Assembly: GCA_016722515.1 (NCBI GenBank)
Contig: JADKJE010000001.1
Span: forward strand, 452,189-516,188
Source: Alphaproteobacteria bacterium
GTDB lineage: Bacteria; Pseudomonadota; Alphaproteobacteria; Rickettsiales; JADKJE01
Length of the DNA: 64,000 bases
Reading direction: 5' to 3'
Shown: one piece after another, positions 1-64,000 of the stretch
Numbering within the stretch: position 1 is the first letter of the stretch
Layout: the number at the start of each line of letters is the position of its first letter
The notes under the pieces: model-generated
Database searches by the model: none
Told to the model about the DNA's origin: nothing
The model's input: only the letters and a program-made list of their open reading frames with translations
Position numbers and translations under genes: made by a program

Positions 1-763
1 TATCTTCAAAATGGGTCTTACCACGCATGATTACTGAACCACGCCCTGTATGCAGTGCCGAATGGCTCCCTTTACGACCCAAGATAATACCACCTGTAGG
101 AAAATCCGGCCCAGGCATCACGGTCATCATATCATCGATGGTGGTTTCGGGATTATCAATATACATGCAACAGGCGTCAATCACTTCACCCAAATTATGG
201 GGTGGAATGTTCGTAGCCATACCTACAGCAATACCGCCAGCACCATTGACTAACAAATTAGGAAACTCAGCGGGCAATACCTGTGGTTCCTTTTCTGAAC
301 CATCATAGTTGGGTTGGAAGCCTACGGTATCTTTATCGATATCGGTCAACAAACGATGAGCCGATTTGGCTAAACGAGATTCGGTATAACGCATCGCCGC
401 AGGAGAATCGCCATCCATCGAACCAAAGTTACCTTGCCCGTCAATCAGCGGCAAACGCAACGAAAAATCCTGCGCCATCCGCACTAACGAATCATAAATA
501 GCACTGTCACCATGGGGATGGTATTTACCCATCACTTCACCGACGATACGAGCCGATTTTTTATAAGCCCGGTTCCAATCACAACCTGATTCGTGCATGG
601 CAAACAAAATACGCCGATGTACTGGCTTTAGTCCATCACGGGCATCCGGAATGGCACGGCTGACGATTACGCTCATCGCATAATCGAGATAGGACCGCCT
701 CATCTCCTGTTCAATACTTACAGGTAGGACATCAGAATCGATAATATCTACATTGCTATTCAA
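1..763 (-). CDS. gyrA: DNA gyrase subunit A, N-terminal part (gene continues past the window start)
   Basis: Not in the ORF track because it runs off the edge. My reverse-strand translation from TTG 763-761 (AGAGG about 8 nt upstream) reads [107 protein letters not shown]. This contains the QRDR and the catalytic-Tyr AAMRYTE block. The GNFGS.DGD motif favours GyrA over ParC. Confidence 0.9.
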
Positions 764-842
764 GGTAACACCTCTTCAAAAACGAATTAAATCATATGCT
801 ATGAGCATAGCGCATCCACTGTCTTACAGCAAGGAAAACAGG

Positions 843-1961
843 CTAGATTGACTCTGTTTTTTTCTTGCGTACAGCTCGCTTCCTTGGCTTCTCTTCGCCA
901 GCAATTTCAGCATTCTCCAGAGACTCCGTGGACATGGCTGTTAAACTACCGGGAAAAAGATAACCACCCTCTTCGATAGGAAGGCTGAATTCGTCTTCTT
1001 TGGCTTCTTTAGCATGAGACCGTGCTGGTGAATCATTAGCCACGGGCTCGGAAACGGCAGCGACATCTGAAGCAGCGACAGGTTGCGGACGTTTAAGTTT
1101 CTTTGATTTTTCGCGCGCAAGTGAAACAACCTTTGATGCTGATTTAGGCTCCTCAGCGGTAATGTCTTGAGAATAACTCTCATGGCCGGCAACCGTCATG
1201 GCCAATTTAACCAGATGTTCAACCGCATCAAATTCTTCATGGCTTTCTGCGTGTGCGTCACCATGATTATAAGGCGTTTCTTTTCGCTCAATATGCGATG
1301 GCAAAAGGATCAAAGCCTCACATGCCTGGGTCATAATATTGCGGATCGTATCCAGCTGCGAACTTAACCAATATTGCATAGCCAGTGCAGGTATCGCAAT
1401 CACCAATCCAGCAATGGTGGTAATCAGTGCTTGCCAGATACCTTCTGCCAACATCGATGGATCTACTTTATTTCCCGATGCGGCAATAACCGCGAATGCA
1501 TGCACCATGCCAATCACCGTACCAAGCAAACCAAGCAGCGGTGCAGCCTGGGTAACAAACTCCAGTCCTTTCATGTGTGACTGGATCGATTCTAAACTAC
1601 GCTCACCTTGATGCTTAAGCTCAAGTTCAAAGGCTTCCTTGCTAAGATGGCCTTCTTGCTTAAGGGCTAGACCATAGGTAATCAACTGCTCGGCAGGATG
1701 CTTATGCACCGCAGGCAATATATTTTCTACCGATAACGGATCACTATTCCTAAGTGCAGCAATGGCATCATCCAATGAATGTTTACTATATAAACGCATG
1801 GAGATAACTTGATACACTTTATAGATAAAAATAGCGGTCACATAAATAGATAACGCTATCAGCACATAAAAAGTTGTGCCACCAATATCGAATATTCCCG
1901 AAAAACTGGTAGGTAAACCGCGAGACATAATGTATCCTTTCAAAAATCGAAAAACTTTCAA
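843..1961 (-). CDS. MotA/TolQ/ExbB proton-channel family protein with a long charged C-terminal tail
   Basis: 372-aa ORF. It has an N-terminal TM helix plus the paired TM block APLLGLLGTVIGMVHAF...ITTIAGLVIAIPALAMQYW typical of ExbB/TolQ. About 165 aa of acidic/basic low-complexity tail follow. The start may be the internal MSRGLP. Confidence 0.7.
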   Translation of the reverse strand: MKVFRFLKGYIMSRGLPTSFSGIFDIGGTTFYVLIALSIYVTAIFIYKVYQVISMRLYSKHSLDDAIAALRNSDPLSVENILPAVHKHPAEQLITYGLALKQEGHLSKEAFELELKHQGERSLESIQSHMKGLEFVTQAAPLLGLLGTVIGMVHAFAVIAASGNKVDPSMLAEGIWQALITTIAGLVIAIPALAMQYWLSSQLDTIRNIMTQACEALILLPSHIERKETPYNHGDAHAESHEEFDAVEHLVKLAMTVAGHESYSQDITAEEPKSASKVVSLAREKSKKLKRPQPVAASDVAAVSEPVANDSPARSHAKEAKEDEFSLPIEEGGYLFPGSLTAMSTESLENAEIAGEEKPRKRAVRKKKTESI

Positions 1962-2034
1962 ACTTGACAGAAGAGTGTATCATCTTAAGATCGGCTGGTA
2001 AAGGAATAAGTCAATTATACAGGAGTTAAGGACC

Positions 2035-2907
2035 ATGCCCAACCACGCGCCAACCATTGAATGCTGGATCATTCATTTTGAGGTTCCTGCTGAAGCTTCT
2101 ATGATTGTAAGTGAATGGTTTAACGATGGTATCCTGGTGGATGAAGGTGAAGGTGAGTTTCTTCTGTATGTAGAGTCCGCTCCACAGCACGACGAATGGC
2201 AGCAGCGCTTTATAGAACTTGCCGAAGTCGCGCAGATTGCCAACCGCATCCCATTTGAGATCTTACCGGTACAGGCAGAGGATTGGGTTGCCAAAACGCA
2301 AATCAAAAATTTCTGCCTTGAAATCGGCAGGTTCGTGATTTACGACCCCTTCTATCAAGGTGAGGTTCCCCAAGCCCATATCCCCATTTGCGTAGACGCA
2401 CAATTTAGCTTTGGAGCTGGTGACCATCCTACCACCAAAGGATGCCTGCTTGCCCTAGATGAAATTACCCATCGCGATTTCACTCCCCTATCCATGCTTG
2501 ATATAGGATGCGGTACGGGCATTCTCTCTATCGCTATGGGCAAACTCTGGCATGGGCCCATTTTAGCTTCGGATATTAAATCTACCGCCGTCGATGCCAC
2601 TCGTGAAAACACATCTCTTAATGGACTTACCAACCGCATTTCCTGCATTGAAGCCGATGGGCTTCGCCATCCTTCCTTTAAAGAATATGCACCGTATCAA
2701 TTAGTTTGCGCTAATGTGCTTGCCCCCGTATTAGTTGATATAGCCGCTTCATTGGATACATTAATTGCCCCCAGCTGCACGATTATTTTATCTGGAATCT
2801 TACTGCATCAGGCCGATCAGGTTGTTGCTGCCTATGCGTTGTTGGGTTTTATCGAACATAAGCGCTTCCCCATTGGCGATTGGGTAACCTTATCCTTATC
2901 GCGCTAA
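2035..2907 (+). CDS. prmA: Ribosomal protein L11 methyltransferase
   Basis: 290-aa ORF with FGAGDHPTTKGCL and the SAM-binding block MLDIGCGTGILSIA, as in PrmA. Confidence 0.85.
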   Translation: MPNHAPTIECWIIHFEVPAEASMIVSEWFNDGILVDEGEGEFLLYVESAPQHDEWQQRFIELAEVAQIANRIPFEILPVQAEDWVAKTQIKNFCLEIGRFVIYDPFYQGEVPQAHIPICVDAQFSFGAGDHPTTKGCLLALDEITHRDFTPLSMLDIGCGTGILSIAMGKLWHGPILASDIKSTAVDATRENTSLNGLTNRISCIEADGLRHPSFKEYAPYQLVCANVLAPVLVDIAASLDTLIAPSCTIILSGILLHQADQVVAAYALLGFIEHKRFPIGDWVTLSLSR

Positions 2908-3543
2908 CGCATGGCGTAACGCATACGCCCCGCATACCAATGCCAATGGCAGCAAAAACAAATCCAGCCCCACCAAGCTGACCAGGCCAATCTGGCCTTT
3001 GCTTGCAGCCACACCCAAAACAATGAGCGGAATCTGCAAGGGAAAAACAATTATCGGCAAAAAACGGCTAGCCCTGGATACTCCTAACATAAGGCTTGCT
3101 AAGCCTACCCCCACCAAACTGATCGCAGGCGATCCACACAAAACCGAAAGTGCAATCGATTGCTGCATCGATTCTGGCAACGCCAATAATAGTCCAAACA
3201 CCGGGGTCACCACCACCACCACCACACCGGTTAACAACCAATGGGTCAGGATTTTAAGAAAAATCAAAAAAGCTGGATGGACACCCTGTAGGACCATTTG
3301 TTCTAATACGCCATCCTCATAATCTTTCTCTAACAGATGCGGCAGTGACATCATCGCGGCAAATAAAGTAGTCAACCAGATAATGCCTGGAGCCAGCTCG
3401 GTTAAACTGTGTGATTCAACACCAAAAGCAAATGGAAACAAACTAACCGACACCACCATGAATGCAAGAAAGTAAAACACATTGCCTTGGTGCTTAAACG
3501 CCATCGTCCATTCGCGATGCAATACCATAAGTAATCGTGTCAC
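2896..3543 (-). CDS. ccmB: Heme exporter protein B (cytochrome c maturation)
   Basis: 215-aa polytopic membrane ORF. It overlaps ccmA by 4 nt, which is the CcmA-CcmB arrangement. Confidence 0.8.
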   Translation of the reverse strand: MTRLLMVLHREWTMAFKHQGNVFYFLAFMVVSVSLFPFAFGVESHSLTELAPGIIWLTTLFAAMMSLPHLLEKDYEDGVLEQMVLQGVHPAFLIFLKILTHWLLTGVVVVVVTPVFGLLLALPESMQQSIALSVLCGSPAISLVGVGLASLMLGVSRASRFLPIIVFPLQIPLIVLGVAASKGQIGLVSLVGLDLFLLPLALVCGAYALRHALAR

Positions 3544-4157
3544 ACATCCTCCTTGAAGAGATTCAAATCCACTTCCAATGTATAATCCAGGGACAATGTT
3601 TCATGGCTGGTTAGAATCACAATACCGCCTTCTTTCGTGCGGGTGGTAATTAAGTGGCTGAGCGAACGCTTACCTGCATCATCTAAATGGGTGTAAGGCT
3701 CATCAAGCAACCAAATTTTACTATAACATGCCATTACCCGTGCCAGGGCCACCCGTTTTAACCATCCCATGGAAAGCTGGTGGCACGGTATATTCATTTT
3801 TTCCTGCAAATCAAAATAATGGATTGCTGGTGCAACCATTTGTGGCGACTGGGCCAGCGAGGCAAAAAACTCGATATTCTGTAATACGGTTTGTTCTGGC
3901 GTAATCCCAAGCCGATGGCCAAGATATTGCCGTGATGGGCAATATTCGTCATAAAAATGGAAGATTGAATAATTGCCCCAATAAATATCACCACGATCTG
4001 GCCGGCGCAATCCCGCCATCATCCTGAGCAACGTCGACTTACCGCAGCCATTTGGACCTTTGACCACCACAATAGCGCCATCACCAATAGTGCATCCCCA
4101 TTCATAAAAGAGACGTTTATTATTGCGGACAGCCCATAAATTTTCGCACGTTAGCAT
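3540..4157 (-). CDS. ccmA: Heme ABC exporter ATP-binding protein
   Basis: 205-aa ORF with Walker A GPNGCGKSTLLRMMAG, signature LSMGWLKRVALAR and Walker B IWLLDEP. Confidence 0.85.
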   Translation of the reverse strand: MLTCENLWAVRNNKRLFYEWGCTIGDGAIVVVKGPNGCGKSTLLRMMAGLRRPDRGDIYWGNYSIFHFYDEYCPSRQYLGHRLGITPEQTVLQNIEFFASLAQSPQMVAPAIHYFDLQEKMNIPCHQLSMGWLKRVALARVMACYSKIWLLDEPYTHLDDAGKRSLSHLITTRTKEGGIVILTSHETLSLDYTLEVDLNLFKEDV

Positions 4158-4337
4158 GTTGAGAATTGTGATTAATTTTCAGGTGGTTAGTGTATTCGAA
4201 ATTGTTCCTCGATACCAGCATTTTTGAAAAAAAACATATTTTCGAAAAAAAAACATGTCTTTGTCTCAAATATATGCTATAAGCTTCTCCAGAACGGCTG
4301 CATATGTTTTTAAGGAAGTGTCTTTAAATCCTATAGC

Positions 4338-4436
4338 TAGCCTGTATTAGGGGCCTACTATACTATCTCTCCCCCAAAATGAATCATCCCCCCCGATGCG
4401 ATTCTTCCCAGATATAGTAGGCCTCTAAACAGGCTA
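4338..4436. repeat. Long imperfect inverted repeat (about 24-bp stem, about 50-nt C-rich loop)
   Basis: The left arm TAGCCTGTATTAGGGGCCTACTATA (4338-4362) pairs with the right arm TATAGTAGGCCTCTAAACAGGCTA (4413-4436). The pairing has one bulge and one G.U. The loop contains C5 and C7 runs. Confidence 0.6.
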
Positions 4437-4584
4437 ACATTTTTCTCTTTTCCCTGTCAAATAATATTTAAAAACTCTGTCGTGTCGTTGATCCATATGG
4501 CCGGCTAAAGACGGCTGCGCTAGAGCGTTTTTAATTTAGGTGTAATGATATCGCCCAAAACTCGATCATTTTCATTTTTTCTGT

Positions 4585-4624
4585 CTTCGTCAATGGGACA
4601 CCCGAAACGAGGTTTTAGAGATCG
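4585..4624 (-). repeat. 40-bp dispersed repeat, copy 1 (inverted relative to copy 2 at 53103-53142)
   Basis: The reverse complement, CGATCTCTAAAACCTCGTTTCGGGTGTCCCATTGACGAAG, is identical to 53103-53142. Similarity extends to about 55 bp with 3 mismatches. Confidence 0.8.
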
Positions 4625-4721
4625 TTCAACCTTTTCCTGACTTCTGCCAAATGTGAGGCTGTTTGGTTTTGTTTTTAATAGAATCATTGAATGTGGCAAT
4701 GACAGCATGTTGCCTTCCCCC

Positions 4722-4767
4722 CCCCTCCTTATACATTTAAATCATCTTTTCAATGTATAAGGAGGGG
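4722..4767. repeat. Perfect 15-bp inverted repeat preceded by a C9 homopolymer
   Basis: The arms are CCCCTCCTTATACAT (4722-4736) and ATGTATAAGGAGGGG (4753-4767), separated by a 16-nt loop. A run of 9 C spans 4717-4725. Confidence 0.65.
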
Positions 4768-5012
4768 CTCTTGTTCTTCTAGGATCGCATGTACATCAAA
4801 GGAACATACCAAATCTCCGCAAAACACCCAACTCGAATTTTCTTAATCAATAACATATTGATTTATAATGATCTAAAATTTCAAATCTCAGTAGCCGACA
4901 AAAACAAGAAGACTGGGCCTGTTCTAACCAAATTCCTGCAGTTTATGAACTTAATAGCAGGGTCACGTCTTTGTCCTCATCGACAAAACCTAGAATGAAA
5001 ATACTCTCACCG

Positions 5013-8000
5013 TCAGCCTAACGCACGAGAGTTACGTTGTTGTTGTTGTTTATGCAGCGCCTGAGTAAAACTCTTAGCATCATCTAGGGACATACCAATC
5101 CACCAACCGCCTTTTTCATCCTGAGCAACCGTAAGTGCTTGAATCCCTAATGGCCTTTGCTTGATAGCGTCTAAACATTGGTCCACTTGTTGTTTTGATT
5201 TAAAAAGATAATACCGTTCGCCTGTTTCTACTTTAGTCCACTGAGAAACTGGTACGGTAAGGGGCAATAAGTAGAAACCAACCCTAAACACACTCCCATC
5301 TTCTTTACGTTTCAATTTTATAGGATCCTGAGTCAACTTTTTAGCAATAATATTGTTGATGCACGTCGTGGCTTCTTTACGACTCGAAAAATCATAATAG
5401 CCTTTTTCTCGTCCCGTCTTTTTACTGCTTCCGGTATATTTTGCGACATAGCTAGTTTGATGAGGCACAGGTGCTTTGGATGGCGCCTGTTTTGAGGGAC
5501 TAGGAAGGGATTCCCCTTCTTCAAAGAAAATATCCAAATCATCTTCAGAATTAAGCTCTACACTGATTTCAGTTTGTTCTGATTTCATCTCAGCGTTAAT
5601 AACATTAACTTCGTTAGTTAAAGGCTTCTCAGCTTTAGATTCTACATATTGATTCGTATACACTTTGAGTTGGTTATCTTCAGCTAGTCTAATGGTCTTT
5701 AATTTACATACTTCAGTGAGGAAAGTACCGAATGGATCCTCCGCTTCTTTATATTTATCTTGGATAATCTCTTTCAAATCTACCTTAAAAGCTCTAATTT
5801 TATCAACCCTCAACTCCTTTTCCCCATTTAATCCAAGAACTAAATTCAATACGTTACAGGAAGCCACTTTTTGCTCTTGAGGCACCTGTTCTCCAAAAAC
5901 ATTATCCAACAAATCATCTACTTTTTTATTCAAAGATTTTAAATATTCCCTATATTCAACTTCTATGTTGTTTATAATGCCGTCCTTACTAATACTATTG
6001 TTTTCATTACTAACTTCACATGAAAGTGATCCATTACTAGCAATATTGAACTGTTGCATGACAGTTTGCGACTTGGCAAGACATTGTTCCCTGAATTGCT
6101 TTATATAGCTTTCTTTAGCTTTACTATTTTTGTTTTTTTCTGAATATATTGACTCAAATAAATGAATTAATATCTTCGCATCACCACCACTTAAATATAT
6201 CTTCTGTCTAGTATCCAAAACATTGGGGGATTTTCTGCATTCAAGCCACCCATATAATACAATTGACCGATCTAATAACTCTCTATTTCCTAGATGAAAT
6301 GCTTGCCAAATGCCCAAGCGCAAAGTCGTCTGTGATTTAATTATTTCAACATTTTGGGTGGTGTCAGACCTTAATATATTTGCTATTTTCTCAGCATCAC
6401 TATTAGCCTTTCCTCTTTGTAATAGATCAGGACAACCTTTGGCATAATCTTTTGTAAGCCATTGCCATTGAGGCAATTTTTTGTTACATTGAGATTCAAT
6501 AGTTTCTTTTATCTTCTTATCTAATTTCTTTTTATTCTCTGGTGATAATTGATTTGCAATACTAGGTATAGTTTCCATGTCGATGGTAGGATATTTTGAT
6601 GCAGGCCCAGTCTCGTAAACACGATAATAAAGCAGTGCCAAAGACTCATTTTCTTTTCCTAAAACACCAGTTAATTTATAACTTGTTTGCTGGCACAACG
6701 CCTCTTTGGCCTGCATCCAGACCCATTCACCATTCAGTGTTTGCCCGCCATCAACTTCCACTCCTTTTTGCAAGATTTCAGATATGTCATATACTACAGC
6801 CTCAACCATTTCCAAGCATCTGTAAGTGGCCCATTGGAGATCCATCCCCTTCTTTTTCTTTTCGCTAGCTTGAGTTGCTTTTTTGGTTCTGACAGGAGTG
6901 AGGATCTTTGTAAATTTTAACTTTGACTTCTTAGGCTTTGTAGTTTTTTTTGTCTGTTCGTCATGTAACTCAAACAATTGATTATTCGACATTCCCAATA
7001 AATCTAATTCAGTGTACTTATATTTTGTGGTAAGATCGTTTTTTACGCCAATTCTTTTATTGGAAAATATTTTAAACTTCTCCATATCCTCAGAATTAAT
7101 TGAATATTCACTACCATGAATTGTAATTATATTTTCTACATACTTTCCACCAGCAGAGTATGATTTCCCCGGCATGCTTCCATTAACATTAATACCAGAG
7201 CTATGAGGGTTCTTTCTTCTCTTTTTTCGTGTTGGTTTAACCCGTGCTCTTTCACCCACACTATCTGTAACATCCAACGGTTGCTCAAGTCCATTTATTT
7301 CTAATCTTGAACTTATACCTAAAATAGGAGCAATCTCTTTTTCATTCTCTAGAAATTCTACCCACTTAGATATAACATTGCCATTAACACGACCTTGTAG
7401 CTTATCGCTGTCAATCGTTTTTTTATAAACTACCTGATCACTTTCGCTAATCGGACCAGAGCTTGATTTGACAGGGCTACTATTTTGAGCATCATTCTGA
7501 GCAAAAGTGATTTTTGCCATATCGATAATTTTCCAGGCATCCGTTGGATTTTTTTGAGCCTGAAGTAACGTTCGTGGGCAAGGTATTTGGCTATAAGCAT
7601 AAATTGCAGGATAGCTCAAGATTACATTTCTATGCCCTTTTGCTAAGCAATAACGTTTTAGAACCTTGAGCTGAAACGCAGACTTCACCCTTGGGTTCAT
7701 ATCATGCGTAATTTCCTTAATAAAATCTCTAGCAAATAATTTACAATCAGATTGGCCAAATACCACGTCTTGATTACTGTCTTTTAACGTTTTTGCAACT
7801 TCTTCTAACCGAGTTAAGAAGTCATAGAGATTAGCGATAAGGCCTTTTGATCCATTCTCGCTTTTTTCTTTTAAATACTTTCCAGTTAGACTCTCCCATT
7901 CTATAAAAAATCTGGCTTTTTCCAGGTCTGTTGCATTGCATTCAATAATAACCTTGGCAACATGTTCATACCATAAACCAACGGCACGCTCTATTTTCTC

Positions 8001-20108: not shown

Positions 20109-21578
20109 TTAGATAGCTCCTTCCTTGGGCTCAATAGCAATAGCGACACTATTGGGAACGGCCGAAGATGCAGGTGTCATAGTCAACGGAACCGATGCTG
20201 AAGCTGCTGGAGCCGGAGTTTTAGACACTTGTGCCTGAGGCTTAGATTGCTCTTCAGGCTTTTTGGGCTGTACCTGAACCGGGGCAGCTGCTTTTGGTTT
20301 TTCACCAGGTTTAGCCGATGAATCCTTCGCAGGAGGCGCAGTTGTTGTTGTCGCAGGAGTAGATTGAGGTGTCTCAGGCGTTGTCTTACCAAATACTTCT
20401 TCAAAAATAGTGATGGTCTGTGGAATAGTTTTGCCATTAATCACCGTTTGCTTCATCGGCTCGCGTTTGATTTCAAGTGATAAATCCACGCCAGAAATGG
20501 GCTGACCATCGGTACTCACCAGGCGGCGTGCTAGCAAATCATATTTCGCCAGCTCTTCGGCGTTAACCGTCACTGGTTGTATCTGACCATTAGCATCTTT
20601 ATTTTCACCTGCAAATGTACGAACCATCGCCAGATTATCTCCAGCAATTTCAATCAACAAAGGAAAGTTTTTAACGTTGATATTAAATTGTCCAACAGGA
20701 AATAATTCATTAGCAACCGTACGCACACTTCCATTGATATTTAAATTTAAGTTTGCCGATTCCAGGGCTATTTTATTCACATCAATGGTAATCAGCGGAA
20801 TCCCTTTCACTTTACTAAATTCGGCAGGAAGAGTCGATTTAACATCAACTTCCAGCGTATTAGGTCCTGTTTTAGAAAGGGTATGGAAATACGATCTCAA
20901 TAAGGCGGGCACCATTTCTTCTTTCATCGCCGTATTGATATAGGTAGGACCAGAATTTACAGCCAATGCCAGATTAATCTGATTATCTTTTTCATCGGAT
21001 GCAGTTAAATGTAAATTTGTTGGTCCTTGAGTAAAGATAACACCCTCATGACCTTTAACCTGGATTGAATTTCCTTTATCCTGAAATAAGATATCCTGAG
21101 GATAGTTTTTGCCCCACACCACGCTTACTTGTGGTTTATCTTCAAATAGCTTAACAAGCTCAAGTACCGTTTCCTTTTTCCCATCAGCATTTGTTTTCAC
21201 ATAGGCAACATTGGCCTCTTTGGAGAATTCAAGGCTGAATGATTTGGGCTTGAAAATTGATGTACTCGATCTTACTTCAGAAAATTCCGAATTGATTTCG
21301 TATCCTAACGTCGGCAGATGAATGACCGGCTTATCAAAAACAAGCGTGACATAAAAAGGGTAACCTCTTAAAGACACGTTGCCATACGTAATCAAGGGCT
21401 GCTTTTGTCCACCTTTGCCACTTGGCAATAAAATCTGTGCCAACATCTGTTCTGTATTTTTACGGACATCAACTGCTTTTTGGTACCAAAACACCGAATA
21501 ACCCGCTAAAGCCGCGATCCCAAGTACAGCTACCCCAATCCCAACATATTTCCGAACGCATTTTTTTTTCTTGGTCAT
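20109..21578 (-). CDS. Hypothetical membrane-anchored protein with a Pro/Ala/Lys-rich C-terminus
   Basis: 489-aa ORF with a single N-terminal TM (VGIGVAVLGIAALAGYSVFWY). The C-terminal roughly 90 aa are low-complexity (TPETPQSTPATTTTAPPAKD...PKKPEEQSKPQ). Confidence 0.6.
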   Translation of the reverse strand: MTKKKKCVRKYVGIGVAVLGIAALAGYSVFWYQKAVDVRKNTEQMLAQILLPSGKGGQKQPLITYGNVSLRGYPFYVTLVFDKPVIHLPTLGYEINSEFSEVRSSTSIFKPKSFSLEFSKEANVAYVKTNADGKKETVLELVKLFEDKPQVSVVWGKNYPQDILFQDKGNSIQVKGHEGVIFTQGPTNLHLTASDEKDNQINLALAVNSGPTYINTAMKEEMVPALLRSYFHTLSKTGPNTLEVDVKSTLPAEFSKVKGIPLITIDVNKIALESANLNLNINGSVRTVANELFPVGQFNINVKNFPLLIEIAGDNLAMVRTFAGENKDANGQIQPVTVNAEELAKYDLLARRLVSTDGQPISGVDLSLEIKREPMKQTVINGKTIPQTITIFEEVFGKTTPETPQSTPATTTTAPPAKDSSAKPGEKPKAAAPVQVQPKKPEEQSKPQAQVSKTPAPAASASVPLTMTPASSAVPNSVAIAIEPKEGAI

Positions 21579-21611
21579 ACGATTACTCCGCTACCTATAG
21601 TATTTTTATAT

Positions 21612-21956
21612 TTATTCCTCTTTGTTTCCCACCATCATATTGCGTGTCGCCGAGGGTAAGAAAACTTTCATTCCATCAAGTGCATCAGTCAAACGAATTT
21701 GACACCCTAGTCTAGAAGTATGAGTCAACCCAAACGCGAGGTCAAGCATATCTTCTTCTTCGTCTGATGCGGTATCTAATTTATCATACCATTTTTCATC
21801 AACCACAACGTGGCAAGTAGAGCATGCCAGCGAGCCTTCACACGCACCTTCCAAATCGATATGGTGTTGATGTGCTACTTCTAAAACAGAGAGCCCAACT
21901 GGAGCATCAATGGTTTTTTCTATTCCGTCTTTAAGGACAAAGGTAATTCTGGGCAT
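21612..21956 (-). CDS. fdx: 2Fe-2S ferredoxin, adrenodoxin/ISC type
   Basis: 114-aa ORF with the cluster ligands [12 protein letters not shown]...SRLGCQ. Confidence 0.9.
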
Positions 21957-22328
21957 AATAACTCCTTGATCATATGTAAACCGGCACTATATCACGGAGG
22001 GTGGTTACAGACAAGTCGCGATATAAGAGCCCTCACCTTCCCGCATCCCTACAAGCCACTTGGAGCAGCTGCTACCCATCGACATTAGCCGATTTGAACT
22101 TCATCTGCCATTTATTGATCGCCCATCTGAAGGGCGCATAGCCCATAGCCCCTAACCATGATCGGGTCGGCAACCCAATCCAAGCGGGCTGAGGATGGCA
22201 GAATTATGCAGTGGCACAGGCGCAGAATAATCCGGATAGATCACTCTGTTGCACAGCCATATACAGACCACTCAACCACTAAGCATGATGCTTCACTTTG
22301 CCATACTATTCTGTCAAACAAAACCTGA

Positions 22329-25300
22329 TCATCCACCCCTCCCTCTGTCTGCTACGTTAGATTTGCTTAAAAGAAGTTGTTCGAGATAACTTCCAGGTTT
22401 AACGTAGTCTATTGCCCTGTTTCCACGGACATCATATTGGCCTATAGCCAGGTCATCATTCTTTGATTCAAGGAGTAATTGAGCGATACGATCATTTCCC
22501 TTTTTTAAAGCACGTATAAGCGGAGTTTTGTTACCTATGGATGTACAAGTATTTAAACGAGCCCCCTTAGCAAGCAACTGCTCACATAAGTCAAAATCTT
22601 CTATTTTGATGGCATAATCCATGGCGGTATAACCTCCAGAATCTTGCAAATTGATGCCGATATCCCCTTTTTGTCCCAGAATTAACATAGCTACCTTAGG
22701 TCGACCATACTTAATTGCCCTCATAAGTGGGCTTTCTCTGCTACCATTTATGATGCTTAAATTAGCTCCTGCGTTTACCAATGAATTGATTATGTCATAA
22801 TTATTTTGCAATACAGCCCAGTTGACGGCCGTATTACCCTCGAAATCTCGCAGATCTAACCCAATATCTTTATTTAAATTTTTAGCATTTATTAAACAAT
22901 TAACGACACCAGCATGTTGCGCGATAACCGCACGCATTAATGGAGTAAAACCTTCGCTATCGATATCAGCTAGTTGCGCTCCCTTGTAAATTAATGATCC
23001 CATTATTGCAGGGTTCTTGGAATATCTAGCTGCGTAATGAACAGCCCTATCTCCCACTGAATCTCGTTCTTCTAGATCATATCCTAATTCAATTAATGTT
23101 TGTGCAGCATTATCACAGCTATGCATACATGCTACCATCAGAGGAGTCATACCATAACTTTCTAAAATTTTATTTAAATTTATGTCTAAGAGTCCAGTTT
23201 CTTTTAATATATTATATTCCTTTATTAGATGAGCATTATTTTCGAATACAGCTAAATAAGCAGCAGCTTCATAATGTCCATACGAAAGCGCCAAACCTGA
23301 GGGCGTTGTATCTTGACCATTTTTAGTCGCCATATTAGCTCCTGCGTTTGCAAGCCTTTGAAGAACCGAGTTACGATTATTCATTGCTGCGTAATGAACG
23401 GCCGTATTTCCCCATGAATCCTTCTCGTCTAGATCACATCCTAGTTTAATTAATTTTCGTGCAATTTTATTACGGTTATATTTACATGCGACTATCAGAG
23501 GAGTCATACCACAACCTTCAAGTCTCCTATTTATATTGAAATTTATTGGCCTATTTCTACAAAGATTAATTGCTTTTATATCTTCTGCGACTACCGCCAA
23601 ATAAACAGCAGCTTCATAATGTCCTCGCATCTGTGCCAGGCATAAAGGTGTTTTACCCGCAACATTTTGAATCTGCGCATCAGCACCAGCAGCAACAAGC
23701 ATATCGATTATGTTGCACCGATTAAAAAATGCAGCATAATGCAAGGCGGTATAGCCCAATTTAGCTTTTGCATTAACTGCTAAATCTCTATGCTCCAGAA
23801 GGATTTCAACGGCATTAAAACAGCTATTAATACATGCGACTATAAGTGGCGAATATCCATCCTCACTCAACTGATAATTTACATCAGCATTTGCTTGTAT
23901 TACCAGATTAACTACATCGCGATTATCGGTTGAAACAGCAAAAAATATAGGTGTGAAACCACCAATCAAGGCATTTACTCCTATTTCCTTTTTGGAATTA
24001 ACAAGACAACGGATCATTCCAATATTTTTACTTTGTATTGCTGCAATTAATGGCGTACTGTTACTTAAGTTGCTTGGTACATCAAGAGGTATATCATGCG
24101 TTATCAATACGTCCATTATATCTATTTTATTTTGCTGGATTGTCAGCGTGAGGCCTTGATGGACAATAAAATCTATTATATGACTAGTTTTTTCGTTGTT
24201 TGCATTCTTGATTGATTGAATCGTATTAGAAAGCAATACACATTGATTTTTGTCAATCAGGTACTTGATAAGCAGTTTAATGAGAGGCTCTTGCAGTGTG
24301 AACTGATTGTCAGACAAAAGTGCCACGATAAAGGCGTTTTGAGAATCGCCTGCCAATTGTTCTAATGTTTTAAAAGAATGATATTTAGAGATTTCAAGGG
24401 CCATGGCATCTGCTGCCATGTGCCAGTACTCTGGTGAGCTATCACTCAGAGTTTGCAATAAGGCTGATTCTGGTTTTTCAAGACAATGGAGATGCAATGC
24501 CAACATAAGCGGTTGGGTTTTTATCCACGATGTTCCCGTTTTTGGATCATAGCCAATAGTGGCATGTTTCTGTGAATTTAAAATAACGTTTTTCAATATG
24601 GAATGCCGATCAGATTCGTTTAGTTTGTTAAAGAATTCTATGAGAATAGCAGCCTCTTTTGATTGAAGAAACATGCCCTTACTTATACCCTCTTGTATTC
24701 TTAAGATGGCCTCATTACACAAACGTTCGAAATGAGTGTTGATATCGGTAACACCCTCAAGAGATGTATATAATACTTGATGCAAATCCATTAAGGGAGT
24801 GAGCCTTCCTATAAAATTATCAAGTATGTCGCTTAGCGGCATAAATGGGGTTTTGCTGTGCCTAGGGTCTGCCAGTTTACAGCAATATTCTTGCCAGCGC
24901 TGCTTAACATTATCTTCAGGCGCAATGTTGTCCTTGCCAAGGACGAGGTACGCTTGCATATCTGGCGTGCAGTAGGTTTCCATTTCTCTACTGAAGGATG
25001 CTATAGCTTTGGTGGTCATCGTCTCATAAAGATTTTGAGCTCCTACTTCACTTTGTTCTCCCTCGATTGACTTATAGACATAATCGAGGATCTGTAATTG
25101 TTGTTCATACGAACATAGCCAGAATTGGTTAATAAGAGCCCGTTTGACTCCTTCACGTAATGGCTCTTCCAGTTGGTCTTTGCTAGAAGCAATGAAAATC
25201 AAGGGAGAGCACTTGATATTGAGGGAAGCAAAGAAGTTATTAAATTGGCCTGAAGCGCAATATCCTCTTTTTTCCCTTATGCCAGCAGCAAGTAATTCCA

Positions 25301-26030
25301 AGCGGGAATGAATGATCTGATGACGATAGGTTTCGGCAGGTTGTTCAGCATTTTCAAGGGCATTAATCAGCTCAATATCACAAGCTGAACGATACATGGG
25401 GTCATACACCAGCGATAAGATTAAAGCCAGTCCTTCATGCAATTTCATTTGGTAATGTACGAGGAATTCCTGATTTAAATGCTCAGGATCACTATATGCT
25501 TCGACCATGTCAGCAATATCTGGTGCGTAATCTTTTACCCATAGTTTAAAATTACCAAATAGAACCTGGCTATTATTAATATATTCAGGGTATAGCACAT
25601 TGAGTTTTGAAATCGATCGTTGAACACATAATGTCGTTATGGGATCATGGGTGTCTTGAATAATATTTCCTCCGCTCCTAACGTTATACTGAAGAAGTAA
25701 TGTTTCAAGCGGTTGGTTATTTGCCTCCTTTGCGAAATCAAGTGCAGACCAGTACTGAATCGTGTCATCCAAGTCTTTATGTCGCAAAACAATTTCTTTA
25801 TTAAACGTAAGTTCCTGCGCTTTTAGCTTTTCAAGGAAATACCGAACCAGATCAACGTTGCCGCTTTTAACACAATGGATGAAATACGGGGCAGATAGGT
25901 TGTCATGCGTCACGAATTGATTGAGGTTATACGTCCTATTGTTCAGCTCTTCTTTGACCGCATCCAATGGCTTCACTGCATCTGTGTTACGAGATGGATT
26001 ACTGTAAATGATCTCAATAAGTAATGGCAT
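22329..26030 (-). CDS. Ankyrin-repeat protein (1233 aa), effector-like
   Basis: The C-terminal roughly 600 aa are a run of ANK repeats (repeated G.TPL..A......V..LL..GA). The N-terminal roughly 630 aa have no motif I recognise. The gene is AT-rich relative to its flanks. Confidence 0.88.
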   Translation of the reverse strand: MPLLIEIIYSNPSRNTDAVKPLDAVKEELNNRTYNLNQFVTHDNLSAPYFIHCVKSGNVDLVRYFLEKLKAQELTFNKEIVLRHKDLDDTIQYWSALDFAKEANNQPLETLLLQYNVRSGGNIIQDTHDPITTLCVQRSISKLNVLYPEYINNSQVLFGNFKLWVKDYAPDIADMVEAYSDPEHLNQEFLVHYQMKLHEGLALILSLVYDPMYRSACDIELINALENAEQPAETYRHQIIHSRLELLAAGIREKRGYCASGQFNNFFASLNIKCSPLIFIASSKDQLEEPLREGVKRALINQFWLCSYEQQLQILDYVYKSIEGEQSEVGAQNLYETMTTKAIASFSREMETYCTPDMQAYLVLGKDNIAPEDNVKQRWQEYCCKLADPRHSKTPFMPLSDILDNFIGRLTPLMDLHQVLYTSLEGVTDINTHFERLCNEAILRIQEGISKGMFLQSKEAAILIEFFNKLNESDRHSILKNVILNSQKHATIGYDPKTGTSWIKTQPLMLALHLHCLEKPESALLQTLSDSSPEYWHMAADAMALEISKYHSFKTLEQLAGDSQNAFIVALLSDNQFTLQEPLIKLLIKYLIDKNQCVLLSNTIQSIKNANNEKTSHIIDFIVHQGLTLTIQQNKIDIMDVLITHDIPLDVPSNLSNSTPLIAAIQSKNIGMIRCLVNSKKEIGVNALIGGFTPIFFAVSTDNRDVVNLVIQANADVNYQLSEDGYSPLIVACINSCFNAVEILLEHRDLAVNAKAKLGYTALHYAAFFNRCNIIDMLVAAGADAQIQNVAGKTPLCLAQMRGHYEAAVYLAVVAEDIKAINLCRNRPINFNINRRLEGCGMTPLIVACKYNRNKIARKLIKLGCDLDEKDSWGNTAVHYAAMNNRNSVLQRLANAGANMATKNGQDTTPSGLALSYGHYEAAAYLAVFENNAHLIKEYNILKETGLLDINLNKILESYGMTPLMVACMHSCDNAAQTLIELGYDLEERDSVGDRAVHYAARYSKNPAIMGSLIYKGAQLADIDSEGFTPLMRAVIAQHAGVVNCLINAKNLNKDIGLDLRDFEGNTAVNWAVLQNNYDIINSLVNAGANLSIINGSRESPLMRAIKYGRPKVAMLILGQKGDIGINLQDSGGYTAMDYAIKIEDFDLCEQLLAKGARLNTCTSIGNKTPLIRALKKGNDRIAQLLLESKNDDLAIGQYDVRGNRAIDYVKPGSYLEQLLLSKSNVADRGRGG

Positions 26031-26328
26031 AACAGAGCTTCCTTTATCTACTCAAAATAAATTATGCCATCAATTTTAGTGTTTTTATTCTAATTGTAAA
26101 TAAAAAATAATATTTTATTATGAATTAACTTGAAGAATCCCCAGAACCTGATGGAAAATCCAAAGGCCGCTGTAAGCACTCGTGCCCAACAAGCAATACA
26201 TTGATCTATCATGATTATTCTGCGTCACCACACCATGACATCGTCCTCAGCCCGCTCGGTCCTAGAACCCAGCAGGGGTATATTAGGTGCTTATGGCTCT
26301 TGCTTTAGTTTTAACTGTTTTGCTAGAC

Positions 26329-28167
26329 TTAAGCAGGGTGTGTCCCACCAACCAATTGCTCAACTAACGCTTTTAATGCATTTTTTGTTTGCACAATCAG
26401 ATCACGATTTTCGCTTTCCAAGGTTTGTTGAAGGCATTGTCTATATTCTTCAACGTGTTCATACTGCTGAACTGATAAACGGTTCTTTAATAATCCAAGC
26501 CATTGTTCTACTTCATCAATGGTCTGCCTGGCCTCAAGCCTTGATTCAATCAGCAATCGCTGCCGATGGTCCTGCTCATTGTGAGCAAATGACTCTTTCA
26601 AAATGGCAATGATTTCCTGTTCAGTCAGACCATACGTTGGCTTCACTTCTACCACTTGTTCAATCCCTGTCATTTCTTCCCTGGCGCGAACCGTCAGCAA
26701 CGCATCGGCATCTACCTGGAATGAAATCGTTACCCTGGCTTTTCCGGCGTGCATCGGCGGAATGCCCCGTAAGGTGAATTCGGCAAGTGACCTGCAATTG
26801 GCAGCTTTTTCCCGTTCACCTTGGACCACTTTAATTTTAAGAGTGGACTGGCCATCCTGATAGGTAGTAAATACCTGCGATTTTGATGCAGGTATCGGGC
26901 TATTGCGAAAAATAAGTTTTTCGACGAGTCCTCCCATGGTTTCTATCCCCAGGGATAGTGGCAATACATCCAGTAACAGAGTTGAACCACCTACCGTTAA
27001 TGCGTGCGCTTGAATGGCCGCGCCAAATGCTACCACCTGCTCAGGATGCAAACTGGATAAAGGTTCTTGGGCAAACATCCGCGATACACTCTCCCTAACA
27101 AGGGGAACATAGGTAGATCCACCCACGAGTACGACACGATGGATATCACTTATATCCAATTCCTGCTCAATCAATACCACCCGCACAAGATGCAGTGTTT
27201 TCTCAACCAGCGGCGCAATGAGCCTTTCAAATAATGCCTTGCTGAGAACAACCTCATACGATTGCCCGGCATAATTAAATTGCACAACCGTATCTACATG
27301 GTGCGAAAGTTGCTCTTTAGCATCACGGGCAATGGCCATCAGATAGCGGATAGTTTCATCAGACGGAACGTGACTTACATGAATGGATTGAAGCAAATAT
27401 TCAACAATCTGGTGATCAAAATCATCGCCACCCAACACCGTATCCCCAGCCGTGGCAATCACTTTAAATACGCCTTTTTGCAAGTGGAGCAGGGAAAAAT
27501 CAAACGTACCCCCACCTAAATCATACACCGCATAAAGCCCCTCTTCCTGCTGGTCTAAACCATAAGCAACAGCAGCGGACGTAGGCTCACTAAGCAACCT
27601 CAACACCTCAATTCCGGCCAAGCGGGCAGCATCTTTTGTAGCCACACGTGCCGCATCATCAAAATAAGCCGGCACCGTAATAACGGCCTGCGTCACTTCA
27701 TGGCCTAAATGTTTTTCAGCCCGCTCTTTGAGACTAGCCAAAATCACCGACGACACTTCAATCGGCGTTACTTTTTTATCGCCAACCTGAAGCCTCACCA
27801 CCGACTCTTTCGTATGCGAATCGTCTTCATCTATTTTATAAGGCAAATGGCCGCCAATAGCGGGGATATCTTTAATACCCTTTCCCATTAAGCGCTTAAT
27901 GGAGGCAACAACATGGCTCTTACGGTGATAAAGTTGTTCTTTTGCTTCATAGCCAACATGAGGGATATTGGCATGTTCATACGATACGACCGAAGGTAAC
28001 GTCACACGACCTTGATCATCGGCAATAGCAACCGGGTTACCTTGAGAATCAACGTAAGCAACCAACGAGTGGGTCGTGCCAAGATCTATCCCGACCGCGT
28101 TTAGAGGCCGTGCAGACTCGTGATTGAGTAACGTTGTTTTAGGTTCCTGAATCTGTATGGGCTGCAT
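26329..28167 (-). CDS. hscA: Fe-S cluster assembly chaperone HscA (Hsp70 family)
   Basis: 612-aa ORF with [20 protein letters not shown] and [11 protein letters not shown]sp70 signatures. It lies downstream of hscB. Confidence 0.92.
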
Positions 28168-28175
28168 GATTTCCC

Positions 28176-28817
28176 CTATGACATGTGTTTTATCAATTGC
28201 TGCCTGGCATCCTTGACAATCTTACTGATATATTGAAGCGTAAGAGTCTCCTTGGCTGCTTCAGCCCAGTTTTTACTGGAGAATGCGTCGTGTAATGCCT
28301 GTTCTAATTTTTTTTCTTTCTGTTTTAAATCAATGATTAATTGATTGAGGCCTGCAAAATCCTTTGCTTCTGCAACGGCTTCCCGTAATTCCATGACTTC
28401 CATTAATAACGCCGGATTTTTGCTGATTGCCAATTCATCATTATCCATCCATACGCCAAAACGATTCAGTAAATGGATCGCACGTTTGATGGGAGAAGAA
28501 AGGATGAAATAAGCATCATTGACATGCGTAATGTAATCAAGCGAACGCTCTTTATCAGAGGCGGAGCGGTTAGCAAATTGGTCGGGATGAACTCGCTGCT
28601 GAATCTCTAGATAATGTTTTTCAAGGACCTGACTATCAACATCAAAGGTTTCAGGAACATCTAATAATTCAAAATAAGAACAAGCCTGCGGATCGATAAA
28701 GATCTTGCACTGTGAACATTGAGCTGCCTCTGCTGTCAAGGATCTTCGACAATTCCAACAGATTTCTTGCTGATTAAACACTGAATGATTCACCACAACC
28801 GCACCTCGCCTTTTCAT
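28176..28817 (-). CDS. hscB: Fe-S co-chaperone HscB with an N-terminal tetracysteine extension
   Basis: It has the J-domain YFELL...[10 protein letters not shown] and a C-terminal helical domain. The N-terminus carries CWNC-x10-CSQC. The start is uncertain: ATG 28817 or a GTG a few codons in, overlapping the end of iscA. Confidence 0.85.
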
Positions 28818-29124
28818 TAGGATTTTTAAAGGTAAAGCCCGACTTCATTTGCTCTTCAACATAATCCATCTGCGTGCCAATTAAATACATAACAGCCTTG
28901 GGATCTATCAATACATGGATCGCACTTTCTTCATTAGAAAACTGGTAGGTTACCTCTTCATCAAACGATTGTTTTTCGTCAACAAATTCTAATTTATAAC
29001 TAAGTCCAGAACAGCCACCCTTATCCACGCCAACACGTACCCCATAGGTAGGTTTGCCGCGTGAATCAATCAGGTTTTGCACCTGTTTGGCTGCCGCTTC
29101 GGTGATAGTCATGATTTGCCGCAT
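28774..29124 (-). CDS. iscA: Iron-sulfur cluster insertion/assembly protein IscA
   Basis: 116-aa ORF with GGCSGLSY and C-terminal CGCGESF ligands. Confidence 0.9.
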   Translation of the reverse strand: MRQIMTITEAAAKQVQNLIDSRGKPTYGVRVGVDKGGCSGLSYKLEFVDEKQSFDEEVTYQFSNEESAIHVLIDPKAVMYLIGTQMDYVEEQMKSGFTFKNPNEKARCGCGESFSV

Positions 29125-29126
29125 GG

Positions 29127-29510
29127 TTACGCATCCTGTTTATTTTTGAAATCCTGTAACGCAGCTTTGACCGCGTCTTCCGCCAGCATTGAACAATGGA
29201 TCTTTACCGGTGGCAAATCAAGCGCTTCAACAATATCGGTATTTTTCAATTGTGAAGCCTGTTCAATGGTTTTGCCTTTGATCATTTCGGTTGCCAGTGA
29301 ACTGGACGCGATTGCCGAACCACAACCAAATGTTTTAAATTTGGCATCCGTAATAATACCATTATTATCGACTTCAATTTGCAGCTTCATCACATCGCCA
29401 CAAGCAGGTGCTCCAACTAAGCCGGTGCCAACATTCTTCTGTGTTTTATCAAGTGATCCCACATTTCTGGGATGTTCGTAATGATCTTCAAGTGCTTTAC
29501 TGTAGGCCAT
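29127..29510 (-). CDS. iscU: Fe-S cluster scaffold IscU
   Basis: 127-aa ORF with GAPACGDVMKLQI, FKTFGCGSAIASSS and LPPVKIHCSMLAEDA. Confidence 0.93.
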   Translation of the reverse strand: MAYSKALEDHYEHPRNVGSLDKTQKNVGTGLVGAPACGDVMKLQIEVDNNGIITDAKFKTFGCGSAIASSSLATEMIKGKTIEQASQLKNTDIVEALDLPPVKIHCSMLAEDAVKAALQDFKNKQDA

Positions 29511-29562
29511 GTGTGTCTCCTTAATGCTTGTTTTTAGTTTTTAGATTCCAGTCTTATCTTTC

Positions 29563-30822
29563 CTAATGGGCAGCCCATTCAATTTTACTGAGATCAATAC
29601 CTTCTTGAACCATTTCCCACAACGGACTCAGTTCACGCAGCCTCTCAACCGAACCACGCACCACTTTAATCGCATAATCAATTTGTTCCTCCGTGGTAAA
29701 ACGTCCCAAGCCAAATCGAATCGATGTATGCGCCATTTCATCACTTAAGCCAAGAGCCCTTAGCACATAAGATGGCTCAAGACTGGCTGAAGTGCAAGCA
29801 GAACCAGATGAAACGGCCAGATCTTTAATGGCCATAATCATTGACTCACCTTCTATATAGGCAAAACTAAGATTTAGGTTGCCAGGTATGCGTTGTGTTA
29901 AGTCGCCATTAGCAAACACATCTGGAATATGGTCAACGATGCCGTGATACAGTTTCATCTGTAATTGATACAGGCGAGCCGCTTCCATGGTCATCTCTTC
30001 TTTAGCAATGCGCGCGGCCTCTCCAAATCCCACAATCAAAGGCGTAGGCAAGGTTCCCGAACGCATGCCGCGTTCTTGGCCGCCACCATTAATAAGAGGT
30101 GTTAAGCGCACACGCGGGCGACGCCTTACATACAGAGCACCAATCCCTTTGGGTCCATACATTTTATGAGCAGAAATACTCATTAAATCAATGTTCATGG
30201 CCTCTACATCCAGCGGAATTTTGCCAAATGCCTGGGCTGCATCCGTATGGAAGAATACACCTTTCTCACGGCACAATGCACCAATGTCTTTCAAAGGCTG
30301 AATCACGCCAATTTCGTTATTCACTGCCATAATCGAAATCAACACTGTGTTTTCTTTAATAGCTGCTCGTAAGGCTTCCACGTTGATCAAACCATCTTTT
30401 TGTACCGGCAGATAGGTAACTTCAAATCCTTCCTGCTCTAAATGCCTACATGTATCAAGAACGCATTTATGTTCGGTGACTACCGTAATAATATGGTTCT
30501 TTTTGTCCCCATAAAAATGGGCAACGCCTTTAATTGCCAAATTATTGGATTCGGTAGCGCCTGAAGTAAAAATAATTTCTTTTTCATTAGCGCCAACTAC
30601 CGATGCCACGAATGTACGCGCTTGATCTTCCGCGGATTCAGCTTCCCACCCAAAAGCATGGCTACGTGAACCTGAATTACCAAATTTTTCTAAGAAGAAG
30701 GGTTTCATCGCTTCAAAAACACGCGGATCCATCGGCGTTGTTGCCTGATAATCCATATAAATGGGCAGTGACAACGACGACGCTCGATTGATGATCGCGG
30801 CTGAATCCTGGTTAACTGACAT
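29563..30822 (-). CDS. iscS: Cysteine desulfurase IscS
   Basis: 419-aa ORF with the PLP-Lys block [12 protein letters not shown], the active-site loop SSGSACTS and the C-terminal IscS tail. Confidence 0.92.
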
Positions 30823-30837
30823 ATATCCTCCTATGCT

Positions 30838-32031
30838 TTACGCATGTTGTTTTAATTCTTGGTTTGCTCTCACCTCCGCCAGGTGGCGTTTAGTCAACTG
30901 CATGTGATACAATTGACGCCAGGCGGTGATGAATGTTTCGATGTCTTCACGGCAAGAAGCCGGCGTTAGGCTAATTCGTAGTGCTGTCTGTGCAATTTCT
31001 TTTGATATCCCCATCGCCAACAATACCGGCGAAACGTCTACTTTTCCTGATGAACACGCAGCTCCACTGCTTACCGCAATATTAGCCAAATCAAAATGGA
31101 TTAACTGGGTTTCATGTTTAACACCCGGCATCGTTAAGCAGCTCGTGTTAGGTAAACGCCATCGGTGCTGGCCAAACACTCTGGATTCTTTAGAAATCTC
31201 GGCAATACCCACTTCAAGCTGGTCTCTCAAACTTGCCAAATTTTGAAATAACGCTGTCGTTCTAACGAGATGGCTGCATGCCACACCAAAGCCTCTAATA
31301 GCAGCAACATTTTCAGTGCCGGCACGAAAACGCATTTCCTGGCCACCCCCCCATTGAATGGCATGTAACGGCACAGATTTTTGGAAAACCAGCGCAGCTA
31401 CCCCTTGCGTTGCCCCCATTTTATGTCCCGACAAGGTCATCATATCAACGCCAAGAACCTCTAAATCTACATCGATTTTGCCTACCGCTTGGCTGGCATC
31501 TGTATGCACAAACGCATTATATTTTCTGGCAATATCCACGACATCCGTCAATGGCTGTATCACACCTGTTTCATTATTGGCAAGCATCACCGAAACCAAT
31601 TTAATCGGTGCATCTGATGTAGCCAACGCGTCCTCCAACGCTTCAACGTTAATCACTCCTGTTTCTAAAACAGGAATAATCGTTTTTGCTCCTGTATGTT
31701 GGGCAGGCTGTAGAACCGATGTATGCTCAATAGCCGAAGCAAACACATGGGTTGCTTGACCTAAACCTCTTAAGGCCAGATTATTAGCTTCCGTACCGCA
31801 GGAGGTAAACACCACATGCGCCCCTTGAGCCCCAAGATATTGGCCTACCTGCGAACGGGCTTCTTCTATCACATACTTGGCATACGCCCCATATTGATGA
31901 ATAGACGACGGATTGAGCGGTCTGCGCAAATGCTCAACCACGGCATCCACGACTTCCGGTAAGGGAGCTAATGTAGCATTCGCATCTAAATAGATTGCTT
32001 TACTCAAATCAGCCATGGGTTGCTTCCTCAT
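30838..32031 (-). CDS. Second (NifS-like) class V cysteine desulfurase
   Basis: 397-aa ORF with TLSGHKMGATQG and SSGAACSSG. It lies in tandem with iscS. Confidence 0.85.
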   Translation of the reverse strand: MRKQPMADLSKAIYLDANATLAPLPEVVDAVVEHLRRPLNPSSIHQYGAYAKYVIEEARSQVGQYLGAQGAHVVFTSCGTEANNLALRGLGQATHVFASAIEHTSVLQPAQHTGAKTIIPVLETGVINVEALEDALATSDAPIKLVSVMLANNETGVIQPLTDVVDIARKYNAFVHTDASQAVGKIDVDLEVLGVDMMTLSGHKMGATQGVAALVFQKSVPLHAIQWGGGQEMRFRAGTENVAAIRGFGVACSHLVRTTALFQNLASLRDQLEVGIAEISKESRVFGQHRWRLPNTSCLTMPGVKHETQLIHFDLANIAVSSGAACSSGKVDVSPVLLAMGISKEIAQTALRISLTPASCREDIETFITAWRQLYHMQLTKRHLAEVRANQELKQHA

Positions 32032-32524
32032 GAAAATCAGGCACTAATGATACGTGTCTGTCGTGATTGATACCTTGAATTGTTTGTGGCGAATCAAGGC
32101 TACCAAATGGATCGATCCTTCGTTTGCACACATCTTCCAAACTAACCATCTTTAGATATCGGTAAATCTGATTGCCAAGCGCTTCCCATAAATCATGAGT
32201 CAGGCATTTGGCTTTTTCCTGCAAACAACCATCTCCCTTGGATTCACAGCGTACCATGGCAATTTCCTCTTCCACAGCACACATAATGTCGGATATCGAA
32301 ATGAGATGGGGTTCGCGGTTCAAGCGATAGCCTCCACCAGGTCCTCGGGTAGATAAAACAAGATCGTGCCTACGTAATTGGGCAAATATCTGCTCAAGGT
32401 AGGAAATTTGAATTTCTTGACGCACTGCAATATCCGCTAAGGTAATAGGCTGGCCACTTAGACCATTCTTGGTCAAATCAACCATTGCCATAACCGCATA
32501 ACGTCCACGTGTTGTCAGTCTCAT
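32009..32524 (-). CDS. iscR: Rrf2-family transcriptional regulator IscR
   Basis: 171-aa ORF with the MRLTTRGRYAVMAMVDL wHTH N-terminus. It has a Cys-x-Cys-x-Cys-x2-His-type ligand region (VRCESKGDGCLQEKAKCLTHDLW). Confidence 0.85.
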   Translation of the reverse strand: MRLTTRGRYAVMAMVDLTKNGLSGQPITLADIAVRQEIQISYLEQIFAQLRRHDLVLSTRGPGGGYRLNREPHLISISDIMCAVEEEIAMVRCESKGDGCLQEKAKCLTHDLWEALGNQIYRYLKMVSLEDVCKRRIDPFGSLDSPQTIQGINHDRHVSLVPDFHEEATHG

Positions 32525-32531
32525 AAAAGCC

Positions 32532-33245
32532 CTATTGATTCTTCCCGCTGTCTTTTGATACGGAATGCTCGATAGATCGGTATGCTTCCAGTTCTTCGAG
32601 CCGTTGACATAACAGCGCTATTTCTTTTTTAACATTATCCAGCAATTGCTGCGATGGATCCCCCATCGATCCGTGAATCAAACCATAAGCATCAAGCTTA
32701 TCCTCTTCATCATTCGCGGGTTTGCATTTTTCGACTGGCTTGGCGGGGATACCCACCATGGCCATACCATCAGCGACATCCTTAACAACAACGGCGTTAG
32801 CACCTATTCTTGCTCCTGAACCGATATGGATGGGTCCTAAACATTTGGCACCAGCCCCAATCACCACATGATTTCCTACCTGCGGATGGCGCAAAGACCC
32901 TTTTTCTGCGACTGCAGAAGTACCACCTAATGTAACTCCATGATAGATAGTAACATCATCACCTACTTTTGAGGTTTCACCAATCACCACTCCCATACCA
33001 TGATCGATAAAAATATGACGCCCCAATACCGCACCTGGATGAATTTCAATCCCCGTAAACATTCGCGACACATGAGCCAGCAACCTGGCTAACAAAAGCA
33101 GTTTCCATTTCCACAAGCGATGAGCCACGCGATGAAAGAACACAGCATGGAACCCGGGATAGCAAAGTATCACCTCAAGCCGCGACCGCGCAGCCGGATC
33201 CCGGTGATAAATAGAGTTAATATCTTCGACAATGCGTTTAAACAT
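32532..33245 (-). CDS. cysE: Serine O-acetyltransferase
   Basis: 237-aa ORF with the N-terminal SATase helix domain (DPAARS..EV...YPGF.A) and left-handed beta-helix hexapeptide repeats. Confidence 0.88.
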
Positions 33246-33501
33246 AAATACCTTTGCAATGAAAAACTTTGACTTTTGAATAAAAATCCGTACATTAGTC
33301 TGCCTTGCACGGTTTTGGAAACAAAGCTGTTATTGATGTTTTTCGCTGGGTCCAGATATATTTTTATAATAACCAAGCAAAATAGTCAAGAATTATAAGT
33401 TACAGAATCCCTTCCTTGACAGCATGAGGGGAATATGTTACGGATTTTTGACAATTGGTTGGGTTTTTATCAGTTTAAACGCGTGAGTGAAGGAAATAAA
33501 C

Positions 33502-34209
33502 ATGGCTGAGGTTATTATTCCAGGACCTGAGGGTCGTCTTGAAGGACGCTACCATCAATCGTCAATTAAAAGAGCGCCTGCCGCAGTTGTTCTACACCCG
33601 CATCCGCAGCATGGCGGAACCATGAATAATAAAGTAGCCTATAACCTCTACCATCAATTTGCCAATGCAGGTTATTCGGTCCTTCGCTTTAACTTTAGAG
33701 GTGTAGGCCGCTCTCAGGGTAAATATGATGAGGGTGTCGGTGAATTGGCCGATGCAGCTGCTGCACTTGATTGGTTACAAAATGAAACACCTGATGCAGG
33801 TTCTTACTGGGTAAGTGGATTTTCCTTTGGTGCCTGGATTGCGATGCAATTACTGATGCGACGCCCTGAAATTGAAGGATTTGTTTCTATTTCGCCTCCG
33901 GCACATAAATATGATTTCTCCTTTTTATCGCCGTGCCCTTCCCCAGGCCTTATTGTTCAAGGCGATGCTGACAGCGTCGTGGATGAAGAATATGTGGCTA
34001 AACTGGTTGATAAACTGGTCAAACAACGGCGTAATGGTGATTCGGATATCGAATATCATGTGATCGCTGGAGCCGACCATTTTTTCCGTGAACGGATGAA
34101 TGAGATGAATAAAACCATTCTGGAATATTTGTTGTCTAAGCAGGAAGATTCACCCAAAGAAAAGCCGGTGAAACGTGATCGCAGACGCAGGCAATTGCCA
34201 GTAGTTTAA
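33502..34209 (+). CDS. Alpha/beta hydrolase (COG2945-like)
   Basis: The ORF is 33487..34209. I prefer the ATG at 33502 (AAGGA 8 nt upstream). It has the nucleophile elbow GFSFGAW, GRLEGRYH near the N-terminus and a basic tail KRDRRRRQ. Confidence 0.75.
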   Translation: MAEVIIPGPEGRLEGRYHQSSIKRAPAAVVLHPHPQHGGTMNNKVAYNLYHQFANAGYSVLRFNFRGVGRSQGKYDEGVGELADAAAALDWLQNETPDAGSYWVSGFSFGAWIAMQLLMRRPEIEGFVSISPPAHKYDFSFLSPCPSPGLIVQGDADSVVDEEYVAKLVDKLVKQRRNGDSDIEYHVIAGADHFFRERMNEMNKTILEYLLSKQEDSPKEKPVKRDRRRRQLPVV

Positions 34210-34541
34210 GGGTTGATTATTAAGAATGATAAGGGTATGGGCTATTAACTTCTCGCGCATACACCTAGAATCTTAGTTAGGCTCGTATCAAAAATGGTTT
34301 TTTCCACCTATTTTTTAGCATTACATCCCCCCGGAAGTTCCAGACGCTTTCTTTTTGTTTGGAGCCATGATCAATCCAGTGGTAATTGGTTTCGTGACCA
34401 TGGATATTAGTTCGGGTTGACAATGCTTAAGATGACCATCGATTTGCTCAGCTGTACAGAAAATGCATCTATCTTTTCATATGCAACATCCTTTTGACTA
34501 TCTGTTTGAACAACAAACATCATAAGGTGTTGCACTTCATT

Positions 34542-35645
34542 TTACAGGCCGCATGTTCCATAATAAGCAGCACTGGTCACTGGAGTCTGCGCACCAGTCG
34601 TTTTCTCAAAGGTAATCGGCAAGCCCAATAAGCATCGCACCGCCAAATAACCGAAGGCCTGAGCCTCAAGACCATCACCATCCCACGCCACTTTTTCACA
34701 AGGATCGACTGGATGACCTAATAGTTGCCGCATGTGTTTAAGAATCGTTTCATTTAAACGCCCGCCCCCGCAGATCAACCACCGTTGGGGAACCTTTGGC
34801 ATGAGCTCCTGTGCCTTGCAGATAGCATGCGCAGTAAATGCAGTCATCGTGGCTACAGCATCCTGAAAAGGCAAACCATCCACCAAGGATTCTGCATCAA
34901 AGGTATGCCGATCAAGCGACTTAGGATAAGTCTGACTAAAATAAGCATGCTGCAATAATTGATCCAGAATCGGTTGATGAATGCGCCCTTTGGCAGCCGT
35001 TTCACCAAAATGGTCATACGTCTGCCCCGTATGTTTAAACATGATATCATCAATATGGGCATTTCCAGGACCGGTATCAAACGCAAGGATAACCCCGTCC
35101 TCATCGCTGCGATCAATATACGTCACATTGGCAACCCCACCAATATTAACGACTGCGACTGTTTTTTCTTTAAGATCCCGACACAAGGCTGCATGGTAGA
35201 CCGGAACCAGTGGAGCCCCCTGGCCTCCCGCAGCCATATCACTTCGTCTAAAATCTGCGATGACAGGGATTTTATGAGCTTGATAGATCTTAGCCGCATT
35301 CCCCATTTGCCAGGTTAAGCATTCTTGAGGACGGTGAATAATTGTCTGTCCTGGAAAGCCGATAACGTCAATATCTTGGCATGTTAATTTGGCCGATTCT
35401 AAAAGGACGTTAATCGCTTTAATGTGATAGCGTGTAACAACATCTTCCAAAAACAAAACATCTTCCTGCATGGGATTCTTGATTAGGGCACGCAACCGGC
35501 TTCTTAATTCATACTCGTACGGAAGAACGATACCAGGGTTACATTTAGAAACAGACACCCCATCGGTTTCAATCAACGCGACATCAACTCCATCCATAGA
35601 AGTCCCACTCATCAAACCAATGGCACGGTACATTTTTTTATCCAT
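34542..35645 (-). CDS. anmK: Anhydro-N-acetylmuramic acid kinase
   Basis: 367-aa ORF with GLMSGTSMDGVDVAL, NIGGVANVT and FDTGPGN motifs. Confidence 0.9.
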   Translation of the reverse strand: MDKKMYRAIGLMSGTSMDGVDVALIETDGVSVSKCNPGIVLPYEYELRSRLRALIKNPMQEDVLFLEDVVTRYHIKAINVLLESAKLTCQDIDVIGFPGQTIIHRPQECLTWQMGNAAKIYQAHKIPVIADFRRSDMAAGGQGAPLVPVYHAALCRDLKEKTVAVVNIGGVANVTYIDRSDEDGVILAFDTGPGNAHIDDIMFKHTGQTYDHFGETAAKGRIHQPILDQLLQHAYFSQTYPKSLDRHTFDAESLVDGLPFQDAVATMTAFTAHAICKAQELMPKVPQRWLICGGGRLNETILKHMRQLLGHPVDPCEKVAWDGDGLEAQAFGYLAVRCLLGLPITFEKTTGAQTPVTSAAYYGTCGL

Positions 35646-35658
35646 CGTTCACTCTTTT

Positions 35659-37143
35659 TCAACTTGCGTATTGCGGATAGAAGATACGGTGTTCTGGAAA
35701 TTTAGCCATCACCGTTGTTCCCAATCCTGGCGTACTTTCGATCACAAGCTTACCTTGATGCATTTCAAGCAGCATAATCGTCAGCGGTAACCCTAAGCCA
35801 CTGCCATCATAGCGTTTAGCCATCCCTGATTCAACCTGCCCAAAACGCCGTAATGCTTTGGATACATCTTCCTTACTCATACCAATACCGGTATCTCTAA
35901 TCACAATGCCCATTTCAACTTTGCCGGAATTTTCAATTTCAACTTTGATCTGGATATTCACCTCACCACCTTCTGGAGTAAATTTAACAGCATTGGTTAG
36001 CAGGTTAATAATGATTTGCTTAAATCGCAGGGGGTCAACAAATAAAAGTGGCAATTTAGGCTGAAATTCTGTCGTGATTTTAACTCTACCTTTAAAAGCC
36101 CTGTCCGCCACCAACTTGATACAGCGCATAATCACATCTGGAACACTCACATGCTCTTCGGTGATATCGATACTGCCGGCTTCGGCTTTTGAAAGGTCTA
36201 ATATGTCATTGATAAGATTCAATAAATGTTTCCCCGATATATTAATATCCATGGCATATTCAAGATATTTTTCATTGGTCAATGGCCCCATCATCTCGTT
36301 TTTAATAATTTCAGAAAAATTAATAATAGCATTCAAAGGCGTTCTGAGCTCATGACTCATATTTGCCAAAAATTCTGATTTTGATTTATTCGATTCTTCT
36401 GCGGTAATTTTAGCCTGGAGCAGTTCCTGGGTCCTTTCTTTCAACGCTGTATCCCGTTCCTCTACCTTGCTCACCATGGTATTAAAACTATCAACCAGGA
36501 TTGAGATATCATCATCCGAACGCGTACCAGGTGGCTTTTCAGCTCGAATCGTTAAATCACTGGTTTCAGAAATGCGTTCTGCGGTTTGAACCATTGAATG
36601 GATAGGCTTGGAGATTGTTTTTTGGAACCACAGTGCCAGCATATACGAAACAAATAACACGTTAAAAATAACAGCAATTACCAGTTCGATTTGCTTGAAA
36701 AAATAACGTTGTAACGGCTCTAAACTCTTTTCAACGAAGAGCATCCCCACCGTTTCATTATTAAGGGTCATTAATTCATAAATCTGAATAAAATTATCAG
36801 TGACTATAATTTTAGGAACCATGCCTATCGGGCAGGTTTGCCTTACGATTTTAGGATTAAAATAACTTGCATATACACGTCCATTATCGCCAATCACACA
36901 CGAGCGCATAATGGTTGGATCTTGAAAAAGCACTTGCAAACTTTCACTGGCAAATGCCCCCACATTTTGATCAGCAATAACACGCGCAAGTGTTTTAGCT
37001 TCGGTAATATAATTCTCTTTTGCATGCTGGATCGAAATGCACAACATCAACGTCGCTGTCATAACGATGGCAAACGTGCTTACCGTCATAATAACAGCTA
37101 GAAGTCTTGAACGAGTTGACAATTTAAAAAACAAGCTACCCAT
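35659..37143 (-). CDS. Sensor histidine kinase (two TM segments, HAMP, HisKA, HATPase_c), orphan
   Basis: 494-aa ORF with the H-box SHELRTPLNAI, N-box LLTNAVKFT, G1 DTGIGM and G2 GSGLGL. No response regulator lies adjacent. Confidence 0.88.
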   Translation of the reverse strand: MGSLFFKLSTRSRLLAVIMTVSTFAIVMTATLMLCISIQHAKENYITEAKTLARVIADQNVGAFASESLQVLFQDPTIMRSCVIGDNGRVYASYFNPKIVRQTCPIGMVPKIIVTDNFIQIYELMTLNNETVGMLFVEKSLEPLQRYFFKQIELVIAVIFNVLFVSYMLALWFQKTISKPIHSMVQTAERISETSDLTIRAEKPPGTRSDDDISILVDSFNTMVSKVEERDTALKERTQELLQAKITAEESNKSKSEFLANMSHELRTPLNAIINFSEIIKNEMMGPLTNEKYLEYAMDINISGKHLLNLINDILDLSKAEAGSIDITEEHVSVPDVIMRCIKLVADRAFKGRVKITTEFQPKLPLLFVDPLRFKQIIINLLTNAVKFTPEGGEVNIQIKVEIENSGKVEMGIVIRDTGIGMSKEDVSKALRRFGQVESGMAKRYDGSGLGLPLTIMLLEMHQGKLVIESTPGLGTTVMAKFPEHRIFYPQYAS

Positions 37144-37424
37144 GCACCCACAAACTTATAAGTTTCTTTAGCACATCATTCACCGGCCCTACTTAGAATT
37201 GATAAGGATAATGCGCCTGGTGTATTTTAGCTGTATATTGATCGTTTAGAAAGAACTTTGTTGAAATTTTATGACAAAGCACTGATTCTTTAAAGATTTT
37301 TAACTGTATTTTTTCAGGATAAGGGAAGCCAAACAAAATTTAGTTGATTAAGGAATGTACCATTAACTTGCACCTCAGGGGCACTTTGATGTATAATCAA
37401 TCCAACTTTACATAAGGAAACATT

Positions 37425-38174
37425 ATGGCTACTCCTACCCCTATTGAATCTTCTCATCTTTCTGCCGTAGCAGGATCCAGTGTTAATCACGGTGCTGCGG
37501 ACATGTCATTTCTAACAATGATTATGAATGCGGATATTATCGTTCAATTCGTGATGTTGCTACTCATCATTAGCTCTATCTGGTCGTGGTCTATTATTTT
37601 CGATAAATATATGCGTTTTCGTACGCTGAAAGATAAAACATCAAAATTTGAAAAAGTTTTCTGGTCAGGCCAACCACTGGAAAATCTTTACGAAAGGGTT
37701 AAAACCTTTGCTGACAATCCCTTTGCTATGGTATTCGTTGCTGCTATGGAAGAATGGAAACGAAACAATCAACCCATGCAGCAGGATTCTGCACTTCGTT
37801 CAGGGGTTAAAGAGCGCATCTTTCGCGCAATGCAGGTGGCTACCAATCGCTCACTTGAACGTATCGAAAAACGGTTGAGCTTTCTGGCAACGGTTGGATC
37901 GTCTGCTACTTTCGTAGGATTGTTTGGTACCGTGTGGGGTATTATGAACAGCTTTAAATCGATTGCTGTCGCCAACAACACAAGTCTGGCAACTGTGGCT
38001 CCTGGTATTGCTGAGGCTTTGTTTGCAACAGCCGTCGGCTTATTTGCAGCTATTCCAGCGGTTGTGTTCTATAATATGTTCAGTAACGAATTAAATAAAT
38101 TTATCATTCGTTTAGAAAATTTTACCCATGAGCTTGGCAGTTTATTGTCTCGTGATATTGACCAAAACCGATAA
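37425..38174 (+). CDS. tolQ: Tol-Pal system protein TolQ
   Basis: 249-aa ORF of the MotA/ExbB/TolQ family (LATVGSSATFVGLFGTVWGIM). It is the first gene of the tolQRAB-pal cluster. Confidence 0.9.
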   Translation: MATPTPIESSHLSAVAGSSVNHGAADMSFLTMIMNADIIVQFVMLLLIISSIWSWSIIFDKYMRFRTLKDKTSKFEKVFWSGQPLENLYERVKTFADNPFAMVFVAAMEEWKRNNQPMQQDSALRSGVKERIFRAMQVATNRSLERIEKRLSFLATVGSSATFVGLFGTVWGIMNSFKSIAVANNTSLATVAPGIAEALFATAVGLFAAIPAVVFYNMFSNELNKFIIRLENFTHELGSLLSRDIDQNR

Positions 38175-38191
38175 ACATTGAGAGATCCAAT

Positions 38192-38632
38192 ATGTCTATG
38201 CAACTTCCTTCTGGCAGCGTTAGTCGACACAATCGGCATACACACCATTTAAGTAACGAGATTAACGTCACTCCAATGGTCGACGTAATGCTCGTACTTC
38301 TGATTATTTTCATGGTAACGGCGCCTATGGTTGTGTCCGGCGTAAAAGTAGATTTACCAGACTCGGCTGCCAAAACCATTCCCGAAAAAACTGATCCACT
38401 TGAAATTTCAGTTACATCCAAGGGGAAAATTTACCTTCAGGATACACAGATACGCTTCGATGAACTGGTTCCCAAATTAGAAGCCATTACCAAGGCCAAT
38501 ACAGAAACCCGAATTTATATCCGTGGTGATCGCAAAGTCAATTATGGTATTGTTATGCAGGTTATTGGCGCTGTTAATGGTGCCGGCTTCAATAAAGTAG
38601 CCCTGTTAACTGAACCTAAACAGAACAACTAG
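38192..38632 (+). CDS. tolR: Tol-Pal system protein TolR
   Basis: 146-aa ORF of the ExbD/TolR family (INVTPMVDVMLVLLIIFM). Confidence 0.9.
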   Translation: MSMQLPSGSVSRHNRHTHHLSNEINVTPMVDVMLVLLIIFMVTAPMVVSGVKVDLPDSAAKTIPEKTDPLEISVTSKGKIYLQDTQIRFDELVPKLEAITKANTETRIYIRGDRKVNYGIVMQVIGAVNGAGFNKVALLTEPKQNN

Positions 38633-38646
38633 TTAGAGACTTAAGC

Positions 38647-39564
38647 ATGGAACGCAACCTCATTTATTCGTTATTGCTCCATGCCATTGTGCTTGTGTTT
38701 CTTATCTTCAAACTTCCATTCATTGAAGACAAAAAAGATATTACCGACGCTACAGCCTTCACCGTTGAATTAGTTCCTATTTCACAAATCACTAATCTGC
38801 CAAGTCAACCTACGCCGCCCAAACAGGAAGTGAAAGAAGAAAAAAAGCTCAAAAAAACAGAACCTAAAAAAGCACCACCCAAACCAAAACAGGCTCCTCC
38901 TCCGCCTCCATCGGCCAAACCCGCACCTAAGGAAACCAAGGTTGAGCAACCTAAACCTAAAGAAAAAGCCGAAGTTGCTAAACCTGAAGAAAAAAAGGAA
39001 AAGCCTAAAGAGGAAAAAAAGGAACCACCTAAAAAGGAAACTGAAAATCGTGAAAAGGTCGATAATGAATTCGATAACATGATGAAAAATTACCTTAAGG
39101 ATACCAAGGAACAACAGCCGGATAAAAAGCCAAGCCCTCCTCAGCCACAAGCACAGCCTGCCGCAGATCCCTATGAGCAAATGAAGGCCGCGATTGCTCA
39201 GGATGCTTTAAATCCTTATAATCCTAATATTCCTGTGTCTTTGAGTGAAAAAGATGGTCTCCGTCAGCAGTTTTACGAATGCTGGAAACCACTGGTTGGT
39301 TCAAAGCAAGCAGACTTATTATCTGTCAAAGTAGAAATTATTCTTGATCGAACCGGTTATGTGCGCAATTATAAGGTTCTAACACTATCTCCCCCACCAG
39401 GAGTTGATCCCACCTTGTATGGTGCGGCGCAACAACGTGCGATTATGGCTATTCAGAATGACGCCTGTCGTAAGTTACGCCAAATTCCATCACAAGAAAA
39501 ATACGGTGGTGATAATGGCTGGTGGAGAATTGAGCTAAACTTTGACCACTCTATATATTATTAA
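38647..39564 (+). CDS. tolA: TolA-like protein
   Basis: 305-aa ORF with an N-terminal TM, a Pro/Lys/Glu-rich spacer and a C-terminal globular domain. It sits between tolR and tolB. Confidence 0.75.
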   Translation: MERNLIYSLLLHAIVLVFLIFKLPFIEDKKDITDATAFTVELVPISQITNLPSQPTPPKQEVKEEKKLKKTEPKKAPPKPKQAPPPPPSAKPAPKETKVEQPKPKEKAEVAKPEEKKEKPKEEKKEPPKKETENREKVDNEFDNMMKNYLKDTKEQQPDKKPSPPQPQAQPAADPYEQMKAAIAQDALNPYNPNIPVSLSEKDGLRQQFYECWKPLVGSKQADLLSVKVEIILDRTGYVRNYKVLTLSPPPGVDPTLYGAAQQRAIMAIQNDACRKLRQIPSQEKYGGDNGWWRIELNFDHSIYY

Positions 39565-39579
39565 GCCGATGAGGACTTT

Positions 39580-40935
39580 ATGAATCTATCTAAACACCTA
39601 ATGCTCAAAACATTCTGCTTTCTTTCACTTGCTACCGCCATCGTGTACCCACAACCGTCACACGCTGTATTGCGTATTGATATTACGCAGGGTAAAATTG
39701 AACCGTTACCGGTAGCCATCACCGATCCGGTTGCAGGCCTGCCTAGCGATAGTCAGATGGGAAACGACATCATGAATGTTGTTAAAGCCGATCTTAAACG
39801 TTCTGGGCTCATTGCTCCGATTGATAAAGGAGCCTTCATTGAGCATATTACCTCTATCAATACCTATCCCAACTTTCCAAGCTGGAAACGTATTAATGCA
39901 AATGCTTTGGTTACCAGTTCGATTTCTACATTTGTTGATAAGTCGGGTGAGCCTGCCATTAAAATGGAATTCCGTCTATGGGATACCAATGGTGAAAAAC
40001 AGCTTGATGCAGCGTCACAAGTAACCAAGAGGGACAATTGGAGACGCCTAGCGCATAAAATCGCGGACTCAATCTATTCAAAATTAACGGGAGAACAACC
40101 TTATTTTGATTCACGTATTGTTTATATTGCTGAGTCTGTTGCTGGAAATCGCAAAGTTAAACGCTTGGCTATCATGGATCAAGATGGCGCTAACCACCGT
40201 TTATTAACAGGTGCTGAAACGCTCGTATTAACCCCGAGGTTTTCTCCCACCACCCATCAAATCACCTACTTGTCGTATGCCAATAACACGCCACGTGTTT
40301 ATTTACTCGATACCTTTACTGGACGTCAACGGTTAGTCGGTGATTTTCCTGGCATGACATTTGCTCCTCGTTTTTCTCCTGATGGAAAAAGCATTGTGAT
40401 GTCAGTTGCCGATCACGGAAACTCTGATATCTACAGCATGAATCTAGCTACGGGCCAAAGAATGCGCCTCACTAGCAGCCCAGCTATTGACACCTCCCCC
40501 TCTTACTCACCTGATGGGAAGCAGATTGTTTTCAACTCTGACCGTGGGGGCTCTCCTCAGCTTTATGTTATGAGTGCGAGTGGCGGCAATCAAACACGTA
40601 TCAGCTTTGGTAATGGCACAGCAGAAACTCCAGTATGGTCGCCTCGTGGAGACTTGATTGCATTTACTAAACGCTATCAAGGCGATTTCTATATTGGTGT
40701 CATGCGCCCTGATGGATCTGGTGAACGTCTTATTACGCGTGGATTCCTCGTTGAAGGCCCAACATGGGCACCCAATGGCCGCGTACTCATGTTTACCCGT
40801 GAAGAACGCAATCGCGGCAACTCGCCTAATTTAGCTCAGCTTTATTCAATCGATTTAACCGGTAATTTTGAGCAACGGGTTGAAATCCCCTACAGCGGAT
40901 CAGATCCTGCCTGGTCACCACTATTACCTAATTAA
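39580..40935 (+). CDS. tolB: Tol-Pal system beta-propeller protein TolB
   Basis: 451-aa ORF with a signal peptide and repeated P.FSPDG/P.WSP propeller blades. Confidence 0.92.
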
Positions 40936-40987
40936 ACGTTATGCGTCATCTTCCTATAGGGGAGATGTACGCATGTAAGCCACTACC

Positions 40988-41026
40988 AAAAAGGTGCAGC
41001 GTCAAAAATGCTGCACCTTTTTTTTG
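40988..41026 (+). terminator. Rho-independent terminator after tolB
   Basis: The stem arms AAGGTGCAGC (40991-41000) and GCTGCACCTT (41010-41019) enclose a 9-nt loop. A T7-8 run follows. Confidence 0.75.
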
Positions 41027-41204
41027 TTTATCTGTGGCATAAAATCAACAGTGTCAAAAAAAAATGATTTTGACGCACTTCTTGTTAGATCGCTCTTGCT
41101 ATTTTCTGTCATATCGCTTTAATGTTACCATATCTATCTATGGAGCATTGTGCTCTTTAACAGGTAGGTGAATTACATCACTACTTATAATTTTAGGAGG
41201 CTTT

Positions 41205-41714
41205 ATGCGCACATCAAAGGTGCTTTTACCAATCCTTGCAAGCGTTCTTCTCGTTGCTTGTACCTCAACCAAAAAAACTGATTCAGTTGGAGCAAGTTCA
41301 CCAAATGGTAGCGGAAACACTGGCGATTCGTCATCTGTTTTGGCTCCTTATCCTGGCGATAAAGCTGAATTAGGCAAAGACTTGCAAGACCGCGTATTTT
41401 TCGGTTTTAATTCTTCTGATTTAGACAGCACTTCTACTGCTATTTTAGAAAACCAAGCTCGTTGGTTGTCTGCTAACAAAAGCAAAAAAGTTGTTGTTGA
41501 AGGACATGCTGACGAACGCGGAACCCGGGAATTCAACCTTGCTCTTGGTGAGCGTCGTGCCAATGCGGTTAAAGAATACTTAACTGGTCATGGTGTTGAT
41601 TCTTCACGCGTAAAAACTATCTCTTATGGTAAAGAACGTCCTGCTGTTCAAGGTTCTAGCGAAGAATCTTGGGCTCAAAACCGCCGTTCTGTCTTAATCG
41701 AAGAGCAAAAATAG
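41205..41714 (+). CDS. pal: Peptidoglycan-associated lipoprotein Pal
   Basis: 169-aa ORF with the lipobox LLVAC and an OmpA_C domain (VVVEGHADERGTREFNLALGERRA). Confidence 0.9.
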   Translation: MRTSKVLLPILASVLLVACTSTKKTDSVGASSPNGSGNTGDSSSVLAPYPGDKAELGKDLQDRVFFGFNSSDLDSTSTAILENQARWLSANKSKKVVVEGHADERGTREFNLALGERRANAVKEYLTGHGVDSSRVKTISYGKERPAVQGSSEESWAQNRRSVLIEEQK

Positions 41715-41797
41715 TACTTGATAGTTGTATAACTTATAGTAAAATGCCGTCAGAGTTATAATGGATTCTTTAATTGTTAAAGACCTAAGGAGGTATT

Positions 41798-42406
41798 ATG
41801 CTAAAAAAACTATGTTTGGTTTTCATGTTGTTGCTTACATTTTCTGCTTGTAAGTATGATGATGCAGAAGTAACGACAACTAATGTTCCGGGCATAGGCC
41901 GCCGAGGTCCCGAATCAGTTTCTGGTGTAGACCAGTATGCTGGGGTGGATGACGGTGGTGATTTAGCAAACCTTAACTCTGACGGTAACTCTGACGGGGC
42001 TAATACTGGGGATGACAACGGCAGTGGCGATGGAGCCGGAGCCGGAACAGAAACCCAGGATTATTTTGCCTCACATATTGGCGACCGGATATTCTTTGCT
42101 CTAGATAGCAGCAACATTTCTTCCGAAGGCCAGGCGATCTTGAATCGCCAGGTAGGATACCTGAAGCAGCATCCGAATATTAAAGTAACGATTGAAGGAC
42201 ACGCTGATGAACGTGGAACCCGTGAATATAACCTTGCACTTGGTGACCGCCGTTCGATCTCAATTAAAAACTACCTAACAGCACAAGGTATAGGTGAAAA
42301 CCGTATACAAACCATCAGTTATGGTAAAGAAAAGCCAGTGAAATTTTCCTCTGATGATACTTCATATGGCGAAAACCGCCGTGGTGTAACTGTTATAAGC
42401 AAATAA
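41798..42406 (+). CDS. Second Pal-like OmpA-family lipoprotein
   Basis: 202-aa ORF with the lipobox TFSAC, a Gly/Asp-rich linker and an OmpA_C domain (VTIEGHADERGTREYNLALGDRRS). Confidence 0.85.
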   Translation: MLKKLCLVFMLLLTFSACKYDDAEVTTTNVPGIGRRGPESVSGVDQYAGVDDGGDLANLNSDGNSDGANTGDDNGSGDGAGAGTETQDYFASHIGDRIFFALDSSNISSEGQAILNRQVGYLKQHPNIKVTIEGHADERGTREYNLALGDRRSISIKNYLTAQGIGENRIQTISYGKEKPVKFSSDDTSYGENRRGVTVISK

Positions 42407-42546
42407 TTTGAGATCATTGCCCCACCCTGCCCTCCAGAGGATGGGGTGGATGGGAAGTACGCAGCTCCTTTCCTTTACTTTCCTCTATTTTTTGCTATAA
42501 TCCTAGCTACTGGAAATATAGTTTATTACCAGGCAAAGAAAATACT

Positions 42547-43572
42547 TTGAATTATTATAGGTTTTATATGCGCTCTCCTGCAATCGTATTAAGTTCCCTC
42601 GTGTTTTGTCTTTTATTTTCAGTACCAGCTTTTTCAGCTTCTGATAATACAAAAGAAAGGCTTCAGCGCATTGAGCAGGACATGCTTGTGTTACAGCGTC
42701 AGTTCTATGGACAGGACGCGTATATGATTAACGAGTCAGGCGGCCTTAATGCCACCAACGCACCGAAGCCGTCCCCTTATATTGTTTCTACGTCTAAATT
42801 ACAGATTCAAATATCCGAACTCGAAGAACGCCTCCGCCAACAAACGGGTCAAATTGAAGCTATTCAACACCAAAATCAAGGACTTCAAGAACAGATTAAA
42901 CGTTTAGCAGCCGATATGGATATCCGCTTTAAAACGCTCCAATCCATGCCACCTGTAGCTCAGCCCCTCCTCCCTGCACCTGCTGCCAATGCGGTTCCGC
43001 AGGCACCCCAACCGGCCCAATCATCGCTTGCTAACCATGCGTCCACCACCAATTTATCGTCGGTAACTCCTGTGCCAACGTCGGCTACTAAACCTGCTCC
43101 AGCAGCCGCTACGCCAACGAGCCCACAGCCTCCTGTTACAGGGATTCAGCCAGGAGCGCAAGGTAGTGCGACCAACGACCCCAAAGTAACCTCACCCGAA
43201 GCTAGTTATAATTATGCCTTTAATCTATTGAGCCAAAATAAATTTCAAGAAGCACAATATTCGTTCAGAAATTTTATTCAGGACAACAAGAATCATCCGT
43301 TACTTCCTAACGCCTATTACTGGTTGGGAGAATCTTATTACGTTCAAAAAGATTATTCTACGGCCGCTGTACAGTTTTTGAAAGGATTTCAGGAAGCACC
43401 CAAAGGTCAGAAGGCTCCAGACAATATGCTCAAGCTGGGAATGTCACTCGGGAATGCAGGTAAAAAGTCAGAAGCCTGCACAACCTTTAAAAAGCTAAGC
43501 AACGACTTCAAAGATGCACCGGAAACGATTCTAGAGCGTGGCAAAGCAGAAGCAGAGAAAGTTGGCTGTTAA
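42547..43572 (+). CDS. cpoB: Tol-Pal system protein CpoB/YbgF
   Basis: 341-aa ORF with a signal peptide, an N-terminal coiled coil, a Pro/Ala-rich linker and C-terminal TPR repeats (YYWLGESYY). Confidence 0.8.
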   Translation: MNYYRFYMRSPAIVLSSLVFCLLFSVPAFSASDNTKERLQRIEQDMLVLQRQFYGQDAYMINESGGLNATNAPKPSPYIVSTSKLQIQISELEERLRQQTGQIEAIQHQNQGLQEQIKRLAADMDIRFKTLQSMPPVAQPLLPAPAANAVPQAPQPAQSSLANHASTTNLSSVTPVPTSATKPAPAAATPTSPQPPVTGIQPGAQGSATNDPKVTSPEASYNYAFNLLSQNKFQEAQYSFRNFIQDNKNHPLLPNAYYWLGESYYVQKDYSTAAVQFLKGFQEAPKGQKAPDNMLKLGMSLGNAGKKSEACTTFKKLSNDFKDAPETILERGKAEAEKVGC

Positions 43573-43593
43573 TATCCTCAACATGGCATCGTA

Positions 43594-44916
43594 ATGGGTC
43601 AACATCTCACCGAGACTTTTGATAACATTATCGACTCGTTATGTGGCGATGTTCAACACACTCCCCTTGCAGTGGCGGTATCCGGTGGTGCCGATAGTTT
43701 AGCGCTTGTCTTTCTTCTCAAACGATGGGCAGATAAAACCGGCAAAACAATACTGGCATTAACCGTCGATCACGCTTTAAGACCTGAATCCAACCAAGAG
43801 GCGCTCATCGTTGCCAAGCTGTTAAAGTCACATCACATTGATCATCATATTTTAGCCTGGGAGCACCCACCAGTTAGACATAACATACAGGCACAAGCGC
43901 GGGATGCTCGCTATCAACTTATGTGTTCATGGTGCGCTGATCACAACATACCTATTTTAATGACCGCACATCACCGTGATGATCAGGCAGAAACCGTCTT
44001 ATCGCGACTATTCAGAGGAAGCGGTGTCACAGGGATGGCCGGCATTCCCGTGGAATCAACGCGCTACGGCATTCGTATTATTCGCCCACTACTTGGAATC
44101 CCTAAGCAGCAATTAAGTCACTATCTGTCCGAGAACCAGATTTCTTGGATTGAAGATCCCTCCAATGAAAATCTCCATTATGACAGGGTCAAAATACGCA
44201 AGCTACTCACGCATCTTGAGCCCGATTTACAGGTGAGTACTGGCCTTATAAAATCTCGCCTCGCCGATCACGCCCGTCATATGGGCCGCGTTAAAGATTA
44301 CCTTGAACAACAAACCGTTATGGCGCTCAAACCTGCGGAATTTAACCACGAATTTGGGTTTGCTTCTATTTCTAATAGCCATTGGTTAAGCCTCCACCTT
44401 GAAATACAATATCGGGTTATCTCCTCACTCCTTAACCAGGTCAGTCATCAGGAGATCGCTCCTCGTTTTGATAGTTTAGAGCGGCTCTGTCATTCTTTTG
44501 CGAATGCTTCGGCACTACAAGCAACTTTACATGGGTGCATCGTTTATCGACATAAAGATACGCTCTATATAATCCGCGAACCTGCTGCAATTGCTTCTGT
44601 ATCAATAGATATACCCACTCCCATTCAATGGGATAATCGTTTTCATCTCGATCTAGCATCTATCTCCTCTACTGATTTAGCTGAATCTAATATGGCTATC
44701 CATCCTCTGTGGCTCTATCGAAAGGCCATTCCTTTAACTGCTATGGAATCACTCACTTCGTTGAGAATAACCCCCAGCAATCGTCTTAATCAGTTAATAT
44801 TTTCAGGGTTACCTGTACTGACAGCCCTTGAAAAAATCGTAGCCATTCCCCATATAGGTTATTACGACTCTTTCCTAAATAAGGAAAATACAGTGTTCCA
44901 GGTTGCGTCACTTTAA
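43594..44916 (+). CDS. tilS: tRNA(Ile)-lysidine synthetase
   Basis: 440-aa ORF with the PP-loop VAVSGGADSLAL and HHRDDQAET. Confidence 0.9.
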   Translation: MGQHLTETFDNIIDSLCGDVQHTPLAVAVSGGADSLALVFLLKRWADKTGKTILALTVDHALRPESNQEALIVAKLLKSHHIDHHILAWEHPPVRHNIQAQARDARYQLMCSWCADHNIPILMTAHHRDDQAETVLSRLFRGSGVTGMAGIPVESTRYGIRIIRPLLGIPKQQLSHYLSENQISWIEDPSNENLHYDRVKIRKLLTHLEPDLQVSTGLIKSRLADHARHMGRVKDYLEQQTVMALKPAEFNHEFGFASISNSHWLSLHLEIQYRVISSLLNQVSHQEIAPRFDSLERLCHSFANASALQATLHGCIVYRHKDTLYIIREPAAIASVSIDIPTPIQWDNRFHLDLASISSTDLAESNMAIHPLWLYRKAIPLTAMESLTSLRITPSNRLNQLIFSGLPVLTALEKIVAIPHIGYYDSFLNKENTVFQVASL

Positions 44917-44986
44917 AAATGATTGTTTCCTTTAACTCAAGTTCGTATACTAATAGATAGACGTTATTATGGAGCCTCGTTCATAG

Positions 44987-46948
44987 ATGAAACAAAGCAG
45001 AAAAAACGGAAAAAATTTCTTTTTCTGGGTACTCATTATTGTTGCAGTTACACTTTCTTATAATTTTTTTAAAAACCTAGGAGAGATACGAGGGCAGTCC
45101 ATCCCTTTTTCAGATTTTCTTGAAAAGGTTGATGCAGGTCAAGTTGCTGACGTTGCCATTAATAATTCCAATATTAACGGTCACCTAAAAGACGGTGCTG
45201 GATTTAAAACGCTTGCCCCCAATTATCCTGACCTTATTTCTGATTTGCGCGACAAGCATGTTCGGATTGAAGTCGTGGAAGAGGACGTGAATTGGATTGT
45301 GACCCTACTCTTTTCATTTGGCCCGGTCGTGTTGCTGATCGGTGCTTATATTTTTGTGTGGAAACAAATGCAAAGCGGTGGATCATCGGCCATGAGCTTC
45401 GGTAAATCGCGTGCTCGACTGATGACGGAAAAACAAGAAAAAGTAACCTTTAAAGATGTTGCTGGAATCGAAGAGGCACAGGAAGAACTGGAAGAAATCG
45501 TTGAATTTCTAAAAGATCCTGGAAAATTTCAAAAACTCGGTGGAAAAATTCCTAAAGGCTGCCTGCTGATTGGTCCTCCAGGAACCGGTAAAACGCTGCT
45601 TGCCCGTGCTATTGCTGGAGAAGCTAATGTTCCTTTTTTCAGCATCTCCGGTTCTGACTTTGTTGAAATGTTCGTCGGCGTAGGTGCAAGCCGTGTTCGT
45701 AATATGTTTGAACAAGGTAAAAAACACGCACCATGTATTATCTTTATCGATGAAATTGATGCCGTAGGACGTAACCGCGGCTCGGGTCTTGGCAATAGTA
45801 ATGATGAGCGTGAACAAACGCTCAACCAATTGCTGGTAGAAATGGATGGTTTTGAAGCCAATGAGGGTATCATTATTATCGCGGCCACTAACCGTCCAGA
45901 CGTCTTAGATCCAGCATTGCTGCGACCTGGACGTTTTGACCGTCAAATCACGGTTTCCAATCCAGACATTGAAGGACGTAAAAAAATCATTGAAGTCCAT
46001 TTACGCAAAATAGCTTTTGGTCCGGATGTAAACGCCGAAATTATCGCTCGTGGTACTCCTGGATTCTCAGGTGCTGATCTTGCGAATCTGGTCAATGAAG
46101 CCGCTTTGCTTGCCGCACGTAAAAACAAAAAAGTTGTCACCATGCACGATTTAGAAGATGCCAAAGATAAAGTGTTGCTAGGCGTTGAACGCAAATCAAT
46201 GGTTATGAGTGAAGAAGAAAAGAAACTAACAGCCTATCATGAAGCAGGACACGCCGTACTCGCCATTTATTGTATTGGTTCGGATCCCATTCATAAAGCA
46301 ACCATCATACCACGCGGAAGAGCTCTTGGTTTAGTGATGCGTCTGCCGGAAAAAGATCGCGTTTCACTGACGCGTGAAAAATTAAAAGCGGATATTTGTG
46401 TTGCCATGGGTGGCCGAGTTGCCGAAGAAATGATCTTCGGCTATGAAAAAGTCACCAGTGGTGCTTCCATGGATATTAAACAGGCAACCGCCTATGCAAC
46501 AGCCATGGTTAAAGAATGGGGCATGAGTGATAAAGTTGGACCACTTTATCATGGTGAAGACCATAGCCGTCCATTTACCATGCCGGAAATGCAGGCGCAG
46601 GATACTGTTTCATTGATTGATCAAGAAATAAAATCTCTGGTTATTCAGGGCTATGATCAGGCGAAACAACTTCTGAATCACCATTTGGATAAATTGCATT
46701 TATTGGCCAAAGCCTTGCTCGAATTTGAAACCCTTAGTGGGGATGAGATCAGAGACCTTATGGATGGCAAACCTATCCTTAGGAAAAAAATAGATGACGG
46801 TTCTGGTGACATCGAATCAGAAGGCTTCACCCGCCGCTCTTCCGTTCCTTCTTCGTCTCCAAAACCAGCTAACGATAAAGATGCTCCAGCTAATCCGGCC
46901 AATCATAATCCGGATTCGCATCAAGACGATGGATCACTTGAAGTTTAG
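44987..46948 (+). CDS. ftsH: ATP-dependent zinc metalloprotease FtsH
   Basis: 653-aa ORF with Walker [12 protein letters not shown], Walker [32 protein letters not shown] and the Zn site HEAGH. Confidence 0.95.
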
Positions 46949-46979
46949 TATCTGATCATTTTCTAGCGTGAGGGAAACA

Positions 46980-48332
46980 ATGGGAACATTATTTGGTACA
47001 GATGGTGTTAGGGGAAAAGCAAATGTTTATCCCATGACGCCTGATTTGGTTCAGAAAGTAGGGATGGCCGCAGGTTCACTGTTTCAAAATGGCAAACATC
47101 GCCATCGCGTTGTGATCGGTAAAGACACACGATTATCTGGCTACCTATTTGAACCGGCTCTGACCAGCGGTTTTATCGCCGCGGGCATGGATGTGATGCT
47201 GGTTGGCCCAATGCCAACTCCTGCCGTTGCGATGCTTACCAAGTCATTGCGTGCAGATCTGGGTGTCATGATTTCAGCCTCACATAATCCTTATCAGGAT
47301 AATGGCATCAAGTTATTTGATTCTCATGGGCTTAAAATTTCTGATGAAATGGAAAAAACCATTGAAGATATGATACTGGGTTCACATCCCATTCCCATGG
47401 CACCTTCCGAAGAATTAGGACGCGCCAAACGCCTGGACGATGCACGCGGCCGCTACATCGAAGTCGTCAAACGTTCTTTCCCTAAAGGTCTTCGTTTGAA
47501 GGGTTTAAAAATTGTCATCGATTGTGCCAATGGCGCAGCCTATCATTTAGGTAAAACTATTTTGTGGGAACTGGGAGCTGACGTCATCGAGATGGGAATT
47601 TATCCCGATGGTACTAATATTAATCAGGGATGTGGTTCTACCCATCCCGAAGCGATGTGCGCGATGGTGAAACAGACCAAGGCCGATATTGGTTTAGCTC
47701 TGGATGGCGATGCTGATCGTCTAATTGTCTGTGATGAGAACGGTCAAATCATTGATGGCGACCAGCTCATGGCGCTCATTGCAACGTATTGGAAAGAGTT
47801 AGGTAAGCTGACTAACAACGGAATCGTTGCTACGATTATGTCTAACATGGGATTAGAAAAATATCTGCACACACAAGGCCTTGCCATGCAACGAACCCCC
47901 GTAGGTGACCGTTTCGTAGCCCAACACATGCGGGAGTTTGGTTATAATCTCGGTGGCGAACAATCGGGTCACATTATTCTCAGTGACTATACGACAACCG
48001 GGGATGGGTTAATTGCCGCATTACAGATTCTTGCCGTACTGGTACAAAAAAATCAAAAAGCCAGCACTGTACTGAATGTATTTGATCCCTTTCCGCAAAT
48101 ATTGAAGAATGTGCGTTTTCAACATCAAAACCCACTTACCCATGATCATGTTCAAAAAACCATCAAGGAAGCCGAATCATTACTCGCTGGCAAAGGCCGA
48201 TTACTGGTTAGAAAATCAGGAACCGAACCGCTGTTGCGGGTTATGGCTGAAGCCGAAGATTTAGATTTAGTTGATCAATCCGTAAAAATGGTGGTAACAT
48301 CCATTGAGGAGATTGTGAACCGCCATGGGTGA
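46980..48332 (+). CDS. glmM: Phosphoglucosamine mutase
   Basis: The ORF is 46968..48332. I prefer the ATG at 46980 (GAGGG upstream). It has FGTDGVRG, the active-site Ser block [11 protein letters not shown] and the Mg site DGDADR. Confidence 0.92.
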
Positions 48333-49161
48333 TGATTGTTCGAGTTATAAAAATCTGGCACGTATTCTTGTTATTGCGGGATCTGATTCTGGCAGTGCTG
48401 CAGGTATTCAGGCTGATATAAAAACCATTATGCAGCTAGGTGGCTATGCTACTACCGCCATTGCAGCTCTAACCGCCCAAAACACACAAACAATTACCGA
48501 TATTTTTGCGGTTCCCGTTTCATTCTTAGAAGCCCAGATAAAGGCCATTATGTCTGATATAGGTGCTGATATTATTAAGACAGGGATGCTATACTCTGAT
48601 GAAAATATTCTTTTCACATCTCAGTTTCTTAAAGAAAACCCTCACATACCTTCAATCGTTGATCCTGTTTTAAAAGCAACCACAGGGGCTTCATTGACCC
48701 AAGATGATAAAGCTGATCTTTATAGACAATACCTTATTCCAACAGCCACACTCGTGACACCCAATATTATCGAAGCCGAAACATTAACCGGGATACCCAT
48801 TAAAACAGTCAATGACATGCAGGCAGCTGCGCTGGCTATTTATCAAATGGGTTGCAAAGCAGTCCTTGTCAAAGGTGGCCATCTGCAGAGCAGTAGTATT
48901 ACGGATGTTCTATTCGATGGTATTCGCTGGCATTTGTTTACCAGCCCGCGTATCTCCATACGTGATGTTCATGGCACAGGCTGCACCTTGGCTGCGGCCA
49001 TTGCTTGCGCACTTGCACAAAAAAAATCGTTAACAGAAGCCGTACAATATGCCCGAACCTACGTCATTGCGGCAATTGAACAGGCCTTACCCATTGGTTG
49101 CAAATATGCACCACTAAATCATGCCGTTAGCATAACCACCTTTCAACCTGAAGGAGTCTAA
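48325..49161 (+). CDS. thiD: Hydroxymethylpyrimidine/phosphomethylpyrimidine kinase
   Basis: 278-aa ORF with [17 protein letters not shown] and the [13 protein letters not shown] ribokinase-fold motif. Confidence 0.85.
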
Positions 49162-50457
49162 ATGGACGAAAGTATTTTATTTATCTATATTGTTTCTATC
49201 GTTTTCTGCGTTTTTGCATCTGGCTTTTTTTCAGCAGCAGAAACCGGAGTCATTGCCAGTTCCAGGGCACGTATCTATCAATTGAAAGAGCGTGGCGATA
49301 AACGCGCCGCTTTGGTCAGTCACCTTCTGGATCGCAAGGATGAACTGATCAGCGCCATTCTTTTAGGAAACAATGCAATTAATATTGCGTGCTCATCGAT
49401 TAGTACGACCGCTGCCATCCACTATTTTGGTGATATCGGAGCCCTTTATGCTTCGTTGGGCTTAACGCTTATCATTATTATTTTCTCAGAAATCATACCC
49501 AAAACCTATGCGGTCTATCACGCAGAAAAAGTCGCTCTGGCTGTTGCCCCGTCGCTTAAGGTAACGGTATTCATATTAGCTCCGATCCTTAAATCCATTG
49601 AGATATTGGTGAATTGGATTATGAAAAACATTGGTTTCCGCCGCAAAGAAGGTTTAGACCGCAATGCAGTGAATGAAATTATCCGCGGCACCATTGCCAT
49701 GCACCACCAGGAAGGTGCTATGTTAAAAGAAGATCGTGATATGCTCAGCAGCATTTTAGATCTTGCCCACCGCGAAGTCTCAGAAATCATGACCCATCGT
49801 ACACATGTGTCATCACTCAATATCGATATGAACCCACTTGAACTTACCAGCTTGGTACTTGATAACCAGCATACGCGTATCCCCTTGTGGAAAGATAATC
49901 CTGATAATATCATTGGTATTCTTCATGCACGCGATTTATTAAAAGCTCTAAAAACCCACGAAAGGCCCATTGAAGAATTATCCGTTACTGATATTGCTTC
50001 TCCGCCTTGGTTTATTCCCGAGTCCACCTTGCTGCACGATCAGCTTAAAGCGTTCCGCGCCCGCCGCAGCCATTTTGCCGTAGTGGTTGATGAATATGGC
50101 AGTGTTCAAGGCATTGTAACACTTGAAGACATTCTCGAAGAAATTGTCGGTAATATCGATGATGAGCACGATACCGTCCGTGAAGATATCGTCCCTCTTC
50201 CTGATAAAGGCTACCGCATCGCTGGACACGTAACGATCCGTGATCTTAACCGTAAACTCGAGTGGGATCTTCCCGACGATCATGCCGCCACCATTTCAGG
50301 ATTGGTTCTCCACGAAGTAGGTGAACTGCCAGAAGAAAAACAATCCTTTCGCTTTTACGGTTATCGTTTTGAAATCGTCAAACGCGGGGATAAGAAGATC
50401 AAATGGCTAAAAATAGAACGCCTACCGCATGAGGGAAACGACTCGCAAGGGGAATAA
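49162..50457 (+). CDS. HlyC/CorC (CNNM/TlyC) family transporter: DUF21, CBS pair and CorC_HlyC domains
   Basis: 431-aa ORF with 4 N-terminal TM segments, a CBS pair and the C-terminal transporter-associated domain. Confidence 0.85.
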   Translation: MDESILFIYIVSIVFCVFASGFFSAAETGVIASSRARIYQLKERGDKRAALVSHLLDRKDELISAILLGNNAINIACSSISTTAAIHYFGDIGALYASLGLTLIIIIFSEIIPKTYAVYHAEKVALAVAPSLKVTVFILAPILKSIEILVNWIMKNIGFRRKEGLDRNAVNEIIRGTIAMHHQEGAMLKEDRDMLSSILDLAHREVSEIMTHRTHVSSLNIDMNPLELTSLVLDNQHTRIPLWKDNPDNIIGILHARDLLKALKTHERPIEELSVTDIASPPWFIPESTLLHDQLKAFRARRSHFAVVVDEYGSVQGIVTLEDILEEIVGNIDDEHDTVREDIVPLPDKGYRIAGHVTIRDLNRKLEWDLPDDHAATISGLVLHEVGELPEEKQSFRFYGYRFEIVKRGDKKIKWLKIERLPHEGNDSQGE

Positions 50458-50465
50458 CGAAGACT

Positions 50466-51182
50466 TTAGAACATCAAACGCAAACCTAAGCTTGTTATAA
50501 AATCATCTGTGCTTTCATGCTCCCTTCTGGCGATAGAGGCTGTTTCTCCCCATGTACGCTCATAGCGTACATCAAGGTAAGGCGCACATGTGCGCGTGAA
50601 TTCATAACGCGTTTGCAAACCAAATTCGCTCGCTGCCACCCCAGCGCCAACGTTTTGGTCTGTTACATCCTGCATAAACATATTTATCTCTATATGAGGC
50701 TTTAAAATTAATGCTTGAGTCATCAGAAAATCTTTTTCCGCTCGTATACGCACACTGACATCGCCTTCATCGCTGATAAACAAGTGAGCTTCCGTATCAA
50801 AGAAATAAGGAGCCATTCCCTCAAATCCAACGATAGCATACGGCGTAGAATGTGGTTTAATATCTTCTCGAATACCAAGTTGTGCATCCCAAAAATCCGT
50901 AATGTTTCGGCTATACATGGCCCAAAATTCCCCTTGGTGAGTCTCTCCATCAAGCACCTCGCCTTCGCTCTTAAACCATAGTTTTTGTGTATCACCACCG
51001 ATCCAACCATCGAACTCCCAGCGTATATTGGCTCCTTCACGACCAACTCCAATATCCGTTTCTAGTCTGAAACTATGAAACACGGTAGGATCGCCACGCA
51101 TTCCATGTCCGTCCGTGGCTAAAGTACCCAGAGGAATGGTACCCCATAAACAAGAAAACAAGGCCATCCATTTAGTGTACAT
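50466..51182 (-). CDS. copB: Copper resistance protein B (outer-membrane CopB/PcoB)
   Basis: The ORF extends to 51251. The probable start is the internal MYTKWMALFSCLW at about 51182, overlapping the copA stop. The family pattern is FDGWIGGD..KLW.K.EGE....E..E....YSR.I..FWD.Q.G.R. Confidence 0.8.
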   Translation of the reverse strand: MYTKWMALFSCLWGTIPLGTLATDGHGMRGDPTVFHSFRLETDIGVGREGANIRWEFDGWIGGDTQKLWFKSEGEVLDGETHQGEFWAMYSRNITDFWDAQLGIREDIKPHSTPYAIVGFEGMAPYFFDTEAHLFISDEGDVSVRIRAEKDFLMTQALILKPHIEINMFMQDVTDQNVGAGVAASEFGLQTRYEFTRTCAPYLDVRYERTWGETASIARREHESTDDFITSLGLRLMF

Positions 51183-52842
51183 GATGGTATCCTTTATCCT
51201 CGATAATGACTGGCTTAGGAGCCACGTTATCTGTATTTGCCTTCGTGACATTAATGCTGGTCATCATTCCAGACATCATATGATAGAGTAAATGGCAATG
51301 AAAGGCCCATTCCCCAGGTTCATTGGCCGACAGCAAGACCGAATAGGTTTTCCCTGGCGGAATAATAACCGTATGTTTATTCGGCAGTTTTTCGGCTGAT
51401 TGGCCATTTTCAAGCTGCATAAACATACCGTGCAAATGCATCGGATGCGCCATCATTGTCTCATTGACGAATGTAAGGCGTACCCTTTCACCATAGCTAA
51501 GCATCATCGGTTCTGACTCTTCATGGGGTTTACCATTGAGTGTCCACACATATCGTTGCATATTTCCATTAAGCCTCACCGTTATCTCCTGTGTTGGCGC
51601 ACGTGTATCCGTCTGTGCTCCCAAATAACGTAAATCTTTATAGTCGAGTATCCTCTGCCCTAACGGTGCATGAGCATCAGCCCAACCTGTTTTTATATCG
51701 TTACTAGAAGTAGCACCCATGCCTTGCATATCAGCCATATCATGGTCCATCGACATGGCATGGCCTGCATGCTCATCATGACTATCTGACATCATTCCCA
51801 TATCAGCCATCGTTAATAATGCACGTGGTCGCTGTGGTGGGAGATCTCCGCGCATTCCAACTTGTGGTGCCAATGTACCAAGGGCAAAACCAGTGCGATC
51901 TATCGGTTCAGCAACGATGGTATAGGCCTTTGCTTCCTGTGGTTCCACAATGACATCATAGGTTTCTGCATTGCCCAAACGAAATTCGTCTACTTTCACT
52001 GGTTCAGTATTCTGCCCATCAGCCTGCACGACCGAGAGTGACAATCCAGGAATCCGTACATCATAAATCGACATCGCTGACGCATTGATAAAACGTAGTC
52101 TTACTCGCTGGTGAGGAGTAAAAACGCCTGTCCAGTTTTGAAGTGGAGTTTTGCCATTGATGAGAAAGATATAACCGCTCACATCCGATAAATCGGTAGG
52201 AGACATGCGCATTGCTCCCCAGTTCATGGTCGTCTTCCACGCGGATGAAAAACCACTTTTTCTTACATCATTCACAAAATCACCAAGCGTGCGTTTTGCA
52301 TAATTATAATAGCCAGAATCCATTTTAAGATTACCTAATATCTTAGTACCGGCGTCATCAGCAAAATCAGAAATAAGCACAACATAATCGCGATCCGATT
52401 GAATCTTGTCTTTTCCTTTCGGTGTAATAACGATAGAGCCATATAACCCGTCTTGTTCCTGGCTTGACGAATGCGCATGATACCAATAAGTACCTGATTG
52501 ACGAACGTGAAAATGATAGGTAAATGTTTCACCCGGGCTTATTCCCATAAAACCATTCATTCCAGGAACACCGTCCATCGTCGCCGGTATTAAAAAACCA
52601 TGCCAGTGGATGGACGTTGTTTCATCCAAATGATTCGTAACCATCACGGTTACTGCTTCGCCTTCTGTGAAATGCAATGTAGGACCAGGAAGCGCCCCGT
52701 TAACCGTGATTTTCTTAACCGGCTTTCCCAATAGGTTCACCATCTGCGAACCAATATCCAGACGATAGCTGGCGGCCTTTACTGGGAAAGCAAATGACAT
52801 GAAACCAAAACAGATAATAATGAACAGTCTCAACGTCAACAC
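51172..52842 (-). CDS. copA: Copper resistance multicopper oxidase CopA/PcoA
   Basis: 556-aa ORF with the Cu sites HWHG, YWYHAH, HPMHLHG and HCHLLYHMMSGMM. It has a Met/His-rich insert (MADMGMMSDSHDEHAGHAMSMDHDMADMQGMG). Confidence 0.9.
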   Translation of the reverse strand: MLTLRLFIIICFGFMSFAFPVKAASYRLDIGSQMVNLLGKPVKKITVNGALPGPTLHFTEGEAVTVMVTNHLDETTSIHWHGFLIPATMDGVPGMNGFMGISPGETFTYHFHVRQSGTYWYHAHSSSQEQDGLYGSIVITPKGKDKIQSDRDYVVLISDFADDAGTKILGNLKMDSGYYNYAKRTLGDFVNDVRKSGFSSAWKTTMNWGAMRMSPTDLSDVSGYIFLINGKTPLQNWTGVFTPHQRVRLRFINASAMSIYDVRIPGLSLSVVQADGQNTEPVKVDEFRLGNAETYDVIVEPQEAKAYTIVAEPIDRTGFALGTLAPQVGMRGDLPPQRPRALLTMADMGMMSDSHDEHAGHAMSMDHDMADMQGMGATSSNDIKTGWADAHAPLGQRILDYKDLRYLGAQTDTRAPTQEITVRLNGNMQRYVWTLNGKPHEESEPMMLSYGERVRLTFVNETMMAHPMHLHGMFMQLENGQSAEKLPNKHTVIIPPGKTYSVLLSANEPGEWAFHCHLLYHMMSGMMTSINVTKANTDNVAPKPVIIEDKGYHHVH

Positions 52843-53102
52843 TCCACCTATTTTTCCTTAAAGGATAGCATACTCATCACCCCTGTCATCCGTTTAATTA
52901 TCGCCGCCAATAGCGCACCCCCAATGTAATAGAGACGATGTATCCATTGGAAAAGCTATTTTACGCATGCTGATAACCTTTTTCTTGTTTTCGTCGGCTA
53001 CTGAGCTCTCAAGAACCATCTTTCATGCCTCGTTCAAGCTACCAGGATCAGGGAAAGATATAACCCGATTTAACCACTTATCTGCAGATCAAAAAAGTTG
53101 AT

Positions 53103-53142
53103 CGATCTCTAAAACCTCGTTTCGGGTGTCCCATTGACGAAG
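53103..53142 (+). repeat. 40-bp dispersed repeat, copy 2
   Basis: CGATCTCTAAAACCTCGTTTCGGGTGTCCCATTGACGAAG is identical to the reverse complement of 4585-4624. It lies in the 398-bp spacer upstream of copA. Confidence 0.8.
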
Positions 53143-53240
53143 GCAGGAGTGCATGATCTTCAACAAACACACGGGATGACCTTGCACGTGGTTGAGACCT
53201 AATAATTCATATGCACGCTTCATTCACACCGCGTGAAACA

Positions 53241-53909
53241 TTACCAATGACGGATCGCTTCAATAATATCCTGATGGTGTTGGACATGCACAGCGGGGGG
53301 AACATCTTTATATTCATCACCCGTATGATCACCATCACCATAAAATATTGGAATGCACCCCGTGGCATATGCTGTTTGCATATCCGTCAGGCTATCACCA
53401 ATAAACCAGATATCTGGGCCGACCTCCAATCCACTTCCTTCTAAGGACAAATGAACCGGATCAGGCGCAGGCTTATCACGCTTGGCATCAAGCGCACCAA
53501 CCACTTTCTTGAAATAATCTTTCCACCCTAAGAATTCCACTTCTTTGCGTAAGAATTCGCCCGTTTTATTGCTCACCACAGCCAGATAAACTTCTGGAAA
53601 ATGATGGATTGCCTTCAGCATCTCATGAGCACCAGGAAGAGGCCGTATTTTTTCTAAATGGCAATGGCGAAAATTATTCATGTAGAGGTCTTTTGCTTCT
53701 TCCCACCTGTGGCCAAATAATTCAGGGAACGAATCACGCAGCGATTTATGGACCCGTATTTTGGTTTCTTCCAGTGTCCAGGGTGTTTCTCCCATGGCGA
53801 TAAACGTTTTGGCTAAAGATTCGTGGATAATCGGCCAGGTATCCGCCAGTGTATTATCCCAATCAAAAAGTATCCCCTTTGGTTTGTTACGCAGCATGTT
53901 CAGTTCCAT
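53241..53909 (-). CDS. HAD-superfamily hydrolase (phosphoglycolate-phosphatase-like)
   Basis: The ORF extends to 53960; the start is probably M18 (53909) or M22 (53897). It has motif I ILFDWDNTL, motif II VVSNK and motif IV GDSLTD. Confidence 0.8.
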   Translation of the reverse strand: MELNMLRNKPKGILFDWDNTLADTWPIIHESLAKTFIAMGETPWTLEETKIRVHKSLRDSFPELFGHRWEEAKDLYMNNFRHCHLEKIRPLPGAHEMLKAIHHFPEVYLAVVSNKTGEFLRKEVEFLGWKDYFKKVVGALDAKRDKPAPDPVHLSLEGSGLEVGPDIWFIGDSLTDMQTAYATGCIPIFYGDGDHTGDEYKDVPPAVHVQHHQDIIEAIRHW

Positions 53910-54777
53910 CGTGTGTCTCATCTTCCAAAGCCGAGAGAATATATTTGCGATAAAGCTCATTCAGAGCTTTTGTCACAGGCCCTACGCTACCGCCTTTAAT
54001 AACAGTATCATCAATTTCAACAATCGGACAAACTTCCAGAACCGTACTGGTTAAAAATACTTCCGATGCGGCTTTAGCCGCTTCAAGCGAAAAGGGAACT
54101 TCTCGAACTTTCATCCCTTTATGGCGTGCTAGCAACAAAACCGTTTCACGTGTAATTCCCCCTAATATTTGCTCATTAGCAGGATGGGTCACAATGGTTC
54201 CATCACCTTCTACCATATAAATATTGGTTGAACTTCCTTCAGAAACCATTCCTTTCTCATCGACCAAAATGGCTTCCATCACACCTTCATCTTTAGCAGC
54301 CTGCTTAGCTAAAATATTAGGCAACAATGAAATGCTTTTGATATCGCGGCGAGACCAGCGACGATCTGGAAAACTTATAGCCTTCACCCCTTCGGTATAA
54401 TATTTCTCTGGCGTTTTAGGCATTTTCATCAGCTCTACAACGACGTTTGGCAGCATATCACGTTTATAATGATGCTGTCGCGGTGCCGTACCTCGTGTAA
54501 TTTGAATATAAATATAGCCCGTATAACAACGGTTACGTCGGCATAATTCATCAATAATCACATTCAACATGGAGGTAGCTATCGGATTGCCAAAATCAAG
54601 TTCAGTCTGCGATCGCAGCAACCTCTTAAAATGCGGTTCGCCGTCAATCAACACGCCCTTCACTAATTTTATGACTTCATACACACCATCGGCAAACAAA
54701 TAACCACGGTCATCAATATGGGTCGTGGCATGGATATGTGGAAGGTAACGGCCGTTAACGTAGGTATAAGAAGCCAT
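53887..54777 (-). CDS. dat: D-amino-acid transaminase (class IV aminotransferase)
   Basis: 296-aa ORF with YVNGRYLPH..A..HIDDRGYLFADGVYEV and EGSSTNIY. Confidence 0.8.
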   Translation of the reverse strand: MASYTYVNGRYLPHIHATTHIDDRGYLFADGVYEVIKLVKGVLIDGEPHFKRLLRSQTELDFGNPIATSMLNVIIDELCRRNRCYTGYIYIQITRGTAPRQHHYKRDMLPNVVVELMKMPKTPEKYYTEGVKAISFPDRRWSRRDIKSISLLPNILAKQAAKDEGVMEAILVDEKGMVSEGSSTNIYMVEGDGTIVTHPANEQILGGITRETVLLLARHKGMKVREVPFSLEAAKAASEVFLTSTVLEVCPIVEIDDTVIKGGSVGPVTKALNELYRKYILSALEDETHDGTEHAA

Positions 54778-54788
54778 GGTAATGAACC

Positions 54789-55334
54789 TTATTTAGTCGG
54801 TTGCAACTGGTGACGATAGATAAAAGGTATTTGGCTCAACATAAAGGCAAATGTCAATCCTAAAAGTCCAAACACTTTAAATTGCACCCATGCCGATTCC
54901 GACATGGTACGCCACACACACTCATTGGCAATCGCCATGAGCGCAAAGAAGACCATCCAACGCTTGGATAAAATCAGCCATGCCTGATCCGGCAATTCAA
55001 CCGCTTGCCTGAGGATATACGAAATCAACCCCTTGCCTTTTAATAAGCCAATGCCTAATGCTAGCGCAAAACTTCCGTACAAAATAGTAGGTTTCATTTT
55101 TATAAAACTGGTATCGCCACTCAGCAATGTGATAGCGCCAAGAACCAACACAATAAGGGTCGAAGCCACGACCATTACCGGTATTTTGCGTTCAATCCAG
55201 TATGACAATCCCATCGCGATTATGCTTAACACCAGCACCACGCCGGTAGCCGCCATCATCCCATAGAATTTATAAGCAATAAAAAAGCCAACCAATGGGG
55301 CAAAATCATTAAAAACTCTAACAAGGCTTTTCAT
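54789..55334 (-). CDS. yciB: Intracellular septation protein A (YciB/IspZ)
   Basis: 181-aa ORF with 5 TM segments and the family N-terminus (FAPLVGFFIAYKFYG). Confidence 0.8.
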   Translation of the reverse strand: MKSLVRVFNDFAPLVGFFIAYKFYGMMAATGVVLVLSIIAMGLSYWIERKIPVMVVASTLIVLVLGAITLLSGDTSFIKMKPTILYGSFALALGIGLLKGKGLISYILRQAVELPDQAWLILSKRWMVFFALMAIANECVWRTMSESAWVQFKVFGLLGLTFAFMLSQIPFIYRHQLQPTK

Positions 55335-55429
55335 AATGCTTTCCTAAAATAAGGAGTGAATGAGATGGAACAAAGGCCAATAATAGGTTATTATACCATC
55401 TGCACCACCTGAAAACAATCATTTCACCG

Positions 55430-55582
55430 ATGAAACAGCCATCTCCATCCCAACAACCGCCAGCTCCTGCCCAGGATCAAACGGTCCCTGCCCCTAAACC
55501 CACAGAAATAGGTGGCCCCAAGGGGCCAGAGCCTACCCGATACGGGGATTGGGAAAAAAATGGGCGATGCTCTGATTTTTAA
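55430..55582 (+). CDS. DUF1674 (SDHAF4-like) small protein
   Basis: At 50 codons it is below the ORF-track cutoff. My translation is [50 protein letters not shown]. The C-terminal [22 protein letters not shown] is the DUF1674 signature. A terminator follows directly. Confidence 0.8.
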
Positions 55583-55620
55583 CATCAAGGCTATTCTTAG
55601 TAGCCTTGATGGTTCTTTTA
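55583..55620 (+). terminator. Rho-independent terminator after the DUF1674 gene
   Basis: A perfect 11-bp stem, CATCAAGGCTA (55583-55593) with TAGCCTTGATG (55601-55611), encloses a 7-nt loop. The T-rich GTTCTTTT follows. Confidence 0.75.
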
Positions 55621-55985
55621 TGAACTGGTATTTCCAACATAAGATCTCCTTACATGCGTGTTAATGCCAGCCCTGCAAAGAGGCAAAGGCTATGGATAGC
55701 CATCAACCTCTAATGTCCTGCTATGCAGGACATCCAGGAACGATTCCTGGACACCTCATTTGTATCGCAATTTTTAACACCATCCATTAGCAATTTATTG
55801 TTTTGTATTTTTTTAAAAGGACATCCGCTGCCTGCATAAAAAATGAAGCCTCTATGCCAACGGAGTCACTAAAACGATGCTCGTTTAAATAAGTTTAAAA
55901 ATAATACTATTCCAACACAAAATCGTCACACAAATAATATATAGTAATCAAAACAAATATTACTTAAATTATTGACGGTATTTTT

Positions 55986-57158
55986 ATGAAAGACATAGCG
56001 CACTATAACGATTTGATCAAATCATTTATAAAAAGTGAAATATATATTTGCGTCTCAGACGCCTTTGATTGGGAAAACTCTAAAAAAATAAAAGAGAAAA
56101 AATTACCAATAGACCATACCTATGATTATTACACGTATCAAACCAAGCGTGGACCCGTAGAGTTTCGACGTATTTTTAAACAACGGAATGAAACGATCAT
56201 AAACCTGGACACTCTCTTTATACGTTTACAAGAAAAAAGTCAGCAAGCTTTCTCAAAAGAACTGATAACATGTCTACAGCAACAAATACTTTCATCCTTA
56301 TATCCCGACCACCGACTGCACATGCACAATAGCTCGCATACATCTCACATTGTAATCGAGCCAAATTGGAACCTTAAGTCCCTTTATCTTTCTCCACGTT
56401 CTCTTGCGGCAGAGTCCAAAATTAAAAGTGATTCTCAACAAAGAAAATTATTACGTGACGTCTCTATCAATAATATTATTCACCGAACGGTTAGAGAATC
56501 TAAGAAAGGAAGCTTTTCAGAATTTACGGGTATGTTGGATAGAAATTTTGAGAACGATACTGAACTTAACCTTTCAATGGCCTTAACAGCGTGTTCATTG
56601 CCCCCCACGCTACTCAATGAAATCAATATCGCTCATGATGCCTATTGCAAGCAAGTGCACACATTGCCTTATCCGCATTTTACCGGAGATACGGCCAAGG
56701 GGGACATCGCTGAGCGTGAAATAGCCTTATCGCGAAGTTTCTGTAATCATTTTGAGAACAGCTTACTAGAAACAGGATTTTTTAATAAGCAAGAGCAACT
56801 TGGATTATTGTTTAACCACTTAAGGATAACACACCCTTTTGCCTTTGTTAATGCAGAGCAAATATGTGGAATAACAACGACGATGCACAATTCCGCCATC
56901 GAATATTTATATAATGAAAAAACGTATATATCGCTTGTAGACCACGAGTTCCATGAATATTTATTAAAAATGGAACACACAAACTTAACGCTCCTCTGTG
57001 AATATGCAACCAGTGGACTAGCCCCCAACCGCATCGCTGATAAGCACCAATCGTTGACCGAATTGCTCAGCGACAAGAAGCGACAATTATCGCTGATTTC
57101 CGAATCATGGCAACACCGGGTTTCAAAGGGTGATGCTGAAGTTGTTAGGACTGCCTAA
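55986..57158 (+). CDS. Orphan hypothetical protein (390 aa) immediately upstream of cas3
   Basis: Uninterrupted ORF in AT-rich DNA. I see no signal peptide or TM and recognise no family. There is an isolated HPFAFVN string (nt 56832-56852). Confidence 0.7.
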   Translation: MKDIAHYNDLIKSFIKSEIYICVSDAFDWENSKKIKEKKLPIDHTYDYYTYQTKRGPVEFRRIFKQRNETIINLDTLFIRLQEKSQQAFSKELITCLQQQILSSLYPDHRLHMHNSSHTSHIVIEPNWNLKSLYLSPRSLAAESKIKSDSQQRKLLRDVSINNIIHRTVRESKKGSFSEFTGMLDRNFENDTELNLSMALTACSLPPTLLNEINIAHDAYCKQVHTLPYPHFTGDTAKGDIAEREIALSRSFCNHFENSLLETGFFNKQEQLGLLFNHLRITHPFAFVNAEQICGITTTMHNSAIEYLYNEKTYISLVDHEFHEYLLKMEHTNLTLLCEYATSGLAPNRIADKHQSLTELLSDKKRQLSLISESWQHRVSKGDAEVVRTA

Positions 57159-57407
57159 TAGGCCAATGCTGATAAACGCTGACATACATTTTTACATTCA
57201 TACCCTTGGATTTATGATATCCAGCGAATGAATTTTTATAGTCGTTCTATTCTGGTATTTCTGGCATAAGTTTCCTTAACATTAGGATTAATGGCCACTA
57301 TGCAAAGCTCAGAGCCTATCGATCGGCATAAACTCATTATGTCACCAAGCTCCACATTCAGAAATAATTCCTTGGCCAAAGATTTGAATCTGACATCTCA
57401 ATTAAAT

Positions 57408-57437
57408 CAATTCACAACTTATTTAAGTTGTGAATTG
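57408..57437. promoter_or_regulatory. Perfect 13-bp palindrome about 80 bp upstream of cas3
   Basis: The arms CAATTCACAACTT (57408-57420) and AAGTTGTGAATTG (57425-57437) have a 4-nt spacer. It is a candidate operator or hairpin. Confidence 0.3.
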
Positions 57438-57517
57438 AAAATTAAAAGAATTCGCTATATTAATTTATTTTAATAATCTCGCGTCGCAATTTGCATTTAT
57501 AATAAGAGGGGATTTTA

Positions 57518-59809
57518 ATGAAACAACATTGCGTCATTTCGCATAGGGATACTGCTGGTAATGACCGTTTACTTGAAGATCACCTAAAAGAAGTAGCAAG
57601 ACGTACAATGAAAAATGCTGATAAATTTTCCAGTGGTGACTGGGGCTATCTTGCTGGATTATGGCATGACTTGGGGAAATATAATGCAGAATTTCAAGAT
57701 TACATACGAACTGTTTCCGCTATTGACACTGAGGATAGTGAAAATGCACATTTAGAAGTGCATGAAGACAAAAACAAAAGGCGAGGTCCAGATCATTCTA
57801 CTGCTGGCGCATTACACGCATTAAGGCGTTTTAAACAAGTCTCAATGAGTGATATTCCTGGACGAATTCTTGCTTATATAATTGCGGGGCATCATGCAGG
57901 CTTGGCTGATTGGGATCCGGATGAAACAGGTAACAGAGCCTTAAGTAACAGACTTCAAAAAGACATTCATATTCAAAAAACAATGGAGGCCAAACCCGAT
58001 GAAACTATTTTAAATGCACCTCTTCCCAGGAGTCACGCGCCTAGAAATGCAAGTCATTCACTTTGGATACGGATGTTATTTTCATGTCTTGTAGATGCGG
58101 ACTTCCTGGACACAGAAAATTTTCTAACACCTGTTAACTCAAAAAAACGCAATCAATATCCCAACCTCAATGCCATTAAAACCACTTTCGACAATTACAT
58201 GGGATTAATGTCTGAAAAATTAAAACAGAAAAATCTTGCCGATACCCAAGTTAATAGTTCTAGAGCAACTATTCTTAAGATGTGCCGCCAGAAATCTGTA
58301 TTACCCCCAGGACATTTTTCTTTAACGGTTCCTACAGGTGGAGGAAAAACCCTAGCCAGCCTTGGATTTGCACTGGAACACGCTCATTACCATAAAAAGG
58401 AACGCATCATCTACGTTATCCCGTATACTAGCATAACCGAACAAACAGCCCAAGTATTCCGGGATGTATGCGAACCACTGGGTGACATTATCGTCGAACA
58501 TCACAGTAATTTTAATGACGAATATGAGCAAGAAAAGCAAAACAGTAAATCACGCCTAGCCACAGAAAATTGGGATGCTCCGATTATCGTTACGACAACG
58601 GTACAATTCTTTGAATCGCTGTTTGCGGCACGCACTAGCCGGGTACGCAAACTCCATAACATCTGTAACAGCATCGTGATATTAGATGAAGTTCAATTAC
58701 TTCCAGCAGAATTCTTAAATCCTATTTGTGATATAATGAACCAATTAAAAGACATTTATAGCGTCACCTTTGTTCTATCCACGGCGACGCAACCCGTTCT
58801 TGAAAATCTTAATTTGCCTGATTACGAAAGAAAGTTTAAAGGATTAACAAACGTCAGAGAAATCATTGATAATCCCGATTTTTTCTATAAAACACTACAA
58901 CGTGTTTCTATCCAACTTCCTAATGTTAATAAACGATATGAGTGGCCTGAGCTGGCTGAAGAACTCCAACAATATAAACAAGTTCTCTGTATTGTCAGTA
59001 AACGTGAAGATTGCCGTAACTTGCATCACTTAATGCCTGAAGGCACTATCCATCTCTCCGCCTTGATGTGTGCTGAACATCGTAGAGAAGTTATCAACAA
59101 TATCAAGATACGAATATCCAATAATGAATCCATCAAAGTCATAAGCACTCAACTCGTAGAAGCTGGCGTAGATTTTGATTTCCCAGTTGTTTATCGATCA
59201 ATGGCTGGACTTGACTCAATTGCACAGGCTGCAGGTCGCTGTAATCGCGAAGGTAAATTGGGTTATGCTGGTGGTAAAGTAGTAATCTTTCATGCGCCAC
59301 AAGATCCTCCTAAGGGTATACTCAAAAAGGCAGCCCAAGCTGCCGAACATGCACTACGTATTTATGATAACGCCCCCCTAAGCCCCAATGCATTTCACAC
59401 TTTCTTCGAATATTTCTATTCTCAAGTACCCTCATTAGATAAAGCCAATATCATAACTCGAATGGAGAATAACCCGTCCCTTACATTCCCATTCCGTACT
59501 ATCGCTCAAGAATTTTCATTAATTGACGATGGCTTTAATCTTCCCGTAGTCGTGCGTTATGGGAAAAGTACCCACCGTATTGAACAATTACTAAACGGCA
59601 TGAAAGCTGAACGATGGCTATGGAGAGAGTTACAGCGATTTAGCGTTAATATTCCTAGATCCGTACATGCAGAGTTGATTAAAAACAATGAGATAAAAGA
59701 GGTAATGGGGGGATTATTTGTTCAAATACGTCCTGAATTATATGATCCCGTGTTAGGATTTTGTGAAAAAAAACAGATGGAATATGCCGCAAATAATCTA
59801 ATAGGCTAA
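57518..59809 (+). CDS. cas3: CRISPR-associated helicase/nuclease Cas3 (HD fused to SF2 helicase)
   Basis: 763-aa ORF with the HD motifs LWHDLGKY and IIAGHHAGL. The helicase motifs are I VPTGGGKTLAS, II ILDEVQ and VI QAAGRCNREG. cas5c and cas8c lie downstream. Confidence 0.92.
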   Translation: MKQHCVISHRDTAGNDRLLEDHLKEVARRTMKNADKFSSGDWGYLAGLWHDLGKYNAEFQDYIRTVSAIDTEDSENAHLEVHEDKNKRRGPDHSTAGALHALRRFKQVSMSDIPGRILAYIIAGHHAGLADWDPDETGNRALSNRLQKDIHIQKTMEAKPDETILNAPLPRSHAPRNASHSLWIRMLFSCLVDADFLDTENFLTPVNSKKRNQYPNLNAIKTTFDNYMGLMSEKLKQKNLADTQVNSSRATILKMCRQKSVLPPGHFSLTVPTGGGKTLASLGFALEHAHYHKKERIIYVIPYTSITEQTAQVFRDVCEPLGDIIVEHHSNFNDEYEQEKQNSKSRLATENWDAPIIVTTTVQFFESLFAARTSRVRKLHNICNSIVILDEVQLLPAEFLNPICDIMNQLKDIYSVTFVLSTATQPVLENLNLPDYERKFKGLTNVREIIDNPDFFYKTLQRVSIQLPNVNKRYEWPELAEELQQYKQVLCIVSKREDCRNLHHLMPEGTIHLSALMCAEHRREVINNIKIRISNNESIKVISTQLVEAGVDFDFPVVYRSMAGLDSIAQAAGRCNREGKLGYAGGKVVIFHAPQDPPKGILKKAAQAAEHALRIYDNAPLSPNAFHTFFEYFYSQVPSLDKANIITRMENNPSLTFPFRTIAQEFSLIDDGFNLPVVVRYGKSTHRIEQLLNGMKAERWLWRELQRFSVNIPRSVHAELIKNNEIKEVMGGLFVQIRPELYDPVLGFCEKKQMEYAANNLIG

Positions 59810-59926
59810 ATTGGCGAAAGATAATTTTAATAGTAGCGAAGCGCTTATTATTATAATATATATAGTGTTTTTTTATTGACTCTTATTGAAACATTGATAA
59901 AGGATTTTCAATCCTAGGATGAATTG

Positions 59927-61413
59927 CTAGCCCGGATATTTCATGAAGCAGTCCATTTCTGATTAATTCTGTCGAGTGTTTGCTTTTTGTTATTAAGACG
60001 TCAACGAAAGTTATTTTTTAGTATGATTTCCAGATTTTGGACACACTTCCCCCATACCCCCATTATTTGCAAGTGCCGGGGGGAAGCACAGGCATTTTCG
60101 CTTATTCAGTTGCCAGGCGTTTTGCAATGAGGAGGAAAAGGTGTTGATGGGGGTAATGGGAAGCCATACGAACGTAGATACGCCTGGTATTCCTGGTAAC
60201 CACAGCACCAATTTTAATAAGTTTTAAGCGGATGGTTTCCATAGTAGCATTGGCCATTTGGGTGCCTTTGAGAATGGTTGCCCGTAAACGCTCAAGCAAA
60301 ATATAAGCCAGTGAAGAAAAAATCTGCCGCATCTGGTTTGGCCACCATTCATGGCAAGAGGTACGGCCTGCAAATAAATCCAATTGCTGCTCTTTGATAC
60401 GGTTTTCCATTTCGCCTCGTGCACAATAGATTTCATCGTACAGCGTCCTGGAATCACCCTCGAGGCTGGTGACGATAAAGCGAGGATTCGGTTGATCGCG
60501 GTTGTATTCAGCCTTGCCTATGACTTTCCTTGAATGCCTCCAACTACCAGCTTGATAGGTAAAAGGGAAAAAAATGCGCTGCTTTTGCCCGCTATTGCGG
60601 TAAGCCTCTGCCGCAACACACATCGTTGGCCTTAGCTTTCCCTCCAATGTTTTATTCCGTGCAATGCCAAATTGCTTTACCAACAAGGATAAGATAGCCC
60701 AGCTGTGCTTGGCTCCATCAATGTTTGAGCGACGCAAATAACTGACTAAGAGCTGTTTTCCACAAAACACATATAACGGTAGGAAGCAGTGATTCCCATA
60801 TTAACCGTGGAAATACTTTCCCACTTGATCGCCGTGTACAAGCGTATCGGTGGCATCAAAATCAAGGATTAACTCCTGGGGCGGTGTTGAAAACGAAGCG
60901 ATGAAGGTTTCAACTATGGCTCGATGTGCCGTTATGGCAAATTGACGGTTAGCTGTGTGCTCAAAACGATTCAACGTTGGTGGACTTGCCAATAAACTAT
61001 TCTCATCAACTGCCGTTTGAAACGCTATATCATGCCGAAGGGTAGCGTGATCGTTCCCATCCTCATAACCTTACGCAATACCATAAATCCGTTGCCGAAG
61101 CATACTACGAATACTATGGGTAACCTTACTTTGGTCACGCAAATCAGGCATCGAACCGGCAATACGATCGGTTAATCCAAGACGACGGTCTATCTCACGT
61201 ATAAGCAAAACTCCGCCATCGCTGCTTACGTGACCGCCTGAAAAATCAATCTTCAATCTACGACGTTTTAAACCTGGAAATAATGGCGAATTACTGGTAC
61301 ATATTGTCATTGGCTGGATCCACTTATAATTGGTTTTAAGCAACTGTAATATATAAGATAAAGGCGGTTCCGCCAACCTATTACTTCATGCCTTCATGAA
61401 ATATCCGGGCTAG
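59927..61413 (-). mobile_element. Decayed IS1380-family insertion sequence in the cas3-cas5c spacer
   Basis: The terminal inverted repeats are CTAGCCCGGATATTTCATGAAG (59927-59948) and its exact reverse complement (61392-61413). If the palindromic CTAG is the 4-bp target duplication, the IS is 59931-61409 with CC-initiated 18-bp IRs, as expected for IS1380. The interior encodes an IS1380-type DDE transposase. Confidence 0.85.
60102..61376 (-). pseudogene. IS1380-family transposase disrupted by two in-frame TAA codons
   Basis: Three ORF-track pieces (61071..61376, 60801..60992, 60102..60770) are all in one frame. Reading through gives ..IDFSGGHVSSDGGVLLIREIDRRLGL..RQRIYGIA*GYEDGNDHATLRHD..LDFDATDTLVHGDQVGKYFHG*YGNHCFLPLYVF..YCARGEMENRIKEQQLDLFAGRTSC. 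Confidence 0.85.
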
Positions 61414-61493
61414 AAAGAAATCCCCTCCACAAGGATTTTGACTATAGCGTGGATTTTAACACAGTCGCGAAACGGATTGTTTTTTCTTAAAAT

Positions 61494-61516
61494 GCCTCTG
61501 TACTAAGTACAGAGGC
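61494..61516 (+). promoter_or_regulatory. Hairpin immediately upstream of the cas5c ribosome-binding site
   Basis: GCCTCTGTAC-TAA-GTACAGAGGC forms a 10-bp perfect stem. It ends 5 nt before AGGAG (61522-61526) and 16 nt before the cas5c ATG. Confidence 0.3.
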
Positions 61517-61532
61517 TCACCAGGAGATTTGT

Positions 61533-62195
61533 ATGGAAACATTTATCATAACCGTTGATGGTACATATGCGTGTTTTACACGTCCCGAAATGAAAGCAGA
61601 ACGGGTTTCATATGACGTCATTACGCCCTCTGCAGCACGGGCTGTTTATGAAGCTATTTTCTGGAAGCCAGCCATAAATTGGATTATCACCCAAATAGAA
61701 GTACTCAATCCTATTCAATTTACCAACATTCGGCGCAATGAAGTTGGCTGCGTGATTTCCTCCAGGAATGTAACTCAGGCCATGAACAACGGTTCTGGCA
61801 ATTTAGGTATATACATAGAGGATGAGCGGCAGCAACGCGCAAGTGTATTGCTGAAAGACGTAAAATACCGCCTTCACGCACAAATGAAAATAAAGCCTGA
61901 GGCATTAGCACAAAATTCAACCACAAAAATGCATGAAATGTTTAACCGGCGTGTGTCGAAAGGCCAATGCTTTATGCAACCTTATTTAGGATGCAGAGAA
62001 TTTCCGGGTTATTTTTCCCTTTCTTCATCCGAAGAAAAGGTTCAACCGATCTCAAAAACAGATGATCTTGGCTGGATGCTTTATGATATGGATTACTCAC
62101 AGGCTAATATTCCCATGCCTCGTTTTTTCAGAGCGAAAATGATTAATGGCCGCATTCAGGTTCCCTCACCAGATAGCATGGAGATCCGAGGATGA
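61533..62195 (+). CDS. cas5: Type I-C Cas5c (Cas5d) pre-crRNA endoribonuclease / Cascade subunit
   Basis: 220-aa ORF. The N-terminus DGTYACFTRPEMKAERVSYDVITPSAARAVYEAIFWKPAI matches the Cas5d family signature. It overlaps cas8c by 4 nt. Confidence 0.9.
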   Translation: METFIITVDGTYACFTRPEMKAERVSYDVITPSAARAVYEAIFWKPAINWIITQIEVLNPIQFTNIRRNEVGCVISSRNVTQAMNNGSGNLGIYIEDERQQRASVLLKDVKYRLHAQMKIKPEALAQNSTTKMHEMFNRRVSKGQCFMQPYLGCREFPGYFSLSSSEEKVQPISKTDDLGWMLYDMDYSQANIPMPRFFRAKMINGRIQVPSPDSMEIRG

Positions 62196-63946
62196 TACTA
62201 CAATCTCTTTATGAATATTATGTGCGTAAAGAAGCTGATTCTGAGCTTAATGGTCAATCATCACTTACTCCTTCTGGATGGGAAAGAAAGGAAATTCCTT
62301 TTATCTTAGTCATTGATTCAAGCGGTCAACTTGTATCTATCGAAGATCAACGCGATGAAAATGGCAAACGCGCAAAAGCATATTTAGTACCCCAAGCCAT
62401 CAAAAAGACAAGTGCGATTGCAGCTAATCTTTTCTGGGACAATCCAGAATATGTATTAGGCTATGTTGCGGAGGGGAAGAAGGCTGAACGCATCCATGAA
62501 CAACATCAAGCTTTCATTCAGAAGATTAGAGATTTTTTTCCCAATCATCATACCGACATAGGGATTGAAGCCTTACTAAATTTTCTCATTCACGATCCAC
62601 TTACTCAAGCAATGGCTCTTGCTGAATGGAAAAACATTGAAAAAGCGTCTAAGTCTAACCTTTCGTTTCGTTTAAGCACAGATACTCTGCTGATTTGCCA
62701 ACGTCCTATCGTAATGTCACTAATGGATACAAACAATAAAACAGAAGCAACAGATGCTATCAAAGGACATTGTTTAGTCACCGGCGAATATTCAACTATT
62801 GCCCGATTACATCCAGCTATCAAAGGCGTATTTGGCACACAAACTGCAGGAGGAAACATTGTCTCATTTAATCTTGATGCTTTCCGCTTTTATAGAAAAC
62901 ACCAAGGTAATAATGCACCTATAAGCGAAAAGGCTACTGAAACCTATACAAAAGCACTTAATTATTTGTTACGTAGAGAGTCGCAACAAAAAACGCTAAT
63001 GGGAGATGGAACCACCCTCGTTTGGTGGGCAGAACAACCGGAAGCCAGACAGATAGAAGAAGATTTTTGGTTGTTATTTGTTGAACGCGACAATCCAGAT
63101 AAACGTTCTGAAGCTATTCGCAGTCTCCTCAAGAGCCCCTGGAATGGAAGCCAATACAGTGACAGTGAAAATACGAAATTCTTTATACTAGGATTAGCTC
63201 CTAATGCAGCAAGGATCGCCATACGTTTTTTTAGAGTAGCTACTGTCACTGAATTTGGCAAAAATATAAGTGCTTATTTTAAAGAGATTGCTCTTCCCCA
63301 TTTTGAGGAAACTTCTTTCCCATCAATATCTTCCTTATGCGCAGCAATCAATGACCTAGATAGACTACCCGCTAATTTTCAGGGCAGACTATTTGAGAGC
63401 ATCATTTCAGGAACCCCATATCCTAAACTACTGTTTCATAGCGCTCTACATAGAATACGCGCTACCCGATTTGTTACCCATAATGCTGCCGCCATACTTA
63501 AAGCATGCCTGATTCGAAATTTTCCTAACAGCAACTATCATCGTGAGGTACTTATGACATTACAAGAAGATAATAGAGACATTGGCTATGTACTCGGCCA
63601 ATTGTTTTCCATTTATGACAAATTAAAAGAAGAAGAAACAGATGGTCGTGCGAATAGACGAGATAAGTTTTTTAGTGCCCTTTCGACCCGACCCTGTGCT
63701 GTCATTTCCCGGTTAGAGCATTTATCCCAATGTGATTTAAAGAAACTGCGGAGAAGTAAAGAAACACGTGGATTAGCAATTACACGCGAAAAACAAATCC
63801 AGAAGGCAATGTCAAAATTAGCTGGCCCAATACCGCCAACGCTTAGTGTAGAACAACAGGCCATGTTCGCATTAGGTTACTACCATCAACGGCAAGATTT
63901 TTTCACCAGCAAAACTAAACCAACCGATCAAGAAGACGCCGCATAA
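62192..63946 (+). CDS. cas8c: Type I-C large subunit Cas8c (Csd1)
   Basis: 584-aa ORF with the MILQSLYEYYVR N-terminus typical of Csd1. It sits between cas5c and cas7c. Confidence 0.88.
   Translation: MILQSLYEYYVRKEADSELNGQSSLTPSGWERKEIPFILVIDSSGQLVSIEDQRDENGKRAKAYLVPQAIKKTSAIAANLFWDNPEYVLGYVAEGKKAERIHEQHQAFIQKIRDFFPNHHTDIGIEALLNFLIHDPLTQAMALAEWKNIEKASKSNLSFRLSTDTLLICQRPIVMSLMDTNNKTEATDAIKGHCLVTGEYSTIARLHPAIKGVFGTQTAGGNIVSFNLDAFRFYRKHQGNNAPISEKATETYTKALNYLLRRESQQKTLMGDGTTLVWWAEQPEARQIEEDFWLLFVERDNPDKRSEAIRSLLKSPWNGSQYSDSENTKFFILGLAPNAARIAIRFFRVATVTEFGKNISAYFKEIALPHFEETSFPSISSLCAAINDLDRLPANFQGRLFESIISGTPYPKLLFHSALHRIRATRFVTHNAAAILKACLIRNFPNSNYHREVLMTLQEDNRDIGYVLGQLFSIYDKLKEEETDGRANRRDKFFSALSTRPCAVISRLEHLSQCDLKKLRRSKETRGLAITREKQIQKAMSKLAGPIPPTLSVEQQAMFALGYYHQRQDFFTSKTKPTDQEDAA
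63554..63946 (+). CDS. cas11: Putative Cas11c small subunit from an internal in-frame start in cas8c
   Basis: An in-frame ATG at 63554 is preceded by GTGAGGT (GAGG 5-6 nt upstream). It would give a 130-aa product, MTLQEDNRDIGYVLGQLFSIYDKL.... Internal translation of Cas11c from cas8c is established for type I-C systems. Confidence 0.5.
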   Translation: MTLQEDNRDIGYVLGQLFSIYDKLKEEETDGRANRRDKFFSALSTRPCAVISRLEHLSQCDLKKLRRSKETRGLAITREKQIQKAMSKLAGPIPPTLSVEQQAMFALGYYHQRQDFFTSKTKPTDQEDAA

Positions 63947-63977
63947 TTTAACTTTTAAACTTTAAAGGAGTATGTAT

Positions 63978-64000
63978 ATGAACCCTATCCAACATCGTTA
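63978..64000 (+). CDS. cas7: Type I-C Cas7c (Csd2), first 7 codons (gene continues past the window end)
   Basis: ATG 63978 is preceded by AAGGAG (63965-63970) and reads MNPIQHR. The position after cas8c is the canonical cas7c slot. Only 23 nt are visible. Confidence 0.6.

Follow-up and report, generated by a model that had tools for sequence, protein, structure and literature searches.

A lineage-specific giant protein encoded in an AT-rich segment between ccmA and ligA of an alphaproteobacterial MAG as a candidate translocated effector

The window analyzed here is a stretch of 64,000 nucleotides on a 1.04-Mb contig of the MAG "Alphaproteobacteria bacterium." Between ccmB-ccmA, on the reverse strand, and ligA, on the forward strand, it carries one large ORF, which, like the protein it encodes (MBL0318071.1, locus tag IPP74_02020; predicted size, 220 kDa), is referred to as BIG (Table 1). 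The single 5.9-kb AT-rich ORF described in the original prediction was present as claimed, and its GC content of 35.6% is the lowest among the 44 ORFs in the window (z = -3.0), the other 43 (>=150 aa) having a mean of 44.2% (SD, 2.8%). The GC3 of BIG was 0.297 versus 0.403 (SD, 0.052) for these 43 ORFs (z = -2.05), and the gene was lower than its surroundings on both measures. The compositional borders are sharp, with GC at 0.33 to 0.38 inside the segment versus 0.45 to 0.53 in the flanks.

Table 1. Positions of genes, spacers, repeats, and protein regions in and around BIG (window numbering; residues are those of BIG)
Feature	Position	Strand	Remarks
ccmB	2896..3543	-	
ccmA	3540..4157	-	
Noncoding spacer, BIG stop to ccmA start	4158..5012		855 bp, 38% GC
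Left arm, TGAAAATTAATCACAATTCTCAA	4159..4181	-	23 nt, 1 nt upstream of ccmA ATG
Spacer hairpin	4347..4428		Long
Spacer hairpin	4722..4767		20-bp stem
BIG CDS	5013..10910	-	Intact, ATG start, 1965 aa, GC 35.6%
C-terminal alpha/beta domain, residues 1837-1965	5016..5402	-	Modeled tandem beta-alpha-beta-beta
Acidic stretch (..SEDDLDIFFEEGE..), then Pro/Ser-rich linker, residues 1755-1836	5403..5648	-	
~100-aa cassette, residues 1657-1754	5649..5942	-	Only part with a homologue
Middle region, residues 1356-1656	5943..6845	-	Without detectable relatives
Basic linker, residues 1206-1355	6846..7295	-	Low hydrophobicity
N-terminal region, residues 1-1205	7296..10910	-	Without family match, TM segment, or signal peptide
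70-aa ORF (MSRTKSKSHF...)	10894..11106	-	17-nt overlap with the start of BIG, different frame
Divergent BIG/ligA upstream region	10911..11557		33% GC over 10911-11425
Right arm, TGAAAATTATTCACGATCCTTAA	11397..11419	+	23 nt, 6 nt upstream of ATG 11426 (ligA ORF)

The spacer downstream of BIG, predicted to be structured, was found to fold better than shuffled sequences (z = -7.3, from just 20 shuffles), and its hairpin with the 20-bp stem is the strongest local hairpin of the entire window. No coding potential was detected in this spacer, where all six frames score negative with 12 to 23 stops each and no ORF exceeds 69 aa. Searches of Rfam with the window (at the gathering threshold) and with both spacers (at the E-value threshold) returned nothing meaningful. 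On the other side of BIG, the promoter region had been put at 300 bp; the noncoding upstream span is really 515 bp with the earliest ATG in the ligA ORF (11426) as its limit, or 647 bp with the annotated ligA start (11558), which was taken from a 696-aa database entry. A two-gene module with a coupled upstream ORF had also been suggested, and a 70-aa ORF overlapping the start of BIG does exist. Its codon log-odds of +0.07 per codon compares with an in-frame minimum of 0.127 and an off-frame maximum of -0.024 for BIG, and it matched no family in PADLOC or PHROGs. Two explanations apply to this ORF: a small gene coupled to BIG, or the true N terminus of BIG (2035 aa when joined), detached by a 1-nt frameshift at the A5 run (10934-10938) or at a C4 run. 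Such a frameshift or an assembly error fits just as well as the proposed module.

At the composition of BIG, the stop frequency was estimated by us at ~0.07 per codon, and because 1965 codons are open at such a composition, the reading frame is not a product of chance. Its codon positions follow the coding-type pattern GC1 > GC2 > GC3, and BIG is a real gene. There is very little likelihood that it is an assembly artifact or a decaying, functionless gene, an explanation that could draw on the MAG origin of the sequence and on the possible frameshift at the 5' end, but that is opposed by the codon pattern and by a 5.9-kb frame which, at 35.6% GC, needs selection or a very recent origin. Equally opposed to it are the core genes on both sides of BIG on the 1.04-Mb contig and a related cassette in the same MAG, in IPP74_09265 (see below), and on these two observations BIG belongs to the genome and is not a chimeric insert.

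The protein is rich in Lys (10.7%), Glu (8.4%), and Asn (5.8%) and terminates in the basic tail ...HKQQQQRNSRALG (net charge of +3 and KD of -1.57 over the last 15 residues), both as described previously. Also in agreement with the original prediction, BIG lacks a TM segment and a signal peptide, as its top 19-residue Kyte-Doolittle window reaches 1.2 and its N terminus is not hydrophobic. The absence of catalytic motifs was confirmed for Walker A, HExxH, GxSxG, and DEAD in a motif scan that likewise gave no Fic or RTX motifs, but not for DxD and HD, of which five and two copies, respectively, are present; these are trivial and expected by chance. Regular expressions for the GGxGxD nonapeptide repeats of T1SS RTX substrates had no matches in BIG. 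The sole EExxE is at residue 970, there being no Dot/Icm E-block near the C terminus, and matches to CX5R, WxxxE, LIR, and other motifs were at chance level only. Neither paralogues of BIG nor long internal repeats were found within the window.

BIG had been designated an orphan, and none of the searches run identified a relative outside its own MAG. With the whole protein and with ten windows of ~250 aa (E <= 10), Pfam gave nothing above the cutoff and no eukaryote-like domain, and there were no matches in NCBIfam, PADLOC (0 families), or PHROGs; across these family searches and the sequence searches below, no homology to a characterized family, whether of defense, phage, toxin, or housekeeping proteins, was detected. 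Matches were also absent from PDB sequences (whole BIG, the C-terminal 136 aa, and a cassette profile), plasmids and phages (tblastn of BIG), metagenome contigs (BIG and the cassette alignment), and viral contigs. Word-indexed searching across 5.8 billion proteins recovered BIG itself only, and an exhaustive phmmer search of 1.84 billion representatives, for which residues 766-1965 served as the query, recovered BIG and one further protein, P0122 (MBL0319456.1, IPP74_09265), a 723-aa ankyrin-repeat protein encoded on a separate contig (441 kb) of the MAG that carries BIG. A ~100-residue module of this protein is the only relative of BIG detected in a space of about 15 billion public proteins. 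LigA matches number in the thousands, in contrast to no full homologue of BIG, and the best LigA match among the 5.8 billion proteins is 58% identical; because the lineage is so poorly sampled, sampling accounts in part for the orphan status of BIG. Host-associated bacteria with sparse sampling commonly encode giant orphan proteins.

The shared module, here termed the cassette, matches residues 75-175 of P0122 at 39% identity (library-wide E = 8.7e-10). As the closest P0122 homologue elsewhere (P0123, from SRR1027651) is without the cassette, module shuffling is indicated. A profile of P0122 and the cassette matched only P0122 and the cassette-less P0123. A second, paralogous copy of this module in the genome speaks for BIG being resident and against its recent import.

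Structure prediction with AF2 and comparison with Foldseek, proposed as a route to the function of BIG, was unusable for the N-terminal 1200 residues, as the single-sequence model (pLDDT 36.5; almost all helix by DSSP) is unreliable. Residues 1810-1965, modeled without an alignment, gave a weak model (pLDDT 56, pTM 0.38), with pLDDT < 50 at residues 1810-1836. The C-terminal domain contains an internal duplication, with residues 1838-1859 (YYDFSSRKEATTCINNIIAKKL) paired with residues 1900-1921 (YYLFKSKQQVDQCLDAIKQRPL; shuffle P of about 5e-4, post hoc), and closes with a helix followed by a polar, basic tail. Foldseek found nothing significant for the C-terminal model (best E = 0.028 in PDB and 0.007 in a viral library), the top matches (E 0.007-0.03, TM <= 0.36) being to LAGLIDADG/WhiA and the MotA C-terminal domain and including endonucleases. 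A resemblance of the C-terminal repeats to AP2 or SPOR was considered, had no support in Pfam or PDB, and was dropped. Around the basic linker, NLS-like features comprise the run RKKRRK (1228-1233) and a window with a charge of +13 (1319-1358). Since the shuffle P values are 0.018 and 0.048, respectively, in a Lys-rich protein, these features are just marginally beyond chance, and the count of K[KR]x[KR] in BIG is not above it (P = 0.14). An acidic/hydrophobic stretch, DDLDIFFEE, is also present; acidic clustering did not reach significance (P = 0.25).

Such an architecture could belong to a nonsecreted, lineage-specific cytoplasmic protein, for example, a regulator, a large scaffold of helical structure, or a protein associated with the nucleoid or the cytoskeleton, in which the basic linker and C-terminal domain bind the cell's own nucleic acid or another cell structure. 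We consider this unlikely, though by no means far-fetched. The predicted helical character and basic clusters are in keeping with it, as are the core-gene chromosomal setting and the lack of a signal peptide, of TM segments, and of secretion genes nearby; the weak fold matches, to nucleic-acid-binding double alpha/beta folds, point the same way but are not significant (E >= 0.007, TM <= 0.36). Core cellular proteins are as a rule conserved across an order or more widely. A cytoplasmic role fits poorly with a gene that is lower in GC than every other ORF of the window, that has no homologue among some 15 billion proteins in which LigA finds thousands, and whose sole relative is a cassette in an ankyrin protein.

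At the borders of the AT-rich segment, the two 23-nt arms are inverted and 19/23 identical, several such pairs being expected by chance in 8.5 kb by our own estimate. No target-site duplication was found beside the arms and no direct repeats at the borders, nor does the segment carry an integrase, a transposase, or a tRNA or tmRNA gene. The neighborhood of ligA was compared in 80 loci from GTDB species representatives (<=53% identity) and five closer metagenomic LigA loci. In this synteny check, ccmAB did not adjoin ligA in any of the 80 + 5 loci and no BIG homologue, and hence no conserved syntenic copy, was identified. The closest ligA relative (58% identity; locus L084, Logan DRR438525) possesses IS1595 and two U-box (E3 ligase-like) proteins between ligA and prmA, in a cassette of 39-44% GC versus 53-54% GC for the core genes, and the ligA neighborhood is thus a slot for accessory, eukaryote-like cargo in this clade. 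Both this cassette and BIG are AT-shifted accessory cargo adjoining ligA and near prmA, with the cargo in L084 being eukaryote-like. However, their proteins are unrelated (no tblastn match), the orientation of ligA relative to prmA differs, and a transposase is present only in L084.

These observations bear on whether BIG is recent foreign cargo, with a mobile element, the eukaryotic host, or a bacterium not yet sampled as its source, that was placed between ccmA and ligA with the 23-nt pair marking its ends; as this concerns origin only, it is compatible with an effector function. We regard such an origin as distinctly unlikely. The drop of ~9 points in GC is sharp and confined to 4.2-11.5 kb, the inverted pair lies exactly at both borders, the structured noncoding spacer resembles a degraded element, and the Lys/Asn/Ile-rich makeup is reminiscent of AT-rich protist proteins; moreover, there is an IS remnant at 60102-60770 and IS1595 in the equivalent slot of the relative. 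Nevertheless, inverted 19/23 matches are to be expected by chance in AT-rich DNA of this length, other accessory genes of the genome are AT-rich too, and the paralogous cassette in the same genome indicates long residence or local origin. With no donor homologue in any database searched, no mobility gene, tRNA, or target-site duplication in the segment, no direct repeats at its borders, and a GC3 just 2 SD low, the horizontal acquisition originally put forward is not supported.

The interpretation we favor, with a probability of about 0.45, is that BIG is a genuine, lineage-specific, modular, soluble giant protein and most likely a translocated effector of a probably protist-associated alphaproteobacterium. 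Under this interpretation, BIG would be exported without a Sec signal, probably through type IV (or type I) secretion guided by a C-terminal signal, and would serve as a large helical scaffold once inside the cell of a eukaryotic host. Intragenomic shuffling appears to have brought its parts together, as with the cassette common to BIG and the ankyrin-repeat protein; for targeting and binding, the basic linker and the small alpha/beta domain at the C terminus are the candidates. Vergunst et al. are said to have reported in 2005 that positively charged C-termini serve as VirB/D4 transport signals. We infer a host-associated lifestyle (solely from the ankyrin and U-box content and the assembly size), as well as secretion, activity within host cells, and nuclear targeting, if any. 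The earlier effector claim gains circumstantial support from its context, which consists of large ankyrin proteins, the common cassette, and the U-box slot, but BIG itself is without a eukaryote-like domain. Further counting against it, the C-terminal charge signal is permissive and the E-block is missing, and secretion-system genes, including those of T6SS and CDI, were not found within the 64-kb window. On the supporting side, an ankyrin protein of 1233 aa with at least eight Ank_2 stretches is encoded 11 kb from BIG, by the next most AT-rich ORF.

Compared with known effectors, BIG is like Anaplasma AnkA, Orientia Ank (T4SS/T1SS), and the Dot/Icm substrates of Legionella and Coxiella in its very large size, its solubility, and the lack of both a Sec signal and TM segments. 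It also resembles these effectors of intracellular bacteria in being AT-richer than the core genome, taxon restricted, and modular, with a hydrophilic, positive C terminus (PMC7819608), and its genome, too, encodes big ankyrin-repeat proteins, one with the cassette in common. It differs from the ankyrin and Dot/Icm effectors in having no ankyrin or other eukaryote-like domain, no E-block, and no recognizable catalytic motif, and its translocation is a prediction. T4SS ankyrin effectors with an NLS exist, and the classical NLS consensus is K-K/R-X-K/R (PMC7819608). BIG shares with nucleomodulins such as the TAL effectors a run fitting this consensus (RKKRRK), a second basic window, the DDLDIFFEE stretch, and a separate small C-terminal domain. 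TAL effectors have DNA-binding repeats, NLSs, and an acidic activation domain; in contrast, BIG has no TAL-type repeats, its NLS-like support is marginal (P = 0.018 and 0.048), and no DNA-binding fold was confirmed. A more specific version of the effector interpretation, that BIG is directed to the nucleus, that its duplicated beta-alpha-beta-beta domain is an unseen nucleic-acid- or chromatin-binding fold, and that the cassette is a portable host-binding or secretion-adaptor module shuffled between effectors, is speculative and in our judgment improbable.

A long N-terminal region, a linker, and a small C-terminal domain are also the layout of polymorphic toxins (Rhs/CDI/LXG type), and BIG could be pictured as an antibacterial effector of this kind, with a long delivery region, a Pro-rich linker, and a small, variable C-terminal toxin domain. 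The discrete ~130-aa C-terminal domain behind the acidic/Pro-rich linker would suit such a protein, and the top fold matches, although nonsignificant, include endonucleases. However, no Rhs/YD, PAAR, LXG, hemagglutinin, VENN, or other trafficking domain was found in BIG, and there is no toxin family match; downstream, the negative scores and 12 to 23 stops of all six spacer frames leave no coding-like immunity ORF; PADLOC detected nothing; and T6SS and CDI genes are absent from the window. It is thus highly improbable that BIG is a polymorphic toxin.

Were BIG translocated, the set of effectors of a deep alphaproteobacterial lineage without cultured members would gain a completely unrelated protein of 220 kDa and, with it, a small shuffled cassette, and such lineages bear on the evolution of host association in Rickettsiales- and Holosporales-like bacteria. 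BIG is a candidate for structure determination and localization assays; as it stands, it settles or opens no long-standing question and offers nothing mechanistically new yet. Also speaking against the effector interpretation, the genome encodes tol-pal, ccm, isc, copper resistance, and CRISPR-Cas, and because such systems are retained, it is not that of a strongly reduced obligate symbiont. The IS remnant noted elsewhere in the window consists of a truncated DDE transposase.

As the original prediction had it, the DNA between ccmA and ligA holds a single 5.9-kb ORF that is more AT-rich than its flanks. This gene, here termed BIG together with its protein, is uninterrupted from its ATG start through 1965 codons and has a GC content of 35.6% (GC1/2/3 = 0.459/0.312/0.297), against a mean of 44.2% (SD 2.8) across the 43 other ORFs of at least 150 aa in the window. 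In the proposed comparison with these ORFs, BIG had the lowest GC (z = -3.0), while its low GC3 (z = -2.05) was not unique. Chance cannot be the source of so long an open frame at this composition, and BIG is a real, compositionally deviant gene.

Features in and around the BIG region and in the rest of the window
Feature	Coordinates	Strand	Remarks
MotA/TolQ/ExbB-family gene	843-1961	-	372 aa
prmA	2035-2907	+	
ccmB	2896-3543	-	
ccmA	3540-4157	-	
Spacer	4158-5012		855 bp, 38% GC; downstream of BIG, up to ccmA
23-nt sequence, left arm	4159-4181		directly 5' of ccmA ATG
Hairpin	4347-4428		second long one, among the strongest local hairpins of the window
Hairpin	4722-4767		strongest local one of the 64 kb; 20-bp stem, 6-nt loop, flanked by G-run, no U-tract
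BIG	5013-10910	-	
70-aa ORF	11106-10894	-	overlaps BIG start by 17 nt, other frame
23-nt sequence, right arm	11397-11419		inverted, 19/23 identical; 6 nt upstream of ATG 11426
ligA, NAD-dependent (ORF)	11426-13648	+	opposite side of BIG from ccmA
1233-aa ankyrin protein	22329-26030	-	at least 8 ankyrin stretches in C-terminal half; 38.8% GC
MotA/TolQ/ExbB-family gene	37425-38174	+	tol-pal cluster
305-aa ORF	38647-39564		unannotated, tol-pal cluster
Tandem repeat	38950-39040		inside 305-aa ORF
OmpA-family genes	41205-41714, 41798-42406		tol-pal cluster
Type I-C CRISPR-Cas locus	55986-63946		
390-aa low-GC ORF	55986-57158		precedes the CRISPR-Cas genes; no family matches
cas3	57518-59809		
Truncated DDE transposase	60102-60770	-	interrupts the CRISPR-Cas locus
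cas5	61533-62195		
cas8c/csd1	62192-63946		

BIG was confirmed to be an orphan, as first described. When 5.8 billion proteins were searched through a word index, the sole match was BIG itself (MBL0318071.1, [quoted passage not shown], on a 1,038,801-bp contig), and an exhaustive HMMER scan of residues 766 to 1965 against 1.84 billion representatives added only the cassette of P0122 (E = 8.7e-10), an ankyrin-repeat protein of the same MAG. No match to BIG was found in NCBIfam, PADLOC, PHROGs, PDB sequences, six-frame plasmid and phage translations, JGI metagenome contigs or IMG/VR viral contigs, and Pfam gave nothing at E ≤ 10 for the whole protein or ten windows of it. It is very unlikely that BIG is a polymorphic toxin.

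P0122 (MBL0319456.1, IPP74_09265) lies on a 441,507-bp contig of the MAG and has weak ankyrin repeats at its C terminus. Its residues 75 to 175 share 39% identity with BIG residues 1657 to 1754, the cassette. A profile search with P0122 and the cassette identified one more protein, P0123 of Logan SRR1027651, which shares 52% identity with P0122 but has no cassette, about 97 residues being gone between well-aligned flanks. As P0122 is the sole cassette match, conserved sequence in BIG is confined to a module of about 100 aa present in two genes of one genome, best read as intragenomic module shuffling. The shared cassette also shows that BIG is part of this genome and no chimeric insert. Recent foreign acquisition, a reading of origin compatible with an effector role, is quite unlikely; the deviant GC is in keeping with it, and the cassette ties BIG to its present genome. 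P0123 shows that a relative of this lineage is present in sample SRR1027651; the protein (L083, 761-2800) has a duplicated 'MAYGMDMYRILHDLP'-like segment, and its contig has a GC content of 33.9%.

The organism is itself isolated: LigA has thousands of relatives, but the top identity is just 58%, and at most 45 to 53% among GTDB species representatives. Because fast-evolving proteins would be undetectable at this distance, sparse sampling accounts for part of the orphan status; the accessory P0122, however, has a 52% homolog in another sample and BIG has none. When synteny in relatives was examined, as had been suggested, no locus had ccmAB beside ligA or a BIG-like sequence, either among 80 ligA loci from GTDB or among five from closer metagenomic LigA relatives. 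In the closest LigA relative (58%; L084 12294-15987, Logan DRR438525), three genes lie between ligA (53% GC) and prmA (54%), encoding an IS1595 transposase (39%), a U-box (E3-ligase-like) protein (44%) and a second U-box protein, this one carrying pentapeptide repeats (41%). The ligA/prmA area therefore holds different low-GC, eukaryote-like cargo there, and the slot equivalent to that of BIG contains accessory cargo in a relative. In a Rickettsiaceae-labeled MAG (L088 12107-15706, JGI 3300045996), an unrelated, convergent 1199-aa protein without domains, another large orphan, adjoins ligA.

In the BIG protein, the abundant residues are K, L, E, I, S and N. Neither a TM segment (maximum Kyte-Doolittle 19-mer, 1.2) nor a hydrophobic N-terminal stretch was found, in agreement with the original prediction, and the C-terminal tail reads as quoted there. 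Its statement that motifs are lacking held for Walker A, HExxH, GxSxG and DEAD, with Fic and RTX also absent, but not for DxD (five) and HD (two dipeptides), which are trivial occurrences. Residues 1206 to 1355 form a basic, polar linker with an RKKRRK run (shuffle P = 0.018) and a +13 charge window at 1319 to 1358 (shuffle P = 0.048). The K-K/R-X-K/R consensus (PMC7819608) was matched no more often than chance would give for a protein so rich in Lys (P = 0.14). An acidic stretch at 1761 to 1800 was not significant (P = 0.25). The most far-reaching interpretation, an effector directed to the nucleus whose binding fold is new and whose effector cassette is portable, is improbable. The final 15 residues are strongly hydrophilic with a net charge of +3, and Arg/Gly-rich polar tails also close P0122 and the 1233-aa ankyrin protein of the window. 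VirB/D4 substrates carry positively charged C-terminal signals, with which the BIG tail is compatible, although this is a weak criterion.

Core chromosomal genes make up the remaining window (folD, hda, iscRS-hscBA, tol-pal, tilS, ftsH, glmM, thiD, corC and copA/copB), broken by three accessory features: the ankyrin giant gene, the CRISPR-Cas locus and the truncated transposase. No CRISPR array or secretion-system genes were found inside the 64 kb. The ankyrin protein, with a domain-less N-terminal region of about 600 aa and an Arg/Gly tail (ADRGRGG), is a second effector-like giant. Ankyrin-rich proteins, two contigs totaling about 1.5 Mb and a GC content of about 43% are reminiscent of protist-associated alphaproteobacteria; for one example, a Paracaedibacter-like symbiont of Bodo saltans, PMC8163844 gives 1.39 Mb and 40.6% GC.

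At a probability of roughly 0.45, we tentatively favor BIG as a giant protein, soluble, modular and restricted to its lineage, of an alphaproteobacterium that is probably host-associated. Its export would not depend on Sec, and it would act inside a eukaryotic host. The effector interpretation stands in part. The analysis shows a real gene of deviant composition, its orphan status, the cassette held in common with an ankyrin protein and the accessory cargo in the relative's slot; host association, secretion and any nuclear or nucleic-acid-binding activity are what we infer. A lineage-specific cellular protein that is not secreted is unlikely, if less so than the other alternatives; the missing signal peptide would suit it. 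BIG fits among giant orphan effector-like proteins of undersampled host-associated bacteria and is not a novel type of system.

Upstream, the 70-aa ORF is weakly coding-like, with codon log-odds of +0.07 per codon (BIG in-frame windows, minimum 0.127; off-frame windows, maximum -0.024). The open stretch of the BIG frame reaches no farther upstream than 10946. Loss of a single A in the A5 run (10934 to 10938) would fuse the two into about 2035 aa; the small ORF may be a coupled gene, or it may be the N terminus of BIG set apart by a frameshift. That BIG itself is an artifact or a decaying gene is most improbable, with its long frame intact. The public LigA entry of 696 aa puts the annotated ligA start at 11558, and the 44 codons upstream (11426-11557) are not conserved, as matches in relatives begin at about residue 45 to 68.

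The spacer was rightly called structured, since its RNA folds far better than shuffled versions (z = -7.3, on a set of just 20) and it contains two strong hairpins, neither repeated elsewhere in the window nor matched in Rfam. All six frames scored negative for coding, with 12 to 23 stops each, and Rfam and tRNA scans of the spacer gave no match. The 23-nt inverted pair brackets the AT-rich segment exactly, with no target-site duplication beside the arms; by estimate, chance alone would yield matches this good in AT-rich DNA of 8.5 kb, and the pair may be a coincidence, a regulatory site common to both genes or an insertion border.

Two MotA/TolQ/ExbB-family genes occur in the window, of which the first is unusually long and far under the TolQ/ExbB equivalog cutoffs, and the second lies in the tol-pal cluster with two OmpA-family genes. 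The 305-aa ORF of this cluster, probably a TolA-like linker, contains a short imperfect tandem repeat (24 to 27 nt, about 2 to 3 copies) coding for Lys, Glu and Pro.
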